64,000 bases of DNA from Eledone cirrhosa (Eukaryota), in assembly GCA_964016885.1 (NCBI GenBank), contig OZ024740.1, positions 180,854,001-180,918,000 of the forward strand, in the 5' to 3' direction. Made by a program: the position numbers and the translations under genes. The notes under the pieces are model-generated. The model was not told the origin of the DNA, did no database searches, and worked only from the letters and a program-made list of their open reading frames with translations. How positions within the stretch are numbered: position 1 is the stretch's first letter; every line of letters starts with the position of its first letter. Positions 1 through 64,000 of the stretch are shown here, piece by piece.

Positions 1-3000
1 GCTACATTTGAAGTAGCTACACCAGCAACAAAATTGCCGAAAAGGGGTCCACTACCACCACCAACAGCCGTGGAGCACATACCCCTCCCAGACGCCACAG
101 AATCCGACAAGGAGTTTGAGGCGGGAGTGAAGTGGCAAACGGTCTGCCGCAAAAAACAAAAAACAAAAAAAACCCTTAGATTCACCCTCCAAAAGCGAAG
201 GCATACAAAGAGGGGGTAAAGGCAGCAAGGAAACTTGCAGCAACACCACCACCATCACCACCACAAACACCAACAACGCAAACACAACAAGACACACACA
301 CCAAACAGCAACAAGAAGAAAACAGCAACAAAATCACCCCTCCTCCCAAAAAGTACACAGCCATAAACATGGCAAAAAAAGAATTCGTACAATATATAAA
401 GCAGCACACAGACATCACACCAAACAAACTACTACACCCCTCCAACACCAAGAACTCTCCCGACAAACATAAGCATCATCGAAATCTCAATAGTACAGTA
501 CAAACCTTAAAAACAAAAATTCTCCAACGCAGTTGGAGACTCCAGAGGGGCGGTTACCAAGACGATATACACTGACATACTCTTGGAAACACCCATGACC
601 AGTGAAAGGGACGGTTCTACTGTCGCTTCACCACACGAACAAGGTAAGTGACCCTTACTCACCAGCCACGTTTCTCATCCAACATGGTTGTACTCAGAAT
701 AGGCAGTATAAATGCACGTGGCCTGGGGTCATCTTGAAAGCAGGGTCACCTGCTCAATGACCTCATGTCACTAAACATAGATGTCGTGGCCATCAGTGAA
801 ACCAGAATCTCCGAAGCACGGGCCTTCGCACCGATCTTCGGCAGCTACGATGTATACGCATGTCCCAGCCGTCCAGGATCGGGGGGAAGGGGTTGCCGTC
901 CTTTTTCGGAGAGACTTGGATCTCGCGATACGGGCCATCTTCCTGGACCCAGAAGGTAAGTCGATGGTGCTGGACGTGACCGGCAGCGAAGGCAATGCCT
1001 TCAGGCTAGTAGCCGTCTGCGCCCCGACAGGGGCAGGACGGCCAGATTTATTCAGACGTCTAGAGATCTTTCTTGGAACGTCCTGCTCTTTAGTGTTAGT
1101 GGGCGACTGGAACGGTATCTTAGATGTATGCTGGGATTGTGTGGGGCTAGTGGATAGGGGAGGAGTGTGCAAGAGCCACACCAACTTGCTCAGACGTTTT
1201 AAACTGTCTGACAGGTATCGACTGGATCACCTGAATATGCCAATGTGGATATGAACAAACCGCATCGGGTCATTCAGATCGTATCTCGATAGGGTATTCT
1301 GCAGAGAACCAGATAAGGCTAGTATAAGTTTTCCACAATTAATATAGTCGACTACACAGACCACAAATTTGTGATCTGTGAGTTCGATATAGACAGACTT
1401 CATAGACAAGGGCCTGGTTACTGGAAGCTGAACGCGTCTTTCCGGGCGCGCAAGGCCTACAGAGACCGGATTAGCGTATAATTAAGCGGGCGTTGGCGGG
1501 AGCGGCCGTCAACAACAGGTGGTGATGGTTTGCCCTGAAAAGGGCAATTAAAGTAGAGTCGATTAGGTTTAGCAAAGGAGTAGTGATAGAGGAAAATAGA
1601 GGAGAGGGAGAGCTAGTCAGAAAGCTAGAAGAGGCGTTTAGGACAGGCATCGCAACCGACGTGCTTGCTGCGAGATTGGCACTCGACCAATTCTTGAACG
1701 CAAAACACGAAGGCTGCGTCCAATGTGCCCGGGTGGCAGAGGCGCAACGTGGTAACAAAGCCACAATTCGTTCTTTGTCTGACCAAAACGGGTGCGTGAT
1801 GTTCGAACCCGAGCGGATGTGTGAAGCTTTTCAGCAGCACTTTGCTGAACTGTTCGGGAGCAGCGGCGGCCCGGATCGGGGCATGGAATTCAGTACATAC
1901 CTCGACGGACTGCCTCGGCTCTCGACAACCGCAGCACAGTGTTGCGAAATGCCAATAACAGCCGGTGGAATACGGGAAGAGATGGCTAACTGCACAAGGG
2001 GTAAATCGCCAGGTTTAGATGGTCTGCCCAACGAGTTTTATGCATTTATGCCAGAACTATTCGGTGACCTCTTGGCAGGCGTCTACTGCAACTGGCAGCA
2101 GAACGGGAGCATTCCCAGTTTTGTGAGACGGGGAGCAGTGGCGCTGCTGAGAAAAGACCCGAACAAAGGGGATGTTATCAATAATTTCAGGCCCATAACC
2201 TTGTTAAACGCAGAGTTCAAATTTTTGGCCGAGGTCTTAGCAACGAAGTTGGCGCTTGTCGTCAAGGGTCTGGTGGGAGAGGCGCAGATATGCGCCATTC
2301 CGGAGAGATCCATACACGACAACCTCCACCTCATGAGATACATCATAAAGAGGGTGGTTAAGGAACCTGGTAAGGGTGGGGCCCGGTTCAACTTGGATCA
2401 ATCCAAAGCATTCGATAGGGTCGACCATCGGTACCTGGTGGCGGTCCTCGAGGCAGCCGGTTTCGGGCCCGTTTTCAGGGGTTGGATCGCAGCAATGTAC
2501 AGCGACATCTGCTCAGTTGTGAGGGTGAACGGTCACCATTCGCAGCCGTTCAGCATCATGCGCTCAGTCCGCCAGGTTTGTCCCCTCTCGTCCCTATTGT
2601 ACGTCTTGGCTCTCGAGCCGTTACTGCACAAACTGGGGGCGATGTGGGGTGTCCCACGCGAACTAGGATGCGGGAAATCCGAGTCGGCTTACGTTGACGA
2701 CGTCACCGTGGTGGTATCGAGCACCAGACACGTCCATATGCTCGGCACCGCTCTAAAGGCATACGAAGCGGTGAAAGGAGCAAAGATAAACCAGGAAAGG
2801 TCGGTGGGCTTGCAGCTCGGCACCTGAAGTGGCAAGTCCATGCCGTCCGACAGAATCGTGGGGCTTTGGACGGACGGACCAGTTAAATTGCTCGGGGTCG
2901 GTTTGGGACCGGACCTCCAGATGGAGAAAAACTGGAACGAGGTGACGAGCAGGGTGGCCTCCCTCACCCAGAAATGGACTGAGAGGAAGCTGTCCCTGAA

Positions 3001-4349
3001 AGGCCAGGCGGAAGTGGCGAAGGCGTACATCGCATCCGTCATCTGCTACCGCCTCACCGTCGTCCCTTGTTCCAGCCCAACTCTCACCAAAATGGAGCGC
3101 CTCCTCTTCCGCTTTTTGTGGAAGGTACGCGCTCTCATGGTCAGCCGATCCATCTGCTGTCAACACCCGTTGCGTGGAGGATTGGGCATGCCATGGCTGA
3201 TGATGCGCAAACATGCGCTGAGGTTGCGACATCTCTGGTGCTTCTTTGATTGTGAACGGGTGTGGTCGCCGTTCGCCAGTCACGTTTTCCCACAGAGCTG
3301 CAGTCCTGGGTCAGAAAAAGACCGAGGAATAGCGCTTGGAAGCTGGAATGTCTCCAGGCGCTCACTGCCCTCTCCCAGTTGGGCACCAGTATCGGTGGAA
3401 CATCCACCTCGGCGTTCTATAGCGGACTAGTGGAGGGGAAGAGCGACGACATTCTCGGAGAGATCCTGGGCGTCGAAGAAGATCAGCTGTTTGCTCTCTT
3501 CCGGAGAACTTTCAGCCCGGGGCCTATGGATAAATTCCAAAAATCCCTGGCCTGGCAGTGCTACCGGGGAGCGCTGCCGGTTCGAGATTAGCTCTACAGG
3601 CATAGAAGTACCGTCAGCCGAGCCTGTCCGAGATGCGCGCAGAGCGACGAAACCATTGTGCACGCACTCGTTCAGTGCCCGAGCATTGCTGACTTGTGGA
3701 GATATGTCGAACAGTTGCTGTCGCGTATAGGACTGATCCGTTTGTCGACTGAGTCCATTGTCCAGATCGTCTCGCCGTCTTCCTTCGAGGAGGAGAGGCG
3801 GGCGGTTCTCATCTGCCTGGTGGCCATGGCGAAAGAGATTGTGTTGTCGACAAACTTAAAAGTGTTAAAGACAAACACTTTGCTCTTCGGCGAATCCCTA
3901 ATTAACTTTTTCAAGTTTCATTTGAAGTGGAAAATCAGGGTGGAGAGGCAAGTGGTGCTTTCTAGCAAGTTTGTTGAAAGGTGGGTGAATGTAGCGAGAA
4001 TGGTCCGTGTGAACGGGACCACTATGAATATACGTCTGTGTTATGAGGGATGGAAAAATTGAGAGAGGGCGCTTGCCCTGGTGGTCAGAGTGGTGGTGGT
4101 ATTTTGTGTGGTTTTCGCCACGAGTAACCCTCGGAGGTTTCCCCCCTGTTGGGGAATTTTTCATTGTTTCAATTTTCATTTTTATTGTTTATATATATAT
4201 ATATGTTTTATGTCCTTTCTTTTTTTCTTTTCTTATATAAATAATAAATATATTTACACGCACAAAACCCACATCGTACCGTCCTGTACCGTCCCGTGCC
4301 ATCTGTAATATTTTTCTTGATGTCAGCCCTTGTGGCCAATAAAGAAATC
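1..4349 (+). mobile_element. Tx1/L1-clade non-LTR retrotransposon copy E1 (ATT-tailed group), cut by the window edge, degenerate
   Basis: ORF1 C-terminal part 1-651. ORF2 runs from ATG 684 with APE endonuclease motifs (GDWNG, SYLDRV, TDHK), RT motifs (KSPGLDGL, NFRPITLLN, LDQSKAFDRV, AYVDD) and a C-terminal CPRC..H..C motif, broken by many stops/frameshifts. AATAAA at 4338, then (ATT)n. Confidence 0.93.
684..4050 (+). pseudogene. ORF2 of E1 (APE endonuclease, reverse transcriptase, Cys/His motif), disrupted
   Basis: ORF fragments 781-1254, 1583-2827, 2840-3430, 3262-3591 and 3658-4062 tile the same protein as the near-intact ORF2 at 48872-52291. Confidence 0.9.
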
Positions 4350-4376
4350 ATTATTATTATTATTATTATTATTATT
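4350..4376. repeat. (ATT)9 microsatellite between E1 and E2
   Basis: Direct reading. Confidence 0.97.
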
Positions 4377-7300
4377 GGCGACCTACGTAGTAAATCGTAT
4401 CATCGTGAGCTCCGCAAAGGTTTGTTATTTTCAGTTATTTAAAATTGCCATTTATGGAAAATGTTTATTGTTAACTGTATATAAGTGCTCATACATTGAT
4501 TTCTGAAAAGGAAAATTTAAACTTTTTATAATTATCAAACAAAAATTTTTTCTTTGAAAAATCATGGATGTCTCAGAGTCAATCCTACCTCACAATCTAA
4601 CACCTCACACCGTCACCACCATTGTAAATGTAAGCGGTAGCAATATTTTAAATTTGTCTCAGGCAAACGTTCATTTCCCGCCATTACCAATGAAAGCAGG
4701 TGTTAAAGCCGCCACCACCACCACCAACACAGCGACAACAGAAACAAAAGAAAAGAATAAATTAACTCATGATATCGAAATGAATTCAACCAAAATGAAC
4801 TCTTCCACACCGAACACCACTGACGCCGCCACCACCACAACTGAAACTAAAATTAACAATAGCAAAAATAACGATAACAACAACAGCAACAAGGAAATTA
4901 AGAAAACTACCCTGAGTTTTGCCAGAGTAGCAAAAACGTGCGAAGCGATCCAGGTAACTCAGGAGGAATTAGAAGAAGCCAAAGGAATGGTAAAGAAAGA
5001 TGGGTACAGGGTCAGCCTCAGCCACACACCCCCACCTCCTATGCACCGTGTCTTATCGGACAATTAACATAAAATCGCGCGAGTGGAACGGGCATCCGTG
5101 TACCAAATCCAAAAAGCTTTGGGCCATGTGTGGGCAAAAAAAAACCCACATCAGACGTGGGCAGAAGTATGGAAAAGAGGACGTGTTCTTTGAAACACTA
5201 CAGGAGGCCAGAGAACACTCCATGGCCCCATTAAGAAGTGACGACTTCACACTCATCCAAAGCTATATTGGCCAGAGACTTGTGAATATCAGGGTGACCC
5301 ACGCTCCACCGGCCATCGAAATTCCCTGGCTAATGGCTGCCGTCCTCGCCGGCATCGAGGCCAACACCTAAATAATAGAAATAACAAAAGAAAAGCAGGA
5401 GAACTGGTCCGGATCTGGGATGGAGCTCCTGATCCAAGCGGACCATAAAAGCATTGCGGAGACATCAGAGGTAATAGACCTCACTGACGGCAGCCACCTC
5501 ACCGTAATCGTCGAGGGCAGAATACCTAGGTATGTTGTTTGTGGTGAAGGGACCCACCTAAGGGCTTTCTGCCCTCAGGCTAAAAGGTTGAAGCCAACTC
5601 TCTTACCCACCCCAGTGACTCAACCATCAACACCACCAACAGCAGAAATGGCAGCAACAATTCTAGCAGCAACAACAGAAGCAACTGTAACAGCAACAAC
5701 CCCAGCAACAGTAGCAAAACCACCACCACCACCACCCAACGCCCCAGAACTACACGACACCAAAACACAAATTCCACAAAGACATCGGAGACTTCCGACA
5801 AACACTCTCGAGGAGGATGTATAAGGACATCCTTCCGGAGGAGGCCACATTCAGTGCCACAAAAGGATGGATAAACCATCCTTCCTCTACGAGAAGTAAG
5901 GTAAGTGGTCTTTCCCATCTTTTCCACTCCATTTCAATATGACCTCACTCAGAATAGGCAGCATAAATGCGCGTGGCTTGGGGTCATCATGGAAGCACGG
6001 CCACCTGCTCAACGATTTCAGGTCACTAAACGTAGATGTAGTGGCCATCATCGAGACCAGAATCTACGTAGCACGGGCCTTCGCACCGATCTTCGGCAGC
6101 TACGATGTGTACGCATCTCCCAGCCGTCCGGGCTCGGGAGGGGCGGAGGAGTTGCTGTGCTTTTTCAGAGAGGTTTGGATCTCGCCACACGGGCCATCTT
6201 CCTGGACCCAGAAGGTAAGTTGGTGGTGCTTGACGTGACCAGCGGAGACGGGCAAGCTTTCAGGCTAGTGGCCGTCTATGCCCCGACAGGAGCAGGGCGG
6301 CCTGATTTCTTCCGGCGTCTGGAGACCGCTCTTTAGTGTTAGTGGGCGACTGGAACGGGATCTTAGATGCACGCTTGGACTGAGTGAGATTAGCGGATAG
6401 GGGAGGAGGGTGCAAGAGCCTCACCAACCTGCTCAGGCGTTTTGAACTGTCTGACAGGTACCGATTGGATTTCCCGAATGTGCCAATATGGACTCGCATA
6501 GGGTCATCCAGATCATATCTAGATAGAGTATTTTGTAGAGAAATAGATAGGTCTAGCATAGGCTGTCCACAATTCAAGATAGTCTGCTACACGGACCACA
6601 AATTCGTGATCTGTGTGCCTTAGATAGGCTTCATAGAAGAGGACCCGGCTACTGGAAGCTAAACGCGTCCTTACCAGCGCGCAAGGCCTACAGAGAACAG
6701 ATTAGTGAACTAGTAAGCGGGCGTTGACGGGAGCCATCGTCAACAACAAGTGGTCGTTTGCTCTGAAAAGAGCAATTAGACTAGAGTCCATTAGGTTTAG
6801 TAAGGCTTTAGCAATAGAGAAAAATAGAGCAGCGGGAGAATTAGTTAGAAAATTAGACGAGGCGCTTAGCAAAGGCATCGCGACCGACGTACTTGCGGCG
6901 AAATTGGCCCTTGACCAATTATTCAATGCAAAGCACGAAGGCTGCGTTGTCAGAGCTAGGGTGCGTGCTCTCAGACACGAGGGAACGAAAGCCGTTCAGT
7001 AGGCCCAAGTGGCGGAGGTGCGTCGTGGCAACAAAGCCACGATCCGGTCTTCGGTGGACCACGATGGGCGCATGCTACTCGATTTCGGGCAAATGTGTGA
7101 AGCTTTTCAGGGACACTTCGCTCAGTTGTTCGGGGGCAGCGCCGGGCCGGATCGAGGGATGGACATTAGTGTCTACCTCGAAGGACTGCCGCGGCTCTCG
7201 GCCACTGAGGCGGAGTGTTGCGAAAAGCTGATAACAGACGCTGAAGTACAGGAGGCAATGACTAGCTGCACAAGGTATATATCGCCTGGTTTGGATTGTC

Positions 7301-9517
7301 TGCCCTATGAACTTTACGTACAGATGCCAGACTTGTTCGAAGGCTTCTTGGCGGACATCTACTGCAAATGGCAACAGAACGGGAGAATTCCCAGCTCTGT
7401 GAGCCGAGGAGCTGTGGCGCTGCTGAGAAAGGATCCGAACAAGGGGGATAACATAGATAATTTTAGGCCCATATCTCTGCTATACACAGAGTTCAAGATT
7501 TTGGCCAATGTGCTATCAAAGATGATGGCGCTTGTCGTTGGTGGTCTGGTGGGAGAGGCGCAGATATGCGCCATTCACGACAGATCCATCCACGACAACC
7601 TCCACCTCATGCGATACATCGTAGAGAGGGTAGCTAGGGAACATGGCACGGGTGGGTCCTTGATCAATTTAGATCAGTCGAAAGCTTTCGATAGGGTCGA
7701 CCATCGTTACCTAGCGGCAGTCCTGAGGGCGGCTGTCTTTGGGCCCGTATTCAGAGGCTGGATCGCTGCCATGCACAGCGACATCTCTTCTGTGGTGAGA
7801 GTGAACGGTCACCTTTCGTAACCATTCAACATCATGCGCTCGGTCCGCCAAGGATGTGCCTCTCGTCCCTCTTGTACGTATTGACTCTCGAGCCATTACT
7901 GCACAAACTGGAGACGTTGAGGGGGGGGGGGGGGGTCCCGCGCGAACTAGGATGCGGAAGATCCGTGTCAGCATATGCCGAAGATGTCTCCGTAGTGGTG
8001 TCGAACGCCAAACACATAGAGGCGATCGGCACTACACTAAGAGAATACGAAGCGGTGACAGGAGCAATGATCAACCAGGAAAAGTCAGAGGGCCTGCAGC
8101 TCGGCACCTGGAGAGGAAGGTCCATACCGTCCAACAGCGTCGTCGGGTGCTGGACGGACGGTGACGAGCAGGTTGGCTTCTCTCACCCAGAAATGAGCCG
8201 AGAGGAAGCTATCCCTGAAAGGTCGAGCGGAGGTGGCTAACGCGTATATCGCGTCCGTCATCTACTACCGCCTGACCGACGTACCTTGTCCTAAGCCCCG
8301 CCTGACTGCGCTGGAGCGTTTGCGCTTTCGCTTTTTGTTTAAAGGACGCGCTCCGATGGTCAGGCGGTCCATCTGCTGTCAACACCCGCTACGGGGAGGG
8401 CTGGGTATGCCGTGGCTGATGATGCGCAGACACGCGCTCAGGCTAAGACATCTCCACCTCTTCCTCGACGGTGATCAGGTGTGGTATCCGTTTGCTAGAC
8501 GCGTCTTTTCCCAGCTCGTCTCCTTGACAGAGCTGCAGTCCTGGGTCAAGCGAAGACCGAGAGGGAGCGCTTGGAGACTGGAATGTTTTCAGGCGCTCAC
8601 AGCCCTCGACCAATCGGGCAATGTGATCGGTGGAAACTCCACCTTGCCGTTCTATAGAGGATTAGTGGAGGGGAAGAGTGACGACGTACTTGGGGAAACT
8701 CTAGGCGTCGACGAAAATCAACTAGCCAATCTCTTCGGAAGAACTTTCGGGCCGGGGCCTATGGACAACTTCCAGAAATCCCTGGCCTGGCAGTGCTACT
8801 GAGGAGCTTTGCCAGTTCGGGATAAACTCTACAGGCATGGAGTTGCCGTCAGCCGGGCATGTACGAGATGCGCTCAGGGAGACGAAATCGTCCTGCACGC
8901 ATTCGTCCATTGTCCGAGCATTGCTGACTTGTGGGTTTATGTCGAACACCTGCTGTCGTGTGTGGGACGGATCCAGCTATCAGCTGAGTCCATCGTGAGG
9001 ATTGCCCCGCCCTCTTCCTTTAGCCGGGAAGGGCAGGCTGTTTTTATCTGTCTGGTGGCCATGGCGAAAGAGATAGAATGGTGGACTCGTTTGAAAGGGC
9101 TGAAGACGAGCACTTACCTCTTCGGTGATGCCCTGATTAACTTTTTCAAATTTCATTTGAAAAGGAAAATCAGGGTAGTGCTCTCTTCCCAGCATTTTGT
9201 TGAAAGATGGGTGAGAGAGGCAAGAATGGCCCGAGTGAATGGGCCTACTCTGAGTATGTGTCTGTAAATTAAAGATGGAAAACTGGGAGAGGGCATTTGC
9301 CCTGGTGGTCAGGGTCACTGTGGCTTTTTAATAGGCTCTCTCGACGAATGTCCCTCGGAAGTCTCTCCCCTATTGGGGAATTTTTCATTGTTCTATTATT
9401 ACATCCTCTGTTTCTTGTCTTTTTACACGCAGAAATGCCCAATTGTACCGTCCTCTATAGTCCTATACTGTCCTTATTGTCTACTTCATGTAAACCCTTG
9501 TGGTTAATAAAGAAAGC
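4377..9517 (+). mobile_element. Tx1/L1-clade copy E2 (ATT-tailed group), both ends present, degenerate, ORF1 apparently internally deleted
   Basis: 5' UTR 4377-4563. ORF1 fragments 4564-5904 include a degenerate zinc knuckle (YVVCGEGTHLRAFC). ORF2 5939-9267 is closely similar to E5 ORF2. AATAAA ~9506, (ATT)n tail 9518-9559. Confidence 0.93.
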
Positions 9518-10444
9518 ATTATTATTATTATTTTTATTATTAATATTATTATTATTATTCTCTACATTCCTTACATCAAACTAAAATATGCTGACAATCT
9601 GTTAATAATGTCTTCCTTATGAAATGTGTGGCCTTGTTTGGCTTAACTAATGAATATTTCCAGCTCTGCGCGCCTAACATCTGCATGAACCCAGCCACCT
9701 AGCTGCTTTCTACTGCATATTGCACATTGAGCACCCGACTTTACGCTTTGAATTCTAACTAATTCACCAATCTCTCCTCTCCTATCCTCTCTCCTATCTC
9801 CATCTCTCTCTTTAAGATTGGTTACTCTTGAACTGTGTGTATATATATATATATACAGTATATGTATATATATATATATACATGTGTGTGTGTGTGTATG
9901 TATATATGTATATATAACCAGAACAGGGTAGATATAATGATAAGGAAAAGGGAAAAGAAGATTGGTACAATATTGGACTCTAGCTGCACACAGATGGAAA
10001 TGATGTTTTAAAAGTTAGCGAAAGGGAGAATATTTATACCGAAATAAGGAGGAAACTGCAGATAATCTACTCTTTTCATACCAATAGTTTTGTACCTATG
10101 ACCGTTAGCGCAATTTCGTAGTTTACTACCTACTTCAGCACAAATCCTGATAAACTGTGCTTCATAAATCCAGAAAGTGCATGGAAAATACAATCCAAAA
10201 TCGTTATAGTAAACTATGTAAAATATTGCAGAAATGTAGCACGTAATAGCTGCTTATACACACGTATAGATATATCAACATATGTATGTATGCACATATA
10301 ACTCAAAACATGATGTTTCACACATGGGTAAACATTCATATAATTACCTACATAATATTGTTTACGATGCAATGAAATTAGATTTTGCTTTGTAACTATA
10401 TATGATATATATATGTATATATATATATATACATATATATATAT

Positions 10445-10637
10445 AAAACGAAGGAAATGCGGTAAGGAACCAGATGGACCATAACGCACCAGAGTACTCA
10501 ATACTTAGGGTAGTAGTGTGGGTAATAGGAAAAGGTATGACCCCGACTGCAGAGCTCAAGCCGTTTCGACGGCTATTTCAGTCAAGAAATAGCAGTCCAA
10601 ACGGCTTCAGCTCAGCCGTTGGGGTCATACCTTTTCC

Positions 10638-10640
<3 letters not shown>
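10445..10640. repeat. Short dispersed element with long fold-back hairpin (10525-10640), flanked by (TA)n; same family as 26471-26622
   Basis: Arms ataggaaaaggtatgacccc...gctatttc / gaaatagc...ggggtcataccttttcctat around a 6-nt loop. The unpaired tail is shared with the 26.5 kb copy in opposite orientation. Confidence 0.85.
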
Positions 10641-10665
<25 letters not shown>

Positions 10666-10669
<4 letters not shown>

Positions 10670-11069
10670 TATTGGTAAACGGAATAGAAAATGCTGACAA
10701 ATTGTTCACAGTTGAAAAATGGTTTAATTAGGAATAAAAGAGTATTAGTGATTGTATGGGTTAGTATTCAGTTGTGGTTTTAAGTTTTTAAGTTTTTACC
10801 GGTTGCGCATTTCTAAATGCTTTTCAAAAATAATTTTGAGATAGAGTGTCCCTGCTGTTTGCTCTGATCAGAGCAAACAGCAGGGACACTCTATCTCAAA
10901 ATTATTTTTGAAAAGCATTTAGAAATGCGCAACCGGTAAAAACTTAAAAACTTAAAACCACAACTGAATACTAACCCATACAATCACTAATACTCTTTTA
11001 TTCCTAATTAAACCATTTTTCAACTGTGAACAATTTGTCAGCATTTTCTATTCCGTTTACCAATATATA
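10666..11069. repeat. 404-bp spacerless palindrome (202-bp arms) centred on TGATCA
   Basis: Arms read as reverse complements by eye, with the axis between 10867 and 10868. Confidence 0.92.
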
Positions 11070-11103
11070 ATAACTTGTGTGTTACACCTCTATTCTTTTA
11101 ACT

Positions 11104-11137
<34 letters not shown>

Positions 11138-11326
11138 GTGTGTATATGTGGGTGTTGATGTGTGTTTGTTTGAGTCTATATATATATTGTTTGAGTCCGT
11201 ATATATAAATATATCGGAGCGCCCGGCCGATTAACTCACTCGATATGCAAATTAGGCTGCTCAGCCGTTAATATGCATAAGGAAAGCATATACTTTCAGA
11301 CGTTCAATCATCTGACGGGAAGGTAT

Positions 11327-11369
11327 ACGAGGCTGACGATAGCTAATAAGCTTGAAACTAGTACTTCGT
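11327..11369 (+). ncRNA. Minimal type I hammerhead ribozyme motif
   Basis: acgagg CTGACGA t-agct-aata-agct-t GAAA ctag TA cttcgt: stem I pairs, core is canonical, loop III (CTAG) is palindromic. Confidence 0.8.
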
Positions 11370-11574
11370 TCCTTTGTCAGTGTTGAACAAAAGGGCAACG
11401 ATGGTTGCTAAACACTGTACGGCTTAATTCGGGATTTTTGTTTACAAACACACCGAGCATTATAATAAATGTTCGGTAAATATCCATACGTACATATATA
11501 TATGTGTGCATGTATGTATATATATACATAGTACTGTACGTCTGTATAGATATATGTATGTACGTATACATACT

Positions 11575-11613
<39 letters not shown>

Positions 11614-12484
11614 CCTGTATTCTATATATCATAATGAATATACCAAGTCTTTTAAATTTAATTCATCTATAATCTCAGTAGTTTATACTATATAGATAGG
11701 AGTCGTATAAACTTATGTAAACAATGAAACAAGCTGTTACAATTCATAATACAGATGGTATTAAAACTGAAATCCATGTCATCAGGAATTCTGAAAGAAG
11801 AGGGTAACTTATCACATCAACAAGAATATAAGTACACAATGAACAATAGTTCAGATCATAAGCATGCTTATGAGTGGCAAATAGAGAGTAGGATTGTTAG
11901 GCGTGAAATGTACATAGTCATATAATAATCTTTGTACACAAGTTTGTCATCTGTACGTATACCAGTAGAAGCATGTTATTAAAGATAAAGGGAGAACGAC
12001 AGTATATTATAGAATATCAACTCTATTCTGTTGCTTAAAAATCCTTGAATTCAGCATGATTGTTTAATAAAAGTAGGCTTACATTTATTACATTGTATTA
12101 ATCCCACATAATTTCATAGAAGTAGGAGGATGAATTCGATGTAAACAGGTTTCCGTCAATGTGTGTTGTTATAATGGCGTAAGATGAACAATTCAAAATA
12201 TACCAGTTTTATAACTCTGGTGGTGGTGTAACCTCTCTTAATCATTCTGGCAAATTAATGTCCGGTATGGTAAAGTAATTCACTTACTGATTTAGAGGAA
12301 TCCTTCTATGGCTTCAAATGTTGCTATGCTTCTCCCTACACATCTTTTTTTTTTTTTTTTTTTAGTGACTTATATGCAACACATAAATCCTAATCTGATA
12401 AGATAAAACAAAAAAAAAATAAAGAATACGCTTCCGGTGGTGCGTATATTAGTCATAAATTCTGGGGTATTATTTTCCCTTAGA

Positions 12485-12671
12485 TGGCGGTGAATTGGCA
12501 GTATCGGTAGAGAGTCGGACGCCATGCTTTGACGCATAGAGTTACGGCGCTTGCCATTCTGAGTTCAAATCCCGCCGAGGTTAACTTTGCCTTTCATCCT
12601 TACGGGGTCGATAAAATAAAGTACCAGTAATACACTGGGAAATTGCTGGCCTTGTGCCAAAAGTAGAAACA
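12485..12671 (+). mobile_element. tRNA-derived SINE (octopod OK-like family) with 16-bp target site duplication
   Basis: A-box-like tggcagtatcggtag and B-box gagttcaaatccc. TSD attattttcccttaga at 12469-12484 and 12672-12687. Homologous copies at ~21 kb, 36.4 kb and 63.1 kb. The family name is from recall. Confidence 0.85.
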
Positions 12672-13919
12672 ATTATTTTCCCTTAGAGCACCATTAAATA
12701 TTATTATTCATCCCTAAATGATGCACAGAGAAAATTTATGTTTTAAATACTTGACTCATGCAGATGATACTTTATAATAACTGCATCAATGTCTATATAC
12801 CATAAAAGACGACGTTCATTGCATTTGACTAATTATTAAAATTTGATAATCACATAGAAAGCTTTTATTATTGCATAGTTTAATACATTGCTATGGAACC
12901 TTATTATAGGCGAAATAGCAGAAGTGCTAATGGACTACTATTGTATCAGCATTCTATTCGATAATTTCTTAACAGTGTATTCCACAATTTCCGAAGACAG
13001 CTTGAAATGTTCATGACGCTTTATCGGCTGGTCGTATTTATTACACATCTACCAGGAAGCTGGGGCTAAGCACAATTCCTGAACACGTCTTTTGGATTTC
13101 AGAATAGTTACATATATATATATATATTTTATTTTATAAGTTATAGCAAGAACCTTATCAATTATTGATTATATGACATTTGTACATGCGATCTTGAAAA
13201 TACTAATGTATTATCACCATAATTCTATTAGCTACTCTACACCGGAAAGAAGATAACTTATTTACATAACAGAGATTTGTAATATATACTGTCCTATTTA
13301 AGAACGGAATTTCAAAATGTGGTTCCAATGGAAATGTTCCACGAAACAAATCATTCATACTGTTTCCCTGATAACGGTGCCTATTGTGATGGAATTGTAA
13401 TTTTAATTATTTTGAATTAAATAGTAATCTACATGGAAATATAATATATTTGCAAGATAGCAAAACATGTGAATGCGTTAATGTCATAGAGAAATTATCA
13501 TTTTTCTTCATATATTGTAAACGTAATTATTGATAATTAACATGACTAATTTTCATACACTTTCAACTAGATGAGCATCGACGTTTGCTTATTATATGAA
13601 AAGTACAAACTAGTTTTTGCAAGTTGTTAATGTGAAAGTAGAATATTGATTTCTCTGGGGCTGACATTGTTACTTCACATCCGACGTATTTACCTGTCTA
13701 CAGTGGAACATTAACAAAAGATAACTTGCTATGAAGAACGGCAAACATTTATTTCTCTTGAGATTAAGCTAGTTTGTTATTAGTTATGTATTCATCAGCT
13801 TCTTAGAAGGCAAGTTAAATAATATTCAAAACATCCAATACATTCAGTATCATATTTTGCTTAGCAATAGTCTATTAACTCATCACTAGGTAATAGTCTA
13901 TTAACTCATCACTAAGGAA

Positions 13920-14735
13920 GCTATCACGGCGGATATTCTACATGGAGGGTATATTAGGATGGCAATTAGTAGGACCATGCTTGCGTGACGAGACAAAGAT
14001 TAAACCTGCTGTACTCCTTCAGCAAAGTAGTCTTCTTCTTCTCCAACATCTTCCTGAGATGATCGTATACACAGACCCCCTCAACCACTCCTTCCAGCGG
14101 GTCCTATCAATAGTAGCTATCTCAAATTGATCCGGCTTGATCCTCAAGTAAGACCATCTGAGCTTATGGATGTTATCCAATTATCGCCTGGACCACCTAC
14201 CGGTCGATTGTTTTCGTAGAATCTGCCCAGCGATACTTTCCTGAGATATACCCACCACATGTCCATATTATGGGAGCTGGGATCTTCCAAGTCGGAGAAG
14301 TAATGGCTCTACGTGGAATTACTCCTTGATATCTGAGCTACGCACTCGATCGAGTAACCTTATTCCCACAAGCCTCCGGAGTTTCCTCATTTCGGCATGC
14401 ACTTGATAGCTGTGCAGCTGAGTGCGGCACAACAGGTATGAAAAATTAGTGCTGAGAAAACTGAGTCATACTCTCTACGGAGGCCTACCTACTCAGTACA
14501 TTCTACATGTGAATGGTGCTCAATTAAAACAGACAGAGAGGTTTGAGTATCTATTGGTCCTTTTCGTGAGTGCTTGTTGTCCTGAGGTTTAATTAAATGC
14601 AAGAATCATAGGAGCTGGAGCTGTAATGTACCAGGCACATTATTTGGCCATAAGAAGAAGAGACGTATGTGTAAAAACTAAATTCGCTCTCTTTTGTTCG
14701 ATATTCATGCCAAACCTTTCCTATTGTCGTGATCG
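13920..14735 (-). mobile_element. RTE-clade LINE fragment with an inverted 5' segment
   Basis: Minus strand from ~14400 downward reads AEMRKLRRLVGIRLLDRVRSSDI..YGHV. Plus strand ~14405-14735 reads GMKI..EKTE..LKQTERFEYL..KTKFALFCSIFMPNLSY, the immediately upstream RT segment. Confidence 0.7.
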
Positions 14736-15116
14736 AAATAATATGATCGCACAAACAAGCAGTCAAATCATAGGTAAATGCTCAAATCAACACCACCTGA
14801 TGTTTGTATCATCATCTGTATTTCTGGTAATTTATAGTGTTTTCTTTATTCTAACTGTTCAAGAAAGTCCTGTATCAATTAAATTGTATGTGTTACTGCA
14901 ATTAATTTTTGTTTGGTACTGTACGTAAGCAATATTATCATTTTCTAAAGCAACTAATTCAGATAATGCATTGGACGTTTATATATTGGCAAATACGATT
15001 CTGAAAGTAAATATCTCAACGACATTGATCAATTATGAAAGAATTTACAGTTACTTTTTGTTTGATAGGTGTTGTATATCGATGTTATAATAGAACACCG
15101 TCTTTTACGTTTACAA

Positions 15117-15158
<42 letters not shown>

Positions 15159-15159
15159 C

Positions 15160-15671
15160 GGGTAAAATTCCCGAGATCCATGGACGAGTTCTCTCCAACG
15201 GTCTCTGTCCCCCATCGTCGCTGCCATGTCCTCCATCTCCATGAGACCAGTGTCTGTCCTTAGGGCATCATCATATGTCAACCTCGGTTTTCCTCTTCCA
15301 GTGTGTCCACTGAGTGCAATGTCAACTATGGATATCAGTGAGCATGTCCAGGTAACATCAGTCTCCTCTGTGCTACTTTCGAGCTGACATTTCGGAGGCT
15401 CCCGTACACCTCTGAGTTCTTCCTCCTGTACAGCTCTGATTAATATTCAGCACCCATCCACTATCTGAGTGAGTTTCTTGGTCAGTGTGCAAGTCTCAGA
15501 CGCGTACAGCAGCACAGACTCCAATACAGCAACGAAGATACGGATCTTCACGTCTTTACGATGGTCCGACTCCCACACCGATCTCAAAATGTGGCACGCC
15601 GCCCAAGCTTTGCTCTTCCTCTCGACCACATCGTCTTTTGAATTCCTCAACCAATTGTAGCGGCTTTCCAC
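15160..15671 (-). mobile_element. RTE-like LINE 3' fragment
   Basis: ORF 15447-15671 KAWAACH..VW..KIRIFVAVLESVLLYASETCTLTK is a typical post-RT RTE motif. Confidence 0.75.
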
Positions 15672-15702
15672 CTAGATTGACACACACATACACACACACA
15701 CG

Positions 15703-15768
<66 letters not shown>

Positions 15769-15870
15769 AAGGCGTGTGGCTGAGTGGTTAGAGAATTGGA
15801 TTCACAATTTGGACCGGGCGATGCGTTATGTCCTTGAGAAAGACACTTTATTTCACGTTGCTCCTTCTAC
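15769..15870 (+). mobile_element. tRNA-derived SINE fragment (second family)
   Basis: A-box tggctgagtggttag followed by gtccttgag..acactttatttcacgttgctcc, similar to the 33296 copy. Confidence 0.6.
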
Positions 15871-17179
15871 CTGGAGTTGCGACCGATAGATAGTACTAGC
15901 AACTGGAAAGACCAACGGAAACATTGTTTCCTCGGTCCGATTTGACGAAAGTCGATTGACCCCCCCCCCCCCACACACACACACACACACAAAAACAAAA
16001 TATATATATATATATATAATTGGAAATTTAGTAAAATCGAATCTCTGGCGGTTTGCAAGCAAATTCGGCCTACTTATATGAAATGATGAGTTAGCAAAGC
16101 ACTCGATAAGTTAGGTCCTTAGAGTAATAACATACGTTTAAATAGCTTAACAAATCGAACATTGTGGTAGGCAAAATCTAACACAATAATTTACCAAAGT
16201 AACGATAGAACTAACAGGTTGAGAAAAATACACCTGGACGAATCAAACGATTTTACGTTTAGAGTGTTTCTTTGAATCCGAAATCTAATATCAGACTTAC
16301 GTGACTGGCAAGCTCGTGGTATTCATGATCGAACGGAGGATTCAGTTTTTCAACAGGCTATTCGTTCTACCCTGAACAGGGGTGATAGACTAAATGTTGC
16401 TGCTAGAAGCAGCGTATCATATCTATAGCTGTCACGTGTTAATTCGTGCAAGGAAAATAAACCCCGGTTTTTGGCGGGTCATTCAAAATGTTAGACAAAG
16501 GAAATATTTTAATTTCCGCTAATCGTAATGATAAGCTCTCGACTAGATGTTATAAAACAAACACAAATAATTAACCATGTGTATATACATATACATATGC
16601 ATATATTCATACACACATGAACATATACATACATATATATATATATATGTATATGTTGTTCATGTATTATGAATATATGCATGTGTATATGTATATGCAC
16701 GTTTCTGAAATAGTGATAATCAATAAAAACGAAACATTGAACATGTATGGCTTAGTAATTTGTTCACATCTCTTACCTATATAGAATGTCACTGTATTTC
16801 CCCGTATTTATTTTTCATGATTAAAAACTGAAAGGACGGAAATATTTACACTTCAACAGTTGTAGAGTTTAATATCTCTGAAAAAAGGTATCCAATATTA
16901 TTTACATGATTAAACACTGGCAAAACACATTCCCAGTGTGTGTTTTATTGCATGATTTCCAAACATTATCGAAATGAACGGAAAATCATTGGTTACTATA
17001 CCTAGAAATTGTAGATAGCACAAAGATGTTATTAATGAACGGGAATTATCAAGTCAAAGCATAAACGTAGCTGTATTGTATTTTAAATTCATTAGGATTA
17101 TGTACTTGAGAAATAAGCCTTCGACGATTTGCTACTGTTCATGAGGGACGTTAGGAAATCTCTCTCTCTCTCTCTCTCC

Positions 17180-17246
<67 letters not shown>

Positions 17247-18991
17247 TCTCTCTCTCTCACACACACACACTCTATCTCTCTCTCTGTTTTATGCAACCTA
17301 TGTGGCAAATGCATTTCTCAGAGATCTACAGAAACTAACCTACGCTAGGTAGTCATTTTGTTGCTCAGAATTACGCTTCCTGTGGTATCCCTATCTTAAT
17401 ATTATGTTTGGTCTACTACTACAATGGTTCTTAGTGTGGGCCTCTGCAAAGCCGTACCAACGCTATATATTTTAAGGACTACACAATTGCAACCTGTGTT
17501 ACAGTATAATTCCTTATTTGATACTAAATTTTACCACTTAGTTGTAATCCACATACCTTGACTTATTTCGCATTACTTTTAAAATGTCCTATTAAAAACT
17601 TCCGACTGCACATAGTTGATGATATAAAAACCCATCTTACGCTCCTTGTCAAACAACTTCTCATCTTCATGTACGTACATTTTTTTAACAGATATGTATT
17701 CCAAATCCTGGAGAGCTTCAAATGTGCTATAGTTCTCTTTACATGATAATAATTGATGACTCAAACCGAATTTAACTGTCTTCAGCTGGAATACCATGTT
17801 CAATACATTAACGAAAATTGAAACGAAAGCAAACATTTACTGAGTGGAATACAATATATTTATTGAGATCAATTAATCCAGTTGTTTTAGAGAAAATGGG
17901 GATTGCCACATGTTTTTATTGAAATGAACTACTATTTAGAATGAATGCAAGGATTGGTTATGCATATGGAAGACGAATTTGTTAGCATGGTTGGTAATTA
18001 AAGTACCAACAACTTTAAAATTTCATAACAAAAGTATTTTTTGAAAATATTATTTCTAATATGCAATACCTTAGAATGTTTATTTCATTCGTAAATGGGA
18101 TTATATAGTTCGTGTATATTTCGACTGGAAATAAAGAGACTACTCATCGGAATAATTATTGAGACATAAGAACTGAAGAAGCAATTTAAGACTGTAATCT
18201 CCTATTAGAACTACGGCAACACTACTAGCTTCCCTTAATTTAATTAGCTGTATAACTATGATATCAATTTTAAAATTTACACATACAGTACTGATTAATT
18301 TACTCCAAACACGTAAATACTAACTATCCGCAATGCTTCAGATTAACATGTCAATATGCATTCATGCCCACATTAGTATTATTGTCTGAATATTGATTTT
18401 AAATACTAGATTAAGGGCGTGTTATCTATAATGATACTGATCACTACAAATCATATTTATATAAACATTATTTGCTTTAGTTTGAATATCTTGATCAAAG
18501 CCTAAATGGAAGCACGCATAGTATTTTTGATGGATTCTTCAGTTGAGGCAAGAAATGAATCCGGTGATCTGACCTGATGATTTTAACAAAATTTCTTCTG
18601 CTAAACGCACCGAACATTAAACACTGGTATGCCACCTGATGACACTGTAATTTAAAGTAATATGAGCAGTCCCCCTTACGAGCTCCCACAATTTTCACTT
18701 ACAAAATTTCACTCTCAGAGCATTGACCGTTTGGATGTTATGATACATTTCCTCAAATAGATGTGCAATGGAATCAAACTCAAAACCATAAAGTTGGGAT
18801 GCATTATTCTTCAGCCATACTCTAAAGAATTGTAAAAACAATTAACTACACGTATGTAATAAAGTATCATAAATGTAATACAACTTAAATATCACTAAAA
18901 TTAGTACTTATGTTTTTCTAAGCATGTTTGCATGTTTAAAGTGAGTGTCCTATATAGTGTTTAGAAATAGCAACCTAATCTTAATCATATA

Positions 18992-19192
18992 CAGACCTGT
19001 CAACTCTCCCCGTCGGACAGAGAGATCAAGAGATCTCCCAACCAATTTTGGGGTGGGTGGTAGTTGTCTTCTCTTGTGAAAATGGGTATAGCTTTCATAA
19101 TCTCCCCATTTTTCTTCATTTTTCCCCGTCGTTTTCGGGCAGTTTCTTTTCATGGTACTCCCTATTTGGGCGTTTAAAAGTTGGTAGGTCTG
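18992..19192. mobile_element. MITE, probably hAT-related, 201 bp
   Basis: TIRs cagacctgtcaact / agttggtaggtctg (12/14 match), flanked on both sides by catata. Confidence 0.7.
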
Positions 19193-20671
19193 CATATACT
19201 AGGGTAGTTTATTATATTTAGCTTTGATCCGAATGAGTAAATAAGGCGCGTTATAATCTTCGAATAATTATCTGTTGTACATTTAAATTAGTATGGTGTA
19301 TATAGGTGCAAACAGTAAATATCATCGAATTCGAACTGAGAAATTTAAAATTGTAAAATATATAGCCTGTTCTTCTTGTTATAAGGAGAATGCTCACGTA
19401 CAAAGTACACATCGGGGCTAATGTATTTTGCAAAATACCTACACACGTATATTTTGATAATGCTTTCAACAATATAAAAGGCAGAAAATTGAAAATCTAC
19501 GTGGAAGATTTGAAGAAAATTAATTTCACCAATTCTTATTTCAGATATACGTTTGGGAATGCCTAAAAGTATTTAAATAAACCATATTCTTAATTGGTAA
19601 TATCTAGAGACTAAAATACAATCAGAATGTGTTGTTGAAATTTATTCTTAGTGGTTTCTTATACTTATTTCTTCTGTGCAGATGTCTTCTATTTAAGTAT
19701 TTGCAAGAAATTGAATATGTTACCACTCTCTAGTGACGAGATATTTCAAAGAATAAAGTAATAAGTGTCTATTGTCTTATAAGTAATTATTTTTCATTGA
19801 TAATTACATTTTATGGATTGCTCTATTTTATCTTACATACTCTTGGTAATAATCATCCTATCATTATTTAGCATTGACTGTTATATTTCTATTTTGGGTT
19901 GCAGTAATTTAATAAATGAGGATCACATGATTTTTCATCATATCATGCACAATGATTATCAGTGTAAACTCTTGGAATATTGAGCGCTGGGTCTGAGTTC
20001 AAGTTCCTTGATATCCATTATCACTAGACACAGCCAGCTAAGACTTGTACATTGCCTCATGAATATATTGAAGATTCTATATTCTGTCAATTAGCCAGGA
20101 ATGTCTCTATTCATAGAAATCGGATCATTACACTGAATAAAGAATTTATCTTAGATATAGTAATTTCAATCTAAATATATATCGTCGGGTTGCGAATATA
20201 TCGATGCTCTAAATTTTCGAGAAACATTCAAACACGGCAATTTACTTTCCTCTATAAATTTGTCAAGAATGAGTTTCTTTATGGCTCAGTATGTTAGCGA
20301 GACACCATTAAAAGTACCGCAAGGCAACATAATTTTTATATATAATTTCATTCCATCAAAGTTATTTTAATAATATTTCCACTCTTGAATAGTTGCTTTA
20401 AAACATAAACATAAATATACTGCTACACTTAAATACACACATAATCACATAATTAAATAAAACTTAGAGCAATATAAGATTACTACGATAGCTATACAAT
20501 ATATCGTTCCATATATGAGCATGCTAAACTAAAATGTATGTTTTAATAGATAATTATGTTATATAGGTAAGTGACTTTGTATTTGATATATGAATTCAAA
20601 TATTTAGGTTATTTTATAAATTCAGAATCCATACATAATTGCCAATTATGAGATGTGAATATGCGTCATCA

Positions 20672-20760
<89 letters not shown>

Positions 20761-20764
20761 CACA

Positions 20765-20813
<49 letters not shown>

Positions 20814-20889
20814 TAGATTCATTTCTAACCTTTGCTAAAAATTTAGGGGAAAGGCAAAGTAAATTATATCAAAATACGTACATTGCATA

Positions 20890-21375
20890 AACGGTATTGA
20901 TATCGACCCCGTAAATATGAGAAGCAAAGTTGGCATTGATTGTGTTTGAACTCAGGATATACAAAATCCTACCTATACACCGCAAGCATTTTTGCAAGGG
21001 GGAAGTCCATTTACTCGAAGCCAGTGCATTACTGGTACTTTACTTTATCGATCTAGTGATGATAATATGCAAAGCTAATCTCGGCGGAATTTGAACTCAG
21101 AACGTAAAGGAACGTAACTATATGTCACAAATCATGTAAATCGACGCTCTAATGAATCTGCCAATCCACCAATCCCTGTTTGGTGCAAAGCCAACCATTT
21201 TCAGGAATGGGAAAGTCGATTAATTCGATACCAGTTCATTGCTGGTACTTTATTTTATCAATCATGTAAGCATGAAAGGCATAGCTAGCCTTGGCGAGAT
21301 TTGAACTTAGAACGTAACGGGTCGTAACTATATGCCACAAATCATATAGTACGAGACTCTTCCGATGCTGCCTCT
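20890..21375 (-). mobile_element. Cluster of about three degenerate OK-like SINE copies
   Basis: Repeated reverse-complement blocks ctggtactttat..tttatcga, tttgaactcag and gccaatccacc. Confidence 0.7.
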
Positions 21376-21559
21376 CTCCCTTGCTCTGTCTAGTTAATTA
21401 ATTAGATCACTTCATAATCATGAGATACTGTAAACATCATTCCACGGGAATGAAATTCTGGACACTGGAATACTTTAGAATTCTATAAATTTGAAAGAGT
21501 TTATAAATATAAGGAACAGCTATTTCAGAGAGTGTACGCTTAGTCTTAGGGAAGAAAGC

Positions 21560-22550
21560 AGAAATCAATTTGAATACAATTGTCTTGGAAGGAATTTAGT
21601 AAAACCTGCTGCCACCATTGATGCATACACTTTCGACACGAATAATACTTGAAAAGAGGATTAAAACTAAATGAGTAAAATATGTAACACTGCCTAAGAA
21701 TTGGAGAAATCGTGGCTGAAACAGAAGATTTCTCATATTCGGTAAAGGATGAAAGCTTTCTAACAGCAAACCACAGAAAACAAGTAATTAGGTATTATAC
21801 AGAATTTCAACTACAATTTATTTAGGGATGAAGAAGAAACAGTTAACCTTATTGCCTCTGGCTACCCACTCGTAGCCAAGAAGACATAGGTCTATAGGTA
21901 TCTTGGTATTGCAGTTTATATACTATGCCAGTTTTCAGTCTTATGAAATACCAATAGAAAAGACGCGATATAGACATGTCTTTATAAAACAATGTGATAT
22001 TACAACACACAAATTTGGAGGGACAATAAGGACAGCAAATTCATATGAAGATGATATCCAAATAAAGAGACATGTAAATATAGGTTATTCTGATATGGGA
22101 GTGAAAACGTAAAATATTTGTACTTTGGGAAATATCGAAGGACATGCAAAAGATAAATAGCGGTTTATACAAATATACAAATCTTTTAGAAAATAGTACT
22201 ACTGCGAGATATATGAAATTCCAACAGAAATACGATGATACAGACAAACAAGAAAAGGTGGCAGGGAATGACAAATCAAGTATTCTTAGGAATATGCCAA
22301 TACACAGAGACAGGAAATTCAAAAACACTCTTCCGGATAATATAATGCATCAATACGAATAACAAATGCATCAATCCACCGAGACGCCAAAATATCAACC
22401 AAGAAAATGGATAAAGGTCAGCGAGGAAACGTTGAAGAAAAAGTCTACAAAGCTGCTGTTACAAAGCATGATTCACCGAGACCCATACTCCAGCATGCAA
22501 TTATTGGTCTACCAAACACACTTACAACAAAGATTGGGTCTTACAAAAAA
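21560..22550 (+). mobile_element. Old R4/Dong-type RLE LINE relic(s), C-terminal region
   Basis: Degenerate translations AETED..KDESFLT, EEETVNLIASGYPLVAK and EKVAGNDKSSILRNMPIHRDRKFKNTLPD parallel ATEG..QEQAL, EETVAHIVSEC and ENDQVKVLWDFRIQTDK..RPD of the ORF at 55716-58271. Confidence 0.6.
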
Positions 22551-22554
22551 TCAG

Positions 22555-22670
22555 TTTGAGATTCGCTCAAACTGACATCGCTGAATAGACATCGCTCAAA
22601 ATGGACGTAATGTTAACTTCGCTCAAAATAACTTCGCTGAACTTGACTTTGCTCAAACGACTGGAAACGA
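22555..22670. repeat. Array of short (~10-15 bp) degenerate tcgctcaaa/tcgctgaa repeats, possibly one end of a DNA transposon
   Basis: About six copies of (t)cgct(c/g)aa ending in aaacgactggaaac; no partner end was found. Confidence 0.45.
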
Positions 22671-22689
22671 TTCAAATATATAGATCTAG

Positions 22690-23150
22690 AAAGAGAAATA
22701 TCTGGAACATTTACCCACACTTTAGCAAATGTACTGGGGGGCAAAGATTCCCTCTCAACGCTCACCTTCATTTGCAAGTGAAACTTGAAAGGGTTGCGGA
22801 GGGATTTCCCGAAGAGAAAAGTATCTGTCTCCAGGCCTTTCAACATGTTCCACCGATTCGTGATTTTTTATGGGCCCATAGAATAGCCTTAGTGCCCTTA
22901 ATTCTTAGAGCACGCGCCTTTGCCCTATCAATGCAACCTTCGTATTTCACGTTGAAGAAATGATCTAATGACATTCTCACCCTTAGCACGTCAGTTGGGA
23001 TGTCACATCTAATCGTCTAGTGTAATTTAAGTACCAGCTCTCAGTTCTTTATATTTTTCTAACACTACTTATTTACTAAAACCTACTAAAATCACTCTAA
23101 TCTCTCTATTGAGAACATCACGTCATCTATTGTTGACGAACCCCTCTCAA
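22690..23150 (-). mobile_element. Old internally deleted Tx1 ORF2 relic
   Basis: FNVKYEGCIDRAKARALRIKGTKAILWA (post-endonuclease segment) is joined almost directly to LKGLETDTFLFGKSLRNPFKFHLQMKVSVERESL (ORF2 C-terminus). Confidence 0.75.
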
Positions 23151-24359
23151 TAATAGTAATAAAAATAATGACAATAATAGTATCAATAGCAGATAAAAAC
23201 AATATCAACTATGACTATACATAAAATACTACTTTCATCACTAACTTTTCATCTGCCATTCGCACTAGTACTTCAACTGCCAATCACCATCAACACCTAC
23301 CCACATCACTACCACAGTACTGCATTAAATCATCAATATTCCCTCTCCATAGGATAGTAAGATATGCATTTTTTACAATATATAGGTCGTTATAGATTAT
23401 TTTCTTTTGATATCGACAACTTTGATGTATGTATATGCTAAAAAGACACAAACAGACATGCTATTTCTTTTGTCACAAGATTCTATTTAATGCTCTTAAA
23501 ATGTTTTAATCCGGATATTTGACTTCATCCGTTTTCTTTTGTTATAGAATTGGACGTCGTATATTTTTTATGTTTATGTGTTTTCTCATATTGCATCAGC
23601 TAACTTCCATTTTAGAAATCAATTTCCAGATTCAAGTGTCTCCACAATCACATTCCCAATCTGAATGCTTTTTTAGGTGAGTGATTTTGGTCCTCTTTTA
23701 TAAATATTTATTATACTTTTGTAGTTTTCGTTTTTTATCTTCAGGTTATCGATAATCTGGCAGATTTATGATCAAAAGCATTTTCATCTATGAACTTCCT
23801 CTTTACTTTTCTGACAGTATACATCCTTGGGCACATTATCCAGTATGAACTTCCTCTTATTACAAAGTGCAATTGTGATATCAGAGCGGTTTCACAGATA
23901 ATTCTATTAGATCAAGTAAGCAGGTAGTTACATCCTAGTTAATATTCTATTGTCATCGCTGTGAACAAATCTGCATCGTCGCTGGAATCATACATTGTCA
24001 TAACACTGTAATTGATAGTTGATAATTCAGGTACAAAGCTAACAGTTTTGTGGAAAAGGTGTTAATGTGGTTATATGAAACTCTCTACATTACTGTTACT
24101 ATAATTTATCGAGCTCACACGGATGAATGGCAACATTGGCCTGCCTGTCATTTGAACTCGTATCGTAGAAAAACATGACAAAATGCCACAAGTAATTGTC
24201 TCCTACTGTAGATGCACCATCCTCCATTGTTAATTAATGAAATGCGTGTAATCAGCTCAAAACATTCGCTGGAAATAAGGTGTTGTTGCCATTGTTAAAA
24301 AAACAAAAAGGAGCTGATTCATAATTCTCTTCTGAGTTACGTATGATCTTATTGCATAT

Positions 24360-24446
<87 letters not shown>

Positions 24447-24980
24447 CATATATATGTGTGTGTGTGTCTTTTTGTGTGTGTTTGTGTGTGATATGTGGGC
24501 TTAGAAGGTGTATATATATATAGGCTTCAGCCCTATTTTTTAGTGTGGGCGCATGGGTGTTATTTGGTGTAATTGGTGGCTGACAATGCGTGTTTGTATT
24601 CACCGACATTCATATGCAAGTGTAACTGAGCGCAAGCAATTGAGGATTCCTGTGTGTGTGTGTGTGTGGGTGGGGGGGGGGCGCTTACGTCGTGTAGGCG
24701 CGTTTTGACATGTTTATTGGTCAGTCAAAAACTCGCTTTGGTGTAACCAGGAAGCAGATGTTTGTGGGGTGTGTCACGATTGGACGACCAGGTGCTGATT
24801 TACCGTGTTAGTCAAGGCAGTTCATATTTTTGTCATAATCGAAATTCATATATGAAATATGATTATAATTAATTACGATAATCAGTGGAATATATAATTT
24901 AGACATATAAATGTATATATATATATATAAAATAATATAAAATAAATAAGTCAAATGTTTAAAATTTGGCATCGTTTATT

Positions 24981-25035
24981 ACTGTTATATATATTTCGGT
25001 GACAGCCATCTTTGACTGTGACCTCTTCAGGCAGT
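24981..25035 (-). ncRNA. Type I hammerhead ribozyme motif, slightly degenerate
   Basis: Minus strand: actgc CTGAAGA ggtcacagtca-aaga-tggctgtcacc GAAA tatata TA acagt. Confidence 0.65.
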
Positions 25036-25181
25036 CCGAATTAGTGTGGTAAAGACGAGTACACATGTTGTTGAGGTGTTTAACTTTGTCAATACTCTGA
25101 TATGCCCAGTTCCTGGTTGGGTTGTTGTTTCACTGAGGAACTGGAATCATATGTTGGTATACAACCAACATATACTCAAAA

Positions 25182-25295
<114 letters not shown>

Positions 25296-25641
25296 AATAT
25301 ACATATATATATACACACACATATATATATACACACATATACACATACATGTACATATATACATACATACACATGCGTATGCGCACATACATACACACTT
25401 ATATGTACAGGCGTGCACACATACATGCATGTGCATCCATACGTAGATAAATACAGACATATGCACATGAGTGTGCGTGCCCATATTCACCTATAAACTG
25501 ACATACATCAGCCTATATATGTGTGGATTCGCGGGGACGCACACATCGGTGAGCGCTCTCGCATACACCCATGTACATACACTCTCCTGTGCATAGAGTG
25601 CTTGATTTGGTACCAACACCAGTGTTTCAGCGTACTACCTA

Positions 25642-25683
<42 letters not shown>

Positions 25684-26414
25684 CTATTTTGTGATTTTGA
25701 TGTATACTTAAATCATATCACGTGTAATTATACAAAAAGTACTATGCTACAATGCCTGTTGACACAAATATTCGTAAATGTTATTTATAAATCTAAATTA
25801 TATATTCCACTGATAAGCTGTAATTAATTATAATCATATTTCATATATGAATTTCGAGTATGACTGAATCGTGCTGTCAAAACAATCACCAATATTCTGT
25901 AATGAATTATTGAACTACTTTCAGAAAACTTCATGTAATCTATAACCCTGCATCCTTTATCTACACATGCTGGATATCATCATATAACTTCGTATATACA
26001 CTAACATACACTTCGGGACAAAATGTGTGTTTGTGTTTCCAACCTGCAGCATATATGCCCGCTGTCTGTGTTGAGTAGGACATCATCTCCAAATTGTGTG
26101 AGGAACACTATCCTTTGTGGTTTCCATATCACGGTGACATTAGGGTTATAATATTTTATCACATGTAGGTCTATACATTTAAATAACAGACTAACACTTT
26201 TGCCTAACAACGAACATAGCTACCTACTCAAAGACGCACAGCGAGGAGAGAAACATAAAACACACATACACAGATAAATACACACATATACATTTAAAAC
26301 ACATCAAACGCACCCTCCCACAAACACACACACATACAGATACATATATATATATGTATGTGTGTGCGTGTGTGTATACACGTACAGGCACACAATCATA
26401 TATATATATATGTA

Positions 26415-26470
<56 letters not shown>

Positions 26471-26474
<4 letters not shown>

Positions 26475-26622
26475 AACGCGTAGGACCCCGACGGCTGAGC
26501 TCAAGCCGTTTCGACGGCTAATGCTGGACTAAATTAGCCGTCGAAACGGCTTGAGCTCAGCCGTCGGAGTCCTACTCGTTCCTATTACCCACTCTACTAC
26601 CCTAAGTATTGAGTACTTTGGT
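26471..26622. repeat. Fold-back hairpin element (arms ~49 bp, 26474-26581), same family as 10445-10640
   Basis: gaacgcgtaggaccccgacggctgagctcaagccgtttcgacggctaat / attagccgtcgaaacggcttgagctcagccgtcggagtcctactcgttc; abuts (TA)n. Confidence 0.85.
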
Positions 26623-26789
26623 ATTGAGTACTTTGTGGAAATCTCGCAGCAAATTTTATCCTCTCTTGCTATCCTCGTCATGAGGTTCAAACATCCTTCT
26701 TCCCAGAACCAAATATATTACAACACAATCAGATTGACCTACGTTGGAAAATATCACACAAGGATTTCATTTCATGTATTGCATTAAAT

Positions 26790-27472
26790 AGAGTGTACAT
26801 AGGTGTACATAGTGTACATAGGTGAGACAGCTCGTAGTGCAGGGGAACGGATAAATGAACACTGGCGAGACCTTCAAGATAATAAAGAATCATCTGTACT
26901 CTACCAACATGCTAAAATAGAACACAGGGATAAATTAGAGAACATAGAAATAAAAATAGAATCTACACACAGAAAAGACGCAATGTTTAGACAAATTACA
27001 GAGGCAATAAACATAAAAGAATTACAACCAAAATTAAATAGAAAATATGAGTGGAACAGCAACATCACAACTTACAATTAAGGACAAAATGAAAACACAC
27101 ACACACATAGAACAAACAGCCAACCAGTGACATGTAAATAAACAAATAAATAAATGAACATAAACACACACAGACACCTGGATGTGGCGCATGCGCAGAC
27201 TGAGCACACAACACACACACAGAAACAAAATGGCGTAGGACAGAACAAAGGAGAGGCACAGAAACAAAGAACGGAATCCCCAGTCACTGAAGAGGTCACA
27301 GAGTGTGTGACGAAAGAACTATGACTATATATAAAAAACTATCTGGTTGTGGAACCAACCAACCAACCAGAAATTTATAAATTTATAAATTTATAAATAT
27401 ATAATAAATTGAAGTGAAATCGACTGGTGCGTGTGTTTATTATTGGCAACATGACCCTCCCAAAGTATAACC
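26790..27472 (+). mobile_element. Penelope-like element 3' fragment: GIY-YIG endonuclease C-terminus plus pLTR with hammerhead
   Basis: ORF 26803-27081 YIGETARSAGERINEH..LYQH..RQITEAINIKELQPKLN; hammerhead at 27282. Confidence 0.85.
27282..27326 (+). ncRNA. Minimal type I hammerhead ribozyme motif
   Basis: agtca CTGAAGA g-gtcaca-gagtg-tgtgac GAAA gaac TA tgact; stems I and II pair perfectly. Confidence 0.85.
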
Positions 27473-28593
27473 ATATCGGTTTCAACACACGATTTCAGAT
27501 AAAGAATCTTGCTAAACAAATTAAATAGAGTGTTATACAGAAATTCAAACTCACTCTAACGTTTTAATACTGTTATATTCAATCTCTTCATCCTAATCAT
27601 ACCGACTGTAAACGGTGAAAAATGGCAAATTTTTCGTTGAACACTTAATTAAAAGATTTACATATAGATGCATTATTTACTACACCACTTATGACAGTTT
27701 AGAAGACCTAAGTTAAAAATGTGTTTGCTTACTTCCCCGTTGTGTTGATAAGAGACAGTAGTCAAATGAGGTGTTCTCGGTATTATGCACACAAACACAC
27801 ACACGCACACACACATATATATATTTATATATATAGACTTATATATACATACATTCATACATAAACAGATATAATCATACATACACAGATATACTCACAC
27901 ACACACACATATATATATATGTGTGTATGTGTGTATATATATAATGAATATATGTTTTTAAGTCCATGTGTATTACGCCAGCACTTTCATTTTCGAATCA
28001 GAATATATTTGATCATTGTGGTGGGAGAAAGAAATTTATTGCTAGAAGCATATTTACAATATAATGCATAACAAATACTTTTTTTTCTTTCATTTTTTCT
28101 GTTGGTCTGTATCTAATCAGTACAATATACTGAGTAGTAAAATGTCTCGCTGGGAATGTCATATTTATAAACCTTGGCTATATATAAGACAGACAGACAG
28201 ACATATAGCGGCAAAATAACAAAAGACATTAATATATTGGTAGCACAAAATAATATGTACGGATTATCATAAACCAACCATTCACCCACCTCACCCATCT
28301 CAAGCTTTTTAACATCCCAAATCCTATTTCGGTTGTTAATAAGCAACAAAGGAAATAAATAACTGAAAGGTGAAATGCAAAGAAAGGAAATAATATAATG
28401 AGTATACTTTAACAATCTACCTCTGAACTAAATATATGGCATAACGGTTTTCATTAGTTTCATGAAAAGATACAAAATTTCGACAGTCCTATAGAATTCA
28501 GTGTAATGATAGAGAGCATTTTTTCTGTCAGGAAAATGTATAATGGTATTTTACATGTGCACTTTGCAACCACACGTATATTCATATTTATTG

Positions 28594-28675
<82 letters not shown>

Positions 28676-28788
28676 GTATATACATATGTATAGAGAGACA
28701 TATATATAAAAGTCATATATCAATCACTCAGTCTCTTGCTTTCTCTCTCATCGCCATAAATATATATAATTATATATATGTGTATGTG

Positions 28789-28893
<105 letters not shown>

Positions 28894-29350
28894 ACTTGTG
28901 TATATATATGACATGCGTATGCCGGTATGTAAATATTGAAGATGATCAATATGTAGCTTGGGATTATGTATGTGAATAGGTGCATATACTATAGGAACAT
29001 ATCCTTTGATATGAATGTTATTAAAGGAAAATGATTTTATACGTATTTTCTTATTTTCATTGTTGAGGTTATAGCTTATGGGAATGTTTACAAAGAAAGG
29101 AAAAAATATAATAAAAATATTTTCCACAGTGATTCGTCTGGGCAAGTATTGTACATAAATGTATTGTATATTATTATTTGTGATCGAGTAATAAGTATGT
29201 AGAGATTAGTGTGAACATATATCCACTATAATATTTAACACATACCACATACACATATTCATATCACTTAACGCGCATACCTCCGCCCACTGCATATACG
29301 TACACACAACAACATAAATACACACACACACGTACACACACATACACACA

Positions 29351-29425
<75 letters not shown>

Positions 29426-29470
29426 ATGCATATATGTATAAATATATATATATATATATATATATTTGTA

Positions 29471-29513
<43 letters not shown>

Positions 29514-29517
<4 letters not shown>

Positions 29518-30543
29518 TTGCGAGGTTTCACGAGGGAAATTAGCTAAGCAGTGTAGAAAGGCTCTGAGAAAGACCCACTTAAAAATTAAGGTGGTAGAAA
29601 AGTCAGGAACCACCATAAAATCCCTGATCAGCCAAACCTACCCTTTTAAGAAAACCCACTGTACCAATAGGAAATGTATCATATGTAACGTAAACCCCGG
29701 ATAAACTGTAAAACTAGAAACGTAGTCTATAGCATAAGATGTACAGAGGCTACTTGCAGAAACATGACAACAACATACATAGGTGAGACAGCCCGTAGAA
29801 TAGGTGAAAGGATAGACCAACACTGGGGGGAACTAAAAGGACGAAAAAACGGGTCAGTACTATACGAACATGCTAGACAACAACATGACGGTAACATAGA
29901 CAACATAGAAATTAGAATAATATCTAAATATAGAAATGACCCAGCAGATAGGCAAATCAGAGAGGCCAGTGAAATAGAACTTAGAAGACCAAGACTAAAC
30001 AGAAAGAATGAATGGAATAACAACACCCAAACAAACAACACTGACGTAAGAGAAGTATAAATAAGTAAATTAAATTAAATAAATAAATAAATAAATAAAT
30101 ACATACATACACAAGCACATAAACACACACTAGTCACCCAATCCTGAACACACATCACACATAAAACAAAACACTATACACACACGCAAACGCATGCGCA
30201 AAGAAGACAAAATAAAATAAACAAACAAGCAAATAAATAAATAAATATATAGACAGACTGAATAAAAATGGCGTAGACATACAATACAGCGGGAGGAAAT
30301 AATAGCACCACTGACGATGTTGCAGATGTGCAACGAAATATTTATGATGAACTATATATATGTGTGTGTATCCATATTGTATCTGTATTATTTTTGACCG
30401 TCGGTCAGTCAATGGCAACATTGAGGACCGAGTAGGTTACCGATATAAAAGACACAGAAGCGAAAAGCGAAAACCAACAAACAGTGAGTGTGTTCTGTTA
30501 TTAATTCTGGCAATATTACACAGATATGACCCTCCCCAAGTAT

Positions 30544-30547
<4 letters not shown>
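29514..30547 (+). mobile_element. Penelope-like element 3' fragment (Cys-rich linker, GIY-YIG, pLTR with hammerhead) inside (TA)n
   Basis: CTNRKCIIC..CKTRNVVYSIRC then ORF 29764-30060 YIGETARRIGERIDQH..RQIREASEIELRRPRLN; (TA)n on both sides. Confidence 0.88.
30306..30349 (+). ncRNA. Minimal type I hammerhead ribozyme motif
   Basis: cacca CTGACGA t-gttgca-gatg-tgcaac GAAA tatt TA tgatg (one stem I mismatch). Confidence 0.75.
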
Positions 30548-30621
<74 letters not shown>

Positions 30622-30728
30622 ATAATAATAAATTTGAAGACTAAAATCTAAAGAGGGCTCGATAAGGGTAAATATATACCAGATATATAAGAACCGTAGA
30701 GAAAATATTTATTAAAATAACAGATTAA

Positions 30729-30779
30729 AGTTTAAGCAAAAAATCGCTGCTTTCAACCTTAACGGGATCTTCTGAAACT
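30729..30779 (-). ncRNA. Hammerhead-like motif with variant core CAGAAGA
   Basis: agttt CAGAAGA tccc-gttaa-ggtt GAAA gca-gcgattttt-tgc TT aaact. Confidence 0.55.
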
Positions 30780-32819
30780 AACAAAGTCAATCTGTCAACG
30801 CAGAAGTGAATATTTCAAAAAACGTTGCAACCGGAGTAAGACGGGAAGACGATACTTTGGTTCGTGGAAACGTTCCCTGGCAAAGAACGGGAAAAAACGA
30901 ATATAATCCGTCATTAATAGGAGCGGTGAAAAACAATTACACGCGAAGACAAAACTACGTTTATGGTATAAAAGAAGTCGTAGACTAATATTCAATTAGG
31001 TGGTTCATAGAGATATGCTCTGGCAATGAACGGATAAAACGAAGATAATACATCATTTGTGGAGCGATAAGAACAATTCCACGCAAAGACACAACCACGT
31101 AAATGGTATACCTGAAATCGTAGACTAAAATTCTGACTAGGAAACCGAATGATTGTCGGCTTCAGAATTAAGAATAAAGTAAATAAAATACAGATGTAAA
31201 TGAAATTAAATAAATACATACACGCATCCATATAAGTACATACACAAGCATACGGGTAAACACTCGCCATAGGTATACAAATACACGCATGCACACGAAA
31301 AAAAAAAAAACGCATGCACATACAGAACACACGCAACGCCTGTACCCGCACGCATACGAATGTATACACGAAATACACATACAAATATATGTAAAAAAAT
31401 ATATATATATATGTGTGTGTATGTGCGTGTATACATATCATCAAATAAACGTATATGAATAAATAAATACGTATATAACAAGCGCACACACATACCTACA
31501 TGTAAATACACTTATGTTCAGAGACATACGTCAACCAAAACACGAAGTACACATATACACACATCCCACATACGTATGAACCCGCATACTCACTCAGACG
31601 CAAAACTCACGTATACACATAACCAAAAGCATATGTATCAGAAAAAATAATATATACGCCATAACATATACAATGAAATATACGTACGAGAAAGTATACG
31701 TACCTTCCCAAAACATACAGGTAATATATATTTACCTATACAAATAAGTAATGGTATAAACATAACATATACTTAGCTACCACATCAAGACGTAAAATAT
31801 CCGCGTATAATATCCGGCGCAGAGGTCACATGGTCTTTTATTTCCGTTATACGATCTAGCCCTAGCTAGGATCTCCCAGTGTAACTTATATTGGGTGTGG
31901 TTGTCTTTTAGAGTCCAGATATAAGCTGAAAATGACGTCATATTCCTTCTTAAATGGTAACGAAAAGAATGGGTATGCATCTAAAGAGGCTGCTTGAATC
32001 TATTGGCGGTTAACCCTATGTAGGCCCTAGGGGACGTGGGTGTTTCAACCTTACATTTGTAGACACTGTTATTAGAGAGACATTTCCCGGATAGGGGGCA
32101 GTCAACCCGATTCCTATAATTACAGTTAGAACTAACTACAGGATTGCACGTGTTCCTACGGTTAGGTAGTTTATCTACATTTAAAGCTGTGATTTTATGT
32201 GCAAGGTTAGGAGTCGTAGAGTGAGACATTTTAATGGTATTTCGATTAAAAATATTACTATATTTATGTGTAGGGGGAAAATGCTTCATAATAGGGGAGA
32301 TAAAGATCTTAGCTAATGGTGTGGCCACTTCCATATTATATGGTGGGTTATACCATATAATGCGTCGGAATCTATTTCTTCTTGGTCTATTCTCGTACTC
32401 TGTATATGCTACCTTCTCGACAAATCCACTCCGAGCAAGAGCTTCATTGTAATATGTGGAATGGTCGTTGAAAATATGCTCCTTACATAGACAGACCGGG
32501 AAGCCTCAAAGAAACGTTTCTTACCAGGTGCTTGGTTATGCTGGCAGGATGGTTAGAATACTTACTTATGTAATTAAGCGTATCATTCGGCTTTCCATAC
32601 GGGCAATGCATGTCTATGACTTCTTTTATATCGTAGACGTGGTTTTGTCTTTGCGTTATTATATTCGTTTAATATTGCGTGTAATTGACGTATTATATTC
32701 GTTTTTTCCCGTTCTTTGCCAGGGAACGTTTCCGCAAACCAAAGTATCGTTTTCCTGTCTTCCTCCGGTTGCAACGTTTTTTGAAATATTCACTTCTGCG
32801 TTCACAGATTGACTTTGTT

Positions 32820-32870
32820 AGTTTCAGAAGATCCCGTTAAGGGTGAAAGCAGCGATTATTTGCTTAAACT
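32820..32870 (+). ncRNA. Hammerhead-like motif with variant core CAGAAGA (inverted copy)
   Basis: agttt CAGAAGA tccc-gttaa-gggt GAAA gca-gcgattatt-tgc TT aaact; all three stems form. Confidence 0.6.
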
Positions 32871-33295
32871 TTAATCTGATATTTTAATAAATATATATAT
32901 ATATATACATAGAGAAAGAGAGAGAGAGAGAGAGCGAATATGTGCTTGTGTGAGAGTGGTGGATATACAGAAAAATATAGATATATCGTATAGGCTTATA
33001 TGTCAGTATATCTTAAACATAGGCACACGCACATATGCCTGTTTCTCTTCTCATGTTCTAATAGGACCGCTGCTGAAATTCGTTTTGGAATAACAATTAT
33101 TTTAATTACGCATGGTTGTCAACCTTTACAGAACCACACAAATCAACATTTTGAGTCTTATTGTGTATTTGTATCTTAGACATTTATATTATTTAAAGAT
33201 ATATGCTTTCCAATTCACCTCACTATTGTATATACATATATATACATATACATATATAATCCACATACCCACACACACTCACGCATTATATAGAT

Positions 33296-33583
33296 AGGTG
33301 CTTGGCTCGGTGGGTTGAGCATCGTGCTTACAATCGTGAGGTTGTGTGTTCGATTCTGGGACTGCACATTATTTCAAGTTGCTCCTGTTCCCTACCTTGT
33401 AGAAATGATTTGCGAAGCAACTGGTGCTAAACTGAAGCTACCTTTACCTCTGTACAACATCGGAGGCGTGAAGAGGGGGTTTGGTATGTATGGTTGACTG
33501 CCGGTCTCATACAAACAAACTTGCCCGGAGGTGAACTTTCTATGTTAAAACCCCATTGACTGGAAGGTGTTTTACCCTTACCC
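33296..33583 (+). mobile_element. tRNA-derived SINE with (TTACCC)2 tail
   Basis: A-box tggctcggtgggtt and B-box-like gttcgattct; similar to the 15769 fragment. Confidence 0.65.
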
Positions 33584-33588
33584 TATAT

Positions 33589-33624
<36 letters not shown>

Positions 33625-36382
33625 GACAATAGATTTCTTTTACACGGATAAAAATAATATGGAATGCTTATTTACAACATTAGATGATTTTTTTTCCGGT
33701 TTCACAAGTTTCATGATTTTCAACGGCCTGGAGAGATGGAGATACGCCGACTTCTTTCTCGCATCTAATTAATATTAGGCATTTATTTCAGTTTTATACA
33801 ATAAATGTGGTTCAGATATGCTTGAAGTACAATGTGATAGGTGTAGAAAAATTCCGTGAATTGAAATTGGCATTTAGGCAATTTCAGTCCACAAATTAGG
33901 AGATGTTTGGTTCTTTCAAGTGACCGTATAATATTATAAGCTGAGGGTCATCACGTGATTACTGATCAGGCATTGAATTTGAATTTGGTGAAACATACGC
34001 GCAACAGATAATAGTGAATGTGGGAAATCGAAATTAATGCCTGCTGTATTCAATAGCCAATTATATTGTTTTTGTGGCAATCCCAAAAGTTCAAAAGTAC
34101 AGGAATTTGCTTTGTATCGGATCAGAAAAAGGAACAATTTCGTGCGTGACATCAACATGTAATCGGAATCTATGAGATTAAAAAGAAAATCATTACCTTT
34201 AAAAAATATCAAAAACAATTAAACATATATCCTATCAGTTGGTTAGTATAATCCTTTTTTTTCTTTGACATCCCTTAATCTAAATGGTGCTACGCCCCGT
34301 GGGATGCACTGAGTAACGTCCAACTCTATTGATGAGGCTTAAATTGTGTGCTTTTATAAATAATATATACTGTTTAATATAATGTGCTTTCTTTGATGCA
34401 TGTGATAATTAAACGAAAGCAAAACGCAAGCTAAGCTCTATTTCGTTAATAATCTATTGAGGTATATTTAGATTTATTGAAGGCTTCATTCACGAAATCA
34501 CGTTTTATTTCGTATATTATTTATAATATCTGTTATCGTTACGAAACTATATTCTTTTTCATTAATTTTGATAATTTCCTCATTTTCGTTAGATATCGAT
34601 GTTTTATGCGATACATTATCAGAAACCATTTGCTGTCAGTAAAGGACATTTATGATATTTGTTGCAGAATACCTGGGCTCTCAGTCCAAATCATTTTCAC
34701 TTTCTTTTTCTCACTGTCTTTAAATAAATTAGCATCAAAATCGGTTGACTTTTATATTTGTTCAACTCTCGTTATCGCTTATTTCAGAGGTAGATTTAAT
34801 TTGTCTTACAGTTTGACATCACCTGCTATGACATGCATCCCTTTAGCGGAATTGACATTATTGTAAATATTTGGGGCAGAACACATATCTGAAGAAAACA
34901 TCTCCCTTCTTCACTCCGTCCAGACTCAGATGGACTGAAAACGATTATCTATGCAGTCATACTTCCTGATTAAGCGATTTTCTATTCTGGATACTCAATA
35001 GAGTGATTATGAATACTCAATAGTCAGAATTCATGTGTGAATACATATAAAAACAACAAGAGTTTACATGCTAGAGTTCATATGCCCTCAGATTATATAC
35101 TACACTTTTATATAACTGAGTAGGTGCGTTGGAAAACACAAATATACTATACTTGAATTAAATATAGAAAATATGGATTGAAGCCCTTTTGTCACGTGTT
35201 TACTCACACAGAGCTCCTTTTCAGCTAAATACCAGAAGCCATTACTCAATATAGGCATCAACACTCTCAGCATCAATTTCCAAAATGAATTAATTTTTGT
35301 AATGGTTAAAACATATTTTATATCAAACTTTTTCATAGATTTTCTTTTGTTTTGTTGTTTGCATTATTTTTTTACTTAGTTATTTTTGTTCTTGTTTTTG
35401 CACCCCAGGTCATATTGGCCGATCGCACTTTAAGATATACCCTGGTGGACCGCCTTTCCTTAGGAGTCCGTTCCTTTTATGGAATGGTAGAGAATGTTAT
35501 GGCTGTAATTGTGATTGATCGAGAGACGAAAAGAGTTTTCCTAATTGAATCGATAGTTTCGTGAAGACTTAATGGAAATTATTTTTACATAGTTACCTCA
35601 TGGACGCGCTCACTCATACATACAGCATAGACGCATCTATGTGCGGCAATTTAATCCTGTTGTAAATGTATGCAATGGTTTATATGATTATCGAAGGTTG
35701 ATGAATCATTAAGAAGGATGTAAGTTTAAATTACCAATAGAAGTATTGTAATGATTAATGTATGCATCCTTAATAGAAATGTGGCTGCTATCCTGAGATC
35801 AGATTTGCAACATACAGAGCAATCTTTCAAAATATCGTCAGTGCGCATAAATCGAGATAGAGCACGTTGAATACCTCTTTATATACAAGCACATATGAAT
35901 GTCAGCTTAGAAACACACACAAACATACAAGCATACACACACAGAAACACAAATACATGCAGATTGTAAAAGGTGAAATTAACCTTAAATGCCAAAAACC
36001 GGGTTAATGCACGCATTAAAAAGCAGAAAGAGAAAATTGTAAGCATATAGTAAACCTTGCGACGGAATTATAAATGAAACAAGATTACGGAAGTGAATTA
36101 ATGGCAGTTAACTGATTTAAGAATATTAGTGATATAATTATATGTGTATTTCCTCAGTGAGACATACTGAATTTCCTCTGTAATATACCAAAACCTGTCT
36201 TACAATGACGCTGGAATTTATAAGGATACATTAACACATCAACTATGGTTGTGTCGATATAACCTTGCACACCATTAAACCTCTAGTTTTGACTGAGTAC
36301 CTGTATAGGAAATGTCATTAACACCACAACCGTGTGCTTATATTCAATACTTTCGATATAGTCATATATATCTAGTAGGATA

Positions 36383-36558
36383 AATAATTGTTTCTACTTT
36401 AGGCACAAGGCCAGCAATCACCCAGTACATTACTGGTACCCCGTAAGGATGAAAGGCAAAGTTAAGCTCGGCGGGATTTGAACTCAGACTGTAAAGGGAC
36501 GTAACTATGCGAGAAAGCATGGCGTCCAACCCTCTACTCATACTGCCAATTCACCCCA
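36383..36558 (-). mobile_element. OK-like tRNA SINE
   Basis: Reverse-complement homolog of 12485-12671. Confidence 0.82.
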
Positions 36559-36986
36559 AATAATACTAGGTAAGTCGTTTATTAGCATCTTTCAGAAATT
36601 AGGACCTAATATCATGGAAAGTATTTGTAGATTCAAAACTAAAAAACATAGAAGCTACAAGTAGCAACACATTAAAATATGAAGCATACAGAATATAAAA
36701 TAAAATTATACATTGTATCAACACCTTTTCTAACCCTTCACTAAATTTAAGAACTTTTGCATCAATGCTCGTAGCAGAATCATCGGCATGTACTGAGATG
36801 TAATGATTTTGATAGATTTGCAGCCTGCTAAAAGAATAAGCTGGCGAATAATGAAACCTGGAATGAGCCGCAAATGTGAAACGTAATATTGCAAATATTA
36901 TCCTTAACATTCTCCTATTATCCTTATAATTCTCAGGTTAGGAGCGTGAATTCTTAAAGCTAGCTGCTTTTGCAGCTCTATCAATA

Positions 36987-37034
36987 TATCTATCTATCTA
37001 TCTATCTATCTACCTATCTATCTATCTATCTCTA
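36987..37034. repeat. (TCTA)n microsatellite preceding E3
   Basis: Direct reading. Confidence 0.95.
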
Positions 37035-40000
37035 GAATCTAGCTGTCGTCTGTTCTACAGTGTGGATGTCATTCACTTCGCACAGAAGTTTTGTTCAAAT
37101 TTATTGAGGAAATTTTGTGAGTTCAAACTTAATTTTGATACAATTGTGTAGCTTGACCCTCCGTCTGAACTGTCAGGCGATGGGTCAGCTCATCTTTACC
37201 CCTCCTAGAGGTGAAAAACCTGTTTTAAAAAAATTTTGTGTAAAAGAATTTCAATCGTCTAACAGAAATGTTAAACGCAGCGAACGAAAATAGTGGTGGG
37301 GGGACAGCGGTAAGAGTTGCAAGCTCGCACGCTTTAGTCCCCCCTTCCTTCCCAACTAACGTCATAGAGAAGGAAGGAAAATATTAAAATAAAAACAGAC
37401 GAATCTGCGGAGAAAAAAAATGACGAAAACACAAATCTGGACATGGATTCCAACAACGAAAAAAAAAAATTTGAAAAATTGCATGACAATACTAATAACA
37501 CAAACAAAGACACAACAAACACAAAAATAACATTTGAAAATAACACCATATCAGAAAGCAAAGTAGACGACAAGATTTCATTTGCACAGAAAACAAAGAA
37601 ATCTTTGACTTATATAGCGGAAAACATTTCAGATGTGGTACGAAGGATCACGGACGCCAAACAATACATAAGTGAAGGAGAGAATGGTATTTTATCGGTA
37701 AAAATGCCTCAAGAATTCACGAAAGACATTGAAAGCCGAACGGTCAAGTTTCGGACTATCAACAACAGTACAAAAAAACCTGAACAGCCTTCTCAAGCAG
37801 ATATCAAAACAGTACTCACAGAAGTACTTATTGAAACCACTTTCATAAGAAAAAACAGACTGTATGGAAGCCTAGCAATTATCATGAAGAACGAATCGGC
37901 GGCAAAAAAATGTGCTTTGTCACCGATTCGTTCGAAAAATTTCACCTTTTATCCATCTTATATGGGGAAAAGAACTCAACGCATATGGCTGGATGCAATG
38001 ATGCCAGATGTGGACTACTGCTGGCTCATAGCTGGCTTCATCGATCCAGTGAATGACAACGTGATTTCCATTGGGAAAACCACAGGAAATGCGTTCAGTG
38101 GAACAGGTATAGAGCTGGTAGTGCAAATGAAGCCTGAACGCATCGCCCAAATACCCGACAGAATCCTATTAGAGGACCACAGGTATATAAACATTAGCGT
38201 GGAGGGGAGAAGGCCGTCCTGCCATATCTGTGCAGGCAGAGGGCACCTGAAGGCCGCTTGTCCCCAACTCAACAAAAAGAAGACCCTGCTACCAACACCA
38301 GCTCCACCACCACCACCACAACAGATAAACAAACAACAAAACTCAGTCCCACCCAACCCGTCCCTCAGTAAAACCACAACACCACCACAACACAAACAGT
38401 CACAACACATTACCCCAAAACAAAATACAGGCCCACCCAACCTCTCACTCAATAAAACAACACAACCACCGCAGACACAACACACAACACAGTCTAACAT
38501 AGTGACATCCATCTCCCCCACAAAGAAAACCAACACGGAAACATTACCAGCAAACATACCTCTTCCCTCCAACACTGAAGATAACCCAACGAATTCGGAG
38601 GAAGAAACGGAGTCCTTCAGACAGATTAAAAGGAAAAAAAGAAAACATGTGCAAAACACACAAGGCCAAACAACCCCCACCCAAATCTCAACACAATCCA
38701 ACAAAACAGAAAACACCCCTCCAGCAACAAACAAAACCAAACCTGCCCCTCCCCTCTGAGAAACACTCACACCATCCGAAAAAAAGACATTACACTATAC
38801 TTACATCAACAGAAACAATAATAAATTAAATGAACTCATATACAATAATCCTTCGGTACAAACCGAAGGTGTAAACTTTGTTTCGTCAGAAAACTACCCA
38901 CATTTAAAAATAATAATGATCCCAATAAACCTCTACCAAAAACTAAAAAAGGATTTTAAGGAGGACGTAGGACCACCCTCTGTCAAACCCATAAACCGCG
39001 TCCTACTAAAAAGCTTTCCCCCTCCCCTTCCCCTCCCCAACACAACTCCAAACACCCCAACCCCACCACACACTGACGACCCCACACCACCACAAGACAC
39101 CCCTTCACCCAACACCCCCGACCCCATGGAAGTCGTGCAACCCGAACCCCGGGAAGCGGAAAGGTAGGTCTCTACACTCTCCTTTGGCTCTGCCGACCAC
39201 ATGGATGTGTTAAGAGTAGGATGTTTGAATGCACGTGGCCTGGGCTCAACTTGGAAGCAAGCAAAGCTTCTAAATGACCTCAGGTCATGTAGTATAAATG
39301 TAATGGTTATCTGTGAGACTCGAATCAGCGTCGTGCGGCAGCTGGCCCCCACCTTCGATGACTTTGAGGTGCATGCATCTCTCTGTCAACCTGGAGGTGG
39401 GGGTGGGGTTGTTGTACTGCTGCAAAAACACCTGGGTCTTGCCGTACAGGTTGTGCACTCGGCCCCGGAGGGTCGCTTGTTGGTGCTAGACGTTGGCAGT
39501 AGTGAAAGTGCGGCCTTGAGACTGGTCGCCGTCTACTCCACTTTCGGAGCTGAACGGCCCGACTTCTTCCAGCGTTTGGAGACTTTTCTGGGAACGTCGC
39601 GTTCCCTGCTTCTAGCGGGGATTGGAATGACATCCTGGATGCACGTTGGGACTATGCAGGAGCATGTCCTAATAGAGGGGGGTGTAACAGCCTCAAGGGG
39701 TTACTCGACCGTTTTAACTTGGTCGATAGATATCGACTAGATTTTCCAACTGTGCCTACCTGGACTTGGAGAAACCACAGTGGTCAATCTAGATCGTACT
39801 TAGATAGATTCTTAGTTAGAAGTAAGGATAGGGACATATTAAGCTGTCTAGAAATGCGCACGGTTGGCTACACGGATCACAAATTAGTGACCTGCGTGGT
39901 CAATCTCGACAAAACACATAGACAGGGTCCCGGTTACTGGAAACTTAATTTGTCTTTACCGGCAAAAGAGACTTACAGAAACCGGATTAGCAGATTAGTT

Positions 40001-42843
40001 AAGGAGAGGTTGACGGGTGCAATCGTCAACAACCGATGGTGGGCATCTCTCAAAAGAGAGATTAGAACAGAATCAATAAGTTATAGCAAGATGTTAGCTG
40101 CCGATAGGAATAGAAACGAGAAAGAATTAACAGGTAAATTAGAAGAGGCAATCAAGAGCGAAGATGTGGCCAGAGTGCTGGCATCGAGGACGGCCTTGAA
40201 CCAGTTTTTCGATGCAAAGCACGAAGGCTGCGTCATTCGAAGTAAAATACGTGCTCTAGGTAATGAGGGGGCCAAAGCCGTTGGATGGGCCCGCGTGACA
40301 GAAGCTAAGAGTGGAAATCGATCCACCATCCGGTCGTTGCAAGACGAAGATGGACGGGTGATCCGGTAGCCTAAGCAGATATGCGAGGCCTTTCAAAGGC
40401 ACTTTGCCCGATTTTTCGGGGGAGGCGAGGGTCCGGGCGGGGGCGTGGATTTCGGTCCATACCTCGACGGCCTGCCGCGTCTCTCGAACGAAGAGGCAGA
40501 GTCCTGCGAGGGACCAACCTCGGCTGATGAGATCGGAGATGCGCTGAGCCAATGCAGCAGACGCAAATCTCCAGGTCTCGATGGTATACCTTACTAACTT
40601 TATTTAGCAATGCCGGTCTTCTTCTCCGAACTCCTCGAAGCAGTCTACTACAATTGGCAGCAGAACGGGAGAATTCCTTGTTCTGTAGCCAAGGGCGTAG
40701 TCACGCTGGTGAGGAAGGACGAGAACAAGGGGGATAGTATAAATAATTTTCGGCCCATAACCCTGCTAAACACAGAGTTAAAGATTTTGGCCAAGGTGTT
40801 AGCAAAGAGGTTGGCGCTTGTCGTGGGTGGACTGGTGGGAGATGCGCAGACATGTGCTATCCCATCCAGGTCCATTCACAATAACCTCCACCTCATGCGA
40901 TACATCATAGAGATGGTTGGCAACAAACCCGGCTTAGGTGTGGCCCTGATCAACTTGGATCGGTCTAAGGCCTTCGATAGGGTCGACCATGGTTACCTGG
41001 ATGCGGTGCTAGCGGCGGCTGGGTTCGGTCCTGTTTTCAGAGGCTGGATCACTGCCCTACATAGCAACCACATCTGTTCTAGGATCAAGGTGAACGGCTA
41101 CCTTTCGATGCCGTTCGAAATCACACGATCCATTCGACAGGGGTGCCCACTCTCCTCCGTTCTGTACGTATTGACTCTCGAGCCTTTACTGAGGAAGTTG
41201 GAGTTGTTGCAGGGTATCCCCCTGGAACCAGGATTGAGCAAAGCGGTGTCGGCCTACGCCGATGACGTAACAGTAATGGTATCGACCGACTCGGAGATCG
41301 AGTCGATCGGTACCTTACTGGAGGAGTACGAAAGGTTGTCAGGAGCGAAACTGAACCGGGAAAAATCCATCGAGCTGCAACTCGGAACGTGGAGAGGCAG
41401 ACCGATGCCTCCTGACGGTGTCGTAGGACACTGGACGGAGGGCCCGGTAAAGTTGCTTGGGGTCTGGTTTGGACCGGACCTCCAGGTGGAAAAGAACTGG
41501 AACGAGGTTACGAACAAGGTGTTTGCACTAACCCAGAAATGGGCCAAGTGTAAGCTGTCCCTAAAAGGCCGGGCGGAGGTGGCGAACATTTACATAGCGT
41601 CCGTCACTTACTACCGCCTGACTGTCGTGCCTTGCCCTAAGGAAACACTCACCACCATGGAACGCATGCTCTTCCAATTTCTTTGGAAGAAGCGCCCTCC
41701 TATGGTGAGAAGATCCATCTGCTGCCAACAACCTTCGAAAGGAGGGCTGGGGATGCCGTGGTTGATGATGTGTAGGCACGCATTAAGGCTACGGCACCTA
41801 CAGGTATTCCTCACTGGTCAACCGGTGTGGGCTCCGTTCGTGAAACGAGCCTTTCCGAGACTCGTCTCGCTCACCGAGCTACAGTCCTGGGTCAAGCAAA
41901 GATCCGGAAAACTGGGAGACTGGCACACTGAGTGTGCTCAGGCGCTCAGGGCTCTCTGGCAAGCGGGCCAGGCCATCGGTGGAGAATCCACCTCATCATT
42001 CTATAGAGGGCTGGTGGCTAGCAGGGGCGATGACACCCTTGGAGAGTCGCTGGACATGGAAGAAGACGAACTGGCCAGCCTGTTCGGTAGGACTTTCGGC
42101 CCAGGACCAATGGACAACTCCCAGAAGTCACTGGCCTGGCAGTGCTACCGGGGGGCTCTACCCGTTCGAGAGAGGCTCTACAGACACGGGCGCCCGGGCA
42201 GGGATCCCTCAAAAAAGATTTGCCCTAGATGCGTGCGTCACGAAGAAACCGTTGCGCACGCATTGGTGCAATGTCCGGGCGTGGCTGATCTGTGGGGCTA
42301 CGCCGAACGACTGCTGTCGCGGGTGGCGCCGATTAAATTGACCGCCGAGTCCGTGATGACAATCAAACCGCCTCCCCTCTTCACAAAGGAAGCAAAGGCG
42401 GTTTTTCTGTGCGTAATAGCCATGTTGAAAGAGGTTGTTTGGTGGACACGATTGAAAGGTCTGAGGTCAGGCAACTTCCTCTCTGGCCATAGTCTGGTCT
42501 ACTTCTTCCGATATCACTTCGGAAGAAGGATAAGAATTGAGAGAGAGGTGCTTGGCCACAGGCAGTTTTATGAAAGGTGGGTGTAAATGGCTCGTGTAAA
42601 TGGGCCTTCTCTGTATACCATCCTGTAGGTAAAGAAGTAAAGGAGAGGGGAGCACCTTCTCCATGTGCTCCCCGGGCAAAGGATTGCACACTTTTTCGGG
42701 GGTGTGTGCAACCCCCATCACGTCCCCTCCCTTTTGAGGTTATTTTCGATTATTTTTATGTTACACCCTTTTTACTCGATTATATGTAAACTCCCCCTTT
42801 GTATTTGTCCCTTCTTTTTATGCCTTTATGGTAAATAAAGAAA
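37035..42843 (+). mobile_element. Tx1/L1-clade copy E3 (TCTA-bounded group), full length, degenerate
   Basis: ORF1 ~37268-39167 with CCHC knuckle CHICAGRGHLKAAC. ORF2 39201-~42628 (APE, RT with AYADD, CPRC..H..C). AATAAA at 42834, then (TCTA)n 42844-42869. Confidence 0.93.
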
Positions 42844-42869
42844 TCTATCTATCTATCTATCTCTCTATC

Positions 42870-45800
42870 AGACGTGTGTAACTTCGCGGAGAAGTTTCCG
42901 TTAATTTATGTAAGAAAAAAACGTGAGTTTTTAGTTAAATTTTATATCATTGTGTAACTTGACCACCCGTCTGGACCTTCAGGTGGTGGGTCAACTCATT
43001 TTCGCCCCTACAGGGGCGAAATATCCATTTAAAAAAATGTTCTCCATCGAATCTTGGAAAAAATATTGTAAAATTTTGATTACGTTATGAACGCTGCATC
43101 CAACGATAATGGTGGTGGAGAGGCGGTAAGACTACAAAGCTCGCAGTCAACAACGTCTTCTTCACTAGATACTATAGAGATGGAAAGACAAAATGAAAAT
43201 AAAAAAACGAATTCATATCCAAACAACACAAATGACACCAAACAGTTCAATGACAACAAAAATAACAGCAAAACCAATAATGATGATAAAAGCAACAATG
43301 ATAACAACAACAAATAAAAAAATAAAGACAACACCAATAACACCAGCATCAAAGACAACAACAACACCAAGGAAAATACGGATGATACCAACATCGGTGA
43401 CAACAAGAATAACAACAACAATAACAACAATAATGACAACACCACCAATACGGATTCCACAAAGAAACCAGAAATCTCCTTTGCAGAGAAAGTTCAAAAG
43501 AAGGAAGAATTGATATATCTCGACATAACCAATGCTGAACAACAATATGTCACTTTCGAAAAAAATGGTGCTTTCAGCATCAATTCTCCGGTAGAAATTC
43601 GCAAGGGAACTGCTCTCAAAACGATAATTTTTAGGACAGTTTCCAAGTCTACCCGAAAACCAGTCCAATTGTCACAGAAAGAATATGGACTGGTTTTCAA
43701 AAGTTCAATGAATGATATTGCATTCATTCAAAGAAGCAAACCTTTTGGGAGTATTTCGGTACTCATGAAGGATCAATTGACGGCCCAAAATTACTCTGTG
43801 TCGCCAATTGTATGTAACCTGTACACCTTTTTCCCTACATACATGGGAAAAAGGATACAAAAGATCAGAATCACGAGTGTCACACCAAAGGTGAAGATAT
43901 GGTGGATACTGTGCGGCTTCATCAATTTTGATGAAGACAGAATACTGTCAGTAGGAAAGTCCCCCAGAGATGTATCAATGGGACTAGCATTGAATTTCTG
44001 GTGCAAATGAGCCCAGAGGAATAGCTATGATCCCACAGCGTGTACTCCTGGACGGACTAACCTACATAAACTTTTCGGTTGAGGGTAGGCGGCCTTCATT
44101 TTACCATTGCTTTAGCAGAGGTCACCTGAGGGATTCCTGTCCTAAATTAATGAACCAAAAAAAGGCTCTTCTGCCGACACCCATCAAAACAACACAACCA
44201 CCAACACCACCACAACAACAACACCACCAACACACAAAAATAACCACAACAAACACAGTCCCACCCAACCCCACTCCACCTAAAACCACTGCAAAATCAC
44301 ATACAGACACACCAGCTCCCCAAGACATACCCCTCCCCAATCACACAGACGATACAACAGATGAGGCTATCTCGCCATCACACAGTGAAGACGAGGGAGA
44401 ACCCCATCGCTCGAAAAGAAAGAAAAGACATCACAAAAGCAAAAAACCAGCAAACACTACCACAAACATACAATCACCAACACAAATAACAAAAGTATCA
44501 CAAACAAAACCCCCACCTCCTGAAAACAAAATACCTACAACAAAACGAAAGCACACACAAGAACTACAGACAAAAAGAAACACAACACAAGAAAATTACA
44601 CTAACACTTACATAAACACTGAAAACAAAACACTAATGGAGACCATCACGAACGACCCTTCGAACGACCCTAAAAATAGCAAAAACTGAACCTAAAACTG
44701 ATTAGGGTCCCTATACATACTTATAGGTCCCTAAAAGAAACATTTGAGAAGGATGTGGGTAATTCCTGCGTGAAACCACTCAACCTCGTCCTTCTCAAAT
44801 GCCTCCCCACCTCAGACACCCCCATCCCACCAGACCCCACACCACCAAACATCTGCGTCCCCACCCCGCCGGAAACCACCACCCATCCAGACAACCCTTC
44901 CAACACCCCCATGGAAATCGTGCGGCCTGGTCCCCAGGAGGCGAAGGGTGAGTGATCTCTTTTCCTCTTTTAACTTTTCAGCACCAACATGGCCGATATA
45001 AGAGTTGGCTGTATGAACGTACGCGGCCTGGGGATGCCCTGGAAACAGGGCAAACTCTTAAACGAACTCAGGTCGCACAGTATGGATGTGGTAGACATTT
45101 GCGAGTCCAGGATCGACGGCGAGCGACAGCTGGCCCCAATCTTCGATGACTTTGAGATCTACGCATCTCTCTGTCAATCGGGGGGTGGGGGCGGAGTTGC
45201 CGTTTTGCTGCGGAAACACCTGGGCCTCGTAACACAGACGGTACATCTGGACCCGGAGGGTCGACTGGTGGTCCTAGACGTTGACGGTAGTGAAGGTGGA
45301 GCCTTCAGGCTGGTGGCTGCATATGCACCATCCGGGACACCGCGGCCAGACTTCTTCAAACGTCTAGAGACTTTTATGGGAACGTCCCGCTCCTTGCTTT
45401 TAGTGGGGGACTGGAATGGAATCCTAGATGCACGGTGGGACTATGTGGGAGCATGTCCCGATAAAGGGGGGTGTAACAGCCTCAAACAGTTAATCGACCG
45501 ATTTGACCTGGCTGAGAGATATTGACTAGATTTTCCGACTGCGCCACTGTGGACGTGGAGTAATCGTAGCGGAACATCGAGATCGTACCTAGATAGGGTT
45601 CTAGTTAGAAATAAGGATAGGGACATGTTAAGCTGTCCACAACTGTTCATGGTTGCCTATTCAGATCACAAACTAGTGACCTGCATGGCCAACCTTGATA
45701 GAACCCATAGACAAGGACCCGGCTACTGGAAGCTGAACTTGTTGTTACCGACAAGCAAAGCCTACAGTAGACGGATTAGCACTTTAGTTAAACAGCACTT

Positions 45801-46535
45801 GACAGGGGCCATTGTCAACAACAGATGGTGGTACTCTCTCAAGAGGGCAGTTAGATTAGACTCGATAGTTTTTAGTAAAGAATTAGCGTTAGATAGAAAT
45901 AGAACCGAGAAGGAACTGGTAGATAAAGTAGAAGAGGCAATTAGAAGTGGCAACGTAGCCAGCGTGCGAGCAACGAGAACGGCCTTGGACCAGTTCTTCG
46001 ACGCAAAGCACGAGGGCTGCGTTGTCAGAAGCAAAATACGTGCTCTGGGAAACGAGGGAGCCAAAGCTGTTAGCTGGGCACGAGTGACGAAGGCAAAAAG
46101 TGGCAACAAGTCCACGATTCGGTCTTTGAAGGACCAAAACGGACGCGTGACACGTGAGCCGAAGCAGATGTGTGCGGCTTTTCAGCGGCACTTTGCTCGG
46201 CTGTTCGGGGGGAGCGGCGCGCCGGGAGAGGCTATGGATTTCGGTCCATACCTCGACGGCCTACCGCGACTCTCGCACACGAGGCAAAGTTCTGCGAAAA
46301 GCCGATTTCAGCCACTGAGATAGGGGACGCGCTGAGCCAATGCGGCAAACGCAAATCTCCAGGTCTCGACGGTCTACCCTACGAATTTTACGTAGCAATG
46401 CCGGACTTATTCTCCAGTCTCCTGGAAGCGGTCTACTGCAACTGGCAACAGAACGGGAGAATTCCCAGTTCTGTGACCGAGAGCGTAATCACGTTAGTCA
46501 GGAAGGACGAGAACAAGGGGGATGACATAGGCAAT
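42870..46535 (+). mobile_element. Tx1/L1-clade copy E4 (TCTA-bounded group), 3'-truncated within the RT
   Basis: 5' UTR homologous to E3. ORF1 fragments 43087-44955. ORF2 from 44989 ends at KDENKGDDIGN, followed by (ATT)5. Confidence 0.92.
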
Positions 46536-46702
46536 TATTATTATTATTGGGTCTGAACGGACTTCTTTTTGCTCGCTCTCGTAAGTTTATTTATTTACCT
46601 GTCAAATCTTATTTATTGAATGTTTTGTTGTTGTGTAAGGCATGCACGCCCTTGCACTTTGCTCTGTAGAAGGGGAATGTATAATATTTGGGCCTATTGG
46701 CC

Positions 46703-48551
46703 TATTGATAAGATGGTAATGAGGAATTGCAAGAGGAGAAACGCTAGTCTTGCCATGGGATGGACAGACTACAAAAAGGCATTTGACATGGTGCCTCATT
46801 CTTGGATCACCAAAAGCCTAGAGATCTTCAAGGTGGCAGATAATATCAGACAGTTGTTGGGCAAAAGTATGAAGTCCTGGAAAACAGAGTTAACATCAGC
46901 TGGAGAATCCTTGGGAGGCGTGAAGATCAAGAGAGGTATCTTCCAGGGAGATAGTCTGTCCCCTCTGTTGTTTGTCCTTGCCCTGATGCCCCTGTCCATT
47001 ATACTGTGAAAAGTGAGAGCAGGATACAAGTTGGGAAAGGGAGAGCTTACCATCAATCACCTCCTCTTCATGGACGATCTTAAGCTCTTCAGGAAGAGTG
47101 AGAAGGAGTTGGATGTGCTTGTTGACACTGTCCGTATTTTCAGAAATGATATATGTATGCAATTTGGTATTAGTAAGTGTGGAGTCCTTGTGATCAAGAG
47201 GGGGTAAATTGAGCAGAAACAACGGAATTCAGGTACCAACAGGTGAGATGAAAAAGGAAATTGACACTGAAGAGGGATACAAGTATTTGGGTGTTGTGGA
47301 GGCTGAAGAACAAAAAAAATGAAGGATTTGATAAGATCTGTATACATTCGGAGAGTAAGGAGCGTATTAAAATCACATCTGAACAGTAGGAATGCCATAA
47401 GTGCAGTAAATTCCCGAGCTGTGTCTATTATTATGTACAGTGTGGGAATTCTGAGATGGAATGTTGCTGAACAAAAAGAAATGGATAGGAAGACTAGGAA
47501 GCTATTGACTATCTACAACATGTTCCACAAGAGGAATGATGTCGATAGACTCTACTTAAGGAGATCTGAAGGTGGAATATGTCTTATCAGCAGAGAGGAC
47601 TGTGTTCAGATGGAGAAAAAGAACCTACACAAATACGTAACTGATAGTAGGGAGCCAATGCTCAGAATTGTACTGAAGCAGAGGACAATAGACCAGGGGA
47701 TGTCCAAGGAGGAAATAACAACTAGGAGAAAGAGCAATCTTCTTGAAAAATCCCTTCATAGTACCTTCTTTGAGAAAACTGAATGCAGAGATCCACAGAC
47801 ATGGAACTGGTTGAAAAGAGGAGACCTTGAAAAGGCTACAGAAGGAATGATAATGGCTACGCAAGAGCAGACCCTCAAGACGAAGTGGTTGAAACACCAT
47901 ATTTAAAAGGAGGAGGCTAGCCCACTGTGCAGGATCTTTGGGGAGAGAGAGGAGACTGTGGCTCAGATTGTATCCGAGTGTAAACACCTAGCCCAGACTC
48001 ACTATAATGGCTGGAGACATGATGTGATGGGCAGGGTGATCCACTGGCACCTATGCAAAGTAAACAATTTATCACATTCTGAGAAGTGGTATGAGCATAA
48101 ACCAGAGTCGGTGATTGAAAACGATCAGGTGAAGGTGCTGTGGTATTTTAGGATACAGACGGACAAGAAACTGGTGGTTTTGGACAAGGAAAAAAGATCG
48201 TGCCTGATTGTGGATGTGGCCTGCCCATTCGAAACGAGAGTGCAAGAGAAGGAGAGGGAGAACATTAACCGATGCCAGGACTTAAAGTGGGAGATAAAAA
48301 GGATTTGGAACAGCCATGAAATCAAAGTGGTCCCGATTGTCATAGGCGCACTAGGTACTATCTGAAAAGATTTCCAGGGATGGTTAAAGAAGATTGGCCC
48401 AACCACGCCTTTTGGAACGCTTCAAAAGCATGCTTGCTTGGAACAGCAAGAACCCTCCGATACGTCCTGAATATCTGGGGCTTTAGGTGGTGGCTTGATA
48501 TTCATTTCAACAAACTTTCCAGTTAACTAACATCAATGAGTTAGACTCAAA

Positions 48552-48552
<1 letters not shown>
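46703..48552 (+). mobile_element. R4/Dong-clade RLE non-LTR retrotransposon copy D1, 5'-truncated, degenerate
   Basis: DYKKAFDMVPH, RGIFQGDSLSPLLF, HLLFMDDLKLF, RHD and IVDVACP motifs; close to D2; (AAT)n tail. Confidence 0.92.

Positions 48553-48609
<57 letters not shown>
48553..48609. repeat. (AAT)19 tract shared tail-to-tail by D1 and E5
   Basis: Direct reading. Confidence 0.96.
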
Positions 48610-48611
<2 letters not shown>

Positions 48612-48871
48612 TTTCTTTATTAACCACAAGGGTTTACATAAAGTAGACATTAAGGACAGTGCAGGACAATGCAGGACGGTACAAATGGGCATTTCTGCGT
48701 GTAAAAAAACAAAAACAGAGGAAGTAACAAAAATAACAATGAAAATAACAATGAAAAATTCCCCAATAGGGGGGAGACTTCGGAGGGACATTTGTGGAGA
48801 AAGCCCAGTAAAAAGCCACAATGACCCTGACCACCAAGGCAAGTGCCCTCTCCCAGTTTTCCACCTTTAGT

Positions 48872-51800
48872 TTACAGATATATACTCAGAGTCGGCCCAT
48901 TCACTCGGGCCATTCTTGCTTCTCTCACCCATCTTTCAACAAAATGCTGGGAAGAGAGCACTTCCTTCTCTACTCTGATTTTCCTTTTCAAATGAAATTT
49001 GAAAAAGTCAATCAGAGCATCACCGAAGAGGTAAGTGCTCGTCTTCAGCCCTTTCAAACGTGTCCACCATACTATCTCTTTCGCCATGGCCACCAGACAG
49101 ATAAAAACTGCCTGCCCTTGCCGGCTAAAGGAGGAGGGCGGGGAAATCCTCACGATAGACTCAGATGATAGCTGGATCCGTCCTAAACGCGACAGCAGGT
49201 GTTCGACATAAACCCACAAGTCAGCAATTTTCGGACACTGGACGAGTGCGTGCAGGACGGTTTCGTCGCCCTGCGCGCATCTCGGACATGCCCGGCTGAC
49301 GGCACCTCCATGCCTGTAGAGTTTATCCCGAACTGGCAAGGCTCCTCGGTAGCACTGCCAGGCCAGAGATTTCTGGAAGTTGTCCATAGGCCCCGGCCCG
49401 AAAGTTCTTCCGAAGAGATTGGCTAGTTTATTTTCGTCGACGCCTAGAGTTTCCCCAAGTACGTCGTCGCTCTTCCCCTCCACTAATCCTCTATAGAACG
49501 CCGAGGTGGAGTTTCCACCGATCACATTGCCCGATTGGCCGAGGGCTGTGAGCGCCTGAAGACATTCCAGTCTCCAGGCGCTCCCTCTCGGTCTTCGCTT
49601 GACCCAGGACTGCAGCTCCGTCAAGGAAACGAGCTGGGGAAACACGCGCCTAGCACACGGCGACCACACCTGATCACCGTCGAGGAAGAGGTGGAGATGT
49701 CGTAGCCTGAGCGCGTGCCTGCGCATCATCAGCCACGGCATGCCCAGCCCTCCACGTAGCGGGTGTTGACAACAGATGGACCACCTGACCATCGGAGCGC
49801 GTCCCTTCCACAAAAAGCGAAAGAGCAAACGCTCCAGCGCAGTCAGGCGAGGCTTAGGACAAGGTACGACGGTCAGACGGTAGCAGATGACGGACGCGAT
49901 GTACGCGTTAGCCACCTCCGCTCGACCTTTCAGGGATAGCTTCCTCTCCGCCCATTTCTGGGTGAGAGAAGCCATCCTGCTCGTCACCTCGTCCCAGTTT
50001 TTGTCCGTCTGGAGGTCCGGACCGAACCAGACCCCTAGCTATTTAACCGGTCCGTCCGTCCAGCGTCCGACGACGCTGTTGGACGGCATGGACCTGCCTC
50101 TCCAGGTGCCGAGCTGCAGGCCCACTGACTTTTCCTGGTTGATCATTGCTCCTGTCACCGCTTCGTATTCTCTTAGTGTAGTGCCGATCGCCTCGATGTG
50201 TTTGGCGCTCGACACCACTACGATGACATCGTCCGCATATGCTGACAATGATCTTCCGCATCCTAGTTCGCGCGGGACCCCCCTCAACGTCTTCAGTTTG
50301 TGCAGTAATGGCTCGAGAGTCAATACGTACAAGAGGGACGAGAGGGGACATCCTTGGCGGACCGAGCGCATGATGTTGAACGGTTCCGACAGGTGACCGT
50401 TCACTCTCACCACAGAGCAGATGTCGCTGTGCATGGCAGCGATCCAGCCTCTGAAGACGGGCCCAAAGCCAGCCGCCCTCAGGACTGCCGCTAGGTAACG
50501 ATGGTCGACCCTATCGAAAGCTTTCGACTGATCTAAATTGATCAAGGACCCACCCGTGCCAGGTTCCCTAGCTACCCTCTCTACGATGTATCGCATGAGG
50601 TGGAGGTTGTCGTGGATGGATCTCTCGGGAATGGCGCATGTCTGCGCCTCTCCCACCAGACCACCAACGACAAGCGCCAACCTCTTTGCTAGCACCTTGG
50701 CCAAAATCTTAAACTCTGTGTTTAGCAGAGTTATGGGCCTGAAATTATCTATGTTATCCCCCTTGTTCGGATCCTTTCTCAGCAGTGCCACCGCTCCTCG
50801 GCTCACAGAACTGGGAATTCTCCCGTTCTGTTGCCAGTTGCAGTAGACGTCCGCCAAGAGGCCTCCGAACAAGTCTGGCATCTGTACGTAAAGTTCATAG
50901 AGCAGACCATCCAAACCAGGCGATTTACCCCTTGTGCAGCCAGTCATTGCCTCCCTTACTTCAGCGGCTGTTATCGGCTTTTCGCAACACTTCGCCTCAG
51001 TGGCCGAGAGCCGCGGCAGTCCGTCGAGGTAGACACTAAAGTCCATCCCTCTACCCGGCCCACCGCTGCCCCCGAACAGCTGAGCGAAGTGTCGCTGAAA
51101 AGCTTCACACATTTGCCCGGGATCGAGTAGCATGCGCCCGTCGTGGTCCACCAAAGACCGGATCGTGGCTTTGTTGCCACGACGCGCCTCCGCCACTCGG
51201 GCCCATTGAACGGCTTTCGTCCCCTCGTGTCTGAGAGCACGCACCCTTGCTCTGACAACGCAGCCTTCGTGCTTTGCATTGAAGAATTGGTCAAGGGCCA
51301 ATTTCGCCGCAAGCACGTCGGTCGCAATGCCTTTGCTAAGCGCCTCGTCTAATTTTCTAACTAGTTCTCCCTCTGCTCTATTTTTCTCTATTGCTAAAGC
51401 CTTGCTAAACCTAATCGATTCTATTCTAATCGCTCTTTTCAGAGCAAACCACCACTTGTTGTTGACGATGGCCCCCGTCAACGCCCGCTTAACTAGTTCG
51501 CTAATCCGGTCTCTGTAGGCCTTGCGCGCTGGTAAGGACGCGTTTAGCTTCCAGTAGCCGGGTCCTCGTCTATGAAGCCTATCTAAGTCAAGCACACAGA
51601 TCACGAATTTGTGGTCCGTGTAGCTGACTATCTTGAATTGTGGACAGCCTATGCTAGACCTATCTATTTCCCTACAAAATACTCTATCTAGATATGATCT
51701 GGATGACCCTATGCGGTTTGTCCAAGTCCACATTGGCACATTCGGGAAATCCAATCGGTACCTGTCAGACAGTTCAAAACGCCTGAGCAGGTTGGTGAGG

Positions 51801-52291
51801 CTCTTGCACCCTCCACCCCTATCCGCTAATCCCACACAGTCCCAGCGTGCATCTAAGATCCCGTTCCAGTCGCCCACTAACACTAAAGAGCGGGACGTTC
51901 CAAGAAAGGTCTCCAGACGCCGGAAGAAATCAGGCCGCCCTGCTCCTGTCGGGGCATAGACGGCCACTAGCCTGAAAGCTTGCCCGTCTCCGCTGGTCAC
52001 GTCCAGCACCACCAGCTTACCCTCTGGGTCCAGGAAGATGGCCCGTATGGCGAGATCCAAACCTCTCCGAAAAAGCACAGCAACTCCTCCACCCGATCCA
52101 GGACGGCTGGGAGATGCGTACACATCGTAGCCGCCGAAGATGGGTGCGAAGGCCCGTGCTTCGGAGATTCTGGTCTCGCTGATGGCCACTACATCTATGT
52201 TTAGTGACCTGAGGTCGTTGAGCAGGTGACCCTGCTTCCATGACGACCCCAAGCCACGCGCATTTATGCTGCCTATTCTGAGTGAGGTCAT
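48872..52291 (-). pseudogene. E5 ORF2 (APE-RT-Cys/His, ~1139 codons) with a single in-frame stop at 50039-50041
   Basis: ORFs 50039-52291 and 48872-49987 are in the same frame. GPVK*LGVWFG here versus GPVKLLGV in other copies. AYADD is intact. Confidence 0.93.
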
Positions 52292-52326
52292 GTTTAAAAT
52301 AGAGTGGAAAAGATGGGAAAGACCAC

Positions 52327-54407
52327 TTACCGTACTTTTGGTAGAGGAGGGATGGTTTTTACATCCCTTTTCACTTGATCGTCTGGTGAAGGGACCGTTG
52401 AATCGTCCCTTCGGCTGGTCGTCGGCTCTTCTAAGAGAATGTCTGAGTATACTCTTCGATTGATGGTTCCTCCTAGGTCCCTGAAATCACCAACTGCGTT
52501 GGGGAATTTCGTTTTAATGTTTGTGTATTGTTTCTGTGCTATTTTTAGCAGTCTTATGTTAGTTGGCGTTTTGATTGGTGCTGGTATTATGTAGTCCTGT
52601 TGTGAAATGTCTGTGTGTTCAATTATGTAAGTCATTAGTTTCTTGTTGTGTGTATTTATTGCCGTGCATTTGTTTTTCTGGGGGTGGGGTGTGGTTCTGC
52701 TATTTTCTTGTCGTTGTTGCTGGGTGTGTGTGTTTTGTTGTTGTGTTTGCGATGTTGGTGCTTGTGGTGGTGGTGTTGAAGGTGTTGTTGACGGTGGGGT
52801 TGTCGCCGGTGGTGATGGTGGTGCTAGTGTGGGTGGTGATGGTGTTGGTGTTGTTGCTGCTGTGGGTCTCTTTGCAGTAGACTTTACTCTTTTCTCATTT
52901 CTTTCCTCCCTTTTCAAAGGCGACGATGCGCTGCTTCTGCGTTTGTGCTTTCTTACGACCTTTTGCCATCCCTCTCCCACCTCACACTCCATGTCTGATT
53001 CTGTGAGGTCGGGGAGGGGTACCAGCTCCACTCTTTCACTTGTTGTTGTTGGTGATGTTTGCACTGGAGTCTCTGTTGCAGCTGCATTTGGTATTGCTGT
53101 TGTTGTTGTTAATATTTCCACTGCTGCTGCTGTTTTTGATTTCCGTGGAGTGGGTATGGGTGCCACGGACCTATCGTTCCTGGTTGCCGGTAGCCGTGGA
53201 GCCGGATTCGGAAGGAGGGTTTTTTTTTCCTTTCTCAGGGTCTTCTCGTTGCAGAAGGCCCTGAGGTGAGTCTTCGATCCACAGCGAAAGCATTTCGGGC
53301 GTTTGCCCTCAACACTTATGGGCAGTTGAGTGCCGTTATCGAAGTCTATCACATCCGGGATAGCTTCGATGCACTCCTGGTTGGTTTGGATTAGCATCTC
53401 AATGGAGGAGCCGACCCAATCTTCTCTTACTTTTTTCTGTACTTGCAGTACAGTTATTTTGTCCTCGATTCCGACGAGGACAGACGCGGCCAGCCAAGAA
53501 GGGGTCATTCCGGGGGGGACGTGGGTCAGTTTGACCCTCACAATTTTTTGCCCGCAGTAGGAGGGCACCAACACCATTTCCTCGCTCCTTAGGGTCACTA
53601 CTGATTGGGCCTTTGCCTCCTGGGTGTGGCAAAAAGTACGTCTACGGTGGCATATTTTTTGCCTCGGGTGATGTGCGTTTTCCGCTGCCACACAGACCCC
53701 AAGGCTTTTTGTATTTGGGCCTCTGTGGCTCTTTCCACCCTACGGGATTTTGTACTTACTGTACGGTACGTGACCGTACAGTGCTCTTGGGTTTCGAAAA
53801 ATTTTTCCGCTGCCTTGCAGATTGCTCGGTGTCCGTTCTTTGTCACCATCTTCTTCGCTTCCTCTAATTCCTCATTTGTTATGAGGATTGTTTCCAAGTT
53901 TTTCGCAATACCTGCAAATGAGATTGGTTTTTCTCTGCTGTTGTTGTTGTCGTCAGAGCTGCTGGTACTTTTGTTGTTGCTGCAGGTACTACGACTACTG
54001 CCTCCGCCGCTGTTGCTGTGGTTGTTGTTGGTGTTGCTCCTGCTAATGCTGTTGTTGTTTATGCTGCTGGTGATGCTGTTGCGGCTGCTACTGTTGTTTT
54101 CATTGTCACTGTTGTTGTTGTTATTACGGCTGCTACTGCTATTATTCCTGACGTCAGACGAATGAACTGGGTTTTCGTATTTCCCGCACACCTGTTTCGT
54201 CGCTGTCGTCGTCGTCGTAGAGAAACCTTGCACGCTTTGCACGAGACTTTTCTTTTCTTTCGTCACTTGCGAAAGAGAAGGGAGGGAGAGAGACACATTT
54301 AAAGAAGGGAGGGAGAGAGACAATCTTCTCTCTGCTGTAGTGATGATTGAGGAAGAAGAAGACGGAATGAGTGGGAGTGACGTATGAAATTTCTTTTTCG
54401 TAGCCAT
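52327..54407 (-). pseudogene. E5 ORF1 (gag-like, CCHC knuckle, Asn/Ser- and Pro/Thr-rich tracts) with one frameshift near 53620
   Basis: ORFs 53598-54443 and 52327-53691 overlap; knuckle CFRCGSKTHLRAFC; homologous to E2 ORF1 (SFA..K..EELEEAK.MV.K.G). Confidence 0.85.
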
Positions 54408-54644
54408 GTTGTTTTCTTGTTTAAAATGAAATTTTGGGTACAAAACCCCAATAACTGGTTATTTAACCCCGAAGGGCCAAATAACGGACAGAAAGACCCC
54501 TCTCACGAGGAGGAGGGTGTCTTTATCAACAATTTGGTTAAAGTTTTAAACAATTTACAATTGTTTTAACGGTTAAAAATTACTATACCTTACAGAGCCG
54601 AGCCTCCGTCAACCATGGCATTCAATAATAATAATAATAATAAT

Positions 54645-55715
54645 GTTTTCTTTATTAACCACAAGGGTTCACATAAAGTAGACATTAAGGACAGTACAGG
54701 ACAATACAGGACGGTACAAATGGGCATTTCTGCGTGTAAAAAAACAGAGGTTGAAATAAAATAACAAAGAAAAATTCCCCAATAGGGGGGAGACTTCCAA
54801 GGGACATTTGTGGAGAAAGCCCATTAAAAGACCACAGTGGCCCTGACCACCAGGGCAAGTGCCCTCTCCCAGTTTTCCACCTTTAATTTACAGACACATA
54901 CTCAGAGAAGGCCCATTCATTCGGGCCATACTTGCTTCTCTCACCCATCTTTCAACAAAATGCTGGGAAGAGAGCACTTCCCTCTCTACTCTGATTTTCC
55001 TTTTCAAATGAAATTTGAAAAAGTCAATCAGAGCATCACCGAAAAGGTAAGTGCTCGTCTTCAACCCTTTCAAACGTGTCCACCATACTATCTCTTTCGC
55101 CATGGCCACCAGACAGATAAAAACTGCCTGCCCTTCCCGGCTAAAGGAGGAGGGCGGGGCAATCCTCACGATGGACTCAGATGATAGCCGGATCCGTCCT
55201 AAACGCGACAGCAGGTGTTCGACATAAACCCACAAGTCAGCAATTTTCGGACACTGGACGAGTGCGTGCAGGACGGTTTCGTCGCCCTGCGCACATCTCG
55301 GACATGCCCGGCTGACGGCACCTCCATGCCTGTAGAGTTTATCCCGAACTGGCAAGGCTCCTCGGTAGCACTGCCAGGCCAGAGATTTCTGGAAGTTGTC
55401 CATAGGCCCTGGCCCGAAAGTTCTTCCGAAGAGATTGGCTAGTTGATTTTCGTCGACGCCTAGAATTTCCCCAAGTACGTCGTCGCTCTTCTCCTCCACT
55501 AATCCTCTATAGAACGCCGAGGTGGAGTTTCCACCGATCACATTACCCGATTGGTCGAGGGCTGTGAGCGCCTGAAGACATTCCAGTCTCCAGGCGCTCC
55601 CTCTCGGTCTTCGCTTGACCCAGGACTGCAGCTCCGTCAAGGAAACGAGCTGGGGAAATACGTGTCTAGCAAACGGCGACCACACCTGATCACCGTCGAG
55701 GAAGAGGTGGAGATG
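54645..55715 (-). mobile_element. Tx1 copy E6, 5'-truncated, nearly identical to the E5 3' end
   Basis: ORF 54888-55685 matches the E5 ORF2 C-terminus; tail (AAT)7 at 54624-54644. Confidence 0.94.
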
Positions 55716-58345
55716 AATGGGACACTAACAAACATAGGCACTAAAAATAGACTGGAAATAAAGTACAAAACTAGGAGGAAAAAGCTAAATATTATCATAG
55801 AGGAACTGAAGCAACGCATTGTAGCAAAGAGTGCAAAAATCAGGCGATACGAGAACAGAGTCAGTCAGTATAAACAGAACCGCATGTTCGACAACAACCA
55901 GAAGATGCTGTTTGGACAGCTTGAGGGGAAAGAAAGAGGCAACGACTTGATCCCTGAGGCGGAACAAACTAAAACATTCTGGAGAGGAATATGGGAGCAG
56001 GATGTTAGACATAATGACCAGGCAGGGTGGATTGAGACAGTACAGAGGGAGATCGGTGAGCAGGCACACCAACAAACTGATTTGAGTATCATAGTTGAAA
56101 CTCTTAAGGGGCAGGCCAAAAAACTAACCAACTGGAAATCACCAGGCCCAGATGGTGTGCAGGGTTATTGGATTAAAAATATAACATCCCTCCACCCGAA
56201 ACTGACAACCATGTTCAATGACTGCTTGATGTTAGGTGAAGTACCAGAGTGGTTGACAAAAGGTACCACAGTTCTGATAATGAAAGACCGAATCAAGGGT
56301 AATGATGTTACCAACTATAAACCTATCACATGTCTGTCCGTAATGTGGAAACTGTTGACGAGCATTGTGTCTGAGGAAATCTACCATCACCTCCACACAA
56401 ACAACTTGTTACCGGACGAACAGAAAGGATGCCGAAAGAAGTCACGTGGTACAAAGGACCAGTTACTTATTGATAAGATGGTAATGGGGAATTGCAGGAG
56501 GAGACACACTGATCTTGCCATGGGATGGATAGACTACAGAAAGGCATTTGACATGGTGCCTCATTCTTGGATCACCAAAAGCCTGGAGATCTTCAAGGTG
56601 GCAGATAACATCAGACAGTTGCTGGGCAAGAGTATGAGGACCTGGGAAACAGAGTTGACATCAGCTGGAGAATCCTTGGGAAGCGTAAAGATCAAGAGAG
56701 GTATCTTCCAGGGAGATAGCCTGTCCCCTCTGTTGTTTGTCCTTGCCCTGATGCCCCTGACCAGTGTACTGCGAAAAGTGAGAGCAGGATACGGGTTGGG
56801 AAAGGGAGGGCTTACCATCAATCACCTCCTCTTCATGGCCGATCTTAAGCTCTTCGGGAAGAGTGAGAAGGAGTTGGATGTGCTTGTTGACACTGTCCGT
56901 ATTTTCAGCAGTGACATATGTATGCAGTTTGGTATTAGTAAGTGTGGAGTCATTGTGATAAGGAGGGGTAGGTTGAGCAGAAGTAAAGGAATCCAGATAC
57001 CAACAGGTGAGATGATAAAGGAAATTGACTCTGAGGAAGGATACAAGTATTTGGGCGTTCTGGAGGCTGATGGCATAAAGAACAAAAAAATGAAGGAATT
57101 GTTAAGAACTGAATACATTCGGAGAGTAAGGAGCGTATTGAAGTCACATCTGAACAGCAGAAATGCCATAAGCGCAGTAAATTCCCGAGCTGTGTCTATT
57201 ATTAGGTACAGTGCAGGAATTCTGAGATGGAATGTTGCTGAACAAAAAGAAATGGATAGGAAGACTAGGAAGCTATTGACTATCTACAACATGTTCCACA
57301 AGAGGAGTGATGTCGATAGACTCTACCTAAGGAGATCTGAGGGTGGAAGAGGTCTTATCAGCACAGAGGACTGTGTTCAGATGGAGAAAAACAAGCTACA
57401 CAAATACGTGACTGATAGTAAGGAGCCAATGCTCAGAACTGTACTGAAGGAGGGGACAATAGGCCAGGGGATGTCCAAGGAGGAAATAACATCAAGGAGA
57501 AAGAGCAGCCTTCGGGAAAAATCCCTTCATAGTACCTTCTTTGAGAAAACTGAATTTAGAGATCCACATACATGGAACTGGTTGAGAAGAGGAGACCTTA
57601 AAAAGGCTACAGAAGGAATGTTAAAGGTTGCGCAGGAGCAGGCCCTCAAAACGAAGTGGTTGAAACACCATATTTACAAGGAGGAGGCTAGCCCACTGTG
57701 CAGGATCTGTGGAGGGAGAGAAGAGACTGTGGCTCACATTGTATCCGAGTGTAAACACCTAGCCCAGACCCACTATAAGGGCTGGAGACATGATGTGATG
57801 GGCAGGGTGATCCACTGGCACCTGTGCAAAGTAAACAATCTACCACATTCTGAGAAATGGTATGAACATAAGCCAGAGGCGGTGATGGAGAACGATCAGG
57901 TGAAGGTGCTCTGGGATTTTAGGATACAGACGGACAAGAATCTGGAACACAATAGACCTGACCTGGTGGTTGGGGACAAAGAAAAAAGATCGTGTCTGAT
58001 TGTGGATGTGGCCTGCCCATTCGACACGAGAGTGCAAGAGAAGGAGAGGGAGAAAATTAACCGATACCAGGACTTAAAGTGGGAGGTAAAAAGGATTTGG
58101 AACTGCCATGAAGTCAAAGTCATCCCGATTGTCATAGGCGCACTGGGGACTATCTCCAAAAGTTTCCAGGGATGGTTAAAAAAAATCGGCCCCTTCACGC
58201 TTTTAGGAACGCTTCAAAAGGCATGCTTGCTGGGAACAGCAAGAACCCTCCGATACGTCCTGAATATCTGAGGCTGCAGGTAATGGCTTGATATTCATTC
58301 CAACGGACTTTCCAGTTAACTAACATCAATGACTGTGATTCAAGG
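55716..58345 (+). mobile_element. R4/Dong-clade RLE retrotransposon copy D2, 5'-truncated, uninterrupted reading frame to 58271
   Basis: RT motifs (KSPGPDG, KPITCL, DYRKAFD, QGDSLSP, FMAD), CCHC CRICGGREETVAHIVSEC, RHD, RPDLVV..IVDV..EKINRY; (AAT)5 tail at 58346-58360. Confidence 0.95.
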
Positions 58346-58404
58346 AATAATAATAATAATCAATTCACCGCCCTAAAAATAATATTGATAATAATGATAA
58401 TATG

Positions 58405-58487
<83 letters not shown>

Positions 58488-58632
58488 ATAGGATTTCGCT
58501 TCAAGCATAGCCTTATACAATATGTATAATTATTTCGTATCTCCAAAGAAATACGGTTTTAGGAAGCAGTAGATATGCAAACACTGGGGGGTTTACGCCC
58601 TCTGGTGATGTCCAGCAGAAACAAGGGGGACA

Positions 58633-58676
58633 ACCGTCTATGCATTTCAGGCTTAACTGGCCTTCGTCAGGACGGT
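58633..58676 (-). ncRNA. Minimal type I hammerhead ribozyme motif (intact)
   Basis: accgtc CTGACGA aggc-cagttaa-gcct GAAA tgca TA gacggt: 6-bp stem I, palindromic loop III. Confidence 0.9.
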
Positions 58677-58952
58677 CCCTCCCACCGCTGGCGACTGCTG
58701 GACTAGAAGACAAGCGAGAATATATACTTTTCTCGCCTGTGTAAATGAGGTGATTAATCTCATTTGCATATGAAGCTGCATAAGTTGGCTCAACTTATAA
58801 TTAAAAAAAAATAGGATTTCGCTTCAAGCATAGCTTTATACACTACGTATAAATATTTCGTGTCTCCAAAGAAACAGGGTTTTAGGAAGCTGTAGCTATG
58901 CAAACACCGGGGCGCTAACGACCTCTGGTGATGTCTAGCAAAAAGGGGGACT

Positions 58953-58996
58953 ACCGTCTATGAATTTCAGGCTTAACTGGCCTTCGTTAGGACGGT
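58953..58996 (-). ncRNA. Hammerhead copy with core mutation (CTAACGA), probably inactive
   Basis: Same as 58633 but with G5->A and loop III ttca. Confidence 0.7.
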
Positions 58997-59318
58997 CCCT
59001 CCCACCGCTTGCGACCGCTGGACTAGAAGACAGGCGAGAAAACCTTGCTTCTGCTGGACATCACCAGAGGGCGTTAGCCCCCCGGTGTTTGCATAGCTAC
59101 GGCTTCCTACGGCTTTGGAGATACGAAATATTTATACATATTGTATACATTTATACATTAGCTATGCTTGAAGCGAAATCCTATTTCTTTGTTATTATAA
59201 GTTGAGCCAATGTATGCAGCTTCATATGCAAATGAGATTAATCACCTCATTTACACAGACAAGAAAAGTATATATTCTCGCTTGTCTTCTAATCCAGTAG
59301 TTGCAAGCGGTGGAAGGG

Positions 59319-59362
59319 ACTGTCCTGACGAAGACCAGTTAAGCCTGAAATGCATAGACGGT
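59319..59362 (+). ncRNA. Minimal type I hammerhead ribozyme motif (inverted copy)
   Basis: actgtc CTGACGA agac-cagttaa-gcct GAAA tgca TA gacggt (one stem II mismatch). Confidence 0.8.
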
Positions 59363-59375
59363 TGTCCCCCTTGTT

Positions 59376-61200
59376 GGCGTCGGAAGAGGCGGAGGATGGT
59401 GTGGTGGAGAGGTAGGGTGGAAAGGTGGTAGGTGATGGTGAAGGGGAGACGGTGGGGTGGGGGTGAGGTGAGGTTGTTGATCAGTGGACAGCATAGCACG
59501 AGTGAGGGCAGTGTGGACGATGGGGGGGGGTAACCTCTGCGGATGAAATGGCTGACGAGGGGAAAGGGCATGGGACTCAAAGTCAGCATCACGGCTGCAG
59601 AGGCGGCGGATCCTGAGGAGTTGGGATTTGGGAATAGAGTGTTTAGTGTGGGTAAGGTGGGAGGAGGTGAACTCGAGGTAGGAGTCGGGGGAGGTAGGTT
59701 TGAAGAAGGCGTATGTGCTGAGGGAGTGGTGGGAGGGGTTGATGGCGACGGAGATGTCTATGAAGTGGACGTGGGTGGTGGAGATAGAGGTGGTGAAATG
59801 GAGGGAGGGATGGAAGGAGCAGAAGAAGGAGAGATATAGGGTGAATGGGAGGGGGTGTGGGCCGGGTGGGAGAGTGAAGGAGACGAACAGGCGAATGGCG
59901 TGGTTGGGCTTGGAGATGTGGGAATGGAGGGTGGTGACGAGGGGGGCGAGGATGGAGTCAAGAAAGGCGGAGATGAGTTCGGTGGGGCAGTTGCAATCGG
60001 AGATGATGGGGCGGCCGGGGTTGTCGGGTTTGTGGAGTTTGGGGAGGAAGTAGATAGTAGGGGTGCGGGGGTGCGGATGAGGAGGTGGGAAGCGGTGGGG
60101 GGGAGGAGGGAGGAGGAGACAAGGTGTTTGATGGTGGAGGAAACTTGTTGTTGGTAGAGGGGGGTGAGGTCGGAGGGTAGATGGCGGTACAAGAGGGGAT
60201 TACGGAGCTGCCTGAGGGCTTCGGCCGTGTAGAGGTCAGCCGCCACACCACCACGGCGTCTCCCTTGTCCGCCTGTTTGATGACGATGTCATCTCGGATA
60301 CGGAGGGAGCGGAGAGCAAGGAGTTAGACCCGTGAGTTTTTATGCCGTTTGGACCGGGGGCAGAAGTCGAAGCGAGTTACTGCGCTACGGCAGGCGTCGA
60401 CGAACGCGTCCAGTGTGCTAAATTGCCCTGGGGCCGGCGTCCAAGACGATGGTCGTCGGCCCAGGGCGAGAAACGGGTCTGGGGCGTTCGGAGCCGGAGG
60501 CGTTTGATTAAAATGAGTCTGTAGCAGCGTGCGTCGCACGATCGCTCGACTTCCGTTCTGGTGCGGAACTCGTCGCTGTGCGGAGTGTGGGGTATGACGC
60601 GAAGGCCTCTAGTGAGGAGTGAACGCTCAGGTGCGGATAGGGGGAGGTCAGGGGGTGTGGTGACAACAAGTGGTGGGGTTTGCGTGTGTGAGAGGAGGGA
60701 TGGGGGTGAGTGTGGGTATGGGGGATTCATAGGGGGTGGTGGTAGAAAGGAGTGAATGTAGCTTAAGGGCTTTGGTGGAGGTGAGGAAGGAGAACAGGTC
60801 ATGGTTGAGGTTTGGGATGAAGAGGAGGATAGGGTGGGCGAGGAAGGGGTGGCATGCGGAGTTAAGGCGGAGGAGGGTGGTGGTCAGTTGGTAGTCAAGG
60901 TTGCGGATGGTGGAACAGAAGGAGCGGAGGGAGTTGCGCATTAGGAGGCGCGAGGATCGGGTGAGGATATGTTGGGTGGAGGGGGAAGAGAAGGTGGAGG
61001 TGAAGAAGTGTAGTGGGAAGCCGAGGGGGATGAGGTGGAGGTGGAGGCAGCGGCTGAGGAAATGGATGTGGCTGGAGTGCCGGGTTTTGGCGAAGTGAAG
61101 GTAGGAGAGTTGGCGGGCAGAGGGGAGATAGCACGGTGAGGAAAAGTTTGAGGCGGTTGTGGAGTTGGTGGAGAAAGGATCCCAGGCTGGGCATGGTGGG
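59376..61200 (-). mobile_element. Penelope-like RT ORF remnant, C-rich, with the RT catalytic core deleted and no GIY-YIG
   Basis: PLSAPERSLLTRGL, DIVIKQADKGDAVV, YLLPKLHKPDNPGRPIISDCNCPTELIS, then almost directly FHPSLHFT..FIDI..KPT..YL..H..KHSIPKSQLLRIRRLCS and RGYP..RLPFTITYH. Confidence 0.82.
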
Positions 61201-61201
61201 C

Positions 61202-61247
<46 letters not shown>

Positions 61248-61731
61248 TAAATGGAACAATCTTTATAGATTTATTTTATTATACATATTTCAAGGGTACC
61301 AGTATTTTGGTACGCTTTCGTCAGACAAAATACAATATTTGGTTTAAAGATAGTGATATATCGACATATGAACTTAATGTTATGAGTTCAATGTAGATAG
61401 TGAATAAATATTCAAAACTCAAGATCAATATGCTAATGAGGATAACGTAAACACTGAAAAGGGCCGTTAAGTTTAGAGGCTAGATATATTTTAAATAATT
61501 ATCTAAATTATAAAAAAAGAGGTTTGCTCTTAAAATTGAAGAAAAAATATTTAAAGCAACTTTCGGAATATTAATATGCATATATACATCCAGACATATT
61601 TACATCGGTAGAGAAAGAATGAAATAATTATATTTATTTTTATTTATTTTAATTCTATAGTTTGGAAGTATTTATAATATTAGTCTGAGAACTATAAATT
61701 AATGTATTAAAATGAGAACTATTAATTTAAT

Positions 61732-61818
61732 GATACCTTATTTTTATATATACTATTGAACGATACCTTATATTTATATATACTATTGAACGATACCTTA
61801 TATTTATATATACTATTG
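61732..61818. repeat. 30-bp tandem repeat x3
   Basis: gataccttat(a/t)tttatatatactattgaac repeated. Confidence 0.9.
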
Positions 61819-62597
61819 GATCTATTTTGCGGGTGTTTCAATATTAAGATTAGTGAAGTTATAAATATAGTGTATCGTAGTATAAGAGATTAATTGTATA
61901 ACGTTATTAACACATTTATTTAGTACATAAATAGTTATGCGTTAATATAGATTGTGTTTACTTAGGATAAGCCGAGCGAAGATATATGTGCATTTTCTAC
62001 ATATTGCTTAAGGATGTGAAAATGATTGTATTTTTATAGAGAAGATGTATAATATTATGTATAATCTATTATTGTATTAGGTTAGAAATAAAAATTTAAA
62101 AATTTTATTATTTATGTAAAGTTTGAATATCTCGTAGAGGTAAAATGTAAACAAGCTTTTATCAAAGGAAAAGATAACTCTAATGTTTTAATTTAAAGAG
62201 TTTCCGTTATCTGAAGATAGATAGTTTGATCTAATGTTTAACCTAATGATTAATTATGATTTATATTATAATTACAATATAAGTAAACATTTACATATGA
62301 TTTCAGAGCACCATATAGTAAATATGTTCTAAGATATTAATAAAAAGATAAAATTGTCTATGTATAGATTTTGATAACAATAAGTATATCTATGTATAAA
62401 TTTCATAATATTAAGTATGTGTATGTATAAATTAAAAAACTTATAAAAACCTTTAGAAAAAGCTTCAAAATCTTTAAAAAACCCTTTATAAACACCTTTA
62501 ACAACACATTTAACAACACCTTTAAAAATACCTTTAAAAACAACCCAAGATATATATATTGTACCTAGGCAACTTATAAAGGCCATGTGCAGTATTT

Positions 62598-63810
62598 TCT
62601 ATGAATTATAAATATTTTTAAATATTCTGTAAAATCGATGCAAGCAAGAATTAAATATTTCCCTTTTTTTGTTAATAATATTACAAGGATTAGTAATTAT
62701 ATGAAAGATTTCTTGAATACAGAGATGACAAATTCTTGAACAAGTCATATTCTGGTAAACAGGTGCTTTCGATATCCTTCGCTAAGAGATCGAATAGTCA
62801 GTATTATTGTCTTTTAAAGACCAAATTAAATGTGACTGAGGTTGAGAATTTTTTGTCCGATCATATAATGTATGTTTATGATTATACCAAGTGTACTTAA
62901 ATTTTGTAGAAGTAGCCCCTATATAATTATATAATCTATCTCTAGTTTTTATGGTGCATCTGTATACTAAATTTGTATCTAGGCAATTATTCTGTAGAGG
63001 GCAAGATATTTTATTTCTGCAATTACATTTTCTAAAATTGTTGTTTAGAGAAACGGTATGATTAGTATGGCAGTATCGATAGAGGGTTGGACGCCATGCT
63101 TTCTAGCATAGTTACGTTCCTTTACGGTGTGAGTTCAAATCCCGTCGAGGTTAACTTTGCCTTTCATCCTTACGGGGTCGATATAATAAAGTACAGTAAT
63201 GTACTGGGTAATTGCTTGCCTTGTGCCTAATGTAGAAACAATTATTATATGTAATGTTGTTATTGCTATTCGTATTTAATTGGGTTGAATTTGATTTTAA
63301 ATTCCTATTATTAATTCTATTAATATTTTGGGCTATATCCATCGTAGAAGAGTTTGATTGCATGTCTGTTAAACATAGAATTATATTTATGGGAGTTAGG
63401 AAAACATTTATCTAGAGCCTTAAAAAATTGGTAGTGCTAAAGGTGTCTTAATTCCTAAAGAAATTGGAGGAGAATACTGGATAATATATCTAGTTCTAGC
63501 TTTTTTGTTTGATTTATTATTTTGGTTAATTTGTTTATTATTAATATTATATTAAATTTTAGGAGGTTGGTGTATAGTATTCTTATCTACGTAGTTAATT
63601 TTATTATTGCATCCGGCTCTGTGTAGAGCGTCGTTGTAATATTCTGCTTTGTTATCAAATATATTTTTATTAGCTGAAATTCTAGATATTCTTTGTTGGA
63701 CACTATTAACTATAGCTTTTTTAATATTTCTAGGGTGGTTACAGTAGAAGCTGACGTAGTTTAGATTTTCATTAATCTTATGAAACGGGTAATATAGGTT
63801 TAATGTAACG
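62598..63810 (-). mobile_element. Degenerate Penelope-like element (RT thumb, CNC..CPL..C linker, GIY-YIG) interrupted by a SINE
   Basis: YYPFHKINENLNYV..NHPRNI..QRISRIS; CNCRNKISCPLQNNCLDTNLVYRC..YIGAT..FK..YNH..CHLCIQE..NKKREIFNSCLH; related to the 31-32 kb element. Confidence 0.78.
63060..63248 (+). mobile_element. OK-like tRNA SINE nested in the PLE relic
   Basis: Homolog of 12485-12671 (gagttcaaatcccg.cgaggttaactttgcctttcatccttacggggtcgat). Confidence 0.85.
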
Positions 63811-64000
63811 TCTAAATATATGTAATGTAACGGTAAATATAGGTTTAATGTAACGTCTAAGAAATTAACAATTTTATTATCATATTCTACGTCAAATTTA
63901 AGGTCATAATTATTAAAAAAACTATGATAATTTTCTTTTTTATGCTGATTTTACTATTGTTATGTTTATCAACTATAAATAACGCATCATCGAGATATAA

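Follow-up and report, generated by a model that had tools for sequence, protein, structure and literature searches.

The DNA analysed here, a 64,000-nt window of the Eledone cirrhosa genome (assembly GCA_964016885.1, contig OZ024740.1, forward-strand positions 180,854,001–180,918,000), contains several related LINEs, and the positions given below count from its first letter. E5, a full-length element of the L1 group (Tx1-like), occupies positions 48,605–54,623 on the minus strand, where it was inserted into the (ATT)n tail of another element, E6. Its ORF1 (52,327–54,407, minus), which in intact copies encodes 698 aa with a CCHC knuckle and has RNA-binding look-alikes, ends in K-V-R-TAA and is followed by a pyrimidine-rich spacer (52,292–52,321, minus) that precedes the ATG of ORF2. 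In 11 families, the spacer between the two ORFs is 71–86% pyrimidine. ORF2 (48,872–52,291, minus) encodes an endonuclease, a reverse transcriptase, and a zf-RVT domain, is 1,139 aa long when intact, and ends in TAA. The 3' UTR carries a C-run/TATT/G-run motif (48,759–48,774, minus), of which an altered form is common to the A and B families; it may form a hairpin and would fall within the putative intron described below. An AATAAA (48,616–48,621, minus) and the (ATT)n tail complete the element. A single frameshift interrupts the ORF1 of E5 and a single in-frame stop its ORF2; the element is 98.6% identical to the intact copy L014.

The elements E1, E2, E3, E4, and E5 belong to the families A3, A2, B1, B2, and A1, respectively; several families are young and intact, with thousands of copies. 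E2 and E5 are 93% identical in ORF2 and have different ORF1s. As expected for the L1 group, ORF2 combines an AP-type endonuclease, a reverse transcriptase, and a C-terminal zinc domain (Pfam PF03372, PF00078, PF13966), and its closest solved structure is L1 ORF2p (E 8e-53, compared with 3e-21 for R2). ORF1 is of the RRM/CCHC type, with a zf-CCHC domain in the ORF1 of the distant-host family L237 and the pattern C-x2-C-x4-H-x4-C invariant in five ORF1s; CCHC/ZCCHC3 proteins also appeared as look-alikes, which is a lead only. Insertion is target-specific, since (ATT)n lies directly before the 5' end in 13 of 13 A1 and 22 of 22 A2 copies, and the corresponding repeat for E3 and E4 is (TATC)n. An AP-type endonuclease, two ORFs, a CCHC-type ORF1, insertion into a fixed repeat, and tandem copies are likewise attributed to target-specific Tx1-clade LINEs (Kojima and Fujiwara 2004, as summarized in the available part of PMC4640811). 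The Tx1 label itself comes from the preliminary description of this DNA, and no named Tx1 sequence was among our search results.

That description had reported a splice donor overlapping the ORF1 stop in five elements, and all five were located, at 644, 5901, 39,164, and 44,948 on the forward strand and at 52,330 on the minus strand. In E1 (AAG/GTAAGT, 641–651, forward) and E4 (AGG/GTGAGT, 44,945–44,955, forward) the stop occupies +6 to +8, which corresponds to phase 1, while the donors of E2 (AAG/GTAAGT, 5,898–5,906, forward) and E3 (AAG/GTAGGT, 39,161–39,169, forward) are in phase 2, as is that of E5 (ACG/GTAAGT, 52,325–52,333, minus), whose stop lies at +2 to +4. The two registers noticed at the outset are family traits and not copy damage, as seen in the C-termini of intact copies: ORF1 ends in A-K-G-E-stop in E4-family copies whose open frame spans 577 codons, in E-Q-G-K-stop in E1-family copies, and in K-V-R-stop in intact E5-type copies. 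A third register, with the stop before the donor, was found in L237. The motif is always tied to the stop, 13–53 nt upstream of the ORF2 AUG.

The donor at the ORF1 stop is real and is under constraint at the nucleotide level. A 5' splice site complementary to U1 lies on or adjoining this stop in 12 of the 13 families scored (11 of 11 in the genome itself and one of two in the distant host, the exception being the sister family L272, which lacks an ORF1 donor). When pairing energies were calculated with the U1 5' end from locus L276, 10 of the 13 families reached -10 kcal/mol or better, compared with 0.2–1.8% of the shuffles per family (2,000 for each, in which the flanks were shuffled around a fixed stop), which is more than chance would give. 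The earlier expectation of a donor in further families and in a second host was borne out. Among all GT sites, the donor ranks first or second of 224–346 in six elements of the genome itself (second of 317 in the E5-type copy L014) and fourth of 366 in the distant family. The Gly codon at the donor is GGT in all five phase-1 families (GGT being only 24% of Gly codons), the Arg codon of the phase-2 families ends in G in six of six (35% expected), and the non-coding position +6 is T in six of six; thus, silent and non-coding positions alike fit U1. Donor variants comprise GTAAGT, GTGAGT, GTAGGT, and GTAATT, with G always at -1, and two apparent exceptions without a donor are decayed copies of donor-bearing families (in family D, nine of 12 copies have it).

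As the corresponding acceptor, a T-rich tract followed by acacgcAG in the 3' UTR had been proposed. The sequence is present in E2 (9,421–9,432, forward, its last G being 9,432 and not 9,431), in E5 (48,695–48,708, minus), and, with the same type of site, in E6 (54,730–54,743, minus). The interval from donor to acceptor in E5 is indeed 3,636 nt, and after the predicted join, phase-2 reading would run for 19 codons to a stop in E5 and E6 and for eight codons in E2, for which an early stop had been foreseen. By a simple pyrimidine rule, acacgcAG scores highest among the acceptors of the intact A1 element; behind the downstream acceptor of A1, A2, and D there is a stop in phase 2 (19 codons) and none within 40 codons in phase 1. 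The reservations voiced about E1 and E3 apply family-wide, with cac in the E1 family and no equivalent AG in 3' UTRs of the E3/E4 type; in the young, intact E4 family, the last 140 nt before the polyadenylation signal contain no AG at all. The acacgcAG site occurs in the clade with a TAA-ended ORF2 and in one unplaced tail type; a 3' UTR acceptor for a facultative intron thus remains a candidate for tails of the E2/E5/E6 type and is abandoned as a general acceptor.

A more general candidate, absent from the preliminary description, is the TAG stop of ORF2 itself. At the end of the E3 ORF2 (42,604–42,632, forward), pyrimidine-rich last codons lead into TAG (42,626–42,628), followed by G and TAA; this TAG is the best-scoring acceptor of E3, and the TAA is a stop in the phase of the donor. 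In intact relatives of E4 (B2), the TAG is followed by two bases and then TGA. A stop within three codons was found in the exact donor phase in eight of eight TAG-ending families and in four of 16 other phases, a post hoc comparison that represents about four independent events in purine-rich sequence, where stops are common, and that leaves out family A4 because its donor and tail are in different copies. The old C family adds four tails that agree with the donor phase but contain a phase-0 stop as well. Copies of other tail types are 5'-truncated.

The donor changed to phase 2 twice on the ORF2 tree, each time together with an alteration at the 3' end. In the B1/B3 branch, the stop behind the ORF2 TAG shifted frame together with the donor phase, and in the A1/A2/D branch, TAG became TAA, with an acceptor downstream; because ORF2 ends in TAA, the A1-type clade has no AG at this stop. 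As an acceptor, the TAG is weak, having 12–15 pyrimidines per 20 nt, and it would face competition in B2 and B3 from a CAG 7 nt upstream. The copy L350 combines a phase-1 donor with a TAA-ended ORF2, and A1, A2, and D keep the phase-1 stop though it would be unneeded if the TAG is replaced. In B1, B3, and B4a, the TAG is followed by GTRAG, equally readable as another donor of the kind seen in the distant host.

On this evidence, which comes from sequence comparison, we incline slightly toward a facultative intron containing all of ORF2, the removal of which would yield an ORF1-only mRNA. The donor at the ORF1 stop would open the intron, and the unspliced RNA would serve as the ORF2 message and as the template for copying. 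The ancestral acceptor would have been the ORF2 TAG, with the stop just behind it, in the phase of the donor, leaving the end of ORF1 nearly unchanged; in the E2/E5/E6 clade, with its phase-2 donor and TAA-ended ORF2, acacgcAG 160–180 nt downstream would replace the TAG. The purpose may be to make ORF1 protein in large excess of ORF2 protein, from an RNA that is not recopied into the genome. A fuller version, with an intron from the ORF1 stop to the ORF2 stop, the second stop as 3' splice site, compensatory frame changes 3.5 kb apart throughout a whole LINE lineage, and the spliceosome setting the ORF1p:ORF2p ratio, is more tentative, its chances lying somewhat short of even.

Retrotransposed copies of a spliced RNA had been suggested as a check, and none was found among 6,981 A-type tails with patterns that covered joins from A1/A2-type donors to the 3' UTR acceptor. 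The CAG before the last exon is kept in 6,899 tails, and of the 82 lacking it, the 50 that were read, including all 21 possible joins, do not contain the predicted one. On the donor side, 3,420 copies keep the G at +1, and 50 of the 73 without it were read, all of which continue into the spacer or ORF2. The B2 donor exon followed by a non-T at +2 gave no matches (in a search with no positive count), which is silent on the ORF2 TAG, because a join to it would keep GT. Internal deletions in the loci examined numbered 36, of which 35 do not have GT-AG ends and one is a loose fit inside ORF2. Two deletions ending at the acceptor, in L046 and L078, were rejected as splice scars; they do not start at GT and had been selected by pattern. 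In contigs placed on E5 from four sequencing runs of unknown or guessed kind, the 52331/48694 junction was absent from the 12 joints listed, and contigs of two of these runs cross the E5 donor unbroken; as the runs may be DNA and contigs drop rare variants, this speaks neither for nor against splicing.

Other explanations of the motif were weighed against these data. An inherited accident, in which Arg or Gly-Lys codons and a strong stop context produce the motif without selection, deserves hardly any credence and is largely refuted: the families do share ancestry, and TAAG and TGAG are strong termination contexts, but the motif occurs in three registers, with silent and non-coding conservation between flanks that cannot be aligned, and is present in families with ORF2 identity down to ~40%. 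Only one of 14 more distant elements has such a site (L188, in which ORF2 ends in TAA and has no acceptor by the simple pyrimidine rule). The donor kept at ~40% identity says that one LINE lineage recruits U1 purposefully. This recruitment could be the sole function, with excision rare or never occurring; U1 behind ORF1, its binding helped by the pyrimidine spacer, would prevent premature cleavage and polyadenylation of the long, intronless transcript, or regulate its nuclear export or stability. We consider this unlikely, yet it agrees with the conservation of the donor where no single acceptor is conserved, with the failure to find spliced retrocopies, and with the distant host, in which further donors lie on the ORF2 stop or 15 and 41 nt past it and are kept in every tail read (37 donor and 36 acceptor occurrences, 42 overlapping loci), no deletion being found in these tails. 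In Arabidopsis EVD, donor-bound U1 also represses premature termination, according to the available part of the source (PMC5580714). What U1 binding alone leaves unexplained are the phase-matched stops behind the ORF2 TAG, shifting with the donor phase, and there is little for it to suppress, as six of eight elements have no polyadenylation hexamer in ORF2 and those of ORF1 are upstream of the site.

Improbable, in our view, is a termination-reinitiation signal formed by motif and spacer, which would pass ribosomes from ORF1 to the ORF2 AUG and resemble a donor fortuitously. The constant placement of the motif at the stop, at the short distance from the AUG given above, would suit such a signal, and reinitiation has been documented in SART1 and suggested for L1 (in the portion of PMC5972666 available); its variants, however, including the G at -1, are those of the donor consensus, and in the distant host the motif stands behind ORF2 with no following ORF. 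We would give even less weight to a donor joined to other partners, namely acceptors of host genes, the next tandem copy, or the end of the spacer, the last as a switch producing an ORF2-only RNA. Copies do land in one another's tails (all 35 of the A-type 5' ends are preceded by (ATT)n), the spacer ends in YAG in five of 11 families, as in E4, where the spacer (44,958–44,981, forward) closes with an acceptor-like TTTTCAG 8 nt before the ORF2 ATG, and this is the best acceptor of B2; human L1, moreover, yields a spliced ORF2-only RNA, as stated in the part of PMC2896524 at hand. Nevertheless, ORF1 is missing in none of 30 loci found by the ORF2 N-terminus, and selection would act on the element only if the product aids its spread.

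LINEs are usually treated as intronless bicistronic RNAs, with splicing as damage. HAL1 (half-L1), which has ORF1 without ORF2, consists of genomic, non-autonomous elements, whereas here no ORF1-only genomic copy was found and the product would be an RNA isoform. An ORF2 within an intron would be a convergent LINE version of the Gag-only RNA of copia elements and the mirror image of retroviral env splicing. In Arabidopsis EVD (Ty1/copia), the subgenomic shGAG RNA arises through a facultative intron, with unspliced genomic RNA present as well (Oberlin et al. 2017; PMC5580714, in part), and the likeness extends to a donor where the structural gene ends, an mRNA for the structural protein only, and a double role of U1. 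EVD differs as an LTR element with one polyprotein ORF and a short intron coupled to premature polyadenylation, whereas the present elements are two-ORF LINEs with a predicted 3.5-kb intron, containing the whole enzyme gene, and a normal 3' end. The human L1 transcripts SpIREs and SpORF2 also involve functional, conserved splice sites in an L1-group LINE, but the donor is in the 5' UTR and the products lose the 5' UTR or ORF1, while in the present elements the ORF1 stop carries the donor and ORF2 would be removed; in the available parts of these sources, splicing of L1 is judged harmful and the donor kept by overlap with a RUNX3 site (PMC5860796, PMC2896524). Spliced copies of human L1 amount to ~2% of the full-length number, with 11 of 6,609 for those that depend on help in trans (PMC5860796, in part).

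Structural-protein-only splicing, although known from plant LTR elements, was not found described for LINEs, nor was a donor at the ORF1 stop of any LINE, including Tx1, in the open-access literature searched. If the RNA is spliced as predicted, it would offer a new explanation for the great surplus of ORF1 over ORF2 protein in LINEs and a control point for the host, and expression counts of such elements would mix two RNAs. The predictions are exact as to junction, phase, and family. Two word-index searches of protein databases returned no relatives of ORF1, and a first metagenome scan and a viral scan gave no matches. A profile search retrieved 1,419 proteins, and the predicted A1 extension was in none of the 150 listed. 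One protein, P0101, ends in Q-G-K, like the phase-1 families, as judged from the protein sequence alone.

The source assembly (3.0 Gb) is eukaryotic, and six L1-group LINE copies (E1–E6) of the two-ORF kind lie in the window. Their ORF2 contains endonuclease, reverse transcriptase and zf-RVT domains, and its closest solved structure is L1 ORF2p. All 35 of the 35 A-type 5' ends examined directly follow (ATT)n, indicating target specificity. The label Tx1 is that of the preliminary description, and the checks on it covered ORF1 type and target specificity. Intact copies exist in families A1 (E5), A2 (E2), B2 (E4) and B5, E5 being 98.6% identical to one. Some 7,000 genomic tails are of the A type. 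ORF1 modules have been exchanged on near-identical ORF2s (window 4377–5860 versus 52370–54623; also loci L014, L358, L339 and L350): A1, A2, D and L350 differ in ORF1 or junction, yet their ORF2 branches measure only 0.015–0.03. The similarity between E2 and E5 begins about 40 nt upstream of the donor. Internal deletions are common in the A family (loci L018–L324), with 36 found in the loci retrieved, of 64–2,747 nt, mostly with short microhomology.

The five 5' splice sites on or beside the ORF1 stop (644, 5901, 39164 and 44948 on the plus strand, 52330 on the minus strand) and three acceptor-like sites in the 3' UTR (9431, 48695, 54730) lie where they were originally reported. Intact or long-frame relatives confirmed both stop registers, at +6 of the donor (phase 1; E1, E4) and at +2 (phase 2; E2, E3, E5). 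From additional copies fetched, 11 families of this genome were scored. Copies that at first seemed to lack the donor were members of donor-bearing families, and a few decayed single copies show none. Anchored on the ORF1 stop, a U1 site of −10 kcal/mol or better was present in 10 of 13 families; in two others the donor is genuine but weaker (−8.1 and −6.8 kcal/mol), and in one it is missing. Being related, the 13 families do not count as independent trials. Shuffled sequences reach a −10 kcal/mol site at 0.2–1.8%. In six elements, the donor ranked first or second of 224–346 GT sites. Its flanks are unalignable across families, and silent and non-coding positions match the donor consensus. A U1-type site at the ORF1 stop, with a pyrimidine tract behind it, is under selection.

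Other donor-like sites were also seen. E3 and E4 share GCG/GTAAGA near the ORF1 start (37307–37315 and 43123–43131), which, with the acceptor-like end of the E4 spacer, could give an ORF2-directed RNA. An unrelated 852-aa RT ORF (55713–58271, plus strand), which by its appearance we take to be RTE-like, has a moderate site (−8.1 kcal/mol) 11 nt from its stop; fragments of this element lie at 46703–48000.

The acceptor first proposed, a T-rich tract with acacgcAG in the 3' UTR, ranks best in A1 and A2 under a simple pyrimidine rule, but it is not general: in B2 and two other tail types, the 140 nt that precede the polyadenylation signal contain no AG. The neighbouring TTTTACWCG motif also occurs in families lacking an AG there. 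A second candidate is the ORF2 stop itself. In most families, ORF2 ends in a pyrimidine plus TAG, followed by a purine-rich stretch. When each donor was matched with the ORF2 end of its own copy (47 pairs), a stop in the donor's phase lay 0–3 codons past the TAG in 8/8 families, compared with 4/16 for the other phases and 12–17% when every YAG site in these elements is taken. By the ORF2 tree, a phase-1 donor combined with a TAG stop was probably ancestral, and B2 retains phase 1 at both ends. In its sisters B1 and B3, the donor is in phase 2, the stop behind TAG is one base nearer, also in phase 2, and the phase-1 stop is lost, the next ones being 52 and 36 codons away. In A1, A2 and D, the donor has moved to phase 2, ORF2 ends in TAA and the 3' UTR acceptor is present; a stop follows it in phase 2, but phase 1 stays open for at least 40 codons. 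This pattern, found post hoc and comprising about four independent events, gives moderate support to real excision. The tract of the TAG acceptor is weak (12–15/20 pyrimidines), L350 is an exception to the phase rule, and A1, A2 and D still carry a phase-1 stop not needed under it. By analogy with the distant host described below, TAG-GTRAG at the ORF2 end may instead be a second donor.

Retrotransposed spliced copies, suggested in the preliminary description as a check and expected to carry the donor–acceptor junction 85 nt before their 3' end, were not found among the A-type tails. CAG is retained in 6,899 tails; the 50 read of the 82 without it, including all 20 AAG and the single ACG row, had point changes, truncations or deletions not starting at GT, and none had the predicted join. 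Likewise, no spliced join appeared in the 50 of 73 non-G copies read on the donor side. This absence is partly expected, because an ORF1-only RNA would need ORF2p in trans and would lose a conserved 3' UTR motif; it counts against frequent splicing of template-competent RNA.

From the sequence evidence, we consider facultative splicing out of ORF2, giving an ORF1-only mRNA, slightly more probable than otherwise. U1 would bind the donor, and in a fraction of transcripts it would be joined to a weak 3' splice site located on the ORF2 stop or downstream of it, yielding ORF1 protein alone, while unspliced RNA would provide ORF2 protein and new copies. An RNA whose junction adjoins the stop codon and whose 3' end is normal is expected to escape nonsense-mediated decay, and the spliced RNA should therefore do so, since both would apply to it. 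U1 binding without excision, a possible though distinctly less probable reading, accounts for the missing retrocopies and for donors behind ORF2 but leaves the phase pattern unexplained; as in the Arabidopsis element EVD, both roles can coexist. A function of the motif in reinitiation is unlikely, use of the donor with other partners more so, and an accidental donor the least credible of all.

Splicing out of ORF2 would work like the production of copia shGAG RNA (PMC5580714), although the present element, a LINE with separate ORFs, is no member of that system. Known splicing of L1 takes away ORF1 or the 5' UTR and is regarded as detrimental (PMC5860796, PMC2896524), TART introns are located in antisense RNA (PMC1636488), and passages on Tx1 elsewhere do not mention such an arrangement (PMC4585706, PMC5203782, PMC10294476, PMC13282606). 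No description of a comparable donor and ORF2 intron in a LINE was found in the literature searched.

Tandem arrays of a relative, with 37–44% identity over the first 120 ORF2 residues, occur in a second host, whose eukaryotic DNA has been sorted into a bacterial MAG. The MAG is labelled uncultured Arenicella, and many of its CAXXMW01 contigs (L235–L279) are tandem 6.4–6.8 kb eukaryotic LINE arrays; host DNA sits inside a bacterial genome record. In the family of locus L237, a G separates the ORF1 stop from GTAAGT, which makes a third register in which the stop belongs to the exon; all 76 counted occurrences (42 overlapping loci) have it. This family has an extra donor 15 nt and a strong acceptor 251 nt past the ORF2 stop. 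Its sister L272 has no ORF1 donor and a perfect donor 41 nt past ORF2. Both carry an intron-like donor–acceptor pair in the 3' UTR (L237 9483–9719, L272 5536–5679), and no deletion of this interval was seen among the copies read. Of 14 elements at greater distance (about 30% identity), a single one has a donor at the ORF1 stop, and the trait can therefore be assigned to a sub-lineage. In the distant element L188, the best donor of 312 falls on the stop of ORF1 (361–1935), which presumably encodes an esterase-like motif. U1 snRNA genes flank distant L1-group elements at L276 (3036–3199 and 9961–10137) and L187 (5815–5977), one of which is followed by U2.
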